Origin: Mogibacterium sp.
Lineage (GTDB): Bacteria > Bacillota > Clostridia > Peptostreptococcales > Anaerovoracaceae
Direction: 5' to 3'
Assembly (NCBI GenBank): GCA_017431685.1
Contig: JAFRKO010000009.1
Coordinates: 152,286-216,285, forward strand
Length of the DNA: 64,000 nt
The position numbers were made by a program, and so were the translations under genes. The notes below the pieces were generated by a model. The model was not told the DNA's origin, searched no databases, and saw only the letters and a list, made by a program, of their open reading frames with translations. Below, one piece after another: positions 1 to 64,000 of the stretch (position 1 is the first letter of the stretch; each line of letters starts with the position of its first letter).

Positions 1-38
1 GGCATGTATTTCTCATTGTAGAATTTCTTGTTATCCAT
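1..38 (-). CDS. 5' end of an unidentified gene running off the left edge (MDNKKFYNEKYM...)
   Basis: ATG at 38 on the minus strand with a GGAGGG SD about 8 nt upstream. Only 12 codons are visible. Confidence 0.3.
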   Translation of the reverse strand, partial: MDNKKFYNEKYM

Positions 39-76
39 TTTTGTTCCCTCCAGATCAAATGTCAATCACGTACCCG

Positions 77-820
77 CTAAATCACAGCAGTTATTATCAT
101 AGCAACTATAATGGTGATCGTCAGTGCCCATTCCTTGAGCCAGCCGACTTCCTTCTTGGCTGCAACAGTGTTGAGTACATACATGATGACAGCTCCGAGT
201 ACACATGCAAGGCAGTTCCTCCATGAACCTGCGACGACTGCCGGATCAGCTGCCTGAGCAAGCTGATAAACCGGTTTGATCAGGTGGCTTGCGCACATTG
301 CTGAGAAGACACCGATGATGGCGCATGATGCGATCATTGTCATGGTTGCAGTATTTCCCTTTGCGACCTTAGCTTCGATCTTATCCATCTTATTTGCTGA
401 GAATGTGGCAAAGAGTACCCATCCGATTGAGCAGAGGATCATGGTCCATACTGCCATGCCCAGAGCTTCTGCAGTCATAGGATCCGTTCCGAGTGTCACA
501 CCTACCGCGGAAGTTCCGAGTCCTGCTGCGATCGATTCGAACATTACCGAACCGATCATCGAAAGCCTCATCCAGCCTACCGGAGCTCCTACTGTAACGA
601 GCAGCGAAAGCATTCCGCTGAGCACTACGATCGAAGGGCCGATTGATGTAACTGCGCTGCTTCTCATTGCGTTTTTCATCTGTGCATCAGTCAGTCCCAT
701 TTCCTTGCCGGCTTTGCGTGCTTCTCTGAGGAAGAGCACAGCCTGAACGACTACGAAACATACCGGTATAGCACATGCCAGCCACATTGCCGGGCTGTTT
801 GCGATACTCATGATATCCAT
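77..820 (-). CDS. polytopic membrane protein, DUF5058-like
   Basis: 247-aa ORF with a GGGAGG SD 8 nt upstream of the ATG. It has several hydrophobic segments. The family assignment is from memory of DUF5058 N-termini. Confidence 0.65.
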   Translation of the reverse strand: MDIMSIANSPAMWLACAIPVCFVVVQAVLFLREARKAGKEMGLTDAQMKNAMRSSAVTSIGPSIVVLSGMLSLLVTVGAPVGWMRLSMIGSVMFESIAAGLGTSAVGVTLGTDPMTAEALGMAVWTMILCSIGWVLFATFSANKMDKIEAKVAKGNTATMTMIASCAIIGVFSAMCASHLIKPVYQLAQAADPAVVAGSWRNCLACVLGAVIMYVLNTVAAKKEVGWLKEWALTITIIVAMIITAVI

Positions 821-980
821 AATAATTACCTCCCTATAAATAAAGACATTTTTCTTATCTATATTTTAGAGAGGTTGTGTATATAAAAATATGAATAAAT
901 TTTTCGTGTTATCTAAAAAATGAGTGTATTCAGTTATTATTTTTCATTTTCATCCTCAAAAAGTGAATATTTTTTTACCT

Positions 981-1184
981 TTACTCTTCATGCTGCGCGC
1001 AAAACTCCATATTAATATCACGGATCTCCTTCTTGCCGTCGATGTAATCCTGATACATCTCTGCAAGACCGGCAGCACAGCCATCGCATGATCCGTTTAT
1101 ATTACCGATAGATTCCGCAACTATCCGTTCGCGTTCTTCCATGGTAGTATCTTTAATCAGAATAGAACTCATGACATCACCCAT
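981..1184 (-). CDS. small hypothetical protein (67 aa, CDGC motif)
   Basis: ORF with a GAGGA SD, lying just downstream of corA on the same strand. No family recognised. Confidence 0.45.
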   Translation of the reverse strand: MGDVMSSILIKDTTMEERERIVAESIGNINGSCDGCAAGLAEMYQDYIDGKKEIRDINMEFCAQHEE

Positions 1185-1216
1185 TCAAAACTGTTCCTCT
1201 TGAAACAGCAAAAGCC

Positions 1217-2140
1217 CTACAGCCACTTCTTCTTTTTGAAAAACAGCAGGCAGCCTGCAGCAACAGCAATACTCACCGCAATAACGACAGGATATCCGAA
1301 GCGCCATTCCAGCTCAGGCATGTAGCGGAAGTTCATGCCATACCATCCGACTATGAGTGTCAGCGGCATGAAGATCGTGGTGACAACAGTGAGAAGAGTC
1401 ATTATCCTGTTTTGTCTCACCTCCAGCTGCGCATGATACAGGTCGCGCACCTGCATCGTGTAATCACGAAGTGAAGCAGCAGAATCGTGCCTTCGTGCCA
1501 AAAGATTCATAAACAGATGAATGTAACGCAGATTCTCTTCACTGAAGAATCCGTTCTCATTCTCCTCCAGCTCCTGTGTCATATCAATGATCTGCTCATA
1601 GTGTATCAGCAACTTGCGGATATCGCTGTGGATCTCATTGACTCTTCCGAGGTTTTCAGGTTCCATGGTGTTCAGTATTGTATCTTCGATACGGTTCAGC
1701 TCGGCCTCATAGCGTTCCAGTACCCGCAGATCATCTTCCACTATCTGTTCAAGAAAATCATACAGAAAGCGCTCCAGGCTCGGCTTCCGCCAGCGCTTTG
1801 TACGCCTGATCGCATTGATCATACTCTCTGCCTTGCCACTGTCATCAATAAAGACAATGCCCTTTTCATCAAGCGCAAACGCAAAGCGGTAATCCTTCGA
1901 TTCGATATTCTCACGGTCAGGAATCCGGAAAGTCCCTGTAAGTGAGTCATAGTTGACCTCTGCCTTTGTGTTGTGAATGTCCCCGGCATCCAGATCCAGC
2001 TCGATCCCCATGTCATATTTATCCTGATCCTGTGCCCATTCCGACGTTGTAAGAACAGCTACGTATTGATTGCCCGTCTGGGCAAAAAGTTCTTCCTCTG
2101 TGCAGGGCTGTACAGTATCTGTCAGAAGATAATAACTCAT
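1217..2140 (-). CDS. corA: CorA-family magnesium/cobalt transporter
   Basis: YGMNF (GMN) signature followed by two C-terminal TM helices. I chose the start at MSYYLL (ATG 2140) because a GGGG SD precedes it; the track ORF extends to 2203. Confidence 0.9.
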   Translation of the reverse strand: MSYYLLTDTVQPCTEEELFAQTGNQYVAVLTTSEWAQDQDKYDMGIELDLDAGDIHNTKAEVNYDSLTGTFRIPDRENIESKDYRFAFALDEKGIVFIDDSGKAESMINAIRRTKRWRKPSLERFLYDFLEQIVEDDLRVLERYEAELNRIEDTILNTMEPENLGRVNEIHSDIRKLLIHYEQIIDMTQELEENENGFFSEENLRYIHLFMNLLARRHDSAASLRDYTMQVRDLYHAQLEVRQNRIMTLLTVVTTIFMPLTLIVGWYGMNFRYMPELEWRFGYPVVIAVSIAVAAGCLLFFKKKKWL

Positions 2141-2384
2141 AAAGTTACCCCTTTTTATCATGTCTTTTTGTACTATCCATATTATTATACACGAAAGAGG
2201 CAAGAGAAGGAGACAGAGAACCTCTGTCCCCTGGCTCCTCTGTTTCCCTCGGAAAAAGCATTATTTATCAGTGTTTTTCATTAAATCCTTGTCATTTCCA
2301 GACTGATATGTTAAGTGTTAACAGTGTATTTATTGTAAATTGTTAACCACTTATTATAGATTGAAAGCAGTATCGGAGAAGCCC

Positions 2385-3578
2385 ATGGATATTTTTGCCA
2401 AATGCTACGATATATCAATAGTTGACGAAATACGCGAGAAGGGTATATACCCGTATTTCCACGCCCTCGAATCCAGACAGGCCACCGAAGTCATAATGGA
2501 GGGCAAGCGCCGCATTATGCTCGGCTCCAATAATTATCTTGGACTGACATCGCATCCTGAAGTTATAAAAGCTGGAATCCGGGCTTATCAGGAATACGGT
2601 TCAGGCTGCTCCGGTTCGCGTTTTCTGAACGGTACTTTAAATCTGCATCTGCAGCTTGAAAAAGAACTGGCTGAATTCCTGCGAAAAGAAGCTGTAATGA
2701 CCTTTTCCACCGGTTTCCAGTCCAATCTCGGTATCATAAGCGCGATAGCCGGCCGCAATGATTACATAATCATGGACAGGGAAAACCATGCCAGTCTGTA
2801 CGATGCATGCCGTCTCTCTTTCGGAAAGATGCTTCGTTTCCGTCACAGCGACATGGAAGACCTGGAGCGTAAACTTAATAAAGTCCCGAAAAACGCAGGA
2901 TGCCTGATAGTTACTGACGGTGTCTTCTCCATGGGCGGCGACATTGCTGATCTGCCTGAGATCTGCATACTGGCAAAACAGTACGGTGCGCGTGTAATGG
3001 TAGATGACGCCCATGGCCTCGGCGTGATCGGTGAAGGGGGACGCGGAACGGCCAGTTATTACGGTCTGGAAGATGACGTGGATATATATATGGGAACCTT
3101 TTCTAAATCTCTGGCATCCCTGGGAGGATATATGGCAGCGTCCAGCCGTGTTGTCGAATATGTGAAGCATTCCTCGAGGCCATTTATATTCTCTGCATCA
3201 ATAACTCCTGCCAACTGTGCTTCAGCTCTGGCCGCTCTGAGGATCCTGAAAGAACACCCTGAACTTCCGGAGGCCCTTCAGAGCAAGGCTCTTTTCATGC
3301 GAAAAGAACTGCATAAGTCCAATATCCGGATGAAGGAATCCAATGGAGAAAGGATCCCTATCATTCCGATCTATACGTATAAGCCGTTTACTACACTGGC
3401 CATCGCTAAAGAGCTGTACGACCGCGGTGTTTACGTAAATCCTTCTTTGCCTCCTGCTACAGCGCCGGATGAATGCCTTCTGAGAACAAGTCTGATGGTA
3501 ACACATACAGAGGAGCAGATAGAAGAGGCAGTCGCCATCATCGCGGAAGTGCTCCATAAACACAAAATCGGTATTTAA
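2385..3578 (+). CDS. PLP-dependent alpha-oxoamine synthase, serine palmitoyltransferase-like (BioF/KBL/SPT family)
   Basis: Motifs GSNNYLGLT, SGSRFLNGT, DDAHG and TFSKSL (the PLP lysine). The ATG at 2385 has a GGAGAA SD; the track start at 2340 is a TTG. Confidence 0.85.
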   Translation: MDIFAKCYDISIVDEIREKGIYPYFHALESRQATEVIMEGKRRIMLGSNNYLGLTSHPEVIKAGIRAYQEYGSGCSGSRFLNGTLNLHLQLEKELAEFLRKEAVMTFSTGFQSNLGIISAIAGRNDYIIMDRENHASLYDACRLSFGKMLRFRHSDMEDLERKLNKVPKNAGCLIVTDGVFSMGGDIADLPEICILAKQYGARVMVDDAHGLGVIGEGGRGTASYYGLEDDVDIYMGTFSKSLASLGGYMAASSRVVEYVKHSSRPFIFSASITPANCASALAALRILKEHPELPEALQSKALFMRKELHKSNIRMKESNGERIPIIPIYTYKPFTTLAIAKELYDRGVYVNPSLPPATAPDECLLRTSLMVTHTEEQIEEAVAIIAEVLHKHKIGI

Positions 3579-3585
3579 TGAAATT

Positions 3586-3620
3586 GCCCCGGTTTCATTC
3601 CCGGGGCATCTTTATTATTT
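3586..3620. terminator. bidirectional rho-independent terminator
   Basis: GCCCCGG-8 nt-CCGGGGC hairpin followed by a T-rich tract, between convergent genes. Confidence 0.6.
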
Positions 3621-4497
3621 ATAAGTCAAAAATACTTATCTGAAATTTTTTCTCCGGTAATTCCCTCATATATCTGAAGCATACTTCCGGATCAGACATC
3701 ATTCTGTTTTCCTTACAGATTCTTTTATAAATCTCTGTCAGTTCTTTTGCTTTCGGACTTGGCAGTTCATATGAATTCCCGTATGTGCGAATATACCGGT
3801 GCTTCAGCCCGGGGAAGTACTTATCCAGTGCTGCGTAATAGTATTCCCTGTCTCCGTCCCTGAGAGTAAGTCCCATCCCAAAGTCAATGATGCCTTTTAC
3901 TCCGGCTCTGACACATTCGTTCATTATGGATGTGATGTTCTCTTCTGTATCGTTAATAAAAGGCAGGATCGGAGTAAGCCACACGATTGTCGGGATGCCT
4001 CTTTCCTGCATTACCTTAAGCACCTCTATACGGCGCTTAGTATTGCATACATTTGGTTCAAGAATGCGGCACAGGTCATCATCGTAGGTAGTAAGCGTGA
4101 TCTGCACTACACACTTCGCAGTCCGGTTTATTTCATCAAGGAGATCAACATCCTGAAGGATACGATCAGACTTAGTCTGGATTGCCGCACCGAATCCATA
4201 CCTTTTGATTATCTCGAGACATTTTCTTGTAAGGCGCAGATCTTCTTCACAGTGCATATATGGATCTGACATTGCGCCGGTGCCGATCATGCACCGCTTC
4301 CTCTTGGATCTCAGAGTTTTCTCCAGAAGCTCCGGTGCGTTACGCTTTACTTCAATGTCCTCAAACGGATGCGTAAACTGATAGCACTTGCTTCTGCTGT
4401 CACAATAAATACAGCCATGGGAGCATCCACGGTATATATTCATCCCATAATATCCGCTCTTCCCGGTCAGTAATCCTTTAGCGTCAACAAAATGCAT
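3619..4497 (-). CDS. radical SAM protein, SPL/DNA-photolyase-like family
   Basis: CSHGCIYC (CxxxCxxC) cluster near the N-terminus. Overall similarity to the SPL-family radical SAM pattern. Confidence 0.8.
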   Translation of the reverse strand: MHFVDAKGLLTGKSGYYGMNIYRGCSHGCIYCDSRSKCYQFTHPFEDIEVKRNAPELLEKTLRSKRKRCMIGTGAMSDPYMHCEEDLRLTRKCLEIIKRYGFGAAIQTKSDRILQDVDLLDEINRTAKCVVQITLTTYDDDLCRILEPNVCNTKRRIEVLKVMQERGIPTIVWLTPILPFINDTEENITSIMNECVRAGVKGIIDFGMGLTLRDGDREYYYAALDKYFPGLKHRYIRTYGNSYELPSPKAKELTEIYKRICKENRMMSDPEVCFRYMRELPEKKFQISIFDL

Positions 4498-4518
4498 AAT
4501 CTGTCCAAGTTGGTCATA

Positions 4519-5385
4519 TTATTGCCAGGTTTTGAGTTCTCCGAGGCAGTCTCCGTTCAGATAAACATATGGTCCCGGATCCCCCTCACCGCCATAATAC
4601 TCATTCCTGTTCGCAAGCAAACTGAAAAGCTGATCCGTATCGCTTACAAGTGTTGCCTGATACGGCTGCTCGAATGCGAGCTTTTCCACGAACAGATAGA
4701 TGTCACCGGCCAGCTTTACAAGTATTCCCGTATGGCCTGTAAAGGTTTGATTAAAATCAGGGTCATATACAACGATGCTTACAAGTGAGACGTTTTCATT
4801 GCTGATGCTGAAGCCGTATTCGCTCCAGATGTTCCCGAAGACTTCCGAAGGATCTTCATTTTCTCCCGGAGTCCTGTCCCCAAACAGTGTTGTGAACAGA
4901 TCAAGATTCTTTCTTATTACCTCATATCTGTCAGCGCTTTCAATGGCATCGACATCGAACATTAAATAAGTTCCGGTGTAATCGCTGTCAGTCTTCTCCG
5001 CTGTGATGATCCCGTCAAGCAGCAGCATTGCAGTCATCCTGCAGTCGGCATCAGAAAAGTCATGCTGTTTTTCCCAGCCATCTGCACACGCTGCAAGATC
5101 CGGAGTATTCGCTCCGGGCTGCATCCACTTATCTGAGAGTTTGGCTCCATCACCTGCAGATCCTGCAAAATCCAGGACCCAGTCATTGAACGTTACTACA
5201 TTGGACAGGCCAGCTGCATTCAGGTCGTCACATACCTCTGCTGACGTCTGACTGCCTGCCATGTTGGTAACAGCCGGCATAACAGCGCGTGCATCAGTAG
5301 TGTCATCGACATTATCCGCACTGCAGCCTGACAGAGCCGAAAGTGTTAAGCAAATTATAAGTAACAGTACAATGATTTTCTTCAT
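4519..5385 (-). CDS. lipoprotein of unknown function
   Basis: MKKIIVLLLIICLTLSALSGC signal peptide with a lipobox. Confidence 0.7.
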   Translation of the reverse strand: MKKIIVLLLIICLTLSALSGCSADNVDDTTDARAVMPAVTNMAGSQTSAEVCDDLNAAGLSNVVTFNDWVLDFAGSAGDGAKLSDKWMQPGANTPDLAACADGWEKQHDFSDADCRMTAMLLLDGIITAEKTDSDYTGTYLMFDVDAIESADRYEVIRKNLDLFTTLFGDRTPGENEDPSEVFGNIWSEYGFSISNENVSLVSIVVYDPDFNQTFTGHTGILVKLAGDIYLFVEKLAFEQPYQATLVSDTDQLFSLLANRNEYYGGEGDPGPYVYLNGDCLGELKTWQ

Positions 5386-5498
5386 CAGAATTACCAGCTT
5401 TTATCTCTGAAAGCGAAGACATATATCCTTACAACAAGGAGATGAGCACATATACCCTGTCCTCGATGATTCTTCAGCATATACTTCGCATTTAGCTA

Positions 5499-6323
5499 TC
5501 ATATTATTGTTTTCAGATAAGACACCCCGCTGATCACCCATTCATCTTCAATGCTCAGAGTCTCTTCCAGAGTCTCACACGGTTCCATCCATGATTCAAG
5601 GATAATATTGAAGCTTCTGTTTGATTTAATTCTGCACTCCTTATAACATCCGGGAACATCCAGCCTGCCCGTTCCCAGACTTGCTCCTGTGATTTTGAGA
5701 CCGCCTCCGCCATTGTATCTTCTTATCACATAGTCTTTCATGTGCAGGCAGACACAATAAGGTGCCATATATTTCAGAACTTCATCAAGGTTCTCTTCAT
5801 GCGATAAGGAATTCACGGTATCAATAGTCAGCCCTACCTGAGGATGATCTATCATTTCAACCATCTTCGCATATTCACGTGCACTGAATCTGTCGTGGTT
5901 TTCTATGCCCAGAACTACTCCGCTTTCCTCAAGCTGCGGGATCACAGATACCAATATCCGGCAGATATCATTAAGCTCCGGTGTAAAACCGATTCCGTCT
6001 GTAATGACGCGAAGAACGCGTCCACCTATTTTATGTGTAATGCGTATATAGTCGGATAATCTTTCCGATGTCGACTTACGCATCCCGGCTTCAAGCTCAA
6101 TGCCACACCTCTCCGCATGGATACGAATCTGCTCCAGCTCCTCATCGGAATATACCTCGAGAGGCATATTGTCCCCGAACTGTACAACATCAGCGCCAAG
6201 AGTGACGGCTTTATCGATAAGGTCATGTGTGGTCATAATGTGCTGCGGCTTTGTGAATGGTCTGGAGCCGCAGGCGAAACAGTATGCGAAAGAGCTGATA
6301 CCTATTCTATGTGTTACTGCCAT
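5499..6323 (-). CDS. sugar phosphate isomerase/epimerase (xylose isomerase-like TIM barrel)
   Basis: Family-like pattern (GADVVQFGDN..., IENH, H-x-KD). I chose the start at the second ATG (6323) because the GGGAGA SD spacing fits it better than 6329. Confidence 0.7.
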   Translation of the reverse strand: MAVTHRIGISSFAYCFACGSRPFTKPQHIMTTHDLIDKAVTLGADVVQFGDNMPLEVYSDEELEQIRIHAERCGIELEAGMRKSTSERLSDYIRITHKIGGRVLRVITDGIGFTPELNDICRILVSVIPQLEESGVVLGIENHDRFSAREYAKMVEMIDHPQVGLTIDTVNSLSHEENLDEVLKYMAPYCVCLHMKDYVIRRYNGGGGLKITGASLGTGRLDVPGCYKECRIKSNRSFNIILESWMEPCETLEETLSIEDEWVISGVSYLKTII

Positions 6324-6381
6324 CGGCATTCTCCCTTTGCTTTTTAAATGTTGTGAAAAGTATTCGGATTATGAATGAGTA

Positions 6382-6939
6382 CTATTTATTATCCCTGACA
6401 TGCTCAAGTATCATGTTGAGTGCATTGTCGGGATGCTCATTTATATATGTAAGTATCTCCTCATATATCATTTCCTCTGTAACTTCTTCCAGATTGTTGA
6501 TATACTTCTGTCCCTCTTCATCATCAAAATACGTTGTGGAATTGGCAATACCGATCTCTTCCATTATGGATATCAGTTTATTGCCTGTCTCTTCATCAAG
6601 AGCTTTCCAGTCCATAAGAAGATGCGTAAAGTCGTACGCATTGAGTGGTTTGTCTGGCTTGGTGTAAGGAGCGCATTCATAATCTATTACCGTCTCAATA
6701 TAATCTTCATATGCTCTCGGCAAGTCATTCTCCAGATGATGCGGTTGGGTCTTAACATGCATCTCCTGCGCAGACTTCTGGTCCATGAAGAGATACATTA
6801 TCATTTTGTCCATGTCATGGACAGCCGCACGCCTGAGCATTTCCTCTTTCAGCTCCGGCTCCCGGATGTATTTGTGCACGCAGTATTCAAAGGCTCTTCT
6901 GTGTCTGTATGTGTAGATGCACCATTTCAGGTTTTTCAT
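6382..6939 (-). CDS. hypothetical protein with an HDxDK-type motif (DUF5662-like?)
   Basis: 185-aa ORF with an AAGGA SD. It contains AVHDMDK and HH motifs. Family uncertain. Confidence 0.5.
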   Translation of the reverse strand: MKNLKWCIYTYRHRRAFEYCVHKYIREPELKEEMLRRAAVHDMDKMIMYLFMDQKSAQEMHVKTQPHHLENDLPRAYEDYIETVIDYECAPYTKPDKPLNAYDFTHLLMDWKALDEETGNKLISIMEEIGIANSTTYFDDEEGQKYINNLEEVTEEMIYEEILTYINEHPDNALNMILEHVRDNK

Positions 6940-6952
6940 TCGTATTCCTTCT

Positions 6953-7594
6953 TTATTCGAGATACATTTTTCTCATTCTTGCGATCTCTTCTTCGGATAC
7001 ACCGAGTCCCTCGGTCAGGAACCCCCTGAAGTCTCCGTATTTATGCTCAATACAGTCAAATGAGGCATCGAGATATTCTCTCCTTGCACTGAACATATAT
7101 CTTAGAGCACTTTCTGTGATTTTATCACCGCTGCCGGTCATTTTGAAAAACATGCCGACCATTCTGTTGATATCATCCTCTATATAATCATTTGTCTTCA
7201 GATAGTTCTGAATTATAGTTTCTCTGTCAACGCCAAGCATTTCCAGCACAATGGCAGCAGCAAATCCTGCTCTGTCCTTACCCGCAGTACAGTGCCAGAG
7301 AATTGCCTTTTCCCTGCCCTCCAGCAGTAAATCTACAAATTGTCTGTACCCTTTCAGAGCTGACTCAGATGTCACAAAGTCCTCATATGTCCTGCACATA
7401 TACCTGAGAGCTCCATCAGGATCATTGGCCAGCATCATAAAGGCTTCTTCGTCAGATTTCTGATCTCTGCTTACTCCTGCAGCAAGATCTTCGATTACAG
7501 GGATATGAAAGCTTTCTACGCCCTCGATATCAGGATCCGGTGATTCGCTTTTCTCATTGTCGCTTCGAAAATCCACTACAGCAGAAACGCACAA
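6953..7594 (-). CDS. protein tyrosine/serine phosphatase family (CX5R), apparently 5'-truncated
   Basis: HCTAGKDRAG active-site loop. The ORF opens at a TTG inside the conserved V-x-D-x-RS region and lacks the usual N-terminal ~50-60 aa (NFRDLGG region). Confidence 0.6.
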   Translation of the reverse strand: MCVSAVVDFRSDNEKSESPDPDIEGVESFHIPVIEDLAAGVSRDQKSDEEAFMMLANDPDGALRYMCRTYEDFVTSESALKGYRQFVDLLLEGREKAILWHCTAGKDRAGFAAAIVLEMLGVDRETIIQNYLKTNDYIEDDINRMVGMFFKMTGSGDKITESALRYMFSARREYLDASFDCIEHKYGDFRGFLTEGLGVSEEEIARMRKMYLE

Positions 7595-7682
7595 ATTCTC
7601 CCCAAATACCGTTTCATGAAAATGTCCTCCCCTTTTTTACAATTCGATTTGTCGTTTTGATAACAATAATTACATGGTTAGA

Positions 7683-8003
7683 TTATACAGCTTTTTTCTT
7701 TTTCTTTTCCGGCAGCTCTTCCCACATGCTCCGAACCAGCTCGCAAAGAAACTCCCGGTCATCCACATCATCTACCAGGATCATTTCTTTCGCCCCCTCA
7801 TATGGAAGCTCCATAGTTGCACGCGGCATACGTTTCACCGCTGTTGGAACAGGTTTTACCAGCAAGCGATCATCGTATATCCCACCGAACACTCTTCCGC
7901 GATAGTATAGAATGTATTCACCCATCATTGCCCTGAAATTTACTTCATCAAGATCTGACAACTGTTCAAGGATAAATACCAGGTATTCTTTCGTTGATGC
8001 CAT
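7683..8003 (-). CDS. TfoX/Sxy N-terminal domain protein
   Basis: MASTKEYLVFILEQL...MMGEYILYYRGRVFGGIYDDRLLVK pattern. AGGAGG SD. Confidence 0.8.
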   Translation of the reverse strand: MASTKEYLVFILEQLSDLDEVNFRAMMGEYILYYRGRVFGGIYDDRLLVKPVPTAVKRMPRATMELPYEGAKEMILVDDVDDREFLCELVRSMWEELPEKKKKKAV

Positions 8004-8012
8004 ATAAGCCTC

Positions 8013-8759
8013 CTATGCATTCACGAGCTTCAGAAACTTTTTATCGTTCATCTGTTCATTCGTAATGTAATCTCCGTCATGGAACAGCGCATAATTTGTG
8101 ACCGGAGTCGGCGCATTCTGCGCTTCCTCTCTGCTTTCGATATGGATTGCAAGAAATGGTATATCATTCTCTTTAGCGGTCTGCTTCAACACCGGAACAT
8201 ACTTCGCATTGAACGGGCACTGACTGGTGTAATACAGCACATATCCTTTTTCCTCTATGCGAGGATGCTTTGCGCATTCCCTGAAATGAGGCTTGTCTGC
8301 ATCCGTCACAAATGGCAAGTACCACAACTGAATGCCATTGTCCGCCTCATCGCATACGGTAAATCCCTTATGTTTAAGGAACTTAGGATCAGCAAGGAAA
8401 GGCTTCTTCTTAGCCGACGCCAGAATACACAGTCCTTTCTTCCCTTTTTCTTTACTATCTTCAATACAGGTGTTCAGTAAGTCTGTAGAATAACCATGAC
8501 CTTTGAAGGAGCCGGACACCCACAGGCAATCAATATACATATAACTATCAGCATTTATCGGCACCCATGCATTCTCAGCCGGGATATATTCAATAAAGCA
8601 CTTTCCACGCTCCACACTTTTAAGGAAGACAAGCCCCTCTTCAAATCTGTCGGCCAGCCATGCCTTCTTTGAAGAAACCTGAACATCATTATTATTGGAA
8701 ATGGCACAGCAGATGTGTTCCTTTTCCAGATTATCCTTTGTAACTCTGATGTACTCCAT
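8013..8759 (-). CDS. GNAT N-acetyltransferase with a YoaP-like C-terminal domain
   Basis: The N-terminal half matches the GNAT pattern (CLWVSGSFKGHGYS). The C-terminal half is YoaP-like (YYTSQCPF). Confidence 0.75.
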   Translation of the reverse strand: MEYIRVTKDNLEKEHICCAISNNNDVQVSSKKAWLADRFEEGLVFLKSVERGKCFIEYIPAENAWVPINADSYMYIDCLWVSGSFKGHGYSTDLLNTCIEDSKEKGKKGLCILASAKKKPFLADPKFLKHKGFTVCDEADNGIQLWYLPFVTDADKPHFRECAKHPRIEEKGYVLYYTSQCPFNAKYVPVLKQTAKENDIPFLAIHIESREEAQNAPTPVTNYALFHDGDYITNEQMNDKKFLKLVNA

Positions 8760-9402
8760 AAGATCAAATCTCCTTCAGTTTTATCGGATGCCGAATCACA
8801 GTCCTCAGCTTCTCCGGTGCAACCTTTCGTGCATCGCTCAGATAAATCTCGTGATGAAGCCTCTGTTCCGTGATATCAAGATCATATCCCTGCTCTTCCA
8901 TAAACCTGTGCATCGCCTCTACCGTGGCAGGCTCATCATCATAAGCCCCGACATGCATACACTGTACACACAGTCCTTCATCATAAGTAAAGAACTCGGT
9001 CTTTGAAAAATCCTGCTTCTTCTTTGCCGTGGCTTCGCTGACAGCCCAGTCGAAATCTTCTTTCACAACAAAATCAGGCAGACGGATGACCGAGATCCAC
9101 CGGAAAGAATCCTTATTGGAATAATCAACGCCAATCACGCCATCCTGCCACCAGAAGCCTTCCAGTGGCGGCACTACATAATCAAAGTATCCATCAATCT
9201 GATGATTACCCTTCTTGCTCATCTTGATCGTATAAGCAATACCATAAAGAAGGCCTATCGACTGCTTGTACTCCCCGTCCTCATCGTTAGGATTCCCGCT
9301 TCCCCTAACCGCAATATAATTCATTTTCGGGACGGTCACTATGGAAGGCGTCCCCCCAGGTATATAGAACTCTTTGTATTCCTTCTTGAAATCAAATGAC
9401 AT
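8712..9402. repeat. diverged segmental duplicate, copy A (GyrI-like gene plus the first ~50 nt of the GNAT gene)
   Basis: Aligns by eye with 19846-20538 at roughly 80-85 percent nucleotide identity. Confidence 0.7.
8764..9402 (-). CDS. GyrI-like small-molecule-binding domain protein (paralog A)
   Basis: MSFDFKKEYKEFY...AVRGSGNPND pattern. About 90 percent aa identity to the ORF at 19906-20538. Confidence 0.85.
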   Translation of the reverse strand: MSFDFKKEYKEFYIPGGTPSIVTVPKMNYIAVRGSGNPNDEDGEYKQSIGLLYGIAYTIKMSKKGNHQIDGYFDYVVPPLEGFWWQDGVIGVDYSNKDSFRWISVIRLPDFVVKEDFDWAVSEATAKKKQDFSKTEFFTYDEGLCVQCMHVGAYDDEPATVEAMHRFMEEQGYDLDITEQRLHHEIYLSDARKVAPEKLRTVIRHPIKLKEI

Positions 9403-9407
9403 AGCTA

Positions 9408-9557
9408 CTAATTCCCTATATAAATCTGCAATGTTTCTTCTGCATTCCTGCGGATAATGTCCTGTGCTTCTGACGGTTCCAGCACCGCTGCCTTTGCTCC
9501 AAAGGTCAAAAGCCAGGTTACAAGGTTTTCCATATGTGTGTCATTTCCCTTATCCAC
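9408..9557 (-). pseudogene. 3' fragment of a WYL/YafY-family regulator (C-terminal WCX region only)
   Basis: The minus-strand translation ...ENLVTWLLTFGAKAAVLEPSEAQDIIRRNAEETLQIY* aligns with the C-terminus of the intact WYL regulator at 21076-21993 (LLAWMLSCRDKVTVLEPERIRERL). The fragment begins immediately after the peptidase stop codon. Confidence 0.6.
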
Positions 9558-9570
9558 TTTTCTTTACCTC

Positions 9571-12500
9571 TTACAGGAGCTCGTTTGACAGGATCAGCAT
9601 TTCTTCCGCTTCGATCAGCTTCCGCTGTGCTTTGACCAGCTGCCGGTATGCTGCCTCGACTTCTTTCGCGCTGTCACTGTCAGACAGAAGATCCACCCTC
9701 AGCTGTGCTTCATCTACATCTTCTTCCGCGTTTTTGAGCATACGCTTCAGTTTTTCTTCAGGCGGTATGATGTAGAAATTTTTTTCTTCATATCCTCTGT
9801 AATCGCCCTCACCAAACAGATAGACAGTATATTTGCCGGCATCCCTGAACACAGGTTCTGGATCTGCATCCTCATTGTACAGCTTCATTAATGTGTAATC
9901 TTTTCCTTCCTCAAGAACTTTGCCTCTGTATGTGACTACAGGCTTGACCTCTTCTCCGGTATATTTGGACGGTGCTACTCTGGCAAGTTCTATATCAACA
10001 AGCTCTCCGGCAGGGTTATCAAGCGCTTCGGTAATGTCTAATCCATAACCGTAAATATCGCTGACTGATGCCTCACTGTTCAATACCTTGCCGTCGCCGT
10101 CGGTATCGGCGATATCTTCTATCTCATCAATGTCTCTGTAAACGAGCGAGATATTTTTGGCATTCTTTGCAGAGAGTTTGAATGTTGAATTGCTTATCGG
10201 GACATAATACCTGATCAGGCCAAAGATGCTTACATACATTACCGGCATCACTTCTATCTCACCTACAAGGTCCTTCACTTTGACCGGGCGGAATCCGGTA
10301 TTCTCGTTCAGGTAATACACTTGAGTAAGCGTATTGTCTTCGAAATATAGCAATACCAGCTGATTATTATGTCCTATCCCTATGGTTGCCGGTACGATGA
10401 ATGCGTTTTCGTTCTCTTCATCTTCTTCACAGGCAGCGACATGCAATACCCTGTCAGCGTCCTCGATTGCATACCACTTGTCTTTTGATTCTTCAAGCGT
10501 CCAGGTGTTCTCTGTCCTGTTATACCATTCGGCCAGAGCATGGTTGTAGTCCGAATCACTGTCATACTCAATGCGGCCAGGCATATCCGTAAGGACTTCC
10601 TTTCCTTTGATCCTTCCCAATGAAAGCTTTCCAAAACTGTAGACCAGACTCTGCTCTTCCTCATCAAGGTTCTTTGTGACATACCGGTCAAAAGCAGGCA
10701 TCTCAGCGTTCATGTCCCAGCTTATATCACTGACCACACGTTTTTTTGCGTCACTTATCGTTACTTCATATCCCCGCCCGTCCTTAGTCAAAATGCGCTT
10801 AGCGCTGACAGACGCACCATATAAGGACTCTTCGGCCTGTTGCCTGACGATAGGCGAAAGCCAGGTTTCTGCTGCTTCTTCCCCGCCTTCTCTTTCATCC
10901 ATCAAAGGCTTGATCCGTGAGATCCAGGCAGCATATTGAGCCATTTCCGGATCATCCATCCAATCCTGCCAATCGGCCTTTACCGCAGCATAATCGATAT
11001 CGCTCTGCTGTATCTCACCCGACCTGAGCAGTTGATCCACTTCCGCTCCTGTTTCTGCGATCAGAACATAATCGATAAGCGTATGCCTGTAGCTGTCAAG
11101 GAATTCACGTCTGGCATCACCTTCAGGCATCTTCTCAATGACTTTCCCCATCTCATTATAGTAATTGAGGAAACCCATTGGCGCTTCAGGATTAGGGAAG
11201 TAGATATACATTCCGCTCGTGCCAAGACTGTCATAATCCAACTCTCCGTCAGCCTTTCTGTACAACTGCATATCTGTGATCATGCCCTCGGTGCCACGCG
11301 CATATATGAATCCGGTCCCATTATCCGGATCATTCGCGTCTTCCTGATAATAAAGCTGAAGCAGTTTGTTTATTTCCGTTCCGGCTTCTTTATATACACT
11401 GTTATCGACATCTCCCCCTACTTCCATATATGAAACGCTAAGCAGCGATGCCATATTGCCGAGATCATAGTAGTCAGAACCGCCGTACTGTATGGAGTTG
11501 CTTTCTGACATGAACTCATCATAGAAAAGGACCTCCCCTTCGGGACTTGCTGTGTTGACCTGCTCCTTGAGCGCTTTGTCAAGCTTATTCAATGCATCAA
11601 CAAATCCGTTCTTCGGATCTGTGAGCTTGTTCATGTCGATGATCGCAAGTGTTCCTTGCTGACCCTTTCCCTCGCCCTTGTCATAGAAATCAACGAAGTC
11701 ATCCACTATCCTTTCTCCAAGCGTAAAGGTATCGACCTCATGATTCTCAGCTTCGCCCAGCAAATTGAGCCATCCGGTATAATACTGTCCGTATCCCGGC
11801 TCCGTTTCCGGAGACGCGATATAATAATCGGTATAGTCCGCAAGCACCAGATCGAGTTCAACACTGCTCATAAGGCAAGCGTCAAAATCGACCAGGTCAA
11901 ATTTGCCTCCGTCTTTTGTGACATCATTATCTGACAGAGCATCCATGATCTGCGGGAACGACATCAGCGAACGGTCATCCCAGAACGACTCGACGACCTC
12001 ATGTTCATCCATACCAAATCCGTATGTAGGGCCGCCGCCGTGATCCCAAAGTATGAGGTCGTACTTCTCTGCAGGCGCGTACTGCACGCAGAAGTTGATG
12101 AAAGACTTCAGGACTTCAGGATCCGACATCAGTTCGTCAGCTGATTTTACTGTTGTTGCTTCGCCCCCTGAACCGAGACCGTCTCCATCGACCAGCACCA
12201 TCTTGCCCGGATTCTCAGCAGCATCAAGTCCCTTTGCTTCCCACACCTGATTGTATACGTTGCTGACCTGACTGTATTTATCAAGGATCTCGTCGGTAGT
12301 TTCCATCCTCTGTATGTCATATTTGACTACAGCATCGTCAGGCACATTATTTCCTTCCGGAAATACCATGTAGTCTTTATTAAGCTGCCACTGATTCGAT
12401 CCGCCTGTCATTATGAGGAACCTTATTTCCTCATCTTTACTGAAATTCGCTTTCAGTATCTGCTCAATATTGTATGTTGCCATCGCTGCGCTGGTTTCCA

Positions 12501-12645
12501 GATCAGCTCCGCAATCATACAACATGACCGTTCTTTTGGCTCTTGGAGTGCTGACGCCGTTGCCCCTGTTTATCCCTAATACTGCGCAGACTATGCACGC
12601 TATAATGATCAGAGCGAATATCGGACTGATATACTTCCGTTTCAT
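9571..12645 (-). CDS. clostripain-family (C11) cysteine peptidase, 1024 aa, membrane-anchored with a long C-terminal extension
   Basis: N-terminal TM anchor. Catalytic His in LILWDHGGGP and catalytic Cys in FDACLMSS. AAAGGAAG SD. Confidence 0.85.
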   Translation of the reverse strand: MKRKYISPIFALIIIACIVCAVLGINRGNGVSTPRAKRTVMLYDCGADLETSAAMATYNIEQILKANFSKDEEIRFLIMTGGSNQWQLNKDYMVFPEGNNVPDDAVVKYDIQRMETTDEILDKYSQVSNVYNQVWEAKGLDAAENPGKMVLVDGDGLGSGGEATTVKSADELMSDPEVLKSFINFCVQYAPAEKYDLILWDHGGGPTYGFGMDEHEVVESFWDDRSLMSFPQIMDALSDNDVTKDGGKFDLVDFDACLMSSVELDLVLADYTDYYIASPETEPGYGQYYTGWLNLLGEAENHEVDTFTLGERIVDDFVDFYDKGEGKGQQGTLAIIDMNKLTDPKNGFVDALNKLDKALKEQVNTASPEGEVLFYDEFMSESNSIQYGGSDYYDLGNMASLLSVSYMEVGGDVDNSVYKEAGTEINKLLQLYYQEDANDPDNGTGFIYARGTEGMITDMQLYRKADGELDYDSLGTSGMYIYFPNPEAPMGFLNYYNEMGKVIEKMPEGDARREFLDSYRHTLIDYVLIAETGAEVDQLLRSGEIQQSDIDYAAVKADWQDWMDDPEMAQYAAWISRIKPLMDEREGGEEAAETWLSPIVRQQAEESLYGASVSAKRILTKDGRGYEVTISDAKKRVVSDISWDMNAEMPAFDRYVTKNLDEEEQSLVYSFGKLSLGRIKGKEVLTDMPGRIEYDSDSDYNHALAEWYNRTENTWTLEESKDKWYAIEDADRVLHVAACEEDEENENAFIVPATIGIGHNNQLVLLYFEDNTLTQVYYLNENTGFRPVKVKDLVGEIEVMPVMYVSIFGLIRYYVPISNSTFKLSAKNAKNISLVYRDIDEIEDIADTDGDGKVLNSEASVSDIYGYGLDITEALDNPAGELVDIELARVAPSKYTGEEVKPVVTYRGKVLEEGKDYTLMKLYNEDADPEPVFRDAGKYTVYLFGEGDYRGYEEKNFYIIPPEEKLKRMLKNAEEDVDEAQLRVDLLSDSDSAKEVEAAYRQLVKAQRKLIEAEEMLILSNELL

Positions 12646-12931
12646 AAGTTCTTCCTTTCATATCAGGTATGGACATGTACACCTACGCTCATTGTAAATC
12701 TTATTCATTTTCTGAATCTATTCATTTTTATCATATCATAATCAAAGCACAAAAAAAGCCCTGGACTTTGAGGCGACTACCTCGATGTGTGACGATACCA
12801 CCCCAAACAAGACAGAAATATTTTCTTTAAAACGGCAGTGACTCTACCCCATTAAGTACACTTTTATAATCGTTTTTCCTATATTATCATAAAAGGTCTC
12901 AAGATCTCCCATTCAATCAGGTTCTCTTCTT

Positions 12932-13297
12932 TCATACTATTGTATATCCTTCTTTTCTGAGAGCATCTATTGCCCTGCCGAAGTTCTCTGATTTGACCAA
13001 TATATAGTCTGTGTTGTATGTTGACACAGCAAATATGCCTATCTTATTATCCGCAAGAATCCCTGAAATTTTTGATAATATCCCTATGAGTGAGAAGTCA
13101 AGCACGCCCTGTATCCTGAAGCATTTCCACCCATCATCACGCTCCGTTGTGCAGTCCGGAGTGTCCTCTGTTTTGCATACCAGTGACAATTCTTCATCAG
13201 TCTTGCCAATGAAATAGAAGTCCTTTCCAAGATTCAGAATCGAAGGATCATCTATCTTGCATACTGTGAGTTCATAATCAATTCTTTTAAGTTCCAT
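12932..13297 (-). CDS. ACT domain-containing protein
   Basis: MELKRIDYELTVCKI...GILADNKIGIFAVSTYNTDYILV pattern. I chose the ATG at 13297 because it has an AGGAGA SD. Confidence 0.8.
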   Translation of the reverse strand: MELKRIDYELTVCKIDDPSILNLGKDFYFIGKTDEELSLVCKTEDTPDCTTERDDGWKCFRIQGVLDFSLIGILSKISGILADNKIGIFAVSTYNTDYILVKSENFGRAIDALRKEGYTIV

Positions 13298-13367
13298 CAC
13301 AACTCTCCTAAACAAATATGCACCGGGTTCCATTTCTTCTAAAGCCCGGAATCCATCATCCTATACA

Positions 13368-13499
13368 TTACAAAAATTCTTCATTCTTGCATTTTTTCAG
13401 TATACATACCCCTTCGACGTCGTTCCCTGCGGACAAGAACTTTTGCCCCTCTTCCTCATAACAAACAGGAATCCAGAAGTCAATGTACTTTTTAAGCAT
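13368..13499 (-). CDS. possible 43-aa small protein (MLKKYIDFWIPVCYEEEGQKF...)
   Basis: AGAGGAGA SD 7 nt upstream of the ATG at 13499, directly after the prsW stop. It is below the size cutoff of the ORF track. Confidence 0.3.
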   Translation of the reverse strand: MLKKYIDFWIPVCYEEEGQKFLSAGNDVEGVCILKKCKNEEFL

Positions 13500-13514
13500 T
13501 GGCAGTCTCCTCTT

Positions 13515-14288
13515 TTACTGCGCGTCTTTAGGCAAGATAGAAAGAGCAGAGAACTTTTCTGCATTCTTCTTGGCTCTTACCAGCACATAGATCAAAAGAA
13601 CGGCATTTGTCAAAACTGCTGTGCCGCCAAGTATGCCACCTACAACAAAATCGCCACCCCTCATAACAGGATAATTAAAAATTGTTCCAGCATCATACAG
13701 GGTATGTAAAGCCATTGGGATGATGAGTCCCCAAGCCCAGTATAATGCAGTCTGTCCTTCGCCTTTATGTTTGTTATACTTTGCCCTGCCAATAAACTCT
13801 CCCATGATCATGTTAAGTGTCATATGAGTGAACATTAAAGGCGTTCTGATCAATAATACAATCATCGACTCTCCAAAAGTAAAGTCTTCCACAACCGTAA
13901 AGCCAAAGCCCACAGCCGCACCAAGGATTATATACTCATAAACGTTCTTTACCTTATTTTTCAAGATGGCGATTGTGATTATGATTGCAAGAAACTTAAA
14001 CAGTTCCTCCACTCCTCCCGCCACGAAGAAAGCTGTAAAAAAAGATGCCGGCAGATTTGCCATTGTTTCACCCGTTACCCCAATGCTTTTAAATGCATAT
14101 AATAAACCAATACCGGCAGGACCGGAAACCAGCACGCAAATGCCACCCAAAATTACCGGCAGGATTGCCTGGAGTTTCCCTATAGGCTCAGGAACTTCCC
14201 TTTTAATCATTCGAAGGTAAATAAGTCCACAGATAACTAAGGCAAATAATGCAGAAATAATTGAAATAATATTTGTTTTTACGTCCAT
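13515..14288 (-). CDS. prsW: PrsW-family intramembrane metalloprotease
   Basis: Polytopic membrane protein with GGVEELFKF (EExxK) and HTLYD motifs. Confidence 0.8.
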   Translation of the reverse strand: MDVKTNIISIISALFALVICGLIYLRMIKREVPEPIGKLQAILPVILGGICVLVSGPAGIGLLYAFKSIGVTGETMANLPASFFTAFFVAGGVEELFKFLAIIITIAILKNKVKNVYEYIILGAAVGFGFTVVEDFTFGESMIVLLIRTPLMFTHMTLNMIMGEFIGRAKYNKHKGEGQTALYWAWGLIIPMALHTLYDAGTIFNYPVMRGGDFVVGGILGGTAVLTNAVLLIYVLVRAKKNAEKFSALSILPKDAQ

Positions 14289-14439
14289 GATAATTTTTCC
14301 TTCTCAAAAAGTTGCTTTAGATAGTGCCCCTATAGTTCAGTACCGATCTCAACATAATCCATAGGCTTTGCTTTTTTGTTGCTCAAAAGGCAGGCGCACT
14401 CCGTGTGTGTCGTCCTGGATGGAAAAAACTTTTTGGGTC

Positions 14440-14538
14440 AGGCAGAGGTATACGGAAAAAATACCATTCTTCATATTCCTCATCCCATGCCGTTCTTATA
14501 GGCTAGTCTTCGAATAATTTGATTTTGCTCTGATCCAT
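14440..14538 (-). pseudogene. degraded 5' remnant of a BRO-N-like phage-associated gene
   Basis: GGAG SD plus ATG at 14538. The translation reads MDQSKIKLFED*PIRTAWDEEYEEWYF, which recalls the FE-x(n)-IR-x-WDEE-x-E-x-WYF N-termini, but it has an in-frame stop at codon 12 and loses similarity after WYF. Confidence 0.35.
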
Positions 14539-14584
14539 ATTACTCGTCTCCATTCTCTTTTTAAGATTATCAGATATTCGTGCA

Positions 14585-14619
14585 AGAAAAAAGACGCGTA
14601 TGCCTTTAGCTTCCACGTC
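14585..14619 (-). terminator. rho-independent terminator downstream of the methyltransferase gene
   Basis: On the minus strand, a GACGUG...CGCGUC stem followed by UUUUUUCUU. Confidence 0.5.
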
Positions 14620-14725
14620 CTGCTTTTCTTTGGGCTAATTCTATCGGAGGAGCATAGCCTCCGTAGATCAACGGTCTCAGCGGCAATGGCTATGAGCGCA
14701 AGACACGCTGCCGCACCGGGTGCTT

Positions 14726-15247
14726 CTACTCTTGAGAAGCATTTCCTTCAATCTCTCTTCTCTTAGAAATCCACGGCCAGCAGCGGTTTACCCTTTTGCA
14801 GTAGTCTGTATATTCATTTCCATAGAGATCCTTAAGCCACTTTTCTTCTGTATTCTTCAGCATGACAGTCATGAAAACCCAGAAGAGCAGCGGTATTATC
14901 AGGAACCACAGATTACGTGCTATAAGCAGCACTCCCGTACAAGCGATCATGATTGCGGAATATATAGGATTCCGTACGATCGCATATGCTCCGTTTGTAA
15001 CGAGATGATTGTTCAGGATTCCATCATCGATTTTGGACACCGGGACAGCATATATCCAAAGAGCGATTCCTGCAAAGATAAGAATAATGCCTGCTGTTAT
15101 AAACAGCACACCTATACTACCTTCGAGTCTGCCTGTTTTAAGCCATGGCAGATTTCTCACAAAGCATGCGGCGATCGTAGTAATTACCATCACTCCTCCG
15201 ATCACCGGTCCCGGCCCGTATATCGGAAGATGCTCATTGTTGTTCAT
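14726..15247 (-). CDS. isoprenylcysteine carboxyl methyltransferase (ICMT/PEMT) family membrane protein
   Basis: YAIVRNPIYSA and EEKWLKDLYGNEYTDY motifs. Several TM helices. Confidence 0.8.
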   Translation of the reverse strand: MNNNEHLPIYGPGPVIGGVMVITTIAACFVRNLPWLKTGRLEGSIGVLFITAGIILIFAGIALWIYAVPVSKIDDGILNNHLVTNGAYAIVRNPIYSAIMIACTGVLLIARNLWFLIIPLLFWVFMTVMLKNTEEKWLKDLYGNEYTDYCKRVNRCWPWISKRREIEGNASQE

Positions 15248-15351
15248 TATAGATTTGACTCCCTTGTATTACTTTATAACATTATGAAATAGTAGTATCC
15301 GGAATATATTTTGCCCGGTGACAGTGTGCCAGGCCCCGCAAATGAGCCGTA

Positions 15352-16443
15352 TTATATAAACAGGCTCATATCGGACAGCTCCCCAGAGCCGATAAAGGTC
15401 GCGACTCCGCCAAGCTCCACGCCATCGATCAGTTCCTCCCGGCGGATGCCCATGATATCCATCGACATCTGACAGGCAACGAGCCTGACTCCGTGTTCCT
15501 TTGCGCTTTCTATAAGCTCTTCCAGTGAACTGATTCCTTTCTGCTTCATAATGGCACGAATCATCTTAGCGCCGATACCGCCCATGTTCATCCTGGAGAG
15601 TCCGAGTCCGGTAGTACCCCGCGGCATCATTACGCCGAACATTCTCTCGACAAGTGATTTTGCTGTTCTGACCTTATTGGGTCTCCTCAGGATATTCAGA
15701 CCCCAGAAAGTGAAGAGCATGGTGACTTTTCTTCCCATGGCCGCCGCCCCATTCGCAATAATGAACGCCGCTATGGTCTTATCCAGATCTCCGGAAAAGA
15801 CCACGAAAGTCTTATCGTGCTGCTCCATGGCAGAAGTATTTTCATTACTGTATGCACGTGTGATCTTTGCCCTGATCAGACCATTATCTATAACAAGTTC
15901 ATCAAGATGATTGCCTGTTCTGTCACACCACACCCTGATATCTGAAGCAAATGCATCCTCTGTTGCCTCCACTATTACGGTCTCACCCGCAGGCTTATCC
16001 CGCAGATGATCAGCGACCTTTACTATAGGGCCCGGACATTTCATTCCCTTTGCGTCGATCAGCACATAAGTCTCCGGCACATCCTGATCACCGGATATGT
16101 TCTCTTCTTCTGGCGCTGCCGCATTCTGCTCCTTTTCCTGAAGATATGCCCGGTATGCTTTATATCCTCCGTCAAGCGAAGCAGCATCATAGCCTTTATC
16201 AGCAAGGTACTCCGCGACCTGTTCGCTCAGAACACCTTCAGCACAGATCAGTACAACAAGCTTGTCCACAGGAAGTGTGTCAAGCTTCGCAAATCCTCCC
16301 GATAAAGGAATGTTGATCGCGTTCTCGAAACCTCCTATAAGTACTTCATCCGGCTCCCGCATATCGACAAGTGTGACAGAACTGAGATCCAGCATTGAGA
16401 ACTCTTCCGGTGATAAATGTTTAATATTGTCAATATCGCTCAT
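15352..16443 (-). CDS. rhodanese - TusA(SirA)-like - DsrE/DsrF-like tri-domain sulfur-relay protein
   Basis: N-terminal rhodanese domain with a Cys loop (LICAEG). Central MKCPGP TusA motif. C-terminal DsrE-like region FVVFSGDLDKTIAAFIIANGAAAMG. Confidence 0.85.
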   Translation of the reverse strand: MSDIDNIKHLSPEEFSMLDLSSVTLVDMREPDEVLIGGFENAINIPLSGGFAKLDTLPVDKLVVLICAEGVLSEQVAEYLADKGYDAASLDGGYKAYRAYLQEKEQNAAAPEEENISGDQDVPETYVLIDAKGMKCPGPIVKVADHLRDKPAGETVIVEATEDAFASDIRVWCDRTGNHLDELVIDNGLIRAKITRAYSNENTSAMEQHDKTFVVFSGDLDKTIAAFIIANGAAAMGRKVTMLFTFWGLNILRRPNKVRTAKSLVERMFGVMMPRGTTGLGLSRMNMGGIGAKMIRAIMKQKGISSLEELIESAKEHGVRLVACQMSMDIMGIRREELIDGVELGGVATFIGSGELSDMSLFI

Positions 16444-16484
16444 TGCTTGCTCCTTCCGTTATATGACATGCGAGCTGTGTTCCA

Positions 16485-17291
16485 CTATTTAATATCACAG
16501 GCAGGCTGTTCATAATCGATCAGTTCCGTTATAGCCGGGTGATCGCTGCAGACTTCGCATCCCTCACCCCGCGGCGGCAGGTCTATTATTTCACTGTCCA
16601 TTGTCAGAGCATCGAATGTCAGCATCTTCCCTGCGAGAAGTTCTCCTGCTCCGGTAATATACTTTATCGCTTCCAGCGCCTGCATACAGCCAATCACACC
16701 TGCCATCGCCCCGATCACACCGGCATCCTTGCACGTCGGGACAGAGCCGCTCTTAGGCGGTTCCCCGAATACACAACGGTAACACGGCGTTTCTCCCGGG
16801 ATCACAGTCATAAGCTGTCCGTAAAACTGCAGGATCCCGGCGTGAGAGAAAGGTATCTTCTCCATAACGCAAGCATCATTGATCAGGAACTTAGCGGCAA
16901 AATTATCAGTTCCGTCAAGCACGAAATCATATTCGCCTATAATGCCCCTGATATTGCTGCTGCTGAGATATTCCTTATATGTCCTTACCTCGACATTAGG
17001 GTTGATCGCTTTTATAGTCTCGGATGCTGAATCAACCTTGGCGCGTCCGATATCCTCAGTAGTGTGGATTATCTGTCTCTGAAGATTTGACAAATCGACC
17101 ACATCCGCATCGGCTATCCCAATTTTTCCGATTCCTGCAGCTGCAAGATACATGGCCGCAGGCGATCCAAGGCCTACGGCACCCGCAATCAGGACTTTAG
17201 CCTGCGAAAGCTTCTTCTGTCCTTTATATCCGATCCCTTTCAGTATAATGTGCCTCGAATAACGCTCCATCTCTTCGTTCGACAGGCCCAT
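16485..17291 (-). CDS. ThiF/MoeB/HesA-family E1-like adenylyltransferase
   Basis: RYSRHI, GAVGLGSPAAMYLAAAGIG, and two Cys pairs (CYRC, CEVC). The ATG at 17291 has an AGGAGGAG SD. Confidence 0.9.
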   Translation of the reverse strand: MGLSNEEMERYSRHIILKGIGYKGQKKLSQAKVLIAGAVGLGSPAAMYLAAAGIGKIGIADADVVDLSNLQRQIIHTTEDIGRAKVDSASETIKAINPNVEVRTYKEYLSSSNIRGIIGEYDFVLDGTDNFAAKFLINDACVMEKIPFSHAGILQFYGQLMTVIPGETPCYRCVFGEPPKSGSVPTCKDAGVIGAMAGVIGCMQALEAIKYITGAGELLAGKMLTFDALTMDSEIIDLPPRGEGCEVCSDHPAITELIDYEQPACDIK

Positions 17292-17371
17292 ACTTCTCCT
17301 CCTGCATATCATAATAACCGGAGAATTCTGTTACGATCTCTCCTGTCCATTTCGCCTAGTAAACTGGTAGG

Positions 17372-17594
17372 TTAATTCACTATAGCATAAGTATAATTCT
17401 GTTTCAATGTGTACCGGATATGGTTCAGTATTACTGCAGAACCTTGGAGAATATTGTCCTTGAGGACTGAGTTCGCCCAACGTCGGAACTCAGCACCACG
17501 CTGAGACTTGACTCGGTAGCCGACAGAAATAATCACATCAAGACTATAGATGGCAACCGGCCTATCTGCATTTGCAAATTGCTTTCTTTTTCAT
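17372..17594 (-). pseudogene. gene debris: an orphan start (MKKKAICKCR*) fused to an internal RhuM-family fragment
   Basis: The minus-strand translation AIYSLDVIISVGYRVKSQRGAEFRRWANSVLKDNILQG matches the conserved RhuM core (DxIISVGYRV-S-RG--FR-WA). There is no N- or C-terminal context. A strong AAGGAGG SD and ATG at 17594 are followed by a stop after 10 codons. Confidence 0.5.
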
Positions 17595-17659
17595 AATGTG
17601 CCTCCTTTTCGCAGCAAATGAAAAATGCCCTTCGTTATCTTCGATGATATCGCCCAAAG

Positions 17660-18322
17660 TCATATGCTTATTGTTTGCTCCCGGTCCTGAAGTAGTTTTC
17701 TGAGTACGTTTTCCATCTGCTCAATGGAGATAGCTCCCGGAATCGCATATTTATCATCGATCACAAAGAACGGGACTCCATGGACATTGGCTGCTCTGGC
17801 TTCCATCTCATCCCTTCTGACTTCAGCTTCATATCTGTCTGTCAGCAGCACCTCCTGTACTTCCTGTGCTGCAAGGCCTGATTCAGACGCCAATTTAATC
17901 AGTACGTCATGATCTGCCAGTTCCAGACCATCTGTGAAATAGGCTTTGAACAATCTTTCCTGCAAGGTATCAACAAGCTTGTCGTCGCCTTTGCTTTGCG
18001 CAAGCTTAGTTACTCTGTGTGCATCAAAGGTATTGGTATAACGGCTTTTGTCATAATGCATATCAAGACCTATGGAAGCGCCTCTCGCATTGATATCGTC
18101 TATGCTCTTCCTGGTCTCTTCTAATGAGTATCCATATTTTTTTGAATACCGCTCGTCTGTTGGGCCTTCATAGTGTCTTGAACCATCAGGATCTAATTCA
18201 AATGCTTTCATTTCAAGCTGTATTTCATGATCCCTTCCCAGATTAGTAATGACCTGCTTAAGTGATGTTTCACCTATATAGCAAAATGGGCACGCGAAAT
18301 CAGACCAGTATTTCACTATCAT
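17660..18322 (-). CDS. DsbA/FrnE-family thiol oxidoreductase (cytoplasmic type)
   Basis: CPFC motif at residues 11-14 and no signal peptide. GGAGG SD. Confidence 0.85.
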   Translation of the reverse strand: MIVKYWSDFACPFCYIGETSLKQVITNLGRDHEIQLEMKAFELDPDGSRHYEGPTDERYSKKYGYSLEETRKSIDDINARGASIGLDMHYDKSRYTNTFDAHRVTKLAQSKGDDKLVDTLQERLFKAYFTDGLELADHDVLIKLASESGLAAQEVQEVLLTDRYEAEVRRDEMEARAANVHGVPFFVIDDKYAIPGAISIEQMENVLRKLLQDREQTISI

Positions 18323-18440
18323 TTTATTACCTCCGCAAGTTCCAAAGTACTCATATTGTCTCTTCGATGTTGTTCACTGTGGACAATAAAAAGACATTGT
18401 CTTCCGTGTCATAACCGGCAGAAAACCGAAAGTCAATGCA

Positions 18441-19712
18441 TTAATCTTTCAGGCATGTGACAGGAGCAACATACACTCCATCTTCACGTTTATATGCAAA
18501 CGGAGCCACTCCGCATAAAACCATCAGGAATGCCGGTTCATGCATTTTTTCTGTATCAATTCTGCCGGCCAGTTTCTTAAGGTTCTCAGCCCCCTCGTTG
18601 ATCAACTTGTCTCCGCCCAGTTTCACTTCAACCAAACCATATCTGCCGTTTCTCAAATGGATCACAGCATCACATTCAAGACCAGTTTTATCTCTGTAGT
18701 GATATATGCTGCCGTCCAAGGCATCAGCATATATCCTTAGATCTCTGACACACAGGTTTTCAAATATCAAGCCCATCAATTCCAGGTCATTGATCAGATC
18801 CATAGGCCCGATACCAAGTGCTGCGGTCGCCACAGACGGATCAACAAAATATCTTGTATCCGATGTGCGGATCGCTGTCTTTGAACGCAGATTTGGATTC
18901 CACGCCGGAGAGTCTTCGATGACAAAAATCCTCTTCAGAGCATTCAAATAGCTATAAAGGGTTTCCTTGTCAAAAGTTTCTATATCATTACTTATCACAT
19001 CTGTTCGGATGGTTTCCAGAGAGACCTGCGTCGAAACATTTCTGGCATACGATCTCATGACGTGCTTTGTTCTCTCAGGATCCCGTTTCACGCCATCTAC
19101 TCTGGAAACATCGTCATTTATGACTGCATCATAATAATCAAAGGCTTGCCTTAAAGCGACTTTCTCTGAATGATTCAACGCTGCAGGCCACCCTCCCCGG
19201 CAAATCATGAAAGCAATATCCTCAATACTGTGATTGTCTATTGCAGATATATCTCCTCTGTCAAACAGATCCCTTAGTGATACTTGTCCACTGGAATCTC
19301 TGGATTCATACAAAGACATCGGTCTCATACGCATGCGAACGATCCGTCCTGTTCCCGTGTGCATACTTTCATCCAACTTGGCCGGAACGGAAGAACCGGT
19401 AAGAATGAATTGACCAAATTCACCTCTTCGGTCCACCTCATACCGCACTGCATTCCAGATATTCGTTGCAATTTGCCACTCATCAATCAAGTGTGGGACT
19501 TCACCTTCAAGAAGATTTGATGGCTTTATTCTTGCCATTTGTTGATATTGCCCTGTCATATCCGGACGGTCCATTTCTATGACGCTCTTTGCAATATGCT
19601 TTGCCGAGGTAGTTTTGCCGCACCATTTAGCTCCTTCGATCAATACCGCCCCTTTAGACTCTAAATGTTCCAGCAAGACCTTATCCGAAACTCTTTTATA
19701 GTATTCTTTCAC
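18441..19712 (-). CDS. AAA-family ATPase with a DUF4143-type C-terminal domain
   Basis: Walker A GAKWCGKTT. GTG start with an AAGGAG SD. Typical length and pattern for this family. Confidence 0.8.
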   Translation of the reverse strand: MKEYYKRVSDKVLLEHLESKGAVLIEGAKWCGKTTSAKHIAKSVIEMDRPDMTGQYQQMARIKPSNLLEGEVPHLIDEWQIATNIWNAVRYEVDRRGEFGQFILTGSSVPAKLDESMHTGTGRIVRMRMRPMSLYESRDSSGQVSLRDLFDRGDISAIDNHSIEDIAFMICRGGWPAALNHSEKVALRQAFDYYDAVINDDVSRVDGVKRDPERTKHVMRSYARNVSTQVSLETIRTDVISNDIETFDKETLYSYLNALKRIFVIEDSPAWNPNLRSKTAIRTSDTRYFVDPSVATAALGIGPMDLINDLELMGLIFENLCVRDLRIYADALDGSIYHYRDKTGLECDAVIHLRNGRYGLVEVKLGGDKLINEGAENLKKLAGRIDTEKMHEPAFLMVLCGVAPFAYKREDGVYVAPVTCLKD

Positions 19713-19781
19713 TTATAATCTCCTTATATCATGTATAAGTCGAGTATATGGATTATATTAAACCGACTATTTGGCTTCATT

Positions 19782-19901
19782 TTATCCGAGTATATGGACA
19801 TTGTCAACAACTTGAGGCAACGATATTATTCTGGTCTTATTGTCGTTGTAACAGATGTGCTCCTTTTCAAGGTTCTCCTTTGTCACTCTGATATATTCCA
19901 T
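19782..19901 (-). pseudogene. 5' remnant of a GNAT/YoaP-like gene (paralog of 8013-8759)
   Basis: Encodes MEYIRVTKENLEKEHIC, compared with MEYIRVTKDNLEKEHIC at 8759. It then diverges and stops after 39 codons. Confidence 0.55.
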
Positions 19902-20538
19902 AAGTTTAACGCCTCCTTATCGGATGACGGATCACTGTCTTTAACTTCTCAGGTGCAACTTTTCTGGCATCACTCAGATAGATCTCGTGATGATACCGCT
20001 GATCAGTGATATCAAGAATATAACCCTGTTCATCCATGAAGCGGTGCATCGCTTCTACCGTAGCAGGCTCATCATCATACGATCCAATATGCATGCACTG
20101 AACACACAGGCCTTCATCATATTTGAATAATTCCACCTTTGAAAAATCCTGCTTCTTCTTTGTTGTTGCTTCTCTGACAGCCCAGTCAAAATCTTCTTTC
20201 GCTACAAAGTCAGGCAGGCGGATGACGGATATCCATTGGAAAGAATCCTTATTCGCATAATCCACTCCGACCACTCCATCCTGCCACCAGAATCCTTCCA
20301 GCGGCGGCACTACATAATCAAAGTAGCCATCAATCTGATGATTACCCTTCTTACTCATCTTGATCGTATAAGCAATACCATACAGAAGGCCTATAGCCTG
20401 TTTGTATTCTCCATCTTCATCATTTGGATTTCCACTGCCCCTAACCGCAATATAATTCATCTTCGGAACGGTCACGATGGAAGGCGTTCCTTTCGGCAAA
20501 TAGAACTCTTTATATTCTTTCTTGAAATCAAATGCCAT
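19846..20538. repeat. diverged segmental duplicate, copy B
   Basis: See copy A at 8712-9402. Confidence 0.7.
19906..20538 (-). CDS. GyrI-like small-molecule-binding domain protein (paralog B)
   Basis: About 90 percent aa identity to the ORF at 8764-9402. Confidence 0.85.
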   Translation of the reverse strand: MAFDFKKEYKEFYLPKGTPSIVTVPKMNYIAVRGSGNPNDEDGEYKQAIGLLYGIAYTIKMSKKGNHQIDGYFDYVVPPLEGFWWQDGVVGVDYANKDSFQWISVIRLPDFVAKEDFDWAVREATTKKKQDFSKVELFKYDEGLCVQCMHIGSYDDEPATVEAMHRFMDEQGYILDITDQRYHHEIYLSDARKVAPEKLKTVIRHPIRRR

Positions 20539-20578
20539 GCCCTTTTCTCCACTTCATAATAAATATCCCAGATGTACA

Positions 20579-21079
20579 TCAAATGGTTCCTTCTCTATAA
20601 TCGGCCAGTTTCTTAACTTCACAACCCTTATCAGCATAATACGTAAACATTGCATCCAGCTTTTTCAGATCATAACTCGTTACACAATCAGATATCACGT
20701 GTACTTTGTATCCTGTCCTAGCCAGATTGTAGCTTGTTGATTTGACACAGGCCTTTGCATCGGCACCGGTGATGTAAAACTCTTCTATATCATTTTTCTC
20801 TATAAACCCGGCAAACGCTTCACTCGTAAGCGCACTGGCTTTGGACTTTTCAAAAACATTATCTGTAACGACATTAAGTTCCGGAACCAGTTCAGCACCT
20901 TTGGTTCCCGGCTTAAATGTTCTTGTTTTTTCGGACAGATTGTAGTGCTTGATATAGATGATATGCATTTCATTTGCTGCTGCCCAGTCGATTGCTTCAT
21001 TAACCTGTCCAATGATCTTTTTATAATTCTTCGTAATATCATTCTGAAGGTCTATCACAATCAACGCTATATTTTTCAT
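20579..21079 (-). CDS. isochorismatase-family cysteine hydrolase
   Basis: IALIVIDLQND start and ITGADAKACV catalytic Cys region. ATGA overlap with the upstream WYL gene. Confidence 0.85.
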   Translation of the reverse strand: MKNIALIVIDLQNDITKNYKKIIGQVNEAIDWAAANEMHIIYIKHYNLSEKTRTFKPGTKGAELVPELNVVTDNVFEKSKASALTSEAFAGFIEKNDIEEFYITGADAKACVKSTSYNLARTGYKVHVISDCVTSYDLKKLDAMFTYYADKGCEVKKLADYREGTI

Positions 21080-21993
21080 TTCTGATCTCCTTCATACCTT
21101 CTTGCTATCTCAGAGGTGATCTGATAAAGCCTTTCCCTGATCCTCTCCGGTTCCAGGACAGTCACCTTATCCCTGCATGAAAGCATCCAGGCAAGCAGCC
21201 CTTCATCATCAGCATATTCATGTTCAAACAACAGGCTTCCATCATCCATTTCCGTAAATGAATCTACACCATACTCTTCAACAAGCTGCCATTTCATTGA
21301 AGAATCAAACATTGCCTTCACTCTGTCTTTTGCAGGAAAGACCTTTTTGTCCGACAGATCCGGCATCGTAACTTCCCAATTCCCTTCAAAGGACGCTGCA
21401 TGAGCGATTCTATCCATCCGGTTCAGCTTAAACAGTCTGAAATCGTTCCTCAAAAGGCAATAGCCGTAGACATACCAGCTTGTCCATTTGAAGATAAGAT
21501 AATATGGTTCAATTTCTCTTTCTGTATCTCCTTCAGGTGAATAGTACTGAAACCTGATGGTCTTCTTTAACTCGATTGCATCCTGTATGATCTCTATCTT
21601 CGGAGCCAGTGAATCCCGATACCATGAAGACAGATCGATCAGCATAGAGTCTCTGCCACTGATAACAGCTGATGATCCGGTTTTGATCTTCTCCATCAGC
21701 TGTCCATAATAGCTGCTTCCACTTACACTGTCCAGGCTGCGAAGCCCGGCGAGTATCATCTGCATATCCTTTGATGTCAGGATCGTCCTGTCCATACGGT
21801 ATCCATCCATAATGCTGATACCACCGCCGGCACCTTGCACAGTCATTATGGGGATCCCTGCCTTGCAGAGATCTTCGATATCCCGGTTTATTGTTCTTCG
21901 GGATACCTCAAACCGCTCTGCCAGCTCAGGAGCCGTTGTCTTTTCTTCCTGCAGCAGGATTGACAATATCCCTATCAGTCTGTCTATCTTCAT
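21076..21993 (-). CDS. YafY-family transcriptional regulator (HTH-WYL-WCX)
   Basis: MKIDRLIGILSILLQEEKTTAPELAERFEVSRRTINRDI HTH, followed by WYL and C-terminal domains. Confidence 0.9.
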   Translation of the reverse strand: MKIDRLIGILSILLQEEKTTAPELAERFEVSRRTINRDIEDLCKAGIPIMTVQGAGGGISIMDGYRMDRTILTSKDMQMILAGLRSLDSVSGSSYYGQLMEKIKTGSSAVISGRDSMLIDLSSWYRDSLAPKIEIIQDAIELKKTIRFQYYSPEGDTEREIEPYYLIFKWTSWYVYGYCLLRNDFRLFKLNRMDRIAHAASFEGNWEVTMPDLSDKKVFPAKDRVKAMFDSSMKWQLVEEYGVDSFTEMDDGSLLFEHEYADDEGLLAWMLSCRDKVTVLEPERIRERLYQITSEIARRYEGDQK

Positions 21994-22071
21994 AAACTCA
22001 TTCTCCGCCAGTATCTTATCAAGCCAAACACGTCATCTGTATGTCATGTTTATTTTGCCAGTTTCTGAAAG

Positions 22072-22119
22072 TATTCTCAAACAAAATCAGCTGACAAAAT
22101 ACAATTTTCGTCAGCTGAT
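22072..22119. terminator. bidirectional hairpin terminator downstream of the recombinase gene
   Basis: Perfect 10-bp stem ATCAGCTGAC/GTCAGCTGAT with T-rich tracts on both strands. Confidence 0.6.
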
Positions 22120-22175
22120 CATTTATTGTATTCTTCCGACGTATAAGCTGTTTTGAACAGCAATGGTTTCAACGG

Positions 22176-23846
22176 TTACATTGTTTTCTTCAATAGGCTG
22201 CAGCTTTCAAGCATTGTTTCATTATCCAAGGGCAATTCACGCACTTCCTTACCGTCCATAGGAATTGGGAATTTGAAAATTATGTTTCTGATCCAGCAAC
22301 CGTTGGACGGTCTCTCAGGGTATATGTCGATCCGTTCAATGAATGTCTGCATGAACTGCTTTTGTTCCAATTCTGAAAAAGATTCATACAGTGTATCAAA
22401 GGCCATAAGCATTCGGAAGATGTTCTCACTGGAAATCTTTTCCTGTCTCAGAGCATGCAATTGATCTGCTATCTCGTCGCGCTGTATATCTATTTCTTCA
22501 ATCTTATCATATTGTGCATCATAGCGACGCTGAAGATCGCTCATTTTCCTGTCATAATGCGGATCATCCGGATCCATTTCGTCCATCTGGCGTTCCAGGC
22601 GCATCTTTGTTCCTTCGGCTTTCCTCAGTTGAGCATCGATCTGCTGCAGCTGGTTCTCTATCTCTGAAGTGTCTATCGCAATTCCAATTTTCTCCTTAAT
22701 CGCATCGATGAACTCCTTGCGTTTTGTCATTGCTGAGATTATTGCCGCGACCTGAGCGTTAATCTCTGATTGCTCAATATTAGTCCGGAATTCACACTTA
22801 TGTCCGGTCGCTTTTACAGGATTTTTACAATAATAGTAATAACGCGTTTTCTTGTCCCTGGAGTGAGCTCTCATAACATTTCCGTAAAGGTTTCTGCCGC
22901 AGCATGGACATTTAAGCAATCCTGATAGTACGTGAGCATGATTAGGGTCAGTTACCTTTTCACGCTTATACCCAGTCTTCTTTCTTTTGGCTTGTGCCAG
23001 CTCCCAATCCTCCTCGGAGACTATAGCATCATGCAATCCATCATAGACTGCGTATTCTGACTGTTCTACTACATGTGTTTCATTACGTGTTCCGATTTTC
23101 TTCTCTGTCTTGCGTCTTCCATAAGCTATCTTTCCCGCATATACAGGATTATCAAGCACGCGCTTTACAAAACTTGTTGAGAACCCCGTAGTGCTGTTGT
23201 TTTGCCTCAACTTCTTTGTAAATCCGTGTCTGTTAAGATATTGTGCAACTCCACGAAGTCCTTCGTTGGTATGTATATACCGATCAAAGATCGTTCGTAT
23301 CACTTCGACCTCATCTTCAGCAATAAAGAGTTCTCCGTTTACAAGCTTATATCCATATGGTGCAAAGCCACCATTCCAATGACCTTCTCTCGCCTTCTGC
23401 TCACGTCCGGCCATCGTCTGTGCACGTATGTTTTCACGTTCGATCTCTGCAACCGCAGACAGGACAGAAATCATAAGTTTTCCGGAATCCTTGGAACTGT
23501 CTATCCCGTCATCCACGCATATAAGATTTACACCATAATCCTGCATAGTCTGAAGCGAATTGAGGACATCAGCAGCATTTCTGCCGAAACGAGACAGCTT
23601 GAAAACCAGGACATATGATACGCCGTCCTTGCCGATGATTATGTCATTCATCATACGTTGGAATTCTTGTCGGTTTTTGATATTCTTTCCGGATATGCCT
23701 TCGTCAGAATACTCACCGGCAATAGTCATGCCTTCGTAATCAGCATATTTGCGCAGCTTTTCACGCTGCGCATCTAGGCTATAACCCTCCACCTGCATAG
23801 ATGTGGATACGCGAGTGTAGATATAACATTTGATCTGTTTTTTCAC
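22176..23846 (-). CDS. large serine recombinase (resolvase domain, recombinase domain, zinc ribbon, coiled coil)
   Basis: YIYTRVSTSMQ catalytic Ser motif and LLKCPCCG zinc ribbon. GTG start with an AAGGAG SD. Confidence 0.95.
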   Translation of the reverse strand: MKKQIKCYIYTRVSTSMQVEGYSLDAQREKLRKYADYEGMTIAGEYSDEGISGKNIKNRQEFQRMMNDIIIGKDGVSYVLVFKLSRFGRNAADVLNSLQTMQDYGVNLICVDDGIDSSKDSGKLMISVLSAVAEIERENIRAQTMAGREQKAREGHWNGGFAPYGYKLVNGELFIAEDEVEVIRTIFDRYIHTNEGLRGVAQYLNRHGFTKKLRQNNSTTGFSTSFVKRVLDNPVYAGKIAYGRRKTEKKIGTRNETHVVEQSEYAVYDGLHDAIVSEEDWELAQAKRKKTGYKREKVTDPNHAHVLSGLLKCPCCGRNLYGNVMRAHSRDKKTRYYYYCKNPVKATGHKCEFRTNIEQSEINAQVAAIISAMTKRKEFIDAIKEKIGIAIDTSEIENQLQQIDAQLRKAEGTKMRLERQMDEMDPDDPHYDRKMSDLQRRYDAQYDKIEEIDIQRDEIADQLHALRQEKISSENIFRMLMAFDTLYESFSELEQKQFMQTFIERIDIYPERPSNGCWIRNIIFKFPIPMDGKEVRELPLDNETMLESCSLLKKTM

Positions 23847-23867
23847 ATTTTTCTCCTTCTGAGATCA

Positions 23868-24872
23868 CTATTTCAGCACCAGAGGCGGATTGGCCAGTAG
23901 TTCCTTAATCATATCCGAATAGCCGGATATATCCATTATTTGTGTGATCGTTGTGATTTTTTTACCGGCGTCCTTACTGGAAGCTCCGCAATGGTAGATT
24001 TTCATATCTTTCGTATTATGATCGAGGATTATGTAACGGTCATGTACTTTATTTGCAGTTGTGATAAATGATATGCTCCGGCCGGGATACTCCATCTCGA
24101 AATCATGATATTCTGTCAGCCTCAATGGTCTCGAGCCTTTGTTGTCACTGATGACCGTCAGTTTGACTGCAGCCTTGGAATGTGTCAGGTGCTGAAGTGT
24201 CTTTGAATCAATATAGTCATCAATGACCGCAAGCTTGCGCTTTGCCTTGCGATAGATCTTCTGATAAGCAAGGACTGCCTTAAATGGCTCACCGTTCAAA
24301 ATCATAATCTCATCGTGTTCTATTCCGGTATCAAAGAGTTTCATGAAATCAGTAAGGTCAGCTTTTGTGACCATGTTATCCTTGATTTCCTCTACATCTG
24401 CAGTATTTCTGTTCACCTGACTCGCCAGAGAAAGAAAATCCCTCTGTGTAATCATGAGTTGCTGGTTCTCGATGATGTAATCCTTCATGGCTTTAAATGC
24501 CATAATTAGTGCCCGGCTCTGTTTGACAGCCAGGTCGCCGCGCAGTACAGTCATAAGCATATATATGCCTTGCTCTGTAAAAGCATATGGCAGATATCTT
24601 GAGCCTCCCCAACTTGAGGTGAAAATATTGCACCTCAAGATTTCCTGATACTCTTCTCTCGTCAAGCGAAACATAAATTCATCGCCTTCAAATTTTTCAA
24701 TATTGTTTTTAACTTGACGGTTAAAGTTTTTCGTTTCATACCCGTAAATCTCAGCGAGCTCAAAATCCAGCATTACCTGCTGCCCGCGTATCATATAAAT
24801 CTTATCCCGAAGCGATCGCTCATCGATAATCATTATTTCGTTTTTCTCTTCCATGGTTAACATACCTACCAT
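23868..24872 (-). CDS. ORF6N (KilA-N-like) DNA-binding domain protein with an extra C-terminal domain
   Basis: IRGQQVMLDFELAEIYGYETKNFNRQVKNNIEKFEGDEFMFRLT is the ORF6N signature. The C-terminal ~160 aa carry VHDRYIILD...GASSKDAGKK. The start may instead be the ATG at 24854. Confidence 0.75.
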   Translation of the reverse strand: MVGMLTMEEKNEIMIIDERSLRDKIYMIRGQQVMLDFELAEIYGYETKNFNRQVKNNIEKFEGDEFMFRLTREEYQEILRCNIFTSSWGGSRYLPYAFTEQGIYMLMTVLRGDLAVKQSRALIMAFKAMKDYIIENQQLMITQRDFLSLASQVNRNTADVEEIKDNMVTKADLTDFMKLFDTGIEHDEIMILNGEPFKAVLAYQKIYRKAKRKLAVIDDYIDSKTLQHLTHSKAAVKLTVISDNKGSRPLRLTEYHDFEMEYPGRSISFITTANKVHDRYIILDHNTKDMKIYHCGASSKDAGKKITTITQIMDISGYSDMIKELLANPPLVLK

Positions 24873-24944
24873 TCCATCGGTATTCAGTACCGGAATTACA
24901 ATACACAGTCATTTAAGAATTCCGGATAAAAACCAAAAGAATCA

Positions 24945-25175
24945 TTATTTATTATCTGTATCAGTATTCTTCTTCATCTCTTCCATCATAATGTAGTACT
25001 CCAGCAACCGAAGTACGTACTTGGGAGCATGTCGGTTGTCACGCTCCCACTCAGTCACAGTCCGGTACGGAATCTGGAAGTAGTCACAGAATTCTTTGCG
25101 ATTCATACCGGTGCTCTCTCGGAGTTCTATGATCTTTTGTCTGCAGTCAGTGATTTCTTTATTCAGTATTTCCAT
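24945..25175 (-). CDS. XRE-type helix-turn-helix regulator
   Basis: GMNRKEFCDYFQIPYRTVTEWERDNRHAPKYVLRLLEY. The ATG at 25175 has an AGGAG SD. Confidence 0.75.
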   Translation of the reverse strand: MEILNKEITDCRQKIIELRESTGMNRKEFCDYFQIPYRTVTEWERDNRHAPKYVLRLLEYYIMMEEMKKNTDTDNK

Positions 25176-25286
25176 TCTCTTGCTCCTAAAACTCAATTAT
25201 ACACATTGTGTATATTGTATCACGCAAGCACGATTGACGCAATGTGTAAACACCCTTCAGCATCTGCTGATACAGAGTCTTTCTGA

Positions 25287-25646
25287 TTATGCGGCCCGAT
25301 TTTCAACAATAATCCATGGAGCCTTCCCGCTGTCCTGTATGTTTGCATAGACAACATAGTCAACTTTTCCAAAAAGCTTTTTCCTCATATTGTCAAGCTT
25401 TTCCAAAACTTCCGGTGCATGCTTTATTACAAGTTCCGCCATTAGGCTTGTCCACCTGTCAAACGCCAGATTATACTCTTCATTCTCGTAATACTTTTTC
25501 AACTCCTCACCTTCTCCCGTATTTGTCACAGTGTTTTTCCTGATAGGTCCCACAGTTATAACTTCTGAACTCAGGATAATCTGTCTGTTCTTCAAAGACA
25601 TTGTGTCGGGATTGAGCGGGAATTGAGCAGAAATGACTGAATACAA
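25287..25646 (-). CDS. hypothetical protein (119 aa)
   Basis: An ORF on the same strand as the regulator and recombinase genes. There is no convincing SD at either candidate start (TTG 25646, ATG 25601). No family recognised. Confidence 0.4.
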   Translation of the reverse strand: MYSVISAQFPLNPDTMSLKNRQIILSSEVITVGPIRKNTVTNTGEGEELKKYYENEEYNLAFDRWTSLMAELVIKHAPEVLEKLDNMRKKLFGKVDYVVYANIQDSGKAPWIIVENRAA

Positions 25647-25695
25647 ATACCAAGTTTTACATATTCAGATAACGAGAGCTCCTGCTTCATTGTCA

Positions 25696-25725
25696 TTGAC
25701 AAACATATGTTCTTTTCTGTATACT
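25696..25725 (+). promoter_or_regulatory. sigma-70-type promoter of the STAND gene, overlapping a divergent minus-strand promoter
   Basis: TTGACA (25696-25701), 18 nt, TATACT (25720-25725). The AACATATGTT palindrome (25702-25711) lies in the spacer. On the minus strand there is TTGATT-17 nt-TAGTAT preceded by TG. Confidence 0.5.
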
Positions 25726-25751
25726 AACATCACCTCAATTAGCAATCAAGT

Positions 25752-28106
25752 GTGGTCTGTATGATAAAGATGAACCGTTGTGATTTTTCTTCGATAATGA
25801 ATATCATCCGCCGCTATGTAAGTGACGATTACGAGATGGGACAGCTTGATCTTGTTGATCTTCTGTTTGCTAGTTTTTGCATGAGTGATATTGCCGAAGA
25901 TTTTGCTTTTGACAACGGTCAGGTCTGCCGATGGATGAACGGTCAGGCAAGGATCAGCCCTAAGATATCCGGATACTATGCAACAGCAATACATCAGAAG
26001 CAGCTTGCAGAAGATATCGAGAACGATCTGATCCCAATACTTACGGACAGCAGCATGGCTTGTAAAGAGATATATGATCTTGTTACACAGGATGCTTCCA
26101 TATCATGGAGAAAGAAAAGGCAGCTGGCCAAAGAATGCCCTCCCCCTGAGGACAAAGCCGAAGCTTTGTTCATAGCTTCTATACTTTGCTTTGGAATGGG
26201 TAGGGAATTTGTTAAGAGACCTTCCAATGCAAAGGCTCTGCCTACTAGTGGCATTACCTCTCCTGTTATATCCGAGCATATATTCGGAGCTGATGTTCCC
26301 CGCCCATGTCGCCATTTTTGCGGGCGTGAGGAAGAGATATCGGAACTACATGATCTCCTTGTAAATAATCAGAAAGTATTTATCACCGGGATGCCGGGCA
26401 TCGGCAAGAGTGAACTTGCAAAGGCATATGCCAAAGCGCATAGGACCGACTATACAAACATCATATACATCACATATTCTGGAGATCTTCGCAAGGATAT
26501 CGCAGATATTGATTTCGCTGACGATCCGCTTTTGGAAAGCGATCAGGAACGCTTTATCAATCACGACAGATTTCTCTGTACTCTCAGGGAAGACTCCCTT
26601 CTGATCATTGATAACTTCAACACAACAGCAGCTGCTGAAAGGACTCTTCGCAGTATAAAGCGATACAGTTGCAGGGTGCTTTTTACTTCTCGCAGCCGCT
26701 GGAGTCATTATCCTTCTTTGGGACTTACCGAGATCAGAGATATGAGTAGTCTGCTTAGTCTTACCGGCAGTCTTTATTCCGAACTTGGCGATAATGAAAG
26801 TACAGTCATAGAAATAATAGAAACAGTCCACCGTCACACTTTGGCAGTGGAGCTTGCTGCAAGGCTGCTTGAAAACGGGATACTGACTCCTGAGGAACTG
26901 CTGCACAGATTCGAAACAGAAAAGGCAGCTATGAGTGTCTCAGACAAAGTCAATGTGAGCAAGGACGGGCACACGAAAAAACAGACATATTATGCTCACA
27001 TACACCTACTGTTTTCGCTGTACAAACTATCAGATGAAGAACAGGAGATAATGCGCAGCATGACTTTCGTTCCAATCACGGGCATATCTCGCAGGCTGCT
27101 TGCAAAATGGTTATTGCTGCAGGATATGAATGTCATCAATGATCTTGTAGAGACAGGCTTTATACTTCCAAAGCCAGGACACTCCATCGCACTGCATCCG
27201 ATGGTGCAGGAAGTTGCTCTGGCAGACCTTAAGCCATCCATTACAAATTGCAGTACACTATTTGACAGTCTTCACGGCATCTGCATACTGCACGGGATAG
27301 ATGTCCCTTGGTACAGAATGCTCTTCCATGTCATAGAACAGATCGTTCTTCTTATAGATAATGATGATGTACCTTCTTATCTATGTTTTATTGAGGACGC
27401 TGTACAGTATATGGACAATTATATGTATGTCAGCGGCATTAAAGTTCTTCAGGAGCGGCTCCGTCAGCTTCTGAAGGATCCGTCGGTAGGCACAGATATT
27501 GACCGTGCTCTTTTTCTCAATAATCAGGCATATCTTGAGACTGATCCGAAGAAGATGATCCCGCTTTATAAAAAAGCCTTAAAGCTTTTGCCTGAGGTCA
27601 ATATGGATACCGCATTGCTTGTCTCCAACCTGCATGCTAACGCCGGCAATATGTATCGTATCACTGGCAACTATTCTCCTGCAAAGGAGCATATGGATGC
27701 TGCGCTGCATATTCTTAAAGAGTACGAGCTGGATAACAGGCATGATGCTATCATCCAGTTCGTCAATTATGGCCTTCTGCTGAAGGATCTCTGCCGCTAT
27801 GATGAAGCATTGAAGTTCCTATTGAAAGCTAAAGAAATCGCTGCCTTTAATATGGGGCAGGAATCATCTGATTATGCAAGGATACAGGAAGCTATTGGCG
27901 TTGTATTTCTTGAAAGCGGTAACGTAAATGAGGGTGCTGAGCATCTTAAGCAGGCAGCTCAGACATACGAGACACTGTATGAAGGCGATGAAGAATTGAT
28001 ACAGTCAAAATACCAGCAGTTCAGGTCATACTATATAGATGCAGGTATTGTTATCGGAAAGCATCTTCGCAATGCAGAACCTCAGCAATCATTATCTGGT
28101 AATTGA
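25752..28106 (+). CDS. NB-ARC/STAND P-loop NTPase with C-terminal TPR repeats and an unassigned ~190-aa N-terminal region
   Basis: Walker A GMPGIGKS, Walker B LLIIDNF, VLFTSRSR, and an HTLAVELAA helix. C-terminal TPR-like repeats. The start is uncertain (GTG 25752, ATG 25761 or ATG 25770). Confidence 0.85.
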   Translation: MVCMIKMNRCDFSSIMNIIRRYVSDDYEMGQLDLVDLLFASFCMSDIAEDFAFDNGQVCRWMNGQARISPKISGYYATAIHQKQLAEDIENDLIPILTDSSMACKEIYDLVTQDASISWRKKRQLAKECPPPEDKAEALFIASILCFGMGREFVKRPSNAKALPTSGITSPVISEHIFGADVPRPCRHFCGREEEISELHDLLVNNQKVFITGMPGIGKSELAKAYAKAHRTDYTNIIYITYSGDLRKDIADIDFADDPLLESDQERFINHDRFLCTLREDSLLIIDNFNTTAAAERTLRSIKRYSCRVLFTSRSRWSHYPSLGLTEIRDMSSLLSLTGSLYSELGDNESTVIEIIETVHRHTLAVELAARLLENGILTPEELLHRFETEKAAMSVSDKVNVSKDGHTKKQTYYAHIHLLFSLYKLSDEEQEIMRSMTFVPITGISRRLLAKWLLLQDMNVINDLVETGFILPKPGHSIALHPMVQEVALADLKPSITNCSTLFDSLHGICILHGIDVPWYRMLFHVIEQIVLLIDNDDVPSYLCFIEDAVQYMDNYMYVSGIKVLQERLRQLLKDPSVGTDIDRALFLNNQAYLETDPKKMIPLYKKALKLLPEVNMDTALLVSNLHANAGNMYRITGNYSPAKEHMDAALHILKEYELDNRHDAIIQFVNYGLLLKDLCRYDEALKFLLKAKEIAAFNMGQESSDYARIQEAIGVVFLESGNVNEGAEHLKQAAQTYETLYEGDEELIQSKYQQFRSYYIDAGIVIGKHLRNAEPQQSLSGN

Positions 28107-28165
28107 ACTAAATATATTCATTTCATAGTCTGATAAGTATAACAGATTATGTGTATTCCTCCGTA

Positions 28166-28207
28166 ACGGGACTCATGCAAAAGCATGGGTCTCGTATTTT
28201 CTTTTTG
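28166..28207 (+). terminator. rho-independent terminator of the STAND gene
   Basis: 13-bp stem ACGGGACUCAUGC/GCAUGGGUCUCGU (two G-U pairs), AAAA loop, then AUUUUCUUUUU. Confidence 0.7.
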
Positions 28208-28340
28208 CACAATTTCAGCTCAATTGAGGCTCAATGAGTTCTTCCTTTCTTTATTTTAGACTGACATCAGTCAAAAGGTGGTACCGGCCAGGTGCCGGAA
28301 ATATCAGAAGTCAATGCTGGAAAAGGAGGAAATCAAACTT

Positions 28341-29264
28341 ATGAAACGACTTTACAACACCATTATCATCGGCGTGGATCATGGGTACGGCAACATTAAG
28401 ACTGCAAATACCATCACGCCAAGCGCAGTGACCGCTTACGAATCAGAGCCCGTCTTCTCTGGGAATATCTTGGAGTACAACGGTATTTACTATCGTATAG
28501 GTGAAGGTCACAAGGAATTTGTCCCGGATAAAACCGGTGACGATGATTACTATGTTCTGACTCTCATGGCTGTAGCAAAAGAGTTGGAATTCCAGGGAAT
28601 ATGCAATGCGGATGTGCATATTGCCGCAGGACTTCCCCTCACTTGGGTACGCAGACAAAGAGAGTCCTTCCGAAGCTATCTGCTCAAGGAGCCCGACGTC
28701 AGGTTCCGCTTCAATGGCAAGGACTATCATATCCGCTTTACCGGATGCAGCTTGTACCCTCAAAGCTATCCTGCAGTCCTTGGCAGGCTCAGCGAATTCC
28801 GTGGCACCACTTTGCTCGCGGATATCGGCAATGGAACTATGAACATTCTCTACTTCAACGGCAAAAAGCCAGTTGAAAGCCGTTGCTGGACTGAGAAACT
28901 CGGTGTCCATCAGTGCATGATCGCTGCACAGAATGCAGTCTTGAATCAGTTCGGTGTAAAGATTGATCCTGTCATCGTTGAGCAGGTCATCCGTACCGGC
29001 ACTGCGGATATCGGCAGCAAGTACCTCAGCTGCATAAAAGATGTATGCCGTTGCTACTGCAGTGACATCTTCGATGCATTGAAAAGGTACGAGTATAACC
29101 CGGAGCTTATGCACCTGTATATCGCCGGAGGAGGCAGCACTCTTATCAGCCACTTCGGGGAATACGATGAAAAAGCCATCACTGTTATCAGTGATCTCTG
29201 TGCAACAGCCAAAGGTTATGAACTTCTTGCATTCGAAAGCCTTTGCAGAAAGGAGTGCAAATGA
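28341..29264 (+). CDS. parM: ParM/StbA-family actin-like plasmid segregation ATPase
   Basis: IIGVDHGYGNIKTA and LLADIGNGTMN phosphate-binding motifs. The ATG at 28341 has an AAAGGAGG SD. Confidence 0.85.
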   Translation: MKRLYNTIIIGVDHGYGNIKTANTITPSAVTAYESEPVFSGNILEYNGIYYRIGEGHKEFVPDKTGDDDYYVLTLMAVAKELEFQGICNADVHIAAGLPLTWVRRQRESFRSYLLKEPDVRFRFNGKDYHIRFTGCSLYPQSYPAVLGRLSEFRGTTLLADIGNGTMNILYFNGKKPVESRCWTEKLGVHQCMIAAQNAVLNQFGVKIDPVIVEQVIRTGTADIGSKYLSCIKDVCRCYCSDIFDALKRYEYNPELMHLYIAGGGSTLISHFGEYDEKAITVISDLCATAKGYELLAFESLCRKECK

Positions 29265-29671
29265 ATCCGGATATCAAGACTACCAATGTCCGTTTCAATC
29301 TGGACAAGGACGACCAGCGCAGAGCCTGGGAATACCTGCAAAGCATGGATAAACGGGTATTCCGCTCATACAGTCATGTGATCTCGCTTGCTCTGCTGGA
29401 CTATTTTGACCGTTATTACAGATTGCAGGAAGATCCATATTTCGAGACCCGCGAGCGTGAGGAAAGATTCGTACAGGAAATCGTGGATGCTGTAAGTGAG
29501 TCGCTGAGGCAGACATTACCGCTGTTCCTGGCAGGCTGCATGACAGGCTTATCTTCCCTACAGCCTGCATCTGATCCTACATTGCAACTAGCGCAGTCTG
29601 AGACCATTGCAGCTGAAGCACCTGAGGAGACAATGCCCGAGGACATCGACTGGGATTTCCTCGGCTCATGA
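29261..29671 (+). CDS. putative ParR-like centromere-binding adaptor (RHH-like N-terminus)
   Basis: ATGA overlap with the parM stop. It occupies the position of parR in type II partition loci. The N-terminal TNVRFNLDKDDQRRAWEYL resembles the strand-helix of an RHH fold. Confidence 0.5.
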   Translation: MNPDIKTTNVRFNLDKDDQRRAWEYLQSMDKRVFRSYSHVISLALLDYFDRYYRLQEDPYFETREREERFVQEIVDAVSESLRQTLPLFLAGCMTGLSSLQPASDPTLQLAQSETIAAEAPEETMPEDIDWDFLGS

Positions 29672-30117
29672 TCAGCGTAGCTGAGAAAAGCTAGGGCCGG
29701 TATCAAATCACAGCTTGTCTGATACCGACCAAATATCTAAAAACGGCGAAATATATATCAAGGGTTGCGCAGATAAACGGTTTCACAGCAAATGATATCA
29801 CAAAAGATGAAAAGTCATATCACTTTAGTGACAACGGCAGCAAAGATCGCGGGCAGACCTGCAGAAGAGCAGCAAATGCACTAAAAGCTACGCCTGACGC
29901 GAGGCACTTAAGTGGAAAACGCATTCAGCCTAGCAGCAACTGCATATGAAATCAACTGAAAAAACTGCCGCATGGGGGTCTGGAGCGTTGGAACAAGCAC
30001 TGCATTCCTGCTCCTACTGGCCGGAATGCGAACCTGGTGGCAGCCCCCAGACCCCCGGCTGAAGCCGATCAAACAAGATACTACACAAGTTATTTCAAGA
30101 AAGGAGACAACATAATA
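29672..30117. other. non-coding region upstream of mobC, candidate oriT
   Basis: 446 nt without a credible ORF. Inverted repeats: GGCCGGTATCA/TGATACCGACC (about 29694-29729), the palindrome CACTTAAGTG (about 29905-29914), and GGGGGTCTGG (29974-29983) with CCAGACCCCC (30047-30056). Confidence 0.35.
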
Positions 30118-30444
30118 ATGATGCGAAGAGATATAAAAAAGAGTTTCTGGGTGAACAGCGAAGAAGACCGCGATATAAAAAACAAGTCGCAGGCAGCCGG
30201 TCTGACCGAGGCTGAATTTCTCCGGCAGAGAGCCAAAGGCTATCACCCGGTCGTAATGCCGGACGAGGTCTTCTGGAAGACCATGGAAAGCATCCGCGAA
30301 TTCGCCGACAAGATCGATGAAGTCGCGATGAACGCAGGCAACCAAGCTGATATGATCGCGATCATGGCGGAAGCCATGAGATGGAGAGCTTTCCAGAACA
30401 GTATCGAGCAGGAGATCCTCATTCCGAAAAGAGGTGATAATTGA
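30118..30444 (+). CDS. mobC: MobC-family relaxosome accessory protein
   Basis: KSFWVNSEEDRDIKNKSQAAGLTEAEFLRQRAKG pattern. AAGGAG SD. Confidence 0.85.
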   Translation: MMRRDIKKSFWVNSEEDRDIKNKSQAAGLTEAEFLRQRAKGYHPVVMPDEVFWKTMESIREFADKIDEVAMNAGNQADMIAIMAEAMRWRAFQNSIEQEILIPKRGDN

Positions 30445-31784
30445 TGGCGGTAACAAAGATATGGAATATACGGGGCCGGGCGGAAAGTCCGCTTGAGTAT
30501 ATTACCAATCCCGAGAAGACTCTGCGTGAGTTCACAGAATCCGAAAAGCAGGCTCTCGCTGATGTGATCGCTTATGCAGCATGCGAGGAAAAGACAGAGC
30601 AGCTCTTCTACACGACTGGGATCAACTGCAGCGTGGAGTTCGCCCGCGACCAGTTCAACGCCAACAAGATAAGGTTTGGCAAGACCGGCGGGAATGTTGC
30701 GTATCACGCTTATCAGAGTTTCCGCGAAGGGGAAGTTACACCTGACGAAGCTCACGCTATAGGAGTACAGCTTGCGAAGGAATTGTGGGGCGACCGCTTT
30801 CAGATGGTGGTCGCCACCCATGTCAACACAAAATGCGTTCATAATCACATAGTGATCAACTCGGTTTCATTCAGAGACGGGCTGAAATTCCATGACTGCA
30901 AGGACACTTACAGACAGCTTAGGGAAGCATCCGACCGCATATGCCTCGAACACGGCCTGTCTATAGTTGAAAATCCCAAAGGCAAGGGTGTGAACCAGTA
31001 TGTCTATAAAATGGAAAAAGCCGGAATGCCTACGAGGTACAACGTAGCACGCCAGGCAATAGACGAGGCGGTCTTTCTCAGCCTGAACATAGAAGAATTC
31101 AAATATGAGCTCAGGAAGCGCGGTTACAATTACCGTTTCGATCCGCAAAGGAAGTACTGGACGATCACACCGCCCGGCGGCAGGAAGCCGATACGTATCC
31201 ATAAGCTCGGGGACGATTACACCAGAGAGAGTATAGAGCGGCGGATCTATGACAATGATCCGTCTGTACGGACAGAAAGGCTGCGGCAGCAATACCGCCA
31301 GCCAAACAATTATAATCTCCGCCGGCGCATCGACCGTATCATGGGACGCAGCGGACTTGAGAAGCTTTATCTCAGATACTGCTACGAGCTCGGCTACCTG
31401 CCGAAGTATCAGCAGAACCCGACAAAGCTCCATATTCTCCTGAAGGAAGATCTCCTGAAATGCGATCAGTACTCAGAACAGGCCAAGCTCCTGTCTAGGT
31501 ACCACGTGGACACTGAAAAGGATCTATCGGATCTTATGGATAATATCGGTGACAGGATGAAAGAACTCAGCCTTGACAGGGATGAACTCAGACGAACAGC
31601 ACGCCGCGTGCTACCGGAAAGCGAGATCAACGAAGCGAAAGACAGGATCAAAGATCTCACCGCTGAGATTAGAGAACTCCGCCATGAACTGAAGATCTGC
31701 GGAGATATACAGCAGCGCTCCGGCCATGTAAGAGAGAATCTTGCGGTCATTGACAAAGACAGGACGCGTGAAAGAGTACGTTAA
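30444..31784 (+). CDS. relaxase/mobilization nuclease (MobA/VirD2-type)
   Basis: AYHAYQSF and THVNTKCVHNHIVINSVSF (histidine triad region). TGATG overlap with mobC. Confidence 0.9.
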   Translation: MAVTKIWNIRGRAESPLEYITNPEKTLREFTESEKQALADVIAYAACEEKTEQLFYTTGINCSVEFARDQFNANKIRFGKTGGNVAYHAYQSFREGEVTPDEAHAIGVQLAKELWGDRFQMVVATHVNTKCVHNHIVINSVSFRDGLKFHDCKDTYRQLREASDRICLEHGLSIVENPKGKGVNQYVYKMEKAGMPTRYNVARQAIDEAVFLSLNIEEFKYELRKRGYNYRFDPQRKYWTITPPGGRKPIRIHKLGDDYTRESIERRIYDNDPSVRTERLRQQYRQPNNYNLRRRIDRIMGRSGLEKLYLRYCYELGYLPKYQQNPTKLHILLKEDLLKCDQYSEQAKLLSRYHVDTEKDLSDLMDNIGDRMKELSLDRDELRRTARRVLPESEINEAKDRIKDLTAEIRELRHELKICGDIQQRSGHVRENLAVIDKDRTRERVR

Positions 31785-31801
31785 AACCACAGGAGGCTTG
31801 G

Positions 31802-33223
31802 ATGACAGAAACCACAACAGATACTATATATAATGACAATTCAGATCTCAGCAGTAACGAATCGCTTACAGGATCAGGAGACTGGACAGATCAGCTAACG
31901 CTGAACAAGAACGGCAGAGCCTGTAATACACTCTGCAACATGCGGCTGATCCTTGAAAATGATGAGGATTTCCGGGGCATCGTATTCAATCAGCTTGCTG
32001 ACGATCTTGAGATCAGAGGCAGTGTTCCCTGGAATCATAATTCAAAGTACTGGCGCGATGTGGATGACGCGCAGCTCATGTGCCTCGTTGATGAACGCTA
32101 CGGCAGCTTCACCCAGAACAACTACCGCACAGCGCTGTCAAAGGTAACAGACGACAGATCATACCACCCTGTCAAGGATTATTTCGAATCGCTGCCTGAA
32201 TGGGACAATAAGCCACGAATCGACACTTTGCTCATCGATTACTTCGGCGCAGACGATACTCCTTATGTCAGAGCGGTGACAAGAAAAATGCTCTGCGCTG
32301 CTGTCAGCAGGATATATAAGCCCGGGATCAAGTTTGACCATATACTTGTTTTCAATGGTCCGCAGGGTATCGGCAAGTCCACATTCATCTCAAAGCTCGG
32401 GATGGAATGGTACTCCGACAGCCTCAGTATTTCCGACATGAACGATAAGACGGCAGCAGAAAAGCTTCAGGGTTACTGGATACACGAGATCGGCGAGCTT
32501 GCCGGAATAAGAAAGGCTGACATAGACAAGGTCAAGGCATTCATCTCGCGGCAGGATGACAAGTACAGGGCTTCATACGGTCGCAGGGTCACCCCTCACC
32601 CAAGGCAGTGTGTGTTCTTCGGAACCACGAATGCAGAAAGTGGCTTTCTTAGAGACATAACAGGTAACCGCAGATTCTGGGCAGTCAGGACTCCCGGTAC
32701 AGGTATCTTAAAGCCTTGGGATCTCACGCAGGATGATGTCGATCAGATATGGGCTGAGGCTCTTTACCTTGCCGGTCAGGGTGAAACTCTGTTCCTCTCA
32801 CACGAGTTGGAAGAATCAGCCAGAGCCTGCCAGGCTGCTGCTATGGAACATGACGACAGAGAAGGTCTTGTCACAGACTACCTTGACCTGCCGCTGCCCG
32901 GAAACTGGAATGAAATGTCTCTTTACGACAGACAGGATTATGTTCAGAGTCAGGGATCGCTTTATAGCGGCGAGGACGTCAGAAGAAGAGATTACGTATC
33001 CAACATAGAGATCTGGTGCGAATGCTTCTGCAAAAACAAGGCTGATTTCCAGCATAAGAACAGCTTTGAAATCAGTGCCATAATGACGCGTATAGACGGA
33101 TGGGAGAAGACCGGCAGGACCATGTGGCTCCCAATCTATGGAAAGCAGCGGATCTACAGACGGAAAAGAGAGAACGACTCTTTGGAACAAACTACGGAAC
33201 GATCTGCGGAACAAACGTTATAA
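31802..33223 (+). CDS. VirE/VapE-family P-loop protein (primase-helicase-like)
   Basis: VFNGPQGIGKSTF Walker A within a typical VapE context. AGGAGG SD. Confidence 0.85.
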   Translation: MTETTTDTIYNDNSDLSSNESLTGSGDWTDQLTLNKNGRACNTLCNMRLILENDEDFRGIVFNQLADDLEIRGSVPWNHNSKYWRDVDDAQLMCLVDERYGSFTQNNYRTALSKVTDDRSYHPVKDYFESLPEWDNKPRIDTLLIDYFGADDTPYVRAVTRKMLCAAVSRIYKPGIKFDHILVFNGPQGIGKSTFISKLGMEWYSDSLSISDMNDKTAAEKLQGYWIHEIGELAGIRKADIDKVKAFISRQDDKYRASYGRRVTPHPRQCVFFGTTNAESGFLRDITGNRRFWAVRTPGTGILKPWDLTQDDVDQIWAEALYLAGQGETLFLSHELEESARACQAAAMEHDDREGLVTDYLDLPLPGNWNEMSLYDRQDYVQSQGSLYSGEDVRRRDYVSNIEIWCECFCKNKADFQHKNSFEISAIMTRIDGWEKTGRTMWLPIYGKQRIYRRKRENDSLEQTTERSAEQTL

Positions 33224-33288
33224 CAGACCTCAGTAAGAATGTATGCCTCTATTCCGGGTATGCGATTCTGATTGCATAGCTGCGGAAT

Positions 33289-33996
33289 TCAGATATCAAG
33301 AATATACATCCCGCTTACATTGATCAGCTGTGTTCCCGATGGATGCTCTGACACTCGTCTTATCCTGGCATATTCCATGTGAACGTGTCCGTAGCAATGA
33401 TACTTTGGTCTGAAATCCGAGAGAAATCTGTTAAAACAACTGAATCCCGTATGTGCCAGGTCACCGAGATCGCCATAACCTCTGCACGGCGCATGCGTAA
33501 GGAAAATATCTACAGGCGCGCCTGACGCATCCCGTCTGGCGTGCTTTTTTTCACTGTGATTTATAAGGCCGAGTTTTATTCTCATACTGAGTCGGCGCAC
33601 GCGGGATGCCATTTCTCTTTCAGAATACATATCCCTGCCTTCACTATAGCGCATCGAACCACCGAGGCCGGCTACTCTTATTCTCCTGACATAGGCGCAG
33701 CCTTCACTATTATCTGCATCCGTGCTATGAACAGGCTCGCAGATCTCTGCTTCAAAAATCTTCCCGTCGATATCGATACAGCCCTCAGGCGGCATCTGGT
33801 CATACCGTCCGTCATGGTTCCCTCTGACATACAAACAAGGAACATTGAGCATCGTGACCAGAAATTCCAGATATTCAGGCCGGATATCTCCTGCGGACAG
33901 TATAAGTCTGACCCCTTCAAGCCTTTTGCTGCCCAATGCGCCCCAATGATCCCACAATTCTCTAAGCTCGTGGTCTGCAATCAGAAGCACTTTCAT
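33289..33996 (-). CDS. calcineurin-like metallophosphoesterase
   Basis: SAGD, RGNHD, THAP and GHVH motifs in the canonical order. Confidence 0.85.
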   Translation of the reverse strand: MKVLLIADHELRELWDHWGALGSKRLEGVRLILSAGDIRPEYLEFLVTMLNVPCLYVRGNHDGRYDQMPPEGCIDIDGKIFEAEICEPVHSTDADNSEGCAYVRRIRVAGLGGSMRYSEGRDMYSEREMASRVRRLSMRIKLGLINHSEKKHARRDASGAPVDIFLTHAPCRGYGDLGDLAHTGFSCFNRFLSDFRPKYHCYGHVHMEYARIRRVSEHPSGTQLINVSGMYILDI

Positions 33997-34015
33997 AGTC
34001 TTTCCTCTCAGTCCC

Positions 34016-36043
34016 CTACTTGATTCCGCTCACACTGACTGTCGCTTTTCCCTCATCGGTGAGAGCCTCTGCAACTGGAATCTCGCCGCAGATGTTCTCA
34101 TTGAGCCAGTCCATAGTTATGATATCCATGCTTGACAGCGGTTCGTCATCTGCTTTCCTGACAATGCCAGTCTGACTGCGCAAGTCACCGTCAAACGGAT
34201 TCATAGCGCCACAGATGATATCCGATTTCAGGATATCCACCAGCTGTTTTGTATAAGGTGAGATCTCATCTGAGAGTTCGATATCTACCACACCGGAAAT
34301 CATTCCCCACCAGTAATTTGTGGCCTGGTCCTTCTTATCCACAAGCCTGGCGTTGTACGTACCATCGATTATTGTTTTGACAATGATTTCATACAGCTTG
34401 CCCCACTTCCAGATCGGTGCGGCAAGGTTGGTGATGCGGCATGTACCGGACAGATCGGTGCCCTCTCCAGGAGCGACCCGCTCCACGTAACACACCCCGT
34501 ATGCATTGCTTCCGTCTGTATTATGAGTTGAGTCGATCGCAGAGATTACATGGATCCCCTTGTCGACCATCGACCACCACCAGTTACTGTCCTGCTTGGC
34601 CGACCACTCAAGGTCTATCTGTACAACCGGGTCTGCCATCGCAGCGCCTATGGCAAAAGCATTGATCCCTGCGATCGTTCCGTATATCGGGTAGTCCGAG
34701 CAATATCCGATCCTGTGGCTCCCATCCGAAGCCGCTGCAGCACCGGCCACGATTCCTGCGAGGAATTTTGCCTCATACAGCTTGGCATAATAAGTCCTGA
34801 CCGCCTGGTGCGTGAGATTGATCGAACAATTAAGGAACTTAACATCCTTGTAACGGATAGCCGCGCGCAGAGCATCATCAATCTGCTGTACTGATGTTGT
34901 GAATACCACATCTGCGCCCCAAGATACAGCAGCAGCGACAGCCTCCTCAAAGCTCCCTGCTGACTCCGGTGAGCCTTCGATGTTCTTTCCGTCTGCAATG
35001 AACCTTGCAGTCTTAACCATGCCGCCGAATGACTCTTCGAGCCTGAGCCTGCCTGCCTCATGATTATATATCCAGTTGGAGTGCTCCGGACACCTGTTAT
35101 AGATGAAGGCAGCCTTGAGAGGATTATTCACTGAATAGCTGATGCCAGGCAGCACTTTGCTCACAAGTGAACCCGGCCCGGCAATTATCTTCTCTGCTTT
35201 ATTAATTAAGTTGCCTGCATTGAGAACTTCATCGGATGATTCGACCAGAGACACCTTGTCATTGTTGTGCTGTGTATAGAGTTCCTTGGTTATCTGCCTA
35301 AGCCTCTGCCCTACTTCTTTCTCGCTGCCGTCATACATCGCGTCGCCTCTGAAAATTCTCAGATAAACAACGAACGCATCACCCATTGTCATTTCCGGCA
35401 GCTTTTCGGACAGTTCTGATGTGACTTTTGCAAAGCTCCAGTATACCGCCTGCAAATGTCTTACCTTGTCCATAGGCCATGGCTTATCCAGACTGATACC
35501 TGCTATCTCCGCGATTTCTTTATATGCTCCCGGTCTTGTGCACTCCATATCATAGACAGGCACAGCTTTGAAAAACTCCAGGAATTCAGCATAAGCCGGC
35601 TCGGTCTGAAGCACATCTGCTGTCGGTATTATCCTTGTGACATCTGCCATTATTGCAGGCATATCGAGGAATCTGCTCACCGATACCCTCTTGTTTCCCT
35701 CAAGTACATAGAATCTGTGCAGATACTCATAGACCCTTATCGGATCATTGAACCCTTCTTTTATCTGCGCCTCGACAAGATTGCTCCATTTGTAAGAAAA
35801 CTCTGTGTTTATATCGAGAAGCGGCATGAAATTCGGCGCAAAAGAATTCTGTCTGGCAAGAGTTTTAGTTCCTGCGATCATTTCAACAGGAATCTCCATC
35901 AGCCCGAGTGACTGCTGCTGCAGTGTTCCATTTTCCGGAAGTATATCATCAAGCGCTGCAAGATACGGGTATTCTCCCCTTGCAAGTCTTACTTTATATT
36001 CTTTTTCTCCGGCCTTTCTGGCCTTAAGATATTCTTCATTCAT
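34016..36043 (-). CDS. cytoplasmic fusion protein: ParB/Srx-like N-terminal domain plus a BMP (PnrA-like) periplasmic-binding-protein-fold domain
   Basis: No signal peptide or lipobox. N-terminal IPVEMI...DPIRVYEYLHRFYVLEGNKRVSVSR resembles the ParB/Srx core. The C-terminal half matches the BMP family pattern (ADVVFTTS..., KFLAGIVAGAAA, GINAFAIGA). Confidence 0.7.
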   Translation of the reverse strand: MNEEYLKARKAGEKEYKVRLARGEYPYLAALDDILPENGTLQQQSLGLMEIPVEMIAGTKTLARQNSFAPNFMPLLDINTEFSYKWSNLVEAQIKEGFNDPIRVYEYLHRFYVLEGNKRVSVSRFLDMPAIMADVTRIIPTADVLQTEPAYAEFLEFFKAVPVYDMECTRPGAYKEIAEIAGISLDKPWPMDKVRHLQAVYWSFAKVTSELSEKLPEMTMGDAFVVYLRIFRGDAMYDGSEKEVGQRLRQITKELYTQHNNDKVSLVESSDEVLNAGNLINKAEKIIAGPGSLVSKVLPGISYSVNNPLKAAFIYNRCPEHSNWIYNHEAGRLRLEESFGGMVKTARFIADGKNIEGSPESAGSFEEAVAAAVSWGADVVFTTSVQQIDDALRAAIRYKDVKFLNCSINLTHQAVRTYYAKLYEAKFLAGIVAGAAAASDGSHRIGYCSDYPIYGTIAGINAFAIGAAMADPVVQIDLEWSAKQDSNWWWSMVDKGIHVISAIDSTHNTDGSNAYGVCYVERVAPGEGTDLSGTCRITNLAAPIWKWGKLYEIIVKTIIDGTYNARLVDKKDQATNYWWGMISGVVDIELSDEISPYTKQLVDILKSDIICGAMNPFDGDLRSQTGIVRKADDEPLSSMDIITMDWLNENICGEIPVAEALTDEGKATVSVSGIK

Positions 36044-36137
36044 AGTAATTCTGCTCTTGTTTGCATATGACGGTTCTTATACGTGTACTTAGATGCTCAT
36101 CGATCCTTTCAATGATACATAGCAATTGTAATGACAT

Positions 36138-37124
36138 TCATAAAGAAATCAAATTAATTACCTCTTCGTAAGTAGGCATGATCTTTAATGCCCCTTTTCG
36201 AGTTGTAACAATAGATGCAGCAGCATTTGCCGTTACCAGCATATTCATGATTATTTCTTCATCTAGCCTGTCAATGCCGTTATCTAATACTGTATTTAAT
36301 ATGCAGGCACAGAACGTATCGCCAGCGCCAGTCGTCTCTATGGTCTCTTTCTGCAGAAATGCGTTAGCAAATACACTAAAGTCTTTATAATACGCACGGC
36401 TTCCTTCCGGTCCCATGCTGAGACATATAAGCTTCAGATTCGGATAGTTTTCCTGAAGAAAACATATGCCATCGTCAAAATCATTTTCCCCGGTAAACCA
36501 AGTTATCTCATTGTCGGAGATTTTCAGAATATGTGCCTGCCTCAATCCCCAGTCAATCTGTTCTTTTGCTTTATCCAACGTTTCCCACAGTGGCTCTCGA
36601 AGGTTCGGGTCAAATGAGATGATAAGGCCAGCATCCTGAGCTGTTTGGACCGCAAACTTCGTAGCACTTCGAACTGGTTCGTCCGTTAATGACAGCGACC
36701 CAAAGTGAAAGACGGATGCATTTCGAATAATTTCAGTGTCGACCTCATCATGTGACAGATTAATATCGGCGCCGGGATCACGATAAAAGGAAAAATCACG
36801 GTCTCCGTCCGGCAACTTAGTGACAAATGCAAGCGTTGTATGTACCCGCGGATCATAACGTATCCCATCCGTCATTATGCCCTGTGCTGAAACGGCATCC
36901 GCAAGAAATCTGCCAAAGGCATCATTTCCGACTTTCCCTATAAAAGCCGTCTTCTTTCCCAGGCGCGACAGCATGCTCAGTACATTGCAGGGAGCCCCTC
37001 CCGGATTTGCCTCCAGCAGAGGATTCCCCTGTTTTGAACTCCCGCTTTCTGTAAAATCAATCAGTAATTCTCCCAGCGCCACAACATCTATTGGTTTCTC
37101 TGTTTTTTTACCTGCTTTTTCCAT
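36138..37124 (-). CDS. PfkB-family carbohydrate kinase (fructokinase-like)
   Basis: VVALGELLIDF, GGAPCNV and TTGAGDTF motifs. The start may be 37124 or 37166. Confidence 0.8.
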   Translation of the reverse strand: MEKAGKKTEKPIDVVALGELLIDFTESGSSKQGNPLLEANPGGAPCNVLSMLSRLGKKTAFIGKVGNDAFGRFLADAVSAQGIMTDGIRYDPRVHTTLAFVTKLPDGDRDFSFYRDPGADINLSHDEVDTEIIRNASVFHFGSLSLTDEPVRSATKFAVQTAQDAGLIISFDPNLREPLWETLDKAKEQIDWGLRQAHILKISDNEITWFTGENDFDDGICFLQENYPNLKLICLSMGPEGSRAYYKDFSVFANAFLQKETIETTGAGDTFCACILNTVLDNGIDRLDEEIIMNMLVTANAAASIVTTRKGALKIMPTYEEVINLISL

Positions 37125-37289
37125 GGCAGCTTCATTCTCCTTTACGTTAAATAATTGTAGTCGCATTCACTCTATCAGCATCAATCTTCAGATCATACAG
37201 ATCTCAGATTCATGGTTTGGGCCAAAAGCAAAAAAGCTTCATGGCCAGCCAAAAAGCCTTTTTGCAAGGATAGTGAAGGTTATTGTTTT

Positions 37290-38474
37290 TCAGAATTCCA
37301 GATTAAGATCCGTCTCTTTTGAGAATATATGTGCTACTTTTCCATCAAACGTAAACTTTACAGTATCTCCGATATTATAACTATCCTCCATTTCGACAGT
37401 AGGAACAATAATTATTACATCGCGGCCACTAGCATTGACATGAAGATGCACAGAAGATCCCATCATTTCTGCAACTTCTACGCGTGCCGAGATGCCTTTT
37501 TCTGCTACATCTGTATGTTCTGGACGCACACCCAGTGTTACAGGCTGTGACTGAACATCCTTTGCCAGAAGTCGTGCTTCTTTTTCTTTGGACAGCTCAA
37601 CCTTGAGTCCTCCAACTTCCACGTAGTACTTATCGCCCTCTCTCTTTAAGTCTGCATCAAAGAAATTCATTACCGGCATTCCGATAAATCCTGCAACGAA
37701 CAGATTTGACGGATGATTAAATACCTCCTGCGGTGTTCCGATCTGCTGGATATATCCATCTTTCATGATGACGATACGGTCACCAAGTGTCATAGCTTCT
37801 GTCTGGTCATGCGTTACATACATAAATGTTGTATTGATACGCTGACGAAGTTTAATGATCTCTGCACGCATTTCATTTCGAAGTTTTGCATCGAGGTTGG
37901 ACAGAGGCTCATCCATCAGCATGACTTTTGGATCACGAACTATGGCACGGCCAATCGCTACACGCTGTCGCTGACCACCGGATAAAGCCTTTGGCTTCCT
38001 CTCGAGGTATTGTGTAATGCTCAGGATCTCTGCAGCTTCACGAACTTTCTTGTCGATTACATCTTTTGGCTCTTTACGGAGTTTGAGAGAGAATGCCATA
38101 TTCTCGTATACGGACATATGAGGATAGAGGGCATAGTTCTGAAAGACCATTGCAATATCACGATCCTTAGGAGCAACATCATTCATAACTTTGCCGTCAA
38201 TAACGAGTTCACCGTCACTTATCTCTTCGAGACCGGCAACCATCCTCAGAGTAGTAGACTTCCCGCATCCGGATGGACCTACTAAAACAATGAACTCTTT
38301 GTCTGCAATATCCAGGCTGAATTCCTGAACTGCAACCACTCCCTCATCGGTTATCTGAAGATTAGATTTCTTCTTCTCCGGTTTGTTTTCATCATTCTTT
38401 TTCTTTTTGCTTTTCTGTTCTCCGCTTATGAACGGATATACTTTTTTGATGTTATTAAGCTGTACTGTTGCCAT
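37290..38474 (-). CDS. sugar ABC transporter ATP-binding protein (MsmK/MsmX/UgpC type) with a Lys-rich N-terminal insert
   Basis: GPSGCGKST Walker A, LSGGQRQR, LMDEPLSNLD. I chose the ATG at 38474 (MATVQL); the track ORF extends to a GTG at 38558. Confidence 0.9.
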   Translation of the reverse strand: MATVQLNNIKKVYPFISGEQKSKKKKNDENKPEKKKSNLQITDEGVVAVQEFSLDIADKEFIVLVGPSGCGKSTTLRMVAGLEEISDGELVIDGKVMNDVAPKDRDIAMVFQNYALYPHMSVYENMAFSLKLRKEPKDVIDKKVREAAEILSITQYLERKPKALSGGQRQRVAIGRAIVRDPKVMLMDEPLSNLDAKLRNEMRAEIIKLRQRINTTFMYVTHDQTEAMTLGDRIVIMKDGYIQQIGTPQEVFNHPSNLFVAGFIGMPVMNFFDADLKREGDKYYVEVGGLKVELSKEKEARLLAKDVQSQPVTLGVRPEHTDVAEKGISARVEVAEMMGSSVHLHVNASGRDVIIIVPTVEMEDSYNIGDTVKFTFDGKVAHIFSKETDLNLEF

Positions 38475-38671
38475 AGTATTATTGACTCCGGACACATTGC
38501 CTCCGCATGATGTGCCCTCGCAGGGACTGATGCCTCCTGCATTACGACAGGTCTCCACACTGCCGCAGCCCGAGTCCTGGCATATTTCCTCCTTTCCTCA
38601 TGTCCCTGACACCAAGTAAAGTGGAGTGGTTTCCAGGTCATGGTAGTAGCATAATCAACAATTAAACCGTA

Positions 38672-40159
38672 TCAATCATCTATTTCTAACTCATATTTTT
38701 CTATATCTATCAGTACATTTCCTTTAGAGCTAAAACTGATGGCACTTGCATCGATCGGTGTATATAGTATGAAAGATGCGGCCTGCATTCCATCGTTTAC
38801 AAACAGCTCAAGGCTGTATCTGTCCAGGATTATTCTCAGCTTTAAAACTCCGTCAATTGTATCAACAGGAAATTCCCTGACATTTACTATATCGTGCGGA
38901 AAGCCACTGTGTGTACGGTCAACTTTGATCGTACTTTTATCAGGTCTGAATCTGATATAGGTATATTTATCTCCATCATTGGCGACATAGATCCTGATCC
39001 ACTCATACATATCCTTTTCATTGCTAGGATGGATTGTCACCGTCATATCTATGTACCTTCCACTTATGCCATATAGACTCTCGGATCCGCAGACCATAAC
39101 ATTATGATAATCGAACCTGTCTTTGCGGTAGTTTTCTATCTCCCTTACCGGATTCTGGCATAGTCTCCCGCCGCTTATAGATAGTTCTCGCGGAAGGATC
39201 ATTTGTCCAACAAAACTGATATCTCGCGGTTTACTGAAAGTTGTTTCCCAGTTCTGCATCCAAGCGATCATCACTCGCCTTCCATCATTCGCCAAGAGTG
39301 TCTGAGGTGCATAAAAGTCAAGTCCGTAATCAATAGCCTGCACCTTTTCTCTCTCAAAACGCTTGGCATATTGATCGTAATGACCAATCAAGCACATGTT
39401 AGCATTTCCGGGATGAAATTCGAGACCTATAGCAGGCATTTCCATAGTGCTTATCAGGAGTACATCCTTGCCATCAAGGCTGAAAAGATCCGGGCACTCC
39501 CACATTTCTCCATATTGTCTGTTACAGGAGTCTACTGTTGTTATATACTCCCAATTGATTGCGTCCTCACTTTCAAAAAGCAGGATATTACCGCTTTTGT
39601 CAAATCCGCGATTTCCTATAACAGAATAGTATTTGTCGCCTTCTCTCCAGATTTTTGGGTCTCTGAAATCATGTTCACTTCCCCCCTCTGGAAGGTATCC
39701 TGCATCTATTACGGGATTGCCCTCATACTTCTCATAATCAACACCGTCGCCAATCGCAATGCATTGGGTCTGGAAACTGTCAATCTTTCCGTTCCGCTTT
39801 CTAACATTACGTACCCCTGTATACATCAGCAGATGGCGACCATCAGATAACTCAACCGCACCTCCTGAGAAGCATCCGTCTCGGTCATAATTCTTATCAG
39901 GTGCCAATGCAGCAGGCAGCCTTTCCCAACGAACAAAATCTTTGGTCTTGACATGGCCCCAATGCATCAGTCCCCACTTTGTGTCATACGGATAGTATTG
40001 GAAGAAAAGATGGTATTCCCCTTTATATGGCGCAAACCCATTCGGATCGTTCATCCACCCAATTCCACCTGTAATATGAAACATCGGTTGCTCTGAAGAT
40101 GTATATGAGAGATATTTATTCTCAAAATCACGTGCGCGCTGAAGAGTCTTGCTTATCAT
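38672..40159 (-). CDS. glycoside hydrolase family 32 (sucrose-6-phosphate hydrolase / beta-fructofuranosidase), intracellular
   Basis: WMNDPNG, FRDP and WECPD catalytic motifs. No signal peptide. Confidence 0.9.
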   Translation of the reverse strand: MISKTLQRARDFENKYLSYTSSEQPMFHITGGIGWMNDPNGFAPYKGEYHLFFQYYPYDTKWGLMHWGHVKTKDFVRWERLPAALAPDKNYDRDGCFSGGAVELSDGRHLLMYTGVRNVRKRNGKIDSFQTQCIAIGDGVDYEKYEGNPVIDAGYLPEGGSEHDFRDPKIWREGDKYYSVIGNRGFDKSGNILLFESEDAINWEYITTVDSCNRQYGEMWECPDLFSLDGKDVLLISTMEMPAIGLEFHPGNANMCLIGHYDQYAKRFEREKVQAIDYGLDFYAPQTLLANDGRRVMIAWMQNWETTFSKPRDISFVGQMILPRELSISGGRLCQNPVREIENYRKDRFDYHNVMVCGSESLYGISGRYIDMTVTIHPSNEKDMYEWIRIYVANDGDKYTYIRFRPDKSTIKVDRTHSGFPHDIVNVREFPVDTIDGVLKLRIILDRYSLELFVNDGMQAASFILYTPIDASAISFSSKGNVLIDIEKYELEIDD

Positions 40160-40251
40160 TTCAATACCTTTTTCGTAATGAGGAACCTAACTTACATCAA
40201 ACTCACTTCTTTGTATTTGGCGTACTTTATACTCAACCTCCCGAGCAGGCT

Positions 40252-40278
40252 CCGCCCTGCTCTGGATATGCAGGGCGG
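40252..40278 (-). promoter_or_regulatory. intercistronic GC-rich stem-loop between the SBP and GH32 genes
   Basis: CCGCCCTGC/GCAGGGCGG 9-bp stem with no U-tract. It may act as an mRNA stability or processing element. Confidence 0.35.
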
Positions 40279-40337
40279 GTACTACAGGAGCACATTCTGC
40301 TTGCTCTAAGAGGAAATATGAAGTAAGTTGGTTACGA

Positions 40338-42026
40338 TCAGTTGCTATATGCATCATAGTATTTCTGGAATACGGCAAGATACTTCTCAAGACCGTAATT
40401 ATTCAGATCGGCCTGCAGATTATCCCAATCTGCGTCTGTAAAACCGTTCATGATCCAGTCTGACTTAGCTGTATTTATGCATTTCTGAATATCTGGCATA
40501 AGATCTGAAATCGTTTTAGTATCTTCAGTATTCATAAATGCATTAGGGAACACGTTTTTAGTATTCATATCCGGTGTATAAATATCTTTGATCCAATCAA
40601 GCCTATACTGCGCGTCATCCGGGCATGTCACATAGACTCCATAGTAGCTGTCAAGTATTGCAAGCGGTCCGCCCACGCACTCAGCCTCACGTACTTCTAC
40701 AGGAGATGCATCTCCAAGAGGAGCATGCTGAAGCATATCTTCGCCTTTATCATTCTTACCCATCACGAAGATATCAAATTCATCATCTTCGCCATATGTT
40801 CCCCAGTTGTTCTGAGGTGACTGGATAGGATCATACATCTGATCGATCCACGCACAGACTAGTGCAGGGTTTTCACATGCAGCTGTAACTACGCAGCGGC
40901 CACGGTCAAATCCCGATGTGAATGACCCATTTGAAGGAGTGATATTGCGGACATCTGCTGTAAGTGCAGGAAGTGGGACCCAGTTCTTGCCGGCAATGAG
41001 ATCGTCCATGCTGACCTGGGCAATGTTAGCAACATCCCATGAGAAGCAGACGCCGTAACGTCCTGACTTTCCCTTTGAAACGTATGTGGACCAATCCTGT
41101 GTGAAAGCGTCAGGATCTATCAGCCCCTTTGCATACAGTTCATGCATCCATGCAATACCTTTTTTGAATCCTTCTGAATTAGCAACACATACTACCTTAC
41201 CATCATCGGTTACAGCTATATGGCGACCTCTGTCAGGATCTCCGTATCCTTCGCCAAAACCATTTATTATGATGCAAGGATCGTTGTCACCATCATTCAT
41301 TATGCACGACATCGGAATTACATCTCCGTCAATATTGAATTCCTCTTTCAGCTTTGCAGAGTTATCTTTGAAAGCTTCAAGAACTTTCTCAAATTCTTCT
41401 GTAGTTGTAGGAACATCAAGTCCAAGGAAGTCCAGCCACGCTTTATTGATAAAGCTCATATAACCTACAGTCTGTATGGCTGTCTTATCATGACCAAGCT
41501 GTTCTATCCAAGGGAACGCCCATATATGGCCGTTTTCATCTTCGCACATTACCCTGTACTCAGGAGCCTGCTCAAATACCTTCTGGAGGTTAGGCATATA
41601 CTTGTCGATATAATCCTCAACGTTGATGATCACACCCTGCTTAGCGTACTTCTGAAGATCTACATCACCGAAGCTGGCGGTAAAAACAAAGTCAGGCAGT
41701 GTCTTTACATTTGACATTTCGAGAGAGATCTTGTCTCCCCACTGATCGCTCTGAATACTTTTCCACTCGACATGTACATTAGTCTTTTCCTCAAGGCGTT
41801 TAAATATCGTACGGTTGTTTGGCTCTGATTCAGTACCTGCAGGGAAGCTGGTCAGTCCTGATATAGTGGCGGTCTCAGCCAGAGGAAATGCAAGGGATGC
41901 AGGATCAACGTCTGTCCCTTCTCCTCCGCTTCCTGATCCGCCACCCTTGCTGCCACATCCTGCCAGCAATGAAAGCGTCATGATCAGTACGAGAACAAGT
42001 GCCAGATTTCTTTTAATCTTGTTCAT
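40338..42026 (-). CDS. ABC transporter extracellular solute-binding lipoprotein (large LplA-type)
   Basis: Signal peptide with lipobox LLAGCGS. 562 aa. It lies upstream of GH32 and downstream of two permease genes. Confidence 0.85.
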   Translation of the reverse strand: MNKIKRNLALVLVLIMTLSLLAGCGSKGGGSGSGGEGTDVDPASLAFPLAETATISGLTSFPAGTESEPNNRTIFKRLEEKTNVHVEWKSIQSDQWGDKISLEMSNVKTLPDFVFTASFGDVDLQKYAKQGVIINVEDYIDKYMPNLQKVFEQAPEYRVMCEDENGHIWAFPWIEQLGHDKTAIQTVGYMSFINKAWLDFLGLDVPTTTEEFEKVLEAFKDNSAKLKEEFNIDGDVIPMSCIMNDGDNDPCIIINGFGEGYGDPDRGRHIAVTDDGKVVCVANSEGFKKGIAWMHELYAKGLIDPDAFTQDWSTYVSKGKSGRYGVCFSWDVANIAQVSMDDLIAGKNWVPLPALTADVRNITPSNGSFTSGFDRGRCVVTAACENPALVCAWIDQMYDPIQSPQNNWGTYGEDDEFDIFVMGKNDKGEDMLQHAPLGDASPVEVREAECVGGPLAILDSYYGVYVTCPDDAQYRLDWIKDIYTPDMNTKNVFPNAFMNTEDTKTISDLMPDIQKCINTAKSDWIMNGFTDADWDNLQADLNNYGLEKYLAVFQKYYDAYSN

Positions 42027-42096
42027 TTTTCTTCTCCTTTAATAATTAATTGCATTTTTAGATATTATTAAGCAGGTTTTCTGCCTTTTAACGTTA

Positions 42097-42996
42097 TTAA
42101 CCTTTGACCGCTCCTGCCATGATACCGTTATCGAAGTATTTCTGGAAAAACGGATAAAGTATCATAAGCGGTAGCGACGAGATTATTATCGTTGCATATT
42201 TCAAAAGTTCGGCAAGCTGTGCACGCTCAGCTGTACTCTGCATATCACTTACCATACCCGGTTCAGGCTGGTTCTGGATAAGTATCGATCTGAGGACTAA
42301 CTGCAATGGTTGTTTTGATGCGCTGTTCAGATATATCATAGCGTCGAAATAACTGTTCCACATTCCTACGAACTGCCACATTGCAATAGTCGCTATTATC
42401 GGTGTGCAGACAGGAAGCAGTATCTTGAAGAAATAGATCATTTCTGTCGCACCGTCAATTTCTGCTGCTTCCTGCAGATCCTTAGGGATTCCCATATAAT
42501 ATGTTCTTGCGATGATCATGTTCCAAACACTGAATGCACCAGGAAGCAATATTGCCCATATGGTATCCAGCATTCCCAGACTGCTGATCAGCAAGTATGT
42601 AGGAATCAGCCCGCCTCCAAAGAACATCGTAATGACAAAAAGTGTGTTAAAGAATCCTCTGCCTTTGAAATCAGCTCTTGACATCGGGTATGCTGCTAAC
42701 AGGGTTACGACAACTGAGATTATTGTAAATAACACTGAGTAAACTAGAGCGTTCTTGAACCCGACCCAAATCTGTGCATTTGACATTACTCTCTGATAAG
42801 CCGTGGTAGTCCATTTGCTGAAGTCAAATGTAAGACCGCTGTTTTGAAGAGTTATAGGATCAATAAACGAAGCCAGAATTATGTATATTACCGGTATAAT
42901 GATAGCTAAGAGAAATACCCCCAGTATCACATAACCAACTATAAGGATCGCCTTATCCTCGGAAGGATATTTGGCAAATTCAGTTTTCTTTTTCAT
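42097..42996 (-). CDS. carbohydrate ABC transporter permease (LplC type)
   Basis: EAAEIDGA EAA-loop and 6 TM segments. The ATG at 42996 has a GGAGG SD. Confidence 0.9.
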   Translation of the reverse strand: MKKKTEFAKYPSEDKAILIVGYVILGVFLLAIIIPVIYIILASFIDPITLQNSGLTFDFSKWTTTAYQRVMSNAQIWVGFKNALVYSVLFTIISVVVTLLAAYPMSRADFKGRGFFNTLFVITMFFGGGLIPTYLLISSLGMLDTIWAILLPGAFSVWNMIIARTYYMGIPKDLQEAAEIDGATEMIYFFKILLPVCTPIIATIAMWQFVGMWNSYFDAMIYLNSASKQPLQLVLRSILIQNQPEPGMVSDMQSTAERAQLAELLKYATIIISSLPLMILYPFFQKYFDNGIMAGAVKG

Positions 42997-43015
42997 TGTC
43001 AAATCCTCCTTCCTT

Positions 43016-43960
43016 TTATATGCCTTTGCCTTCGTTCATCCTCTTGACTAAGGCATTCATAGATATCAGTAGGATGACATTGATTACGGTGTTAAATAAC
43101 CCGACCGCTGTAGAGAATCCGTAGTCGCCATCCAAAAGACCTTTTTTATATACATATGTTGCTATGATTTCAGATGTGTTAAGATTCAGATCTGTCTGGA
43201 GAGCGTATGCCTTCTCAAAGCCTACAGACATAATGTTTCCGACTGACATGATGAATTGAATCAGCACAGTATCCTTGATCGCCGGCCACTCTACAGCTTT
43301 TATCTGCTGAATGATATTCGCGCCGTCTATTACAGCCGCCTCTTTAAGCTCCTTGCTGGCATTTGACAGCGCTGCTGTATAGATAATTGACGCCCAGCCT
43401 GCACCTTGCCAAATGCCTGATGCTATGTATATAGTTCGGAAAGCTTCTGGCATCGTCATGAAATTGATATCAGTGCCAAGCAGTGAATTTACCATTCCTG
43501 TAGGTGAAAGGAGAATTCTTACAATACCGCACAGGACGATGACCGATATGAAATTCGGCATATACAGTACTAACTGTATTTTCTGTTTTGTCTTGGAACT
43601 CAGGATACGATTGAGAAGGAAAGCCAGTAATATCGGAGCCGGAAAGCCCCAAAGCAGACCATACACACTTAGCTTCAGAGTATTAACAAGATATCTCAGG
43701 AAGTCTGGTGACGACAGGAATCGGGTGAAGTTTTGAAATCCGATCCATTCGCTCCCTAGAATTCCTTTGATCGGGTTATATTCCGTGAAGGCAATCATGA
43801 TACCGCCCATCGGAATATAGCGGAACACCACCGTCAAAAGAACAGCAGGCAACATGAACAATGCATACAACTGCCAGTGTTGTTTTACATACACAATGGT
43901 ATTATGCATCTTATTGCTGCCTGCTTTTCCTCCAACGGCGGCTGAAGAGATGTTTTTCAT
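43016..43960 (-). CDS. sugar ABC transporter permease (LplB type)
   Basis: EAAVIDGAN EAA-loop. The ATG at 43960 has a GGAGG SD. Confidence 0.9.
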   Translation of the reverse strand: MKNISSAAVGGKAGSNKMHNTIVYVKQHWQLYALFMLPAVLLTVVFRYIPMGGIMIAFTEYNPIKGILGSEWIGFQNFTRFLSSPDFLRYLVNTLKLSVYGLLWGFPAPILLAFLLNRILSSKTKQKIQLVLYMPNFISVIVLCGIVRILLSPTGMVNSLLGTDINFMTMPEAFRTIYIASGIWQGAGWASIIYTAALSNASKELKEAAVIDGANIIQQIKAVEWPAIKDTVLIQFIMSVGNIMSVGFEKAYALQTDLNLNTSEIIATYVYKKGLLDGDYGFSTAVGLFNTVINVILLISMNALVKRMNEGKGI

Positions 43961-44065
43961 AAATACCGCCTCCAATTCTTTCTTAAATAGCTCTAAACGT
44001 CTATTTCTTGCAACCATGCATATTCACAGTTAGAAAAAGCTTGTGATTACATGCTATCACCCGTG

Positions 44066-44186
44066 TGTGCAAATGTCAACATCTAATATGTCATTTGCAC
44101 AAATTATTTAGGCATATGCCCCTTTATTAACCATTTTTCTTAGACATTTTTCTCCTTTCGCATCATTCAAACTTTACATTTGCACA
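44066..44186. promoter_or_regulatory. divergent promoter region with three copies of a TGTGCAAATG motif (candidate LacI-family operators)
   Basis: TGTGCAAATG at 44066-44075. Its reverse complement CATTTGCACA occurs at 44092-44101 and 44177-44186. The first overlaps a minus-strand TTGACA -35 box. The third overlaps TTTACA-16 nt-TAAACT upstream of the regulator gene. Confidence 0.45.
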
Positions 44187-44245
44187 ATTTGTGGTAAACT
44201 ATTGATAACACATTACTATAGCTATGAACTACAAGGTCACTAAAA

Positions 44246-45301
44246 ATGAAAAAGAAAGTCACAATACAGGATATTGCGGATGCTTTGGGAGTCTCACGCA
44301 ACACGGTCTCAAAGGCCATAAACAATTCAGATGGTCTTGCGGATTCCACCAGAGAAAAAATATTGCAAAAAGCCGTGGAGATGGGTTACAAGCAGTTTTC
44401 ATATATAAATACACTTGCAAACTCTTCCCCATATAATATTAATAATAACAATGATTACGGAAGTTCGCTTAACAAAGGCGAGATCGCACTTTTCACCACT
44501 GTATTTCTGACACTCTCACACTTTACATCTGTGATGCTTGACAAATTACAGCGCGAACTGTCTCAGCTCGGTTATACCTTGAATACACATAGGGTCACCC
44601 CTGAAAACATTGCTGAAGGAACTCTCCCTATCACTTTCTCTAAAGATCGATCCTCAGCTATCATTTGTATAGAAATGTTCAACAGAGAATACGACGAAAT
44701 GGTATGTAATCTCGGAATTCCGATTCTTTTTGTTGACGGGCCGACTAAACGTGAAGGTTTGAACCTGCCAGCAGATCAACTTTATATGGAAAACACCGTT
44801 GAGATCACACGCTTTGTAAACGATATGCTGATGAAGGGTAAGAAAAGGATCGGATTTATCGGAGACTATGATCACTGTCAGTCTTTCTTCGAGCGCTATA
44901 CTGCATACCGCTGTGCAATGCTGATGGCTGATTGCCAGGTTGATGAACAATACATCATTAAAAGCAACAGTGTCGAGTACATTAAAGAAAAGTTATCAAA
45001 AATGAAAAGCCTTCCAGATGTGTTTATCTGTGCCAACGACTTTATAGCAGATGATTCCATCACTATTTTAAAAGCTTTTGGAAAGCGCATTCCCGATGAT
45101 GTCCTTTTCTGCGGATTTGATGACGCCCCTGAATCACGTTCGATGAGCCCGAAGCTTACAACCATACATATCCATACACAGATAATGGCTTATTCCGCCG
45201 TTCATCTATTACTATCCCGTATTCAGGAGCCTTCTCTAGATTACAGAATAATATATACTGAAACTGAACTTATTTATCGTGAATCTACCAATCTCGACTA
45301 A
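44246..45301 (+). CDS. LacI-family transcriptional regulator
   Basis: VTIQDIADALGVSRNTVSKAINN HTH plus a sugar-binding domain. Confidence 0.9.
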   Translation: MKKKVTIQDIADALGVSRNTVSKAINNSDGLADSTREKILQKAVEMGYKQFSYINTLANSSPYNINNNNDYGSSLNKGEIALFTTVFLTLSHFTSVMLDKLQRELSQLGYTLNTHRVTPENIAEGTLPITFSKDRSSAIICIEMFNREYDEMVCNLGIPILFVDGPTKREGLNLPADQLYMENTVEITRFVNDMLMKGKKRIGFIGDYDHCQSFFERYTAYRCAMLMADCQVDEQYIIKSNSVEYIKEKLSKMKSLPDVFICANDFIADDSITILKAFGKRIPDDVLFCGFDDAPESRSMSPKLTTIHIHTQIMAYSAVHLLLSRIQEPSLDYRIIYTETELIYRESTNLD

Positions 45302-45316
45302 AGTGTAATAATAGCA

Positions 45317-45970
45317 ATGAAATTTTTTTCTTACGATAGCAAATTCAGTCAGCTCATGCTAAAGCTGTGTTTCGCCTGTTACTTGAATATTCTATGGTTG
45401 ATTTGTTCCATTCCAATCATTACCATCGGAGCATCGAGTACTGCATTATATTACACATGCCTCAAAATCGTTCGTGGTGAAGAGAAAAATATAACCGCAA
45501 AATTCTTTCAGTCTTTTAAAGAGAATTTTAAACAGTCAACGATCATATGGCTGATCATGCTGGCTATCGGTTTATTCCTTTCCTTTGACGGATATATACT
45601 CTATCATGTGCGAGCATCATCATCAGGTACTGTTGCAGTATTTTGGACCATTATCCTGGCTCTTGTTATTGCTGCCGCTGTTGTATATGTCATAGTTTTG
45701 CTTTATGTATTCCCACTAGTTGCAAGTGTATATAACTCCAGCGCTGCTATGATTAAAAATGCCTTCCTTATCGGAACTCATTATCTGTTCGCTACGGTTC
45801 TGGTTTTCGCAGTTCACTTTGCAATGTTCTTTACGATAGTGCGCATATTCACTCCTTTTATCGTCTTCGGTGAGGGACTCTGCGCTCTTATCAGTGCATA
45901 TCTTTTGAACAATGTTCTTTTTATTAGTTCAGGTGTGCGTGAAGAAGATACAGAAAAGAAAACATTATGA
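45317..45970 (+). CDS. YesL/DUF624-family membrane protein
   Basis: N-terminal pattern LNILWLICSIPIITIGASSTALYY. Multi-TM. Confidence 0.75.
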   Translation: MKFFSYDSKFSQLMLKLCFACYLNILWLICSIPIITIGASSTALYYTCLKIVRGEEKNITAKFFQSFKENFKQSTIIWLIMLAIGLFLSFDGYILYHVRASSSGTVAVFWTIILALVIAAAVVYVIVLLYVFPLVASVYNSSAAMIKNAFLIGTHYLFATVLVFAVHFAMFFTIVRIFTPFIVFGEGLCALISAYLLNNVLFISSGVREEDTEKKTL

Positions 45971-46701
45971 AACTCTCACCGGAGGAAAAAGCAAAATTAC
46001 GCAAACAGTTCCTGCAGATGAAAACTGCAGATAAGGTTGATTATTGTTTTACTTACTACAAAACCCATATAATAGCCATCATTCTCATTCTCATCATAGT
46101 TGTTTCAACAGCCGTACGAGTATCGGCAAAGAAAGAGACCATGCTTTATTTAAGCATGGTCAATGTTTCTTTTGGATCGGTAATGGAAGAGCATCTTACA
46201 TCCGGATTTCTGGAACAGCTTGGTTATAGCGATAACAAACACGAGATATATGTATATAAAGATCTGTATCTTTCCGACAATCCTACATCAGAAAATCACG
46301 AATATGAATATGCATCCCAGATGAAAATACTGGCAGCTATCAATTCAAAAGAAATGGATTTGGTCATTATGAATCGTGAGGCATATGATATTTTTTCACA
46401 AAACGGATACTTAATGAATATAAGTGATGCTTTTTCTCAAGGTGAGCAGGCTCTGTTAAATCGACTTGCGCCGTATATCATAAGTAACGAAATAATCTTG
46501 TCCGACAACAGTATTGATGTTGCGCTAGGAGAAGCCGCAGAGCGTGTTTACGAAAGCATGCCTTCTAAAAACGGCATTATTGTTTCTGACCTTCCCTTTT
46601 TCAAAGATGCAGGGTTTAGTGATGATGTCTATATTGGTATCATCGCTAACACTCCGAGAATGCAGTTTGTAACAAAGTACCTAAAATATATTATTCCTTA
46701 G
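45967..46701 (+). CDS. membrane-anchored hypothetical protein
   Basis: ATGA overlap with the yesL-like stop. Single TM helix near residue 35. Confidence 0.6.
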   Translation: MKLSPEEKAKLRKQFLQMKTADKVDYCFTYYKTHIIAIILILIIVVSTAVRVSAKKETMLYLSMVNVSFGSVMEEHLTSGFLEQLGYSDNKHEIYVYKDLYLSDNPTSENHEYEYASQMKILAAINSKEMDLVIMNREAYDIFSQNGYLMNISDAFSQGEQALLNRLAPYIISNEIILSDNSIDVALGEAAERVYESMPSKNGIIVSDLPFFKDAGFSDDVYIGIIANTPRMQFVTKYLKYIIP

Positions 46702-46723
46702 CTTTTTCAACGTTGCTTTCTCA

Positions 46724-48451
46724 TCATATCATTTGAAAAAACCGTAACGCAGCAATAATTGCCTCTTCCTTTTCAGGCGGGCATTGTAGAACTCTCTGGT
46801 TCTCTTCTTTTGATTTATTATAATGATCACCGACTTCAAGTCCGCACTTCCTCTTGATTTGTGATATATATAGGCGCGAGACTTTTAAGCCGTACTCTTC
46901 CCATATCCAGTCTGCGATATTTTGATATGTAGCACCAAACTGAAAACCAGATGTATTCATGTCTTCTATCGGGAATTCTACGCGAACGCTCTTGCTCATT
47001 ATCTTGCCCTTGGAAAGCAAGACAACAACCTCGATGTGTGATGTCCATGGAAATTGGTCTACAGGTGTGGCTTCTATGAACTCGTAGCCGTGGGCAGTCA
47101 GGTATTTGATGTCACGTGCGAGCGTGCCGGGATCGCATGAAACGTATACGATGCGATCGGGTGCTGCCTGCACCACTGCGGCGAGCAGCGGCTCGGCGCA
47201 GCCGGCACGCGGGGGATCGAGTACCGCCACATCTGCATTCTCAAGCCTGATCTCAGGCTCGCGCTCCACTCTTTCATTGATCTCATTCCATTTATATAAC
47301 TTCGCAAGACCCATCATACCCGGAAGCTCTTCCTCTGCTTTGCCGCAGATGTATCTTGTGTTTATAACTCCGTTTATGACTGAGTTTCTGTTAGCATCAA
47401 GCACTGCAGGCTTTACAGATTCTATACCTATGACTCTGGTCTTTTCGAAAGCCTCAGGGTTCTTTTTTCTGAGATTTTCAAGCAGCCACAGCCCTATAGT
47501 TCCTGCCCCGCAGTAAAGATCCAGAACCGTCTCTCCGCCTTTCAGGTCTGCATACTCTGCAGCCTTGTCGTATAGTCTCTCCATCTGCTCAGGGTTTACC
47601 TGATAGAATGACTGCGGACTTATTTCAAAGATAAGGCTGCGCCCGTCTTCCGTTATCACCTCTTCATTGATCGTAGGTTTACCTGCGATAATGCGGCACT
47701 TTCCTTTATGGATCATTGCAACCGACTCCAGGCTGTATGCCTGAGTATCTGCTGCAGGGTTCCCTTCTTCATCACAGCTCAGGCTGTAAACCGCATCATC
47801 AAACATTTCAACGAGTTTTTCAATCTTCGGTATGTCCTTCTTATCCGTCTCAAGAACCGCCATGACCTCGCCTGTTCCGAATGCGGTCCTGACCGTTAGC
47901 TGAGTTATTTCTCTGACACCAGTCTGCCTGAGGAATGCTCGCAGCGCATCCGCGCAAACCATCGCAGCGTCGGTTTGAAGCAGGCAGTCATCGATATCCA
48001 TAACAAAATGAGTCTTCCCCTTTAGAAAACCGACTTCACCGTGAGGACCGACAGCAAACACCGCTTTGTTCCTGTAGTACTTAAGGGTGTCGGCTCCTAT
48101 CATTTTATTTACCTTAGGATCCTCGAGCCCGCCAAGCCTTTTAAGCTTTGCTCTTACCTGTTCCTCCTTAAGCTTCTTCTGAGCTTCGTATGAGAGCGCC
48201 TGCATGGTGCATCCGCCACAGATGCCGGCGTAAGTGCATTCCGCATGAATTCTGTCAGGTGATGCAGCTACTATCTCTGTCACTGCAGCTTCTGCTGATG
48301 ATTTCTTTGCCTTAGCAACTCTTGCTTTTACGTCATCACCGGGTACAGCGCCGCCGCTCACAAAAACGGCACAGCCTTCGTATCTACCGAAAGCCCTGCC
48401 GTCATCGAGCATATCTTCTATTCTTAGTTCAATTATCTGATTCTTTTCCAT
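46724..48451 (-). CDS. rlmD: 23S rRNA (uracil-5)-methyltransferase RlmD/RumA family with a TRAM domain and a ~110-aa C-terminal extension
   Basis: TRAM N-terminus, a Cys cluster (CTYAGICGGC), the SAM motif VLDLYCGAGTIG, and the catalytic region VYVSCDP. Start uncertain (48451 or 48481). Confidence 0.85.
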   Translation of the reverse strand: MEKNQIIELRIEDMLDDGRAFGRYEGCAVFVSGGAVPGDDVKARVAKAKKSSAEAAVTEIVAASPDRIHAECTYAGICGGCTMQALSYEAQKKLKEEQVRAKLKRLGGLEDPKVNKMIGADTLKYYRNKAVFAVGPHGEVGFLKGKTHFVMDIDDCLLQTDAAMVCADALRAFLRQTGVREITQLTVRTAFGTGEVMAVLETDKKDIPKIEKLVEMFDDAVYSLSCDEEGNPAADTQAYSLESVAMIHKGKCRIIAGKPTINEEVITEDGRSLIFEISPQSFYQVNPEQMERLYDKAAEYADLKGGETVLDLYCGAGTIGLWLLENLRKKNPEAFEKTRVIGIESVKPAVLDANRNSVINGVINTRYICGKAEEELPGMMGLAKLYKWNEINERVEREPEIRLENADVAVLDPPRAGCAEPLLAAVVQAAPDRIVYVSCDPGTLARDIKYLTAHGYEFIEATPVDQFPWTSHIEVVVLLSKGKIMSKSVRVEFPIEDMNTSGFQFGATYQNIADWIWEEYGLKVSRLYISQIKRKCGLEVGDHYNKSKEENQRVLQCPPEKEEAIIAALRFFQMI

Positions 48452-48455
48452 ATTT

Positions 48456-49487
48456 TTACCATCTGTCTCCATTATCGACATTTTCGGCGAGCGCGCGCAG
48501 CTTCGCGAAGCGCTTGCTGATCGCTGCCTTTCCCACCGGCGGCGTCAGCGATTCACCTATCTCGGAGAGGCTCGCCTCCGGCTTATACAGCCTGAGATAT
48601 GCCGCCTCTTTCAGCTGAGGAGGCAAATGCCTGAGTCCCTTGCTCCAGAACTCAGACAGCGGGTTTGTAAGTTCATCTGAATCCGGCTCTCTGCCGTTCT
48701 CCGCAGAAGCTATCTTAACCAGCCATTCACGCTGCTCTTCAGCCGCCAGCAGCGTTCTGTCCACATTCGCATTGTCGCAGTTGATGATGCGCATTATTTC
48801 GCCATGCATACTCTTGTTGACGCGTATGCTCTCAAAGTCAAGCACAGCGCTTCCGGCCCCCATTATGCCCAGCATATCGCTGATGTATGCCGCTTTCTTC
48901 ATATATACAACATAGTTGTCGCCTCGCCTGGCAACAGATGCCGCCAGATCATCAAATGATCCGATCAGCTTTTTAAGATCCATAGCGCTCTGCTCCTTAT
49001 CGAGTACAAACTCAAGGTGGTAGCCCTTGCGCGGATCTGACATAGTGCCGCAGCTTAAGAACATCCCCCTCATATACGATCTTTTGCAGCATTTGGATTT
49101 GACTATCGGCGGATAAATGCCATCGCTGAAATAATCATCCCCTTCGCGTATGAGCAGCATACCTGTCTCACGAAGGATCTGCATCGACTTTTCATCGGGG
49201 CTGATGTTTATATAATAAGTATTCTTTCCCTTCTTGCCCTGGCTTCCCGGCCTGTGCGAACCGCCGATCGCCAGATCGACCTTATTGCGGAAGTATGTTT
49301 CGATAAGCACCTTGAAATGTCTCGCTACTGCAGCACTTTCAGTAGATGCCACAATAGCAAAACTGCCGCTGGTGATCCTTATCGATCCCGAAGCTCTCAG
49401 GAATCCCGCAATCTCAGCCAGCATGCAGCATTTCTTGGCAGGCTCTACCCTCGCCAGTTCACTCTTTACGTCTGAAGAAAATGACAC
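48456..49487 (-). CDS. whiA: DNA-binding protein WhiA
   Basis: MSFSSDVKSELARV...CCMLAEIAGFL N-terminus and a C-terminal HTH. GTG start with an AAGGGGA SD. Confidence 0.9.
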   Translation of the reverse strand: MSFSSDVKSELARVEPAKKCCMLAEIAGFLRASGSIRITSGSFAIVASTESAAVARHFKVLIETYFRNKVDLAIGGSHRPGSQGKKGKNTYYINISPDEKSMQILRETGMLLIREGDDYFSDGIYPPIVKSKCCKRSYMRGMFLSCGTMSDPRKGYHLEFVLDKEQSAMDLKKLIGSFDDLAASVARRGDNYVVYMKKAAYISDMLGIMGAGSAVLDFESIRVNKSMHGEIMRIINCDNANVDRTLLAAEEQREWLVKIASAENGREPDSDELTNPLSEFWSKGLRHLPPQLKEAAYLRLYKPEASLSEIGESLTPPVGKAAISKRFAKLRALAENVDNGDRW

Positions 49488-49501
49488 TCTGTCCCCTTTT
49501 T

Positions 49502-50374
49502 CTAACTTTTCTTGTTTTGCAGAGCCATATCCCTGTGATAGATTCTTACTCTCATACCATCTTTTTTAAACTCTTCGGCAACAGCATTTGCAATCGCCAC
49601 TGACCTGTGATGACCACCCGTGCAGCCAAACGCTATGTTCAGATGATACTTCCCCTCATGCACATAGCCCTGTACCATCGACACCAGCAGTGTGTGTACA
49701 GAATTGACGAACTCTCCTGCCAGCTCACTCTTAAAAATATAATCCCTGACCTTTTTATTGTTGCCCGTCAGTTTTTTAAGGCTTGGTACGTAAAAAGGAT
49801 TAGGAAGGAATCTCACGTCAAACATTACATCAGACTCTGTAGGTATGCCGTATTTGAAGCCGAATGAGCTGATATTTACAGAAAAAGTCGAAGATACCGA
49901 TCCACCGAAGAACATGCGGTCCAGTTCAGCAACCAGTTCAGGAAGTTTAAGATTGCTGGTATCCAGCACCAGATCTGCGATTTCGCGTATCCCTCTCAGC
50001 TTTTCTCTTTCGTCTTCAATGACAGCTGCGCTTGCCTGCCCTCCGGTCAGAGGATGGTTGCGTCTCACCTCATTATATCTTTTGACGATCTCAGACACAG
50101 CCGCTTCCATGTAAAGCACGGTGAGTTCTATGTCTTCCCTGCATCTCAGCCCGTCTATTACATCGATGAGCTCACCAAAGAAGTTTCCGCTTCTGAGGTC
50201 AGCTACAAAAGCCGCCTTGGCAATATTGTTCTCAGCAGAAGAAGCCATATCAAGAAACTTGTTTATGAGCGCCGGCGGCATATTGTCGATACAGTAATAC
50301 CCCTGATCCTCGAACCAGTTTGCTGCTCTGCTGCGCCCCGCGCCCGACATTCCCGTGATTATAACAACTTCCAT
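49502..50374 (-). CDS. rapZ: RNase adapter protein RapZ (YvcJ)
   Basis: MEVVIITGMSGAGRS Walker A, CIDNMP, and C-terminal CTGGHHRSV. Confidence 0.9.
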   Translation of the reverse strand: MEVVIITGMSGAGRSRAANWFEDQGYYCIDNMPPALINKFLDMASSAENNIAKAAFVADLRSGNFFGELIDVIDGLRCREDIELTVLYMEAAVSEIVKRYNEVRRNHPLTGGQASAAVIEDEREKLRGIREIADLVLDTSNLKLPELVAELDRMFFGGSVSSTFSVNISSFGFKYGIPTESDVMFDVRFLPNPFYVPSLKKLTGNNKKVRDYIFKSELAGEFVNSVHTLLVSMVQGYVHEGKYHLNIAFGCTGGHHRSVAIANAVAEEFKKDGMRVRIYHRDMALQNKKS

Positions 50375-50383
50375 CTCTTTCTT

Positions 50384-51151
50384 TTACCTCTTCTGGATAT
50401 TAACTATTCTTTCCGGATCGATGCCTGCTTCCATAGCCAGAGCCAGGCTCTCCGCAAAACGCCCTACAAACCTCGGACTGTGTGCGTCGCTGTTTATAAC
50501 GAATTTCACATCATACTGCTTATAAATCTGAAGATCGTTCACGTCCGGATGCTTATGCCTGGCATTGATTTCCACCATTGTGCCGGTCTCCTCGCATGCC
50601 TTTGCTACGGCATGCTCATCGATGAACGCCTTGTCTCCCGGATGTGTGATTGTCTTAATATCATTTAATTTGAGAGCCTTTATTATGCGTGAGGTATTCT
50701 GGCGTCTTAGTTTCTCCTGAAGTCTCTTTGGCCACGGGAGCCTGAATGCCAGAAAATTATGTATCATATGACACTTAGGTACATAATGATAGCCTGCATT
50801 CACAAAATCGAACTTGTCGAAGTCATCCGGCGAAATGTCAAGGCCATTCTCTGTGTCAACTATGTTGGCTTCAACGCCCAGATAGATCTCTAGCTTAGGA
50901 AATGAACCCCTGGCCAGAGCAATGTCTCTTTTCATCTGCGGAAGCTTTCGGAGATCGATGCCATAGAAATCAAGAGGTCCGTGATCCGTGATCGCAATTG
51001 AATCAAGTCCTCGCTTCGCTGCCGCGCGGGCGTTATCTATGATATGGCCTTTTCCGTGAAAATACGGCCCCACTTTCGAATATATTGTATGAGTGTGATG
51101 GTCGAATTTCAGTCTGTATTCTTTTTTAATATCCTCAATATTCATTCTCAT
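50384..51151 (-). CDS. PHP-domain phosphoesterase (histidinol-phosphatase-like)
   Basis: FDHHTHT and ITDHG motifs. Confidence 0.8.
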   Translation of the reverse strand: MRMNIEDIKKEYRLKFDHHTHTIYSKVGPYFHGKGHIIDNARAAAKRGLDSIAITDHGPLDFYGIDLRKLPQMKRDIALARGSFPKLEIYLGVEANIVDTENGLDISPDDFDKFDFVNAGYHYVPKCHMIHNFLAFRLPWPKRLQEKLRRQNTSRIIKALKLNDIKTITHPGDKAFIDEHAVAKACEETGTMVEINARHKHPDVNDLQIYKQYDVKFVINSDAHSPRFVGRFAESLALAMEAGIDPERIVNIQKR

Positions 51152-51156
51152 AGTCC

Positions 51157-52092
51157 CTACAGGCTGCAGTTTATCAGCCTCACCTCAGGTTCGAGAGTTA
51201 TACCCGAATCTGAAAAAACTGTTTCTCTTACATGTCTCATTACAGCCAGCACATCTTCGCAGGTGGCATTCCCGATATTGATCACAAAACCTGAATGCTT
51301 TTCTGATACTTGCGCGCCTCCCACGGTGTAGCCTTTGAGACCGGACTGTTCGATAAGTGCCGCAGCGTAACCGCCTGCAGGTCTCTTGAAAGTACTGCCC
51401 GCGCTTGGATAATTTACAGGCTGCTTGGAATTCCTTTTGTACTGAAGCTCAGCCACTCTGGCTGCAATCGCTTCCGGAGCGTCCTCCTTAAGCTCCATCT
51501 CTGCGGAAAGAATGAGTATACCCTCATCCTCCGCTATGCTGTGTCTGTATGAAAACTGCATGTCTTCACCGCTTACAGTGCGAAGATTTGTTCCGTCCGG
51601 ATCCATCACACGTACCGTTGTGACAACATCTTTGATCTCACCGCCGTAAGCACCCGCATTCATGAAAACAGCTCCTCCTATGCTTCCGGGAATTCCGCTC
51701 GCAAATTCAAACCCGCTGAGTCCGTTCTCAGTCAAAAAGGCAGAGGTTCTCGACATCAGCATCGCTGCTCCGACTTTCACCCTGCAAGGGTTATTTTCAT
51801 CCCGTACAATGGAATCAAAAGCTCCTCCGAGCTTTATCAATATTCCCGGATATCCCGCATCCGAAACCAGCAGGTTTGACCCATTGCCGATTATCATGTG
51901 CTCCGTACCGCTTCCAGTGACGACAGCAAGAACTTCCTCAAGCTCCTCCTCGTTATTTACAATGACAAAAGCTGCGGCCGGACCGCCTATGCGAAATGAA
52001 GTGTGCCTGCTCATCGGCTCATTTCTGAGCACGCGATCTTCAGGCACAGCACCGCATATTCTTTCAATAATAATAGATATGTTATTCTGCAT
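51157..52092 (-). CDS. murB: UDP-N-acetylenolpyruvoylglucosamine reductase MurB
   Basis: HTSFRIGGPA, GNGSNLL and GGAQVSEKHSGF motifs. Confidence 0.9.
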   Translation of the reverse strand: MQNNISIIIERICGAVPEDRVLRNEPMSRHTSFRIGGPAAAFVIVNNEEELEEVLAVVTGSGTEHMIIGNGSNLLVSDAGYPGILIKLGGAFDSIVRDENNPCRVKVGAAMLMSRTSAFLTENGLSGFEFASGIPGSIGGAVFMNAGAYGGEIKDVVTTVRVMDPDGTNLRTVSGEDMQFSYRHSIAEDEGILILSAEMELKEDAPEAIAARVAELQYKRNSKQPVNYPSAGSTFKRPAGGYAAALIEQSGLKGYTVGGAQVSEKHSGFVINIGNATCEDVLAVMRHVRETVFSDSGITLEPEVRLINCSL

Positions 52093-52100
52093 TTTACGCT

Positions 52101-53570
52101 TTATTCGAGTAGATCCTTATCTTTGTCTTTGACTTCGCCATCTCTGAGGACGTTCTTATCAGGTTCTTCCATTCTGTCATTAGGATCAAAGGCAAATTTG
52201 TTTTGTGAAAGATCTTTTTTTCCTTTCCTGATTTTTGAGAATAATGACTGCTGCTTTTTCTTTTCTGGTTCAAGCTCAACCTCGTCATCTTCAAGTCCGT
52301 ACGGCTCAAGACTGTAGTAGTACGAAGTGTGAGTGTTTTTTTCCTTTCGTTTCAGGCTGTTTATCATCATCTTGTCAGCATATCTGTAGAATACCGCAAA
52401 TACCGGTACACCCAGAGCCATACCCGGGAATCCAAACAGTCCGCCTCCTATCAATACTGATATCAGAACCCAGAAGCTTCCGATCCCTATCGCATTACCC
52501 ACGATCTTCGGACCGATCACATTTCCGTCGAGCTGCTGAATCACAATAATGATTATTACAAAATACAGCGCTTCAATAGGATTTTCGAGCAACAGTATGA
52601 ACACAGAAGGGATAGCGCCAATGAACGGGCCGAAGAAAGGTATGACGTTGGTCACTCCCACAATAACACTCAGCATCAGCGCGAACGGTATCGCACATAT
52701 CTTGAGCACTATGAAGGTCAGCACGCCGATGATGAATGAGTCTATAATACGGCCAACGATGAATCCGATAAACGTCTCGTTGACTATGTTAGCAAACTCG
52801 TAAAGTGTTGCTTTGCGCTTCTGGCTGCATGTGGCATTGATTATTTTACGTGTGATCGCGAAGAGTCTCTCTTTGTAGTTGAGAAGGTATACCATTATCA
52901 GAAGACCGATGAAGGCATTTGCTACATACTTGACCGCCAGAATCACTCCGCTGGATACCATTGACGCAATGCTTGCGGCATTTCCGCTCAGTATGTGCTC
53001 CTGTATCCACTCCATAATCTCACTGTTCTCTGCATTTGCGAGATTATTCACCCAGATCGCGATGAACGGAAAATGACTGAGATGAACATTGCACCAGTTG
53101 GAAAATGATGTCAGTCTCTGAGGCAAAGTGTTGATCAGATTGACTCCGCTTGCAACTACCTGCGGAACTACAAAATACACGAACAGTCCTGCCAGACCTA
53201 CTACTACGATCACGCATACCAATGATGCGGCAGCTCTTGCAGCACCCAGTATGGTGCGCTTCTCCTGTTTGTCTACAACAAGATCACCATCATCATTTAC
53301 CAGCATTGCGCCTATGGAGAAACCTTTCTTTTGTGCTCCTGTCAGCATATGCTGGTAACACCATTTTACACAGGCGTTATAAACAGGGCAAAGAATGAAC
53401 GCAAGAATACCGCCTATGTAGATAGGCGCAAGCGTATTATTAATATTTTCAAATCCGATCGATATGCGGTTTTTTGTGATCCAGTTGTTGAAAATGATCA
53501 GCAGTCCTCCGCATACGAGTATCAGAAAAGCGGCTTTTGCATATGGGCTTTGTCTGAATTTTTTGAACAT
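52101..53570 (-). CDS. AI-2E family transporter (PerM/UPF0118) with a charged C-terminal tail
   Basis: Multi-TM protein matching the AI-2E pattern (IPFFGPFIGAIP). GGAGGAG SD. Confidence 0.85.
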   Translation of the reverse strand: MFKKFRQSPYAKAAFLILVCGGLLIIFNNWITKNRISIGFENINNTLAPIYIGGILAFILCPVYNACVKWCYQHMLTGAQKKGFSIGAMLVNDDGDLVVDKQEKRTILGAARAAASLVCVIVVVGLAGLFVYFVVPQVVASGVNLINTLPQRLTSFSNWCNVHLSHFPFIAIWVNNLANAENSEIMEWIQEHILSGNAASIASMVSSGVILAVKYVANAFIGLLIMVYLLNYKERLFAITRKIINATCSQKRKATLYEFANIVNETFIGFIVGRIIDSFIIGVLTFIVLKICAIPFALMLSVIVGVTNVIPFFGPFIGAIPSVFILLLENPIEALYFVIIIIVIQQLDGNVIGPKIVGNAIGIGSFWVLISVLIGGGLFGFPGMALGVPVFAVFYRYADKMMINSLKRKEKNTHTSYYYSLEPYGLEDDEVELEPEKKKQQSLFSKIRKGKKDLSQNKFAFDPNDRMEEPDKNVLRDGEVKDKDKDLLE

Positions 53571-53628
53571 TCTATCTCCTCCGGCATGCCCTGCAATACT
53601 GTTCTTTTTATTTTATCACTAAACGGTC

Positions 53629-55092
53629 CTATTCTGCAGGAATAATCACATATGCCGTCTGATTTCTTCTTCCCCAGCTGATACAGGCTGCTCTTGAATT
53701 CATGTACAGGTCTACTACGTTGCCCTTAACGGCACCGCCTGTATCACACGCATAAGCGTATCCGTAACCTTCGACCCACAGTTCGGACCTCAGACTTACA
53801 AAGCCGGGGTCAGCAGCACACGTGCCGTAATGCACACCCATTCCGAGAGCTCCGCGCGCTCCGGCCCTTGCCGTATACGCCGTCGTATTGGCCGTGAAGG
53901 TCATTGATACGGTATATTCACCTGAATTACCGGTACCGGAAGTGCCAAGCCTCAGTACACTGTCATGAGGTTCAGTGATCCATTCCTTCAGCTCACGCTC
54001 AGTACCTTTGTTTTTTCCGTTCACGTATTTTGTGGTATAAGTGAAAATTCCCTCTCCGTCGTTTCCTTCGGAGGTTTCCTGAACACCTGAGGTAAGAGAC
54101 GGATCGAGTATCACTTTGTCTACTGATTCCACGACTTCATTCTTCTCTTCCACATCATAGTGGATCTCATTTACCACAATGGAAGTGTCGTCTGAAATCT
54201 TCTTATCGAGGGCTGGCTTCACTTCGTCATCATCATCAAAACTGATCCCGTTGAGAACCAGGTTTTCTTCTACCGTGCCCGGAACAAGCCAGAGTTTCTG
54301 CTTTTTTCCCGCTATCTTCGCATCAGTTTCTGTTGCACATCTGATTTCGACAGTCATTCCATTCTTCACAGGCAGTTCCGGGTTGGTGTCCATAAGATCA
54401 TTTCTGCCTGTTTTGCCTTCTTCAGCCAGATCATCCTTCAGTTCACCGGCAGTTCTGGCAGCAGTCGCATACTCTATATGCTGAGTATCTCCATATGTTA
54501 CATAATCGACGTTCACAGTCTTAGGCACCATATAATCCCAGACCTGATATCCCGTAAACAGGATCATCATTACTAAAGCCGCGGTGAGAGTACGTCTGTG
54601 TCTGTCACCGAAAAGAGCCCTGGCTGCCGCAGATTCAGGCACATAGCGGGGCTTCGGATATTTTGACGGAGATACTTTGGCTTTAGGGAGCGGTCCATAT
54701 TCCTTCTTTGCTTTTTCTTTAACCGGTTCAGAGTCTTCTGTCGGCTCTGATTCCTGTACGGACTGGGATTCTGACTCTGGTTCCGGTTCAGCTTGAGGCT
54801 CCTGTTCCGGCTCAGGCTCAGGTTCCTCCGCATCGGTGTCAGCCCACACAAACGCTACATTCGCGAGTTCTTCCTCCTCTTCGACCTTGAGCTTTTCTGC
54901 TTCAGCCTCATAATCAAATTCAGGAGCTATCCGCGCTGCTTCTTCTTCGAGCCTGGCGTATTCGGCCTCGATCAGTTCCTTTATCTTTTCCCTGATCTGA
55001 TCACGCTCGAGCTGTATGGTTTCTCTCTTTATATCTGCTTCTGTCTTTATATTATTCTCCGATCCGGATATCAAAATGTGTCCGGGTATCAT
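53629..55092 (-). CDS. YabE-like cell-wall protein (acidic N-terminus, TM, DUF348/G5, 3D domain)
   Basis: G5-like segment, then a C-terminal 3D domain (CAADP...YAYACDTGGAVKGNVVDLY). ATGA overlap with the upstream gene. Confidence 0.8.
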   Translation of the reverse strand: MIPGHILISGSENNIKTEADIKRETIQLERDQIREKIKELIEAEYARLEEEAARIAPEFDYEAEAEKLKVEEEEELANVAFVWADTDAEEPEPEPEQEPQAEPEPESESQSVQESEPTEDSEPVKEKAKKEYGPLPKAKVSPSKYPKPRYVPESAAARALFGDRHRRTLTAALVMMILFTGYQVWDYMVPKTVNVDYVTYGDTQHIEYATAARTAGELKDDLAEEGKTGRNDLMDTNPELPVKNGMTVEIRCATETDAKIAGKKQKLWLVPGTVEENLVLNGISFDDDDEVKPALDKKISDDTSIVVNEIHYDVEEKNEVVESVDKVILDPSLTSGVQETSEGNDGEGIFTYTTKYVNGKNKGTERELKEWITEPHDSVLRLGTSGTGNSGEYTVSMTFTANTTAYTARAGARGALGMGVHYGTCAADPGFVSLRSELWVEGYGYAYACDTGGAVKGNVVDLYMNSRAACISWGRRNQTAYVIIPAE

Positions 55093-56159
55093 CGACCCGG
55101 ACGTATTATTCCCTTGATTCTTTTGCTGTCTATCTTATATATATTGCGGATCACCGCTCCCGGCTTTCCGCAGCCTATCGCGGCAGTAGGTCCTGCATTG
55201 CCTTCAATGGTTATGATATATTTTCCGACAACACCTTCAACAAGACCGACATGTCTGTTGCTACCGAATACGATTATATCTCCGCCCTTAGCCTTTTTTC
55301 TTTTTTTGACCCATTTGCCGTACCGGTCGGCATAGCGCGAGTAACTCGGCACATATCCAAGCGGTCCGAATTTCTTTGCTACTGTTATTTTTTTATAAAG
55401 CCCTGCCTCGTTATAGCACCATGCAACAAAGGCCCCGCACCATGGAGTGCGGTCAGTATCAACAAATCTTGTTTTATAATACCATCTCCAGTACTCCCTG
55501 CCGGTCATGATGCCAACCTGTTCCTTAGCAACGGCAACTACTTTACTTCCGTCTCCGTCAGGTATTACGACAGTTACAGCATGTCCGTTTTTATTGGAAG
55601 CGTACGGGATGTTATTTACGGTGAATACGTCGTCAACGATTATCTTTCCGCCCTTTGTTACATAGTAAGTCTGCTCTTTCCAGTGCACAAAACCCTCTCT
55701 TCTGCGCCATACTCCTGATGTATATGAATAGTATAATTTTCCATTCCACGAATACACGCCGGTTTTGATAACACCGTATTTATTTGCGCGGTAATACTTC
55801 TTATTTACCTTGAAGGTCCTGTTTGTTCTGATCTTCCCGCCTTTTCTGATGTAATACTTTTTTCCGTCAACTGTGACAAAGCCGGATTTTTTGCGGATCT
55901 TTCCATCAGCTTCCCTGTAATAATAGTTTTTTCCCTTCTTTATTATCTCCGCCTTTGCCTCAGGCTCACGCGATGCTTCTTCTCCCGCCTGTTCCGGGCC
56001 TCCGGAAATTTCATCCACGGTCTCAGTCTGCACAGCTTCTTCATCAGTGCTCTCCGGCTCTCCTCCGGTTTCCGCATAAACCGCTGAAAAAGAAAGAACG
56101 AACATTAGAAGCAAAGCTGTCAATGTTCGTTTTACTCTTACTTTCTTTGCAGATCTCAT
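55089..56159 (-). CDS. secreted cell-wall-binding-repeat protein with a C-terminal CHAP amidase/peptidase domain
   Basis: Signal peptide, tandem GKxYY-type repeats, and CHAP motifs (PWCGAFVAWC ... HVGLV). Confidence 0.8.
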   Translation of the reverse strand: MRSAKKVRVKRTLTALLLMFVLSFSAVYAETGGEPESTDEEAVQTETVDEISGGPEQAGEEASREPEAKAEIIKKGKNYYYREADGKIRKKSGFVTVDGKKYYIRKGGKIRTNRTFKVNKKYYRANKYGVIKTGVYSWNGKLYYSYTSGVWRRREGFVHWKEQTYYVTKGGKIIVDDVFTVNNIPYASNKNGHAVTVVIPDGDGSKVVAVAKEQVGIMTGREYWRWYYKTRFVDTDRTPWCGAFVAWCYNEAGLYKKITVAKKFGPLGYVPSYSRYADRYGKWVKKRKKAKGGDIIVFGSNRHVGLVEGVVGKYIITIEGNAGPTAAIGCGKPGAVIRNIYKIDSKRIKGIIRPGR

Positions 56160-56189
56160 GCCTTCTGCTGTCCTCCTGCCTGAATCCGG

Positions 56190-56753
56190 TTACTGCTGCA
56201 CAGATGATTTGCCTGCTGAAGCGCTGCTGTCATCTTTGCCGCCGTTCCAGTTATAACCCAATTCTTCGAAATGCTCATAAGTTGTCACTCCAACAGCACT
56301 TACTCCTTCGTTATTCATGCCGTGCCTTGAAGTAAGCGTCTCAACGTACAGAACATATTTCTGTTCTCCCAGAGTCACTATGAACCTTTCGCTTATATCC
56401 ATCTCTCCCTTTTGATTCGGAGCTTTTGAAAAACTTCCGGCTCCAAGTGATACAGCGTTGTCGAAGTCTGCCTTGCTCCACTCTGCAAAGCCTGTCACGC
56501 TTTCTGCTCCCTTTGAGTCAATCATCAGGGCTCCGAGTTTTTCAGCGCTTTCTGATTTCAGAGCCTTCATAACTTCTTTGGAATTTTCAGCGCTGAATTC
56601 GGTCATTGAATAGAAATCAGGTTCAGTGATCTTTTCTGCGGCGACTTTCTTTTCATAAGTTGATTTTGCCATCATTATAGCTGCAACTGCAAAGACCGCC
56701 ACCATCAGCAGAAATGCTGTCAAAAGTATTCTGTTTGATTTTTTCTTCTTCAT
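56190..56753 (-). CDS. membrane-anchored hypothetical protein
   Basis: N-terminal TM anchor. AGGAGA SD. Confidence 0.6.
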   Translation of the reverse strand: MKKKKSNRILLTAFLLMVAVFAVAAIMMAKSTYEKKVAAEKITEPDFYSMTEFSAENSKEVMKALKSESAEKLGALMIDSKGAESVTGFAEWSKADFDNAVSLGAGSFSKAPNQKGEMDISERFIVTLGEQKYVLYVETLTSRHGMNNEGVSAVGVTTYEHFEELGYNWNGGKDDSSASAGKSSVQQ

Positions 56754-56808
56754 TTTTACATCTCCTGTCCTGTATATCTATAATATAGCATTTGTCCGCG
56801 CTTGTCTA

Positions 56809-57435
56809 ATGATGTATACTATGAATATGACAGATGAGGAAATAAGACGCATACTGCGCAAAAAAAGAGAACAGCAGCTGCTGAAAAGACGCCTTATAGC
56901 CATAACAGTTGCAGCAGTCATTGCTGTCGGCGGCGGACTTCTTGCAGGCAGAGCCATAGGAAACAAGCTCTACAATGACGAGATCAGCAAAATCGTTACG
57001 GTTGCAGAAGATAACGCTATGGTAAAGGCCGGCATGAGCCAGCTGGGCAACAAGGGCGGCAGAAAGTTCTGGTCGTGGTTCGGTTTTGAGAACCGCGAAG
57101 ATTGGTGTGCATGCTTTGTTTCATGGTGTGAAGACCAGTGCGGATATCTTGAAAAGGGTCTGGCTCCTAAGTTCGCTATTGTCAGTGACGGAGCGGACTG
57201 GTTTGTACTTCGTGATCAGTGGCGTCCTGTAGGAGATACTCCGCAAGCCGGTGATCTCATATTCTTTGACTGGGATCAGGACGGAGGCCGTGATCACGTA
57301 GGCATAGTTACCGCTGTAGCCAATGATAAGGTCTTTACAGTCGAAGGCAACTCAAGCGACCTCTGCAGGCAAAAGAGATATGATTTAGACGATCCTATAA
57401 TCTACGGATACGGAATCATCAAGCCTCAGCAATAA
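56809..57435 (+). CDS. membrane-anchored CHAP-domain peptidoglycan hydrolase
   Basis: EDWCACFVSWC and DHVGIV CHAP motifs. Four in-frame ATGs lie at 56809-56827, none with an SD. Confidence 0.8.
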   Translation: MMYTMNMTDEEIRRILRKKREQQLLKRRLIAITVAAVIAVGGGLLAGRAIGNKLYNDEISKIVTVAEDNAMVKAGMSQLGNKGGRKFWSWFGFENREDWCACFVSWCEDQCGYLEKGLAPKFAIVSDGADWFVLRDQWRPVGDTPQAGDLIFFDWDQDGGRDHVGIVTAVANDKVFTVEGNSSDLCRQKRYDLDDPIIYGYGIIKPQQ

Positions 57436-57500
57436 AGTTCAGCAATAAAATAACAAGCTGTTACTGAAACAGGTACAGCTTGTTTTTTTATTGTCTGTAA

Positions 57501-58580
57501 TTATCTTACATGCAGATCAGGCTCGATCGCTTCGAAAACAGGAAGTATTCCAGTCTTTTCAGGAGTCTGGGCAGGCAGCTGCCAGAAATCATGAGCACAG
57601 TAGTTGTTGCCCTCGACAATAGCAGGCCCGTCAGGCGTAATACCAATATCCCATCCGACGTATCTTACCTGCGGAACGACCAGCGCGGCTTCTTTCGCAA
57701 GCTCACAGGCCTCTTTGAACATCGGTACCTGGTGTCCCATCAGCTTGTAATGTGTCATCGGATGCTCGTCATATACGATAGCCATCGATCCGTCGCCGCT
57801 GACTCCAGGTGAACAGATTTTGCCGGTCTCGAGATCGACTCTTGTGCCGAATCCGTAATTGTCTACCACGCGGCCGTTAAGTCCGAACTTCTGAGTCGCA
57901 AAGATGACATGAGGAACTCTCTGCTTATCTACTACAGTGATTATCCTGAGACAGTTCATCGCATAAGGATAAACTTTCTCATTGTCAGGATGCTGTTTGA
58001 GCACCTCCTCAAGGAGCCATGAATCCTCCTGAAGAAGCTCCCTGTACATCTCGTCAAAGTCCTTGTAATCATCGAGATTCTTCTTCATACAGCCGTGACC
58101 GCATGATCCGTCTACAGGCTTGCAGAATATGACTTTATGCTTTTCAACAAACTCCCTGACCTCTCCCTTTGAGGATGTTTTGAAGTTGATGAAATCACGC
58201 TTTATATAATCTCTGAACAGGTTGTTGAAGTCTTCCTTGTTGTCGAACAGGTGCTCATATGTATCATCGTTGAAATGGCTTATGAGCTTCTTGTTGCGAA
58301 GTCTTGTCAGGAAAGTGTCGCGCTGCTCGTCGGTCAGATCCCAGAATCCGAATGTGACGTAATCAAAATAGCCTGCTCCGAATTTAATTGCGCATTTAGC
58401 CATGTCTGCGGTAATGGCAGCCTTGCTCATACCTGAAAACTTTGCAGTCCTGTCCAATACATCTTTATATTTTTCAAGGCTCATCCCCTTGAGAACTCTT
58501 ATTATATAACCAGGGCTCAGCACTTTTAAAACCTCCTTTGGTCTTTTCAGATTTCCATGTAATTCTACAATACATCGCAT
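57501..58580 (-). CDS. sugar-transfer-associated ATP-grasp family protein
   Basis: N-terminal FGAGYFDYVTFGFWDLTDEQRDTFLT pattern and a C-terminal ATP-grasp-like region (RYVGWDIGITPDGPAIVEGN). Start uncertain (ATG 58580 or TTG 58628). Confidence 0.7.
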   Translation of the reverse strand: MRCIVELHGNLKRPKEVLKVLSPGYIIRVLKGMSLEKYKDVLDRTAKFSGMSKAAITADMAKCAIKFGAGYFDYVTFGFWDLTDEQRDTFLTRLRNKKLISHFNDDTYEHLFDNKEDFNNLFRDYIKRDFINFKTSSKGEVREFVEKHKVIFCKPVDGSCGHGCMKKNLDDYKDFDEMYRELLQEDSWLLEEVLKQHPDNEKVYPYAMNCLRIITVVDKQRVPHVIFATQKFGLNGRVVDNYGFGTRVDLETGKICSPGVSGDGSMAIVYDEHPMTHYKLMGHQVPMFKEACELAKEAALVVPQVRYVGWDIGITPDGPAIVEGNNYCAHDFWQLPAQTPEKTGILPVFEAIEPDLHVR

Positions 58581-58685
58581 CAAGTTGCCAGCATGTCGTT
58601 CAAAATTAATAATATGATAGAATATCAATTGCGTATCTTTTTTACGTCAAAGCATGCTACAATTATTTAATAGTTTTTTTATAAA

Positions 58686-58870
58686 GCGATAAACAAAACA
58701 CACGCCTCGCCTGTTCCGTCTCCGGGAATGCCATCTCGTTCGACCTTGCTTCGCGGGGAACGGCTCTGACGCTTCGCTTGCGAGACTCGTTCCAGCCGCT
58801 CACCAGCGGTTTCTCTCCGGCATTCCAGGCGGCTCCTGCACAACGCTCGTCTTAGTGTTTTGTTTACCGC
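58686..58870 (+). ncRNA. candidate structured RNA (class not recognised); strand inferred from promoter position
   Basis: A GC-rich island with no ORF. A 15/16-bp closing helix pairs 58686-58701 with 58855-58870, and several internal helices are present. An extended -10 promoter TGcTACAAT sits at 58655-58663. Confidence 0.4.
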
Positions 58871-58897
58871 TAATAAGTCAAAAAAAGGATGAAAACA

Positions 58898-59596
58898 ATG
58901 GAATTCACTGCTAATGCAAATAAAAATATTTCAATCGAGACTTCTACAGGCAACTATGACCGCTGCGCCATACAGACGCACTTTATCGAGATAGGCGAAG
59001 ACTATATCGAGCTTGTTGAGCGCTACGTAAGACCTTTCTGGCAGGAAGGTGATCTGCTGGCTATAGCAGAAAAGATAGTCTCACTCTGCCAGAACAATGT
59101 TATCCCTAAAAAAGATGTAAAGGTCAGCAGGCTTGCCAAATTCCTCAGCCGCTTTGCTACACAGCACAATTCGGCCGGCATAGGTGTGGGCGATGTATAT
59201 AAGATGCAGTATGCCATTGACCTGAACGGAGGAGCAAAGGTGTTTCTTGCCGCTGTATGTGCGGGTTTCGGTAAATTCATCGGCAAAAAAGGCATCTTCT
59301 ACGATATGGTAGGCGAAGAAGTACGCGGACTCGACGGTTTCTATCCTGATGTCTTCCCTATTTACGGCGAATATGGTATTCCTCTTCCGAAGAACCCTAA
59401 TGGTGTCTGCAATGAGATCAGAGAAAAGACCGGCATGTCATGCATCATAATCGACGCGAATGATTTCACCCGCGATATTCTCGGAAAGAGCGATGATGTG
59501 ACCCTCAGCGATGAACAGCTCTGTGAGATAATCAGAGATAATCCGGCCGGTCAGGATGACCAGTGTACTCCGTTCATTCTAATCAGAAAAAAATAA
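58898..59596 (+). CDS. F420-0:gamma-glutamyl ligase (CofE)-like family protein
   Basis: The pattern ...QEGDLLAIAEKIVSLCQ...SRLAKFLSRF...GIGVG... matches CofE-like proteins of Firmicutes. The ATG at 58898 fits the AAAGGA SD; an ATG at 58889 is also in frame. Confidence 0.65.
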   Translation: MEFTANANKNISIETSTGNYDRCAIQTHFIEIGEDYIELVERYVRPFWQEGDLLAIAEKIVSLCQNNVIPKKDVKVSRLAKFLSRFATQHNSAGIGVGDVYKMQYAIDLNGGAKVFLAAVCAGFGKFIGKKGIFYDMVGEEVRGLDGFYPDVFPIYGEYGIPLPKNPNGVCNEIREKTGMSCIIIDANDFTRDILGKSDDVTLSDEQLCEIIRDNPAGQDDQCTPFILIRKK

Positions 59597-59614
59597 TCAT
59601 TCTTAAAAAGCAAT

Positions 59615-59646
59615 AAAAAAAGTGTTCATTGACTGAACACTTTTTT
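59615..59646. terminator. bidirectional rho-independent terminator
   Basis: A7-GTGTTCA-TTGAC-TGAACAC-T6, between convergent genes. Confidence 0.75.
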
Positions 59647-59666
59647 ATTGCCTTATATATCCGGAT

Positions 59667-60437
59667 CTACTGCGCCTGATAGTAGTCTTCCATGTTTTCG
59701 AGATACTCCTCAAGACAGATACCGTTGTCCTTTATTATAGACGCGTGCTCTTTGCCGACATATCTGTAATGCCATGGTTCATAGATGATCTCTGTGATGT
59801 CTTCCTTATCTTTAGGATATCTCAGTATGAAACCGTAATCCTGGCAGTGTTCCATCAGCCACTGCTGTGCCGGCATGTCCTCCTGCTCATCTATGAGCGG
59901 ATCTGCCCAGCCAAGTGAGTCAGCGTCGATTATGTCAGCCGCCAGGCCGCATTCGTGTTCGCTGTGGCCCGGTATGGCAGTATCTGCTTTATTCGCAGTA
60001 TGATCGTACAGATATTGCTGGGTTTCGCGTGTCCTGAATGTGGATATCAGGCGAGGATAGTAACCTGCTTCCCTGCAGTCTGAAAGCATTTCCTGAAGAG
60101 CATCATGCACTCTGGCGTCTATATAATATCCGTCCTCTACTTCAACTGTCTCGATGTCGAAATCATCAGGCATCGCATTCTGATTATTTACAAGAATCAG
60201 ATACCACTGACCTTTTTCATCTTCGATCTTTTCAAGGCGTGCCTGCTCCATTTCCTCTTCTTCAGCCTGCTGCTGTGCAGCTTCTTCGGCTGCTTCTTCA
60301 TCTGCGCGCCTTGCTTCCGCACGGCGGGTATTTTCTGCTGATTTGGATACAATAAAGTATCCGGCCACCATCACCAGGATAATGAGCGATATGATGATTT
60401 TTATAAGGTTGCGGTTCTTTCTCTTTCTTCTTCTCAA
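59667..60437 (-). CDS. M15B (VanY-like) D-alanyl-D-alanine carboxypeptidase, membrane-anchored
   Basis: SGHSEHECGLAADI-type zinc-binding motif (GHSEHECGLAAD) and EPWHYRYVG. TTG start with a GAGGAG SD. Confidence 0.8.
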   Translation of the reverse strand: MRRRKRKNRNLIKIIISLIILVMVAGYFIVSKSAENTRRAEARRADEEAAEEAAQQQAEEEEMEQARLEKIEDEKGQWYLILVNNQNAMPDDFDIETVEVEDGYYIDARVHDALQEMLSDCREAGYYPRLISTFRTRETQQYLYDHTANKADTAIPGHSEHECGLAADIIDADSLGWADPLIDEQEDMPAQQWLMEHCQDYGFILRYPKDKEDITEIIYEPWHYRYVGKEHASIIKDNGICLEEYLENMEDYYQAQ

Positions 60438-60448
60438 ATCAGTTCTCC

Positions 60449-61222
60449 TCAGGCTTTTTTGCTGCGCTCGCGGGCGAGCAGAGCTGCGCCGAAAGCTCCC
60501 GCGTATCTGCCGTCAGGCATAGCGAGCGCTTTCTTCCCCAGTTTTTTGCTGAGAAGTGACGCAAAGAATTCGTTGTTGCTGAAGCCTCCGGTGATAATGA
60601 TCGTATCCTGGAGCTCCTTCCTCTGAACAAGCGTCGCCACCTTGAGCGCTACGGAATCGATTACTCCGGCAGCAAGATCTTCACGGCTCCTGCCCTCTCC
60701 CATATAGTTTATAACTTCGGACTCGGCGAAAACAGTGCACAGAGAACTTATCGAGATAGGTTTTCCGATCTCTGCAAGTTCAAACAGCTCTTCGATCGTA
60801 AGCCCCAGCCTGTTTGCCATTACTTCAATGAACTTTCCGGTTCCGGCAGCGCATTTGTCGTTCATCAGAAAGTCGATCGGTCTTCCGTTTTTAACGTTTA
60901 TGTATTTTGTATCCTGTCCGCCGATATCAATAATGGTGCAGTCGCGGCCTATCATCTCATATCCGCCTCTGCCATGGCATGTGATCTCAGTCACCACGCT
61001 GTCGGCATACTCTACGCTGATACGCCCGTATCCTGTCGCTATTATGTCAGCGTCATCGATATCACCATATCTTTTGACGAGATCATCTTTTATTATACCC
61101 GCGGTGATCTTGCTGTTCCACCCTGTCGGCAGCACTTCGTATACAGGATCACTGCCCTCTTCAAGCACGCATACCTTGGATGCTGTCGAACCGATATCTA
61201 TACCAATGTATTTTTTAGCCAT
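60449..61222 (-). CDS. acyl-CoA dehydratase activase (HgdC/BcrA/BadF ATPase)
   Basis: IGIDIGSTASK and IIDIGGQDTK motifs, plus a cluster-bridging Cys region. The ATG at 61222 has a GAGG SD. Confidence 0.85.
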   Translation of the reverse strand: MAKKYIGIDIGSTASKVCVLEEGSDPVYEVLPTGWNSKITAGIIKDDLVKRYGDIDDADIIATGYGRISVEYADSVVTEITCHGRGGYEMIGRDCTIIDIGGQDTKYINVKNGRPIDFLMNDKCAAGTGKFIEVMANRLGLTIEELFELAEIGKPISISSLCTVFAESEVINYMGEGRSREDLAAGVIDSVALKVATLVQRKELQDTIIITGGFSNNEFFASLLSKKLGKKALAMPDGRYAGAFGAALLARERSKKA

Positions 61223-61481
61223 ATTTATGCCTCGTATTGTCAAATGTGTTGTTCAGTCCGCTGATAGATAGATATGCAAGGTTTTCCGCCTCAGCAATCT
61301 CTTTTATACTATCGACGTCTTCTCCGTGCACAAGAAGCGAAACACCGCAGCAGACCGAAAGCTCTCTGGGAGTCGGACTTATCTGGGCATACATGCCCTT
61401 TCCCTTTAGCGACCTGTACATGGCGGTCGCATCCGTATGATTCTGAAAAAGTATATAGTAATGCAGATATTCTGCCATCAT
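61215..61481 (-). CDS. DUF3343 (putative S/Se-carrier-like) protein
   Basis: YILFQNHTDATAMYRSLKGKGMYAQISPTPRELSVCCGVSLLV matches the DUF3343 pattern (PTPRE-S--CG). 8-nt overlap with the activase start. Confidence 0.7.
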   Translation of the reverse strand: MMAEYLHYYILFQNHTDATAMYRSLKGKGMYAQISPTPRELSVCCGVSLLVHGEDVDSIKEIAEAENLAYLSISGLNNTFDNTRHKYG

Positions 61482-61557
61482 TTGCCTTTCTTCATAAAAT
61501 ATGGGGCGGATATATTTCCGCCCCTATATTCTAACATTTCTGACACTCTATAGAAAG

Positions 61558-62826
61558 CTAACCGAGCATTTCGATGAATGCGCCGATTCTGGTCTTGAGC
61601 TGCTGAGCATCATTGTCAGTGTAGTCTGTCTCGATGCCGAGGAACGGGATGCCCTCTGCCTTGCATCTTTCTTCGAGGCTTCTTCCCTCGATATCGTATG
61701 TCTGGCAGAACATCAGGTTTACATCGATAACTCCGTCAGCCTTGCTGTCCTTGGCAAGTCTTACCACATCGTCGAATCTTGCAGTGTTAGGAGTGAAGCA
61801 TGCGCAATTGATGCCCATGTATCTGTTGGCAATGTTCTGTACCATGTCGTCAAGAGTCTCGCCGCTCTCATCAACAAAGTTCTCGAAGTATCTTGTACCT
61901 GTGCAGGTCTCTTCGCAGACTACGATTCCGCCGCTTGTCTCAACGAGGTTGTGGAGCTTCCAGTTAGGAATTGCCATTGGTGTTCCGGAGATGAGGATTC
62001 TCTTCTTTCCTGCTGCCAGGTTAACGCCGTCTGCAACTCTCTTCTCGAGCTCGTCACACAGCTTGTTGACCATTGCTGCGAATCTCTCAGGATCGTCATA
62101 GTAAGCGATTTGCGAGATGAGCAGTACGTCAGTTCCGCTGATAGGAACATTCTCTTTCCATCTGAGGCTGTACAGTCTCTGGAGCGCAGCTCTCTTAGCG
62201 TTGATCTTCTTGATGTTCTCAGCCAGAGCTTCTGCAGTAACTTTGTTGCCGGTTGTCTCTTCAACTACCTTAATGAGATCCTTGATCTCGTCTGCCCACT
62301 TGAGATAATCTTTGTCTCTCTTCATCTGAGGCAGGTCCATGATATGCATAGGAACGTCTGTACCCAGTATCTCATATGCTTTCTTCTTGCCGTCGCATGT
62401 GTTCTCACCGATATAGATGTCAGCCAGTCTGTAGAACGGGCATGTTCTGTCAAATCTTGCGCCGAGCATAGCCTTGATCAGCGGGCATGTGTTAGCCGGA
62501 AGGTATCTCTCGCCGCCAGGTACCCAGAACTGCGAACCTGCGCAGAGTCCTGTAGCGATACCGCCTGCTGCAAAGATGACTTCGTCAGGAACATAAGCAC
62601 AGAAGGTGCCGAATACCTTGCCGCCGTTCTTTCTGAACTCTACGAGTTCGGACGGTCTGAGGCCGTGAACGTCAGCGAGGACCATGTCGAAGTAGTCCAT
62701 AGCTTCAGGTCTGTTCTCCTGTGACATGAATACATCTCCGATAGCGCCAGGAAGCACTTCGCAAAGCATATCATGAAGCTCGAGGTTCATACCGAGATCT
62801 GCCCACATTTTCTGATTGTCTGCCAT
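61558..62826 (-). CDS. 2-hydroxyacyl-CoA dehydratase-fold protein, double-cubane-cluster reductase (DCCP)-like
   Basis: Conserved Cys pattern (FCAYVP, NTCPLIK, ENTCDGKKK, EETCTG). The ATG at 62826 has an AAGGGAGAA SD; the track ORF extends to 62952. Confidence 0.8.
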   Translation of the reverse strand: MADNQKMWADLGMNLELHDMLCEVLPGAIGDVFMSQENRPEAMDYFDMVLADVHGLRPSELVEFRKNGGKVFGTFCAYVPDEVIFAAGGIATGLCAGSQFWVPGGERYLPANTCPLIKAMLGARFDRTCPFYRLADIYIGENTCDGKKKAYEILGTDVPMHIMDLPQMKRDKDYLKWADEIKDLIKVVEETTGNKVTAEALAENIKKINAKRAALQRLYSLRWKENVPISGTDVLLISQIAYYDDPERFAAMVNKLCDELEKRVADGVNLAAGKKRILISGTPMAIPNWKLHNLVETSGGIVVCEETCTGTRYFENFVDESGETLDDMVQNIANRYMGINCACFTPNTARFDDVVRLAKDSKADGVIDVNLMFCQTYDIEGRSLEERCKAEGIPFLGIETDYTDNDAQQLKTRIGAFIEMLG

Positions 62827-62918
62827 AATAAATTCTCCCTTTAATATAATAAAAAGCATAATAATGTGCCTTTGGCTGTGCAGAAGGCACAATTCACTAT
62901 TTAATTTTACTATCACGT

Positions 62919-62956
62919 AAAAAGCGGGCAAAATTGATAAAATCAATTCCACCCGC
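62919..62956 (-). terminator. rho-independent terminator after the lipoprotein gene
   Basis: On the minus strand, a GCGGGUGGAAUUGAU-UUU-AUCAAUUUUGCCCGC hairpin followed by UUUUUA. Confidence 0.6.
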
Positions 62957-62985
62957 AGCGTTTATCTGTTATTTTTATACACTTA

Positions 62986-63654
62986 TCAGTCTGAAGAGGA
63001 GAAGAGTTTTGAACCCAGTTTTTCACCCTCATCCTCTGTGCAGCCGTATACACCCTTCTGTCCTTCAAGTGGTCCGTAGTGTACAACTACTTCCTCAGCC
63101 TTGTCATACTTAGGATCATCAAGCTTCTTGTTTAGGAGATCTATCAATATCTCCATAACATAGTTTGTCTGTTCCTCTTCTGACATCTCCAGAATCTTGT
63201 CTGGTTCTGAGGCAACTTTTTCTTCGAGTATTTCATTTAGTTTCTCGTCTATACCCGTGAAAATCTGAAGCGGCTCTACCGAGACCGTTACGTCATAACC
63301 GCCGTCTTCTGTGGCAGCTGCTTCGCCTACCGAGTATTTTGTTTTTTCAAGTGCACTGATCATGAAGACCATGAAATCGCTTGTCACTTCTTCGTTCAGA
63401 GCAGACTGGGAGCTGATTCCCTTCATCATCTCGTTGATAAGATTGTCGCGGACTTCCGTTTCCTTTCCTTCCTCGACATCAGCGAGATTGACAGAGTGAT
63501 CATAGTCACCTGTGCACATAAGATCGAGTACGGCTTTGACGTATGCCTGCGCCTCCTCCGGAGCAGGTTTTTTCGGCCCGCAGCCGGAAAGCAGCGAGAC
63601 CGTCAACAGCATCATAAGCAATAAAAGCGATAATCGCTTAAATCCCTTTTTCAT
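62986..63654 (-). CDS. lipoprotein of unknown function
   Basis: Signal peptide with lipobox LLSGCG. Confidence 0.7.
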   Translation of the reverse strand: MKKGFKRLSLLLLMMLLTVSLLSGCGPKKPAPEEAQAYVKAVLDLMCTGDYDHSVNLADVEEGKETEVRDNLINEMMKGISSQSALNEEVTSDFMVFMISALEKTKYSVGEAAATEDGGYDVTVSVEPLQIFTGIDEKLNEILEEKVASEPDKILEMSEEEQTNYVMEILIDLLNKKLDDPKYDKAEEVVVHYGPLEGQKGVYGCTEDEGEKLGSKLFSSSD

Positions 63655-63663
63655 GTCTGTCTC

Positions 63664-64000
63664 CTACTTTATCTTGCGGCGCTTGATCTTCTGTGTAGTG
63701 GTCTTTTCAAACTCTTCCGTTCTGAGGTATGTCTGCTTGATGCGCTTGTATTTAGGCATCTCGTCATTGATCTTCTCAATGTCGGCATCGACTATGGCCT
63801 GGATCTCTTCTGGCGTCTTGTCCTTGAGAGCTTCCGCCTCCGGATCATATACCACATGCGCTACAAGCCTGTAGTCATCTCCCTCTTCTTCGCCCATTAC
63901 GACATTTTCTACCACATAAGGGATCTTGTCGATCAGCCCTTCTATCTCTTCAGGATAGATATTCTTGCCGTTCTTGAGAACTATTACGTTCTTTTTACGT
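63664..64000 (-). CDS. C-terminal part of an AMP-binding long-chain acyl-CoA ligase (partial, continues past the right edge)
   Basis: The open frame runs to the window end and encodes ...KNGKNIYPEEIEGLIDKIPYVVENVV...KYKRIK. Confidence 0.7.
   Translation of the reverse strand, partial: RKKNVIVLKNGKNIYPEEIEGLIDKIPYVVENVVMGEEEGDDYRLVAHVVYDPEAEALKDKTPEEIQAIVDADIEKINDEMPKYKRIKQTYLRTEEFEKTTTQKIKRRKIK

Follow-up and report, generated by a model that had tools for sequence, protein, structure and literature searches.

In Firmicutes, element-encoded TPR sensors of the RRNPP type (Rap, NprR, PlcR, PrgX, AimR) gate transfer or lysogeny; these receptors have no NTPase module and sense secreted, processed peptides. 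MalT from E. coli and GutR from B. subtilis are ligand-/ATP-gated STAND switches with a helical-repeat sensor and repeated promoter boxes, and GutR, a Firmicute protein similar in size to the STAND protein considered here, carries its HTH at the N-terminus. Among repeated DNA sites, those of winged-helix response regulators are classically heptamers separated by 4 bp, and parC typically consists of 11-bp iterons upstream of parM. MalT and GutR are cited as STAND-type transcription activators in a defence survey (PMC13581612). AfsR is composed of a DNA-binding domain, a nucleotide-binding oligomerisation module (NOD), and TPRs, and binds 11-bp-phased direct repeats overlapping a poor -35 (PMC10936776).

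The window analysed here, a 64,000-nt stretch of DNA from Mogibacterium sp., encodes a STAND-TPR protein (Table 1), which with about even probability is a MalT/AfsR-like, signal-sensing master activator of the recombination and partition/mobilisation operons of its mobile element, acting via iterons. In the ORF list of the window, the gene is an ORF at 25752..28106 (+) that gives 784 aa from GTG, as in the initial annotation; an identical public protein, P0001 (Mogibacterium sp. MAG), is called as 781 aa with the start at ATG 25761, and the start of the homologues, MERCDFSS, corresponds in the alignments to ATG 25770 (778-aa form). Residue numbers refer to the 781-aa form. The gene's own sigma-70-type promoter and its 13-bp-stem terminator, both described earlier, are present. 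Promoter-like sites as a class are not more frequent in the window than in shuffled sequence; this one is conserved in sequence and position among related elements, the class-B loci having a homologous promoter, TTGAAT-17-TATGAT, at the equivalent position. In related loci, as at the terminator in the window, the T tract is followed by the first iteron.

Table 1. Features of the STAND locus and adjoining element genes (window coordinates).
Feature	Position	Strand	Details
Leftward gene string (beyond small gene)	22176..25196	-	ORF list, profiles
Large serine recombinase	22176-23846	-	
ORF6N/PDC-S05 protein	23868-24872	-	
83-aa HTH protein	24945-25196	-	
Small leftward gene, probably 71 aa from TTG 25502	25287..25502	-	RBS GGGAGAAGG at 25511-25519
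-10-like hexamer TATCCT of inferred promoter P_L	25573..25578	-	exactly 21 nt past proximal iteron; no -35
Left iteron set	25600..25639	+	ATTGTGT (25600-06), ATTGAGC (25611-17), ATTGAGC (25622-28), degenerate ATGACTG (25633-39); 11-bp period
Sigma-70-type promoter of STAND gene, TTGACA-18-TATACT	25696..25725	+	11/12 matches
STAND-TPR protein gene	25761..28106	+	781 aa; ORF list, identical P0001, alignments, full-length model pLDDT 88.4
Alternative STAND gene starts	GTG 25752 (784 aa), ATG 25770 (778 aa)	+	ATG 25770 agrees with homologue starts
N-terminal orphan domain, residues 8-147	25782..26201	+	eight to nine helices; model m25958cb06aba, pLDDT ~96
Basic linker, residues 148-189	26202-26327	+	poorly modelled
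Nucleotide-binding oligomerisation module	26328..27230	+	profiles, alignment, model, Foldseek
P-loop NBD / helical domain / beta-hairpin + winged-helix domain	residues 190-322 / 328-390 / 396-490		part of oligomerisation module
C-terminal helical + TPR sensor array, residues 498-760	27252..28040	+	Pfam TPR_12, PDB profile matches, Foldseek
Intrinsic terminator of STAND gene	28166..28205	+	13-bp stem (28166-28195) + T tract; abuts right iteron set
Right iteron set	28207..28235	-	+ strand GCACAAT (28207-13), GCTCAAT (28218-24), GCTCAAT (28229-35); 11-bp period
-10-like hexamer TAGACT of inferred promoter P_R	28257..28262	+	exactly 21 nt past last iteron; no -35
Rightward backbone genes	28341..33223	+	ORF list, profiles
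ALP_N/ParM-like protein	28341-29264	+	
142-aa ParR-position protein	29243-29671	+	
NikA-like protein	30037-30444	+	
MobA/VirD2 relaxase	30441-31784	+	
VapE-like protein	31802-33223	+	

All four motifs from which an NB-ARC core had been proposed were found. Walker A, GMPGIGKS, occupies residues 210-217 (26388-26411); across 52 sequences, G210, G213, G215, and K216 do not vary. Walker B, LLIIDNF, occupies residues 280-286 (26598-26618) and is of a variant D-N type, not DD/DE: D284 is invariant, and N285 replaces the second acidic residue in at least 90% of sequences. VLFTSRSR and HTLAVELAA lie at residues 306-313 and 359-367, respectively. LFT[ST]R (T309, T310, R311), H-T-L-A-V-E-L (H359, T360, E364), and L-H-P (H479, P480) are at least 90% conserved and, judging by their position in the model and by established knowledge, are the TTR-like, GLPL-like, and MHD-like motifs, respectively. 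The AAA_16, NB-ARC, and nSTAND families all stay under the Pfam gathering thresholds (19.5 bits vs. 23.5 for NB-ARC, PF00931), and precomputed PF00931 matches exist on several homologues; the window protein is NB-ARC-like, without curated-threshold membership in NB-ARC.

The full-length AlphaFold model comprises the N-domain, linker, P-loop NBD, helical domain, winged-helix domain, and helical repeats, and Foldseek relates it to STAND proteins, namely 6mfv (E 8e-10), CED-4 (8jo0; target TM-score 0.62, rmsd 5.6), Avs3, Avs5, and plant NLRs. A NOD fold (NBD, helical, winged-helix) followed by a repeat sensor, as modelled, places the protein in the STAND NTPase superfamily. The C-terminal TPRs noted in the initial annotation are borne out by the helical repeat array of the model and by TPR_12, which exceeds its Pfam threshold at residues 671-740 (E 3.9e-12). 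The array resembles the kinesin-light-chain TPRs (PDB profile matches to KLC and BtubC TPRs, 5e-10) and is the most divergent domain of the family, with a mean identity to the query of 31% vs. 52% for the NBD.

The N-terminal module, for which no assignable motif had been recognised before, indeed gives no family for residues 1-190 in Pfam, NCBIfam, PADLOC, and PHROGs. It is confidently modelled as an acidic, all-α orphan fold. The acidity extends across the family (median pI 4.7, median net charge -7.5) and is unusual for a DNA-binding module. Foldseek of the N-domain against PDB and BFVD returned nothing below E 0.1, and Pfam, HTH and wHTH included, gave no match at E<=10 in any of 28 members. 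No catalytic-looking conserved motif was seen in the family alignment, and no family or fold match links the N-terminus to a recognised toxic effector class (nuclease, SIR2, TIR, protease, membrane-disrupting). The N-domain is found only N-terminally, in 720-806-aa proteins of STAND-TPR architecture. The segment VCRWMNGQARISP had been taken as a hint of an XRE HTH, a suggestion that found no support: hhalign of the N-domain against an XRE alignment gives a probability of 0.13%, with the likeness spanning 15 residues only, and the best XRE-like BFVD match has E 1.7. For residues ~40-70, Pfam, Foldseek, and hhalign give no sign of a five-helix HTH_3-type domain.

Of the 238 genomic relatives found, the best 80 species genomes were used to read the gene order, which is recombinase(s), facing leftward, then the STAND gene, facing rightward, a variable gap of 0.2-9 kb, and ParM, a ParR-position gene, RepA_N, IstB-like, DUF3847, and MobL; a recombinase is upstream of the STAND gene in 57 of these 80 loci. 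No fewer than 80 species genomes have a STAND relative, at 45-50% identity, in the equivalent position, and variable cargo sits in two slots flanking the gene (type I R-M, AbiTii, AbiEii, AbiD, AbiLi, YhcG/PDC-S02, ABC transporters, two-component systems). Defence genes being frequent in these neighbouring slots, a guilt-by-association score would label the clade defence-associated. Since the STAND gene keeps its position in relatives while the flanking slots vary, it is not mobile-element cargo, as had been claimed, but a fixed backbone gene, present in all related elements examined. The arrangement of a recombination/regulation module on the left (serine recombinase, ORF6N, HTH) and a partition/mobilisation module on the right (ALP_N/ParM, NikA, relaxase, VapE) agrees with the initial annotation. 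The window element has kept the STAND gene and ParM/ParR, and its relaxase and primase module differ from those of the relatives; on the Ruminococcus albus plasmid pRUMAL02, a homologue with 26% identity again has serine recombinases, ParM, a primase, and a relaxase with MobC as its neighbours. Together the elements form a widespread gut-bacterial family of serine-recombinase integrative mobilisable elements in Clostridia.

Two iteron sets, in mutually inverted orientation, flank the STAND gene. Related loci totalling 1.4 Mb contain 250 ATTGA-N6-ATTGA dimers: 137 no more than 250 nt upstream of STAND (68/76 loci), in a single orientation, 78 within 300 nt upstream of ParM (40/42 loci), all in the opposite orientation to the STAND-side dimers, and the remaining 35 elsewhere. 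The distance from the proximal iteron to a TAnnnT hexamer beyond it is exactly 21 nt in all 36 distinct right-hand contexts and, by script, in 41 of 43 left-hand ones, or 42 with the window, whose P_L was missed by the script because of its degenerate proximal iteron and was read directly from the sequence. Neither a -35 nor an extended -10 is present. The iteron sets apparently define two outward, activator-dependent promoters, P_L and P_R.

The right set precedes the first gene of the rightward operon, be it ParM (46 loci), RepA_N (seven), DUF3847 (one), or ParR (one), and eight loci with this set give no ParM/ParR match even at E 1e-2; the set goes with the operon rather than with ParR. When metagenomes were scanned for the iteron triplet, 41 matches had the correct geometry, most of which adjoin element backbone genes, the few others being on short or disrupted contigs, and all eight left-type sites adjoin a STAND gene. 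The location of the sites near element genes argues against a host regulon. Upstream of the R. albus homologue there are no ATTGA iterons; the parM of that plasmid is preceded by TTGACA iterons of classical appearance, three in direct and three in inverted orientation, which is the arrangement expected of a parC to which ParR binds. The metagenomic element L153 has lost its STAND gene almost wholly and retains P_R and ParM.

Next to P_L, the divergent 119-aa ORF of the initial annotation is probably mis-delimited, since its first 48 codons overlie the conserved iteron and promoter region and coding conservation starts near TTG 25502, which leaves a gene of probably 71 aa. Its product (NLAFDRW..LMAELVIKH..EVLEKL) matches the motif M.QNI.FERC.DFL.RMI.KYG.E.L of a small-protein family that is encoded directly after P_L in 45 of the 76 related loci, is missing from the other 31, and co-occurs in 28 of 28 cases with a recombinase clade of at least 50% identity. 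The small protein of the window is a diverged member of this recombinase-clade-tied family.

When ORFs of at least 40 aa from ten representative iteron-bearing elements were clustered, the STAND family was the only one common to all ten; only by elimination among element-encoded ORFs of this length is its product the candidate iteron-binding factor. The master activator could then operate as follows. The constitutive sigma-70 promoter would maintain a low level of STAND protein, resting as a closed, ADP-bound monomer. A putative ligand on the divergent TPR array would open the NOD, and ATP binding would lead to multimerisation, with the D-N Walker B suggesting slow hydrolysis. Multiple N-terminal output domains would thereby be presented to the three 11-bp-phased ATTGAnn heptamers, located at about -34 to -62 of both outward-facing, -35-less promoters. 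Binding is predicted to activate transcription from P_L into the small protein and serine-recombinase string and from P_R into the ParM, replication, and mobilisation genes, and this activation would couple excision with maintenance and mobilisation. In class-A elements, where the STAND promoter would read through the left iterons, their occupancy would exert negative feedback on the protein's own synthesis. The N-domain may represent a new DNA-binding fold. Observations running against the activator reading are the N-domain itself, acidic and without an HTH/wHTH match in Foldseek, Pfam, and hhalign, R. albus with no ATTGA iterons at its homologue, L153 with P_R and ParM kept despite the STAND loss, and the frequent defence genes in the neighbouring slots.

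A possible, though unlikely, alternative is that the protein regulates the element through protein–protein contacts, for example as a signal-gated partner of the serine recombinase or of the recombinase's directionality factor, as an anti-repressor, or as a co-activator of RNA polymerase. The iterons would then be bound by another factor, for which an OmpR-type response regulator of the host, the ParR-position protein in elements that have it, and a small unannotated peptide are candidates. An acidic, all-α orphan domain would suit a protein-interaction module, heptamers with 4-bp spacers are typical of winged-helix response regulators, a recombinase is commonly found upstream, and the small acidic protein encoded next to the gene, which goes with the recombinase clade, could be the TPR ligand. 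However, the iteron promoters were found essentially only inside the elements, unlike a host regulon, and some iteron-bearing elements lack ParR, some RepA_N, some the small protein, and some the recombinase. It is very improbable that the iterons are ParR-bound parC centromeres, with the STAND protein as a ParM/ParR partition accessory acting on segregation of the excised element: the eight iteron-bearing loci with no ParM/ParR match, the left set with no adjoining par genes, and the fixed 21-nt register to a -10 on both sides with no -35, resembling activation rather than centromere or repression logic, all speak against it, despite the typical position of 11-bp iterons upstream of parM, seen also in R. 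albus, and the co-occurrence of the STAND gene with ParM and the ParR-position gene across elements as different as that of the window and pRUMAL02.

The initial annotation had left the choice between a defence sensor and an element regulator; the regulator fits better, and a role as an Avs-/NLR-like anti-phage or anti-plasmid sensor, in which the TPRs would sense an invader protein and the NOD oligomerise, with the N-domain as a new effector and the gene kept for host protection, is improbable. The position and architecture of the gene are invariant while the neighbours vary, and it lies between two element promoters with one common operator and no other common regulator found. Unlike the effectors that are shuffled among defence systems, the N-domain is confined to one architecture, and it shows no catalytic-looking conserved motif. 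The repeat region is ~260 aa long vs. at least 400 aa for the sensors clustered in a defence survey (PMC13581612). The suggested check for a known defence family yielded no Avs or other defence HMM match beyond the P-loop level (best E 4e-5): PADLOC gave only local, weak matches of the STAND protein to mad8 (4.4e-5), VakA (1.1e-4), generic TPR, and PDC-S73 (3.7e-3), and NCBIfam DS8_antiphage scored 20.6 bits with a cutoff of 790. What favours a sensor is the Foldseek proximity of the core to Avs3, Avs4, Avs5, and plant and animal NLRs, the N-domain without a recognisable DNA-binding domain, and the context, that is, type I R-M, AbiTii, AbiEii, AbiD, AbiLi, and PDC-S02 often in the flanking slots and PDC-S05 in the window, exactly the kind of setting that has led to a defence-associated label for many STAND clades (PMC13581612). 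Of the two features that had been named as pointing away from cargo, an invariant gene and a plain wHTH/XRE N-terminus, the former was observed, whereas the latter gave way to an orphan all-α domain. Avs/defence-STAND membership was also considered by profile, effector class, and patchy distribution, and the STAND protein and its gene display none of the three.

Compared with described systems, the locus resembles that of the RRNPP receptors in having a small gene adjoining the sensor gene, but the small neighbour protein has no signal sequence, and 31 of the 76 loci lack its family. The closest NOD profile is NCBIfam NF040586 (FxSxx-COOH system TPR protein; residues 182-409 vs. positions 1-226, E 2.5e-22); at 79 bits vs. 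a cutoff of 300, however, the window protein is not a member, and its N-terminus and genomic context differ. The best structural match is PDB 6mfv, a STAND protein with a TPR sensor, in which the NOD is likewise followed by TPRs (E 8.2e-10 over 706 columns), whereas the global TM-score is 0.21-0.25, so the domains match but their relative arrangement does not, and the N-domain has no counterpart. Avs/AVAST proteins (Avs1-5) share the STAND core fold (Foldseek 8dgc, 8dgf, 9nc9, 9jap at E 8e-8 to 9e-4), the succession of N-terminal module, NTPase, and helical repeats, and the location in mobile DNA near defence genes; in contrast, the window protein has no Avs HMM match, no nuclease, SIR2, protease, or TIR N-terminus, and a short repeat array, and its gene belongs to a fixed backbone rather than to variable island content.

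Like MalT and GutR, the window protein combines a STAND core with a helical-repeat sensor; it differs from both in the D-N Walker B of its family and from MalT in that the latter has a C-terminal LuxR HTH as the DNA-binding domain and a sensor not made of TPR_12-type repeats. AfsR and the large SARPs of Streptomyces have the same order of N-terminal output domain, NOD, and C-terminal TPRs. The AfsR N-terminus is an OmpR-type winged helix with BTAD, whereas that of the window protein is an acidic all-α orphan with no wHTH signal; the spacing from the proximal repeat to the -10 is 21 nt in the window vs. 8 nt in AfsR targets; and the window family, hosted by mobile elements of Clostridia, has three repeats and putative DNA binding. 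The cis-logic of AfsR targets, 11-bp-phased direct repeats at a poor or missing -35, is the same as at P_L and P_R of the window.

The STAND gene can be read from the GTG start given in the table, and an identical public protein (P0001, named as originating from a Mogibacterium sp. MAG) starts at ATG 25761 and comprises 781 aa; residues are numbered according to this form throughout. All motifs listed for the protein in the initial annotation are present, namely, GMPGIGKS (residues 210–217), LLIIDNF (280–286), VLFTSRSR (306–313), and HTLAVELAA (359–367), as are the claimed promoter (25696–25725, 11 out of 12 matches) and the terminator with a 13-bp stem (28166–28195). In the Pfam scan, TPR_12 is above threshold, and AAA_16, NB-ARC, and several nSTAND families all fall below the gathering thresholds; the top NCBIfam match, the FxSxx-COOH TPR protein, spans the first 226 positions (E 2.5e-22, 79 bits vs. 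the cutoff of 300). The PADLOC, NCBIfam, and PHROGs scans yielded no real match to a known defense family. The full-length AlphaFold model, built from a 52-sequence alignment (pLDDT 88.4), is matched by Foldseek to solved STAND proteins (6mfv, E 8e-10; CED-4, target TM-score 0.62; Avs3, plant NLRs, and Avs5), and also to kinesin-light-chain-type TPRs. Since the ORF, motifs, family scans, model, promoter, and terminator are all found, the original observation is real: the protein belongs to the STAND superfamily and lies outside all curated Avs, nSTAND, FxSxx, and XRE families.

Features of the STAND gene, its protein, and the flanking iteron promoters (residues in the 781-aa numbering; other positions in nucleotides of the window)
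Feature	Position	Strand	Details
STAND ORF	25752–28106	+	784 aa with GTG start
N-domain	residues 8–147		full-length AlphaFold model; followed by a poorly modeled linker
P-loop NBD	residues 190–322		full-length AlphaFold model
Helical domain	residues 328–390		full-length AlphaFold model
Hairpin and winged helix	residues 396–490		full-length AlphaFold model
Helical repeats	residues 498–760		full-length AlphaFold model
Left iterons	25600–25639	+	ATTGTGT, ATTGAGC, ATTGAGC, degenerate fourth copy
Right iterons	28207–28235		same motif inverted; + strand GCACAAT, GCTCAAT, GCTCAAT
P_L −10-like hexamer	25573–25578	−	TATCCT; fits if the degenerate proximal heptamer is included
P_R −10-like hexamer	28257–28262		TAGACT; the window conforms on the right

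Throughout the family, the Walker B motif (26598–26618 in the window) has the form hhhhD–N and not D–D or D–E, with Asn285 kept in at least 90% of sequences. Slower ATP hydrolysis would be expected from such a motif (cf. engineered trap mutants), and established knowledge applied to the alignment suggests that His479 of "LHP" and the Asp284–Asn285 Walker B make up an NB-ARC-type switch with slow hydrolysis.

The N-domain model obtained from a 28-sequence alignment is all helical, with pLDDT of ~96 over residues 8–147. Foldseek finds no fold match for it in the PDB (best E 0.16, TM-score ~0.2) or BFVD (best E 1.0), the PDB sequence-profile search gives nothing significant (the FadR C-domain at E 0.2 only), and none of the 28 members has a Pfam match even at E ≤ 10. 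A resemblance to the recognition helix of XRE HTH domains had been suggested for this region; hhalign against an assembled XRE profile, a weak test, aligns 15 residues only, with a probability of 0.13%. Given these Pfam, PDB profile, Foldseek, and hhalign results, an XRE or wHTH identity of residues 1–190 is unsupported. The domain is acidic throughout the family (median pI 4.7, median net charge −7.5), and the linker after it is basic. HMMER, run against 1.84 billion representative proteins, found the N-domain in 383 clusters; the domain lies at or near the N-terminus (first ~26 residues) in every long match (720–806 aa), and the shorter matches look like fragments, so the module is confined to one architecture. 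As it is essentially seen only at the N-terminus of this STAND architecture or in fragments, we rejected a role as a shared adaptor or effector-associated domain.

Searching with the whole protein gave more than 2000 relatives, the best being 46–50% identical over ~98% of the length and very common in Lachnospiraceae; for the exact sequence of one homolog, P0081, the index of the assembly collection lists 4832 blocks, and a count of contigs carrying it reached at least 1000. A recurrent layout is seen across 80 species genomes, namely, recombinase(s), STAND, a gap of 0.2–9 kb, ParM-like, a small gene in the ParR position, RepA_N, IstB-like, DUF3847, and MobL, with large serine recombinase(s) upstream of STAND on the opposite strand in 57 of the 80 loci. 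The window element keeps STAND, ParM, and the ParR-position gene, followed by NikA, a PF03432 relaxase, and a VapE-like gene instead. The homolog on plasmid pRUMAL02 of Ruminococcus albus (26% identical) lies amid three serine recombinases, a primase, a relaxase with MobC, and ParM. The two slots flanking STAND are variable and hold type I R-M, AbiTii, AbiEii, AbiD, AbiLi, and YhcG/PDC-S02, as well as ABC transporters, two-component systems, oxidoreductases, and more. The left slot of the window, between the recombinase and a small HTH gene, is occupied by a 334-aa ORF6N protein (23868–24872, minus strand), which matches the PADLOC candidate defense family PDC-S05 end to end (E 1.7e-104) and also PHROG "anti-repressor" families; no homolog of it was found in the 80 related loci, and thus it is real variable cargo. 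Hence "cargo," the label initially attached to the STAND gene, fits its neighbors and not the gene itself, whose place in related elements is fixed.

Some further features of the region can be mentioned here. Within the 64-kb window, positive GC skew is confined to the rightward part of the element (26001–33000), the skew elsewhere being negative; this matches the block of plus-strand genes within an otherwise minus-strand region. Outside the element, left of a WYL-type regulator, a 423-aa AAA_14/DUF4143 ATPase (18441–19712, minus strand) matches PADLOC PDC-S01 (E 2.8e-58).

The inverted repeat flanking the STAND gene consists of two sets of ATTGAnn heptamers with an 11-bp period, three heptamers per set. 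The ATTGAGC heptamer alone occurs in the window no more often than expected (14 vs. 14.4 occurrences), and the significant part is the phased, oriented arrangement only. The related loci, 1.4 Mb in total, contain 250 ATTGA-N6-ATTGA dimers: 137 are situated at most 250 nt upstream of STAND (68 out of 76 loci), in one orientation throughout, 78 at most 300 nt upstream of ParM (40 out of 42 loci), all in the opposite orientation, and 35 elsewhere. A TAnnnT hexamer is found exactly 21 nt past the last heptamer, on the side to which the TCAAT reading points, in all 36 distinct right-hand contexts and in 41 out of 43 left-hand ones; neither a −35-like hexamer nor a TG extension is seen in these contexts. 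P_L and P_R look like two outward-facing, activator-dependent promoters, the former directed to the recombinase string, and the latter, to the partition, replication, and mobilization string. Between these two promoters is the STAND gene, which has a consensus promoter of its own, positioned upstream of the left iterons and reading through them in class A elements, and downstream of the left iterons in class B elements and the window; the terminator abuts the right iterons.

Several genomes harbor at least two such elements (L031, L043, L048, L068, L076; pairs L036/L057, L031/L043, L064/L065), some of them in a tandem or nested arrangement, the flank containing another ParM/ParR or recombinase. 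All co-resident copies carry the same ATTGA iteron core, and thus cross-talk between elements could occur.

By elimination, STAND appears to be the best candidate factor for both promoters. The right set precedes whichever gene opens the rightward operon (ParM in 46 loci, RepA_N in seven, DUF3847 and the ParR-position gene in one each), and eight of these loci have no ParM or ParR match even at E 1e-2, which makes ParR unlikely as the common binder, although it may bind the iterons where it is present; the ParR-position protein has no family or PDB match, its identity being positional only. When all ORFs of at least 40 aa from ten representative elements, including that of the window, were clustered, STAND was the only family present in all ten, compared to eight for RepA_N and MobL each, and seven for ParM, ParR, and recombinase each. 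The metagenome scan for the iteron triplet yielded 41 matches with the correct geometry, most of them adjoining element backbone genes and the few others on short or disrupted contigs; a STAND gene adjoins each of the eight left-type sites, and this distribution argues against a host regulon. The STAND-less metagenome loci (L153, L161, L183) are visibly deleted or disrupted, with flanks scanned to at most 8 kb, that is, less than the largest STAND–P_R gaps. L153 (7416–14164) is a STAND-deleted derivative: of the STAND gene, only a 29-aa remnant is left, with the left-end module on one side and an intact P_R iteron promoter and ParM on the other.

The divergent 119-aa ORF of the initial annotation (25287–25646) overlaps the left iterons and P_L with its first 48 codons. 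Its residues 56–85 (EEYNLAFDRWTSLMAELVIKHAPEVLEKL) match a family of small acidic proteins of 44–55 aa (M.QNI.FERC.DFL.RMI.KYG.E.L, with the F[ED]RC.DFL motif), whose gene comes first after P_L in 45 out of 76 related loci (e.g., L050, 9682–9816; L044, 9688–9852); initiation at TTG 25502, with GGGAGAAGG in front, would give a 71-aa gene (25287–25502, minus strand). The family is present in all 28 loci whose recombinase is at least 50% identical to that of the window, in none of nine loci with distant recombinases only, and in two out of 14 without a recombinase, and thus belongs to the recombination module. It may represent a recombination directionality factor or, alternatively, a ligand of the TPR array; its incomplete occurrence among the related loci excludes it as a universal partner of STAND.

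Left ends without a recombinase within 10 kb are observed in 12–13 related elements (L004, 8605–9048; L013–L015, L026–L030, L055, L059, L073, L091). They carry an ORF with the sigma-70 region-2 segment only (a sporulation-sigma-like N-terminus running into unrelated sequence), followed by a 181–197-aa double-HTH protein. The 3′ half of a sigma gene is not seen downstream at these ends, and the ORF may represent either a sigma gene that was interrupted or a fragment carried by the element.

The reading that we favor, with roughly an even chance of being correct, is that STAND is a MalT/AfsR/GutR-like switch acting on P_L and P_R. The TPR array would sense a ligand, the nucleotide-binding oligomerization module (NOD) would swap ADP for ATP and multimerize, and the N-terminal domains would contact the trio of phased heptamers located approximately from −34 to −62 at P_L and P_R, switching both operons on together; in class A elements, occupancy of the left iterons would also block STAND's own read-through transcription. 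A precedent is AfsR, in which the DNA-binding domain is followed by the NOD and then by TPRs, and which binds 11-bp-phased direct repeats overlapping a poor −35 (PMC10936776). Several observations count against such a switch: no DNA-binding domain is recognizable in the STAND protein, and the N-domain is acidic; L153 has lost STAND and retained P_R; and no ATTGA iterons are present upstream of the distant R. albus homolog, where two unrelated palindromes are found instead. On the same plasmid, TTGACA-type repeats with a period of ~11 bp, three of them direct and three inverted, occur upstream of ParM/StbA (locus L093, 14250–14330), resembling classical parC.

The acidic N-domain would also suit a regulator that operates via protein contacts while some other factor occupies the iterons; we find this doubtful, and a further, element-restricted binder would be needed. 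Fold similarity and the abundance of defense genes among the neighbors speak for an Avs-like defense sensor, and yet the absence of a defense-family match, the fixed backbone position of the gene, the restriction of the N-domain to one architecture, and the short repeat array render this role quite unlikely. An accessory function in partition, contradicted by par-less elements and by the promoter geometry, seems very improbable. Returning to the transcriptional switch, its most far-reaching form, which is speculative and rather unlikely in our view, would be an NLR-like receptor recruited as a mobile-element induction switch, the TPR array sensing a specific intracellular cue and the ATP-bound oligomer docking on the three phased heptamers via a previously unseen acidic all-alpha DNA-binding fold, so that excision, partition/replication, and mobilization would be turned on together. 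The cue might come from a helper conjugative element or a phage in the form of one of their proteins, or it might be the small acidic protein that the element itself encodes. If so, a hitch-hiking element would use the pattern-recognition logic of innate immunity to time its move.

Our search of the literature on these elements and on STAND regulators of mobilizable elements retrieved nothing on this STAND family, on the iteron promoters, or on a STAND regulator carried by integrative mobilizable elements. Clostridia of the human and animal gut very commonly harbor these elements, which carry defense, transporter, and other accessory genes. Were STAND their master switch, it would offer a testable handle on what tells integrative mobilizable elements to excise and mobilize, add the control of horizontal gene transfer to immunity and metabolism as fields of STAND/NLR-type sensing, and possibly provide a new output or DNA-binding fold. 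A caution also follows for neighborhood-based defense prediction (cf. PMC13581612): because this STAND clade borders defense-rich cargo hotspots, neighborhood scoring would probably call it a defense system, although the gene is element backbone. In conflict systems, effector and adaptor domains are shuffled, whereas the N-domain of STAND is restricted to one architecture; the nearest systems in the proposed mode of action are STAND-type transcription activators, from which the protein considered here differs in its orphan output domain and its likely role in a mobile element.

Follow-up and report, generated by a model that had tools for sequence, protein, structure and literature searches.

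What is the GC-rich island between the divergent ATP-grasp and CofE-like genes of this Mogibacterium genome: a regulatory leader, an RNA gene of its own, or a dispersed piece of DNA? In the 64,000-nt stretch analysed here (the window), the island occupies positions 58686-58870, 185 nt at 59-64% GC (0.64-0.65 in its interior), between flanks of 0.22-0.31 GC in a genome of 45% GC. Our leading answer, held tentatively and at somewhat below an even chance, is an undescribed low-copy palindromic intergenic repeat of an ERIC/MITE-like type, here transcribed as part of an mRNA leader. The family would consist of approximately 185-bp imperfect-palindrome rods in rumen Anaerovoracaceae (Mogibacterium-like), and in kind it would belong with ERIC, MITEs and REPINs and not with CofE-specific regulators. 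The surroundings of the island are as follows.

Positions 57501-58523, minus strand: ATPgrasp_ST gene, divergently transcribed, recognised by a profile match.
Positions 58655-58663, plus strand: extended -10 promoter-like sequence TGCTACAAT of the CofE-like gene, upstream of the element and conserved in related alleles.
Positions 58686-58870, folded form scoring best when read on the minus strand: whole rod element, a family-1 copy, recognised by covariance model R1, nhmmer matches and fold z-scores.
Positions 58884-58900, plus strand: Shine-Dalgarno AAAGGA and probable ATG (58898) of the CofE-like gene, 27 nt after the element, with a PF01996 match.

The original prediction had placed the GC-rich island at these positions, and all of its coordinates and helices are found in the sequence. 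The intergenic region is longer than the 260 nt then given, about 374 nt from the ATP-grasp GTG (58523) to the CofE ATG (58898), where the 232-aa homologues begin. Neighbouring genes in the window are F420_ligase/CofE-like, ATPgrasp_ST, VanY, CHAP and 3D/G5. Because the ATPgrasp_ST promoter region is found left of the element, the leader of that gene does not include it. The extended -10 sequence proposed earlier at 58655-63 is present; its equivalent in all type-A alleles, with or without the element, is GCATGCTACAAT (GCATGATACAAT in the allele on contig L094), and this putative promoter is kept in all related alleles. In this genome the element is predicted to be part of the 5′ leader of the CofE-like gene. 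Of the earlier leader claim, the position downstream of a conserved extended -10 promoter stands, and the tie to the CofE-like gene does not. The island had also been described as free of ORFs on either strand; two minus-strand ORFs (46 and 54 aa) do cross it, and both are non-coding because single-base insertions and deletions between copies shift the frame. These indels likewise rule out coding of a small peptide by the element.

The predicted fold of the island is a long interrupted hairpin closed by 16-bp inverted repeats. With RNA parameters the plus strand folds at -67.3 kcal/mol (z -2.4) and the minus strand at -80.1 kcal/mol (z -3.5); with DNA parameters the z-scores of the two strands are -4.3 and -4.5. 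By these scores the island folds beyond chance, as the earlier term "structured element" implied. Covariance model R1 scores it at 213.5 bits (E 9e-46) on the minus strand, and nhmmer and the covariance model match nine other copies of the rod. Its parts are given below, with strand where one applies.

Positions 58686-58701: left arm GCGATAAACAAAACAC of the terminal inverted repeat (closing helix 1), locus-specific in sequence, with changes on both sides in 13 of 15 helix-1 pairs across copies.
Positions 58855-58870: right arm GTGTTTTGTTTACCGC of the same repeat, from the inverted-repeat search and covariation.
Positions 58702-58854: conserved core common to all family members, from alignments between copies.
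Positions 58722-58732: 5′ arm of helix 4, CCGGGAATGCC, pairing with 58819-58829 (inverted repeat I3), with compensatory variants.
Positions 58819-58829: 3′ arm of helix 4, GGCATTCCAGG, from the inverted-repeat search and covariation.
Positions 58757-58793: invariant apical hairpin GGAACGGCTCT...AGACTCGTTCC (inverted repeat I4), every pair invariant in 9 copies.
Positions 58771-58777, minus strand (plus-strand GCTTCGC): GCGAAGC heptamer at the apical tip, from the sequence and its match to the GCGNAGC motif.
Positions 58748-58754, minus strand: second invariant GCGAAGC heptamer, from the sequence and the alignment of copies.

The closing helix pairs GCGATAAACAAAACAC with GTGTTTTGTTTACCGC at 15 of 16 positions, and the repeat search extends it to 17 nt at 94%. 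Both arms of CGCCTG/CAGGCG are in the sequence, as are the two copies of GCTTCGC (58748-54 and 58771-77). Paired cells make up 96.7% of the consensus structure, and 25 of its 58 pairs have changed on both sides, compared with 10.5 ± 1.9 after shuffling (none of 500 shuffles reached 25) and 4-8 in slid controls. Covariation thus supports the structure, and compensatory changes back the outer helices, among them GAATGCC/GGCATTC of helix 4, which reads GAATGTC/GACATTC in copy L093 and GGGGATTTC/GGAAATCCC in copy L095. Other proposed pairings fared less well. GGAACG/CGTTCC is present, and its pairs are invariant across copies, which says nothing for or against pairing. The hairpin at 58796-58809 exists in the sequence, but it lacks covariation support and the consensus fold pairs its bases otherwise. 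The T7 and A7 runs exist, but their pairing is missing in other alleles and is therefore allele-specific.

Conservation is distributed unevenly along the rod. Core identity is 90-96% among orthologous copies and 82-90% from locus to locus, while four-fold sites of CofE in the species compared are 44-56% identical (about 50%). The promoter region beside the element is itself 78-92% conserved, so part of the core conservation may be a regional effect. The closing helix, 10-18 bp long, has a sequence specific to each locus and is complementary at every locus; its identity is 25-45% between loci versus 59-88% within the CofE locus. Alignment of the terminal outer repeats collapses between loci, and only weak inner imperfect repeats (ACGAnnCG...) are common to them. 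Orthologous copies are closer than copies at different loci, and the core is far above synonymous-site conservation. This hierarchical likeness, together with the conserved core, resembles old paralogous functional RNA genes under purifying selection and not a recent selfish element. In contrast to the terminal repeats of MITEs and the ends of REPs, the termini lack conservation, and we count this against our ERIC/MITE/REPIN-kind reading.

The sequence gives mixed signals as to which strand, if either, matters. In 9 of 9 copies the fold of the minus-sense, G/A-rich strand is more stable by 5-21 kcal/mol than that of its complement; this better energy may simply reflect G/A richness, and DNA-parameter folds show no strand preference. 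In the rod that the copies share, G.U pairs outnumber A.C pairs by only 11 to 6, which does not decide the strand. In L093 an extended -10-like sequence, TGTAATAAT, lies about 20 nt upstream of the minus-sense strand. The junction promoters in L093 and L091 look coincidental. No internal sigma-70 promoter or intrinsic terminator was found in the element, and no conserved promoter or terminator accompanies the copies. A sigma-54-like sequence at the apex, TGGAACGAGTCTCGCA, was set aside: it was noticed post hoc, a second family of rods lacks it, and at three loci it would point antisense into dnaN, rho and another gene. The two heptamers fit GCGNAGC, a match spotted after the fact. GCGNAGC is a very stable mini-hairpin DNA motif reported at primase and single-stranded DNA initiation sites, and its RNA version is much weaker (PMC13037366).

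The orthologous CofE locus has its own history. A full element is present in 4 of 80 species-level CofE loci, all at the same site, once forward and three times inverted, and absent from the other 76; a metagenome contig (L094) adds one more inverted allele. Across related species the element is forward, inverted, partly deleted or missing, and the CofE gene is intact. In L094 the left flank stays colinear with the forward alleles as far as the repeat, which means that the interior alone was flipped. On the gene tree, the observed orientations require at least two inversions. Three independent internal deletions (L006, L121 and L123-L132) lie at short direct repeats, and the empty sites L046 and L107 retain a remnant of the left repeat. 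The element is shared by species with saturated synonymous sites and by this measure is old at the CofE locus. The alleles show that it flipped at least twice and was eroded or lost in several lineages by microhomology deletions. All 10 listed contigs of the L009-type strain are forward (7 complete and 3 truncated within the element, with 24 contigs read), and all 4 listed contigs of the L005-type strain are inverted (5 read), in assemblies that show the majority orientation only. Many independent assemblies of one strain share one orientation, which argues against a fast phase switch. In L011 and L014 the same intergenic region holds a second family of GC-rich rods. We claim no homology to these, as only short words such as CCGGGAAT are common and the covariance-model scores are 9-11 bits (E 0.15-0.4).

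Metagenomes were scanned for exact 20-mers, and the 5 hits in 241 million records revealed further copies on Mogibacterium-like (Anaerovoracaceae) contigs. The core of about 155 nt recurs at four more loci, all unrelated: it follows dnaN at one and rho at another, precedes an aldo/keto-reductase-like (AKR-like) gene at the third, and at the fourth lies between rnfC and a decarboxylase gene. The original prediction had named dispersed copies as the mark of a repetitive DNA element, and dispersed copies are what we find: five non-homologous loci across metagenome contigs, with full, deleted and empty alleles, all non-coding. The copies occupy very short gaps between genes, either directly next to a stop codon or some 12-30 nt ahead of a start codon, and their orientation with respect to the neighbouring genes is mixed. 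At rho the element is nested in a set of palindromes, and among contigs whose Rho protein is identical some have a half-element and others a different palindrome that is also GC-rich. At least nine contigs terminate within the core, as a repeat or palindrome would predict. Candidate target-site duplications are ambiguous, which counts against the repeat reading: ATAA/AATAA here and ATAATT in L091, with nothing clear in L093 and L095. Insertion into a pre-existing hairpin was rejected as an explanation, as the empty alleles at the CofE and dnaN loci have no such hairpin. Copy number looks low, which likewise weighs against that reading, with one copy in the 64-kb window (blastn, pattern search and covariance model found no second), and dispersal is known across metagenome contigs, not within a single genome. 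Exact core 19- and 20-mers had 0 matches in viral contigs, and plasmids, phages and E. coli genomes yielded nothing by blastn.

Searches for a known family or a partner gene agree in returning nothing at the element. Over the whole window, Rfam 15 in gathering mode passed only malK-I, located elsewhere. For 58500-59000 the best Rfam score was osmY at 15.7 bits against a threshold of 46.9 (E 0.51), and fifteen related loci gave nothing relevant in gathering or E-value mode. The earlier comparison by eye with known riboswitches and SRP RNA is thus borne out, no family matching the element. ARAGORN found 0 tRNA or tmRNA genes in 58500-59000. Pfam detected no transposase, reverse transcriptase or small invertase among 61 window ORFs, a set that omits a few of about 80-120 aa. 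No RAYT or IS200-like gene was seen in the window or at the element loci, no HUH or integrase partner gene was seen, and no transposase, reverse transcriptase or recombinase lies within 5 kb of the element. That no autonomous partner or mobilising gene was identified counts against the repeat reading. The only recombinase in the window, a large serine recombinase/integrase (22176-23846), is inside a mobilisable element 35 kb away. A retron msr-msd RNA was also discarded: there is no adjacent reverse transcriptase and none in the window, the neighbours being ATP-grasp, CofE-like, VanY and CHAP.

Four other explanations bear on these data. The original proposal, a gene-specific cis-regulatory leader (riboswitch or attenuator) of the CofE-like gene, has in its favour strong structure and a leader position, with a conserved promoter upstream and the start codon 27 nt beyond. 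Its distribution already contradicts it: 76 of 80 CofE-like loci lack the element, most orthologous leaders have it absent, inverted or deleted with the gene retained, and the same core stands beside unrelated genes. There is also no conserved expression platform (the T7/A7 pairing being allele-specific) and no Rfam match, and we give this proposal hardly any credence. Dispersal between unrelated genes, and either orientation at the CofE site, mean that the element is not a riboswitch for the adjacent gene. A phase-variable 5′-UTR switch would use the same position in another way, flipping to turn the CofE-like cell-envelope gene on and off. The cwpV and flgB switches of Clostridioides difficile have the same layout, a repeat-bounded segment between promoter and ribosome-binding site. 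Here a 153-bp segment lies within 16-22-bp inverted repeats in that position, both orientations occur at one site in related species with at least two inversions on the gene tree, and the neighbours (CHAP, VanY, 3D/G5, ATP-grasp) concern the cell wall. Yet each strain shows a single orientation in its listed contigs (10 of 10 forward for the L009 type, 4 of 4 inverted for the L005 type), there is no recombinase within 5 kb, and the repeats differ between loci without a common consensus. Copies after the dnaN and rho stop codons are placed where a switch makes little sense, and no orientation-specific terminator or promoter was found. We regard such a switch, even a slow one, as very doubtful.

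Alternatively, the copies could be a paralogous gene family encoding a new structured small RNA (about 185 nt), with a core recognised by a protein or target, a closing stem that need only pair, and an ancient duplication followed by many losses. A core 90-96% identical where four-fold sites are at about 50%, orthologues more alike than copies at different loci, and low copy number all suit this explanation. So do a closing helix that covaries and is free in sequence, as is typical of functional RNAs, better folding of the minus-sense strand in 9 of 9 copies, and TGTAATAAT about 20 nt upstream in L093. However, the copies lack a conserved promoter or terminator, and the interior alone inverts at the CofE locus and is conserved both ways, so the same strand is not always transcribed from the sole nearby promoter. 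Mixed orientation relative to neighbouring transcription, truncated and replaced copies among strains with identical Rho protein, and a G.U excess over A.C of only 11 versus 6 pairs add to the case against it, and we consider it rather unlikely. A signal that acts as folded single-stranded DNA seems to us improbable. It could serve for priming or single-strand initiation, or be recognised as a hairpin by an HUH or tyrosine recombinase, an enzyme that would also move the element or insert it at hairpin tips. Such a signal would fit the two invariant GCGAAGC heptamers on one strand, one exactly at the apex, the DNA-parameter folds (z about -4.4), the locus-specific closing helices, and the nesting among palindromes at the rho locus; REPINs also insert into or beside each other (PMC3116915). 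But the motif was matched only post hoc, neither strand is favoured by the DNA folding energies, and the persistence of both orientations at one locus leaves no constant relation to the direction of replication. The empty dnaN and CofE sites without a pre-existing hairpin and the lack of a visible HUH, RAYT or integrase partner gene also weigh against it.

We therefore return to a palindromic intergenic repeat as the preferred reading. The MITE-like alternative mentioned in the original prediction was nearer the truth in proposing a dispersed element with terminal repeats; it needs amending in that the repeats vary and the interior is conserved, opposite to what a classical MITE shows. Under the repeat reading, recombination or template switching from one terminal inverted repeat to the other would produce the flips, and a mobilising enzyme, if any, would be encoded elsewhere. 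The element would be co-transcribed with the CofE-like mRNA as a rod of about 58 bp in its leader, where it may change mRNA stability or translation, incidentally only. Its near-invariant core would be kept through sequence-specific recognition of a folded single strand, RNA or ssDNA, by whatever propagates the element or by a host factor. A bolder version, which we think possible but not likely, is a new class of functional folded single strand: a centre of about 110 nt held near-invariant by selection, a stem free to change if paired, and activity that survives flipping. It would be either a mobile small RNA with a protein partner or a GCGAAGC-capped ssDNA priming or recombination signal that seeds itself by gene ends.

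If the repeat reading is true, palindromic intergenic repeats, which are familiar mainly from Proteobacteria and a small number of Firmicutes, also occur as a family in uncultured rumen Clostridia. There they are built in an unusual way, in that the centre is fixed and the closing stem covaries and is free in sequence. The CofE locus offers a natural series of forward, inverted, half-deleted and empty alleles, which could be used to learn how long hairpins invert, decay and affect a downstream gene. The locus also carries a warning that a strongly covarying GC-rich leader structure need not be a riboswitch. The extreme conservation of the core could point to an RNA- or ssDNA-binding partner.

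Among known systems, 6S RNA (RF00013) shares with the element a rod-shaped fold of about 185 nt. A 6S-like RNA, suggested earlier, is unlikely, as the element occurs sporadically among close relatives and the Rfam 6S model gives no hit; unlike 6S RNA it also occupies several loci, is inverted or deleted in some, and has no identified central bubble resembling an open promoter. The cwpV/flgB invertons of C. difficile are segments of about 150-200 bp between repeats of about 20 bp, located from promoter to coding sequence and found in both orientations. The element is likewise repeat-bounded, lies between promoter and coding sequence and takes both orientations at one locus. It differs in showing no within-strain orientation mix in the listed assemblies, no recombinase nearby and no repeats common to loci, in occurring also at 3′ gene ends, and in that the segment is itself a covarying rod.

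REPINs, named in the literature alongside ERIC/IRU and NEMIS, are hairpin-forming, RAYT-mobilised intergenic repeats predicted to fold in ssDNA or mRNA, and their defining feature is a pair of conserved inverted REP 16-25-mers flanking a less conserved spacer (PMC3116915). Our element too is hairpin-forming and intergenic, with palindromes clustered or nested at one spot and with decayed singlets or half-elements. Its pattern is the reverse, with variable ends and a conserved centre, its copy number is far lower, and there is no RAYT/IS200-like gene in the window or at the loci. Bacterial MITEs (Correia, RUP, bcr1) are small, non-coding sequences with terminal inverted repeats that insert in AT-rich intergenic DNA near gene ends, in either orientation, as co-transcribed hairpins of strain-polymorphic presence. 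The element is similarly small and non-coding, with terminal inverted repeats, an AT-rich intergenic site near gene ends, either orientation, predicted co-transcription and polymorphic presence. Unlike those of MITEs, its terminal repeats are not conserved between copies (25-45% identity between loci), and its orthologous copies are ancient yet nearly unchanged in the core. We know of no transposase that matches it.

The closest counterpart is ERIC/IRU, imperfect palindromes of about 100-200 bp that are intergenic, usually transcribed, found in either orientation and variably present at orthologous sites. They are unusually conserved between species, have low to moderate copy number and lack coding capacity, and to our knowledge no mobilising enzyme has been found for them. 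The present element has no sequence similarity to ERIC (no E. coli match) and belongs to another phylum (Clostridia). It is 185 nt long and GC-rich in a 45% GC genome, its ends vary and covary around a fixed centre, in-place inversion is documented, and its dispersal is known across contigs, not as several copies per genome. Like ERIC, it has no identified mobilising enzyme, is non-coding and low in copy number, and is an exclusively intergenic imperfect palindrome in either orientation, conserved across species and variably present at orthologous sites.

The GC-rich island at 58686-58870 of the window (GC 0.64-0.65, against 0.22-0.31 outside it) is a real element, with a structure backed by covariation, and is absent from Rfam. 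The intergenic region holding it spans about 374 nt, rather than the 260 nt originally given.

Features at the island
58523, minus strand: GTG start of the flanking ATPgrasp_ST gene
58748-58754 and 58771-58777, minus (G/A-rich) strand: two invariant GCGAAGC heptamers, the latter exactly at the rod apex
58898, plus strand: ATG start of the flanking CofE-like (F420 ligase) gene, PF01996

Every motif and coordinate of the original prediction was recovered in the window sequence. A repeat search found a 17-nt terminal inverted repeat with 94% complementarity and, independently, the inner inverted repeats 58722-58732/58819-58829 and 58757-58767/58783-58793. In folding energy, both strands beat dinucleotide shuffles: with RNA parameters the plus strand reached -67.3 kcal/mol (z -2.4) and the minus strand -80.1 kcal/mol (z -3.5), and DNA parameters gave z -4.3 and -4.5 for the two strands. 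The island had also been described as free of ORFs. Two short minus-strand ORFs do cross it, but coding is excluded because single-base indels separate the copies. The claim that it belongs to no known family held, as Rfam 15 returned no family for the island. ARAGORN found nothing there, no match to the element was found in plasmid, phage, E. coli and viral collections, and the 64-kb window contained no further copy.

The element is not tied to the CofE-like gene. When JGI metagenome contigs were scanned once for an invariant 20-mer of the core, five true copies and one chance match emerged. One copy, L094, is at the same CofE locus; the other four are elsewhere, and the neighbouring proteins again match Mogibacterium MAGs best.

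Copies of the element, with their closing helices
Window, CofE locus: GCGATAAACAAAACAC
L091, 12 nt ahead of the ribosome-binding site of an aldo/keto-reductase-like ORF: CCGCAGATATG
L092, 3 nt past the rho stop codon: CGCAGACTGC
L093, 2 nt past the dnaN stop codon, convergent with gatD: AAGAAATTATATA
L095, in the gap that separates rnfC from a decarboxylase gene, where one arm is also partly duplicated in tandem (about 6330-6400; ~65 nt, ~90% identical, ~150 nt from the full copy): GGCGGGGACAATATGC

Some copies run with the neighbouring transcription and others against it. In a relative with 87% GatD identity, the empty gatD/dnaN site consists of the terminator alone, with no pre-existing hairpin.

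Nine distinct copies (~185 nt) were aligned, and the consensus structure forms one interrupted rod with 58 pairs. In the model-guided alignment, 96.7% of pairing cells were paired, compared to 86.1% in shuffles, and 25 pairs were altered on both sides, compared to 10.5 +/- 1.9 (0 of 500 shuffles attained 25). Slid-partner controls gave only 4-8 such changes. Covariation is confined to the outer four helices, among them the predicted closing helix and GAATGCC/GGCATTC pairing; it speaks neither for nor against the predicted hairpin at 58796-58809. The apical 18 pairs are invariant. The closing helix is locus-specific, with 59-88% identity among orthologues and 25-45% between loci, while the core retains 90-96% and 82-90%, respectively. 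In the adjacent gene, four-fold degenerate sites show only 44-56% identity, and the neighbouring promoter/operator region is 78-92% conserved. By this comparison, the core is constrained at least as strongly as genuine control DNA.

The CofE-like protein has its homologues in rumen Mogibacterium/Anaerovoracaceae MAGs, and only four of 80 species-level genome CofE loci carry the full element. L009 has it oriented as in the window; in L002, L003 and L005 it occupies the same site with its interior reverse-complemented relative to the CofE-like gene. The promoter-like GCATGCTACAAT lies upstream in the window and all four of these alleles, placing the element within the CofE 5′ leader in this lineage. 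Exact-protein look-ups supplied additional alleles. The inverted metagenome allele L094 stays colinear with the forward alleles on its left side, through the left repeat inclusive, so the interior alone flipped. Three different internal deletions (L006, L121 and L123-L132), all still forward, are each bounded by 2-4-nt direct repeats. Empty sites L046 and L107 retain only a piece of the left repeat, GCGATAAAC or GTGATAA, and the L007 locus is likewise empty. In a CofE/ATP-grasp identity matrix, inverted L002 and L003 group with the forward-deleted or empty L006, L046 and L121; the window, L009 with L123, L005, and L094 form separate branches. This grouping requires at least two inversions.

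Other palindromes occur at some of these loci. Downstream of rho, contigs encoding an identical Rho protein differ in the element region, which amounts to rapid turnover or nesting of palindromic elements. A second family of GC-rich rods (200-230 nt, ~60% identical to each other) shares short words such as CCGGGAAT with the window element and no other detectable homology.

Related and unrelated palindromic regions
L139 3942-4216, downstream of rho: a different GC-rich palindromic region, ~250 nt, unrelated to the window element
L140 3860-3993 and L141 3636-3800, downstream of rho: 5′ half of the window-type element joined to an arm that is similar to the L139 region
L011 2687-2915 and L014 2715-2913, between the ATP-grasp and CofE-like genes, ahead of the CofE promoter: second rod family

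At least nine contigs from independent metagenome and Logan assemblies (L104-L106, L119, L120, L122, L133-L135) stop inside the invariant core at recurrent positions, a pattern that fits branching of the assembly graph at a shared repeat or palindrome.

As RNA, the reverse-complement, G/A-rich strand folds better by 5-21 kcal/mol in nine of nine copies. Because G·U exceeds A·C in the shared rod by only 11 pairs to 6, and DNA parameters prefer neither strand, we assign no functional strand. GCGNAGC is an extraordinarily stable mini-hairpin DNA motif, much weaker in RNA form, reported from the single-strand initiation sites of phages and plasmids (PMC13037366). The likeness of the GCGAAGC heptamers to it, spotted post hoc, is a lead rather than a test. 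Separately, TGGAACGAGTCTCGCA (58779-58794, minus strand) looks like a -24/-12 promoter of the sigma-54 type, its GG and GC correctly spaced. It is invariant in every copy; the second rod family lacks it, and at three of the loci transcription from it would run antisense into dnaN, rho and another gene.

A Pfam scan covered nearly all of the window's 61 ORFs, excluding a few of ~80-120 aa. It found no transposase, reverse transcriptase or small invertase, and the sole recombinase, a large serine integrase, is encoded 35 kb away from the island, within an apparent integrated mobilisable element.

Apparent mobilisable element, about 21000-33300, which also encodes an ORF6N protein and an actin-like ALP_N protein
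21076-21993: WYL regulator
22176-23846: large serine recombinase
30441-31784: MobA/VirD2 relaxase
31802-33223: VapE-like protein

Elsewhere, a full-length malK-I RNA (RF03069; 38469-38644, minus strand; 124 bits, threshold 60) is found immediately upstream of a MalK-type ABC ATPase gene (37290-38558), within a cluster of GH32, sugar-ABC-transporter and LacI genes. The divergent ATP-grasp/CofE promoter region (about 58530-58665, and its counterpart in L002, L009 and L094) is 78-92% identical across species, with four-fold sites at ~50%, and contains the palindrome GGCAAGTTGCC in most alleles, which suggests a dense conserved control region with a putative operator. Both genes sit amid cell-wall genes (53629-60437; 3D/G5, two CHAP, VanY), and in L138 (1501-3313) an ATPgrasp_ST gene adjoins murT/gatD. 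These neighbours hint that the pair adds glutamate to peptidoglycan or a wall polymer, not to F420.

We tentatively favour, at somewhat less than an even chance, a small intergenic repeat, palindromic and akin to ERIC, MITE and REPIN sequences, because the element occurs at several unrelated loci in either orientation, sits tightly at gene ends, decays frequently, turns over between strains, has other GC-rich palindromes nearby and has no linked gene. At this locus it would ride in the CofE leader as a passenger, inverted through its own terminal repeats and forming a long hairpin in the transcript. The primary interpretation of the original prediction, a leader element belonging to the CofE-like gene, is unsupported given the core at unrelated loci and the few full CofE copies, three of four inverted; a riboswitch-type leader is poorly supported and highly improbable. 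One orientation per strain (seven complete and three cut-off L009-type contigs from different samples, all forward among 24 contigs read; four listed L005-type contigs, all inverted), in assemblies that show the majority state only, argues against a rapid phase-variation switch, and a slow invertible UTR switch, also poorly supported, seems improbable.

What merits follow-up is how little the core varies. That the copies are structured small RNA genes of a mobile family is unlikely, and a folded-ssDNA signal is less likely still; both fit the same features that set the element apart from known repeats. The fallback of a MITE-like element is partly right. Unlike classical ERIC, MITE and REPIN sequences, however, the element has variable ends and a fixed centre, a low copy number, and orthologous copies that are ancient and almost unaltered.
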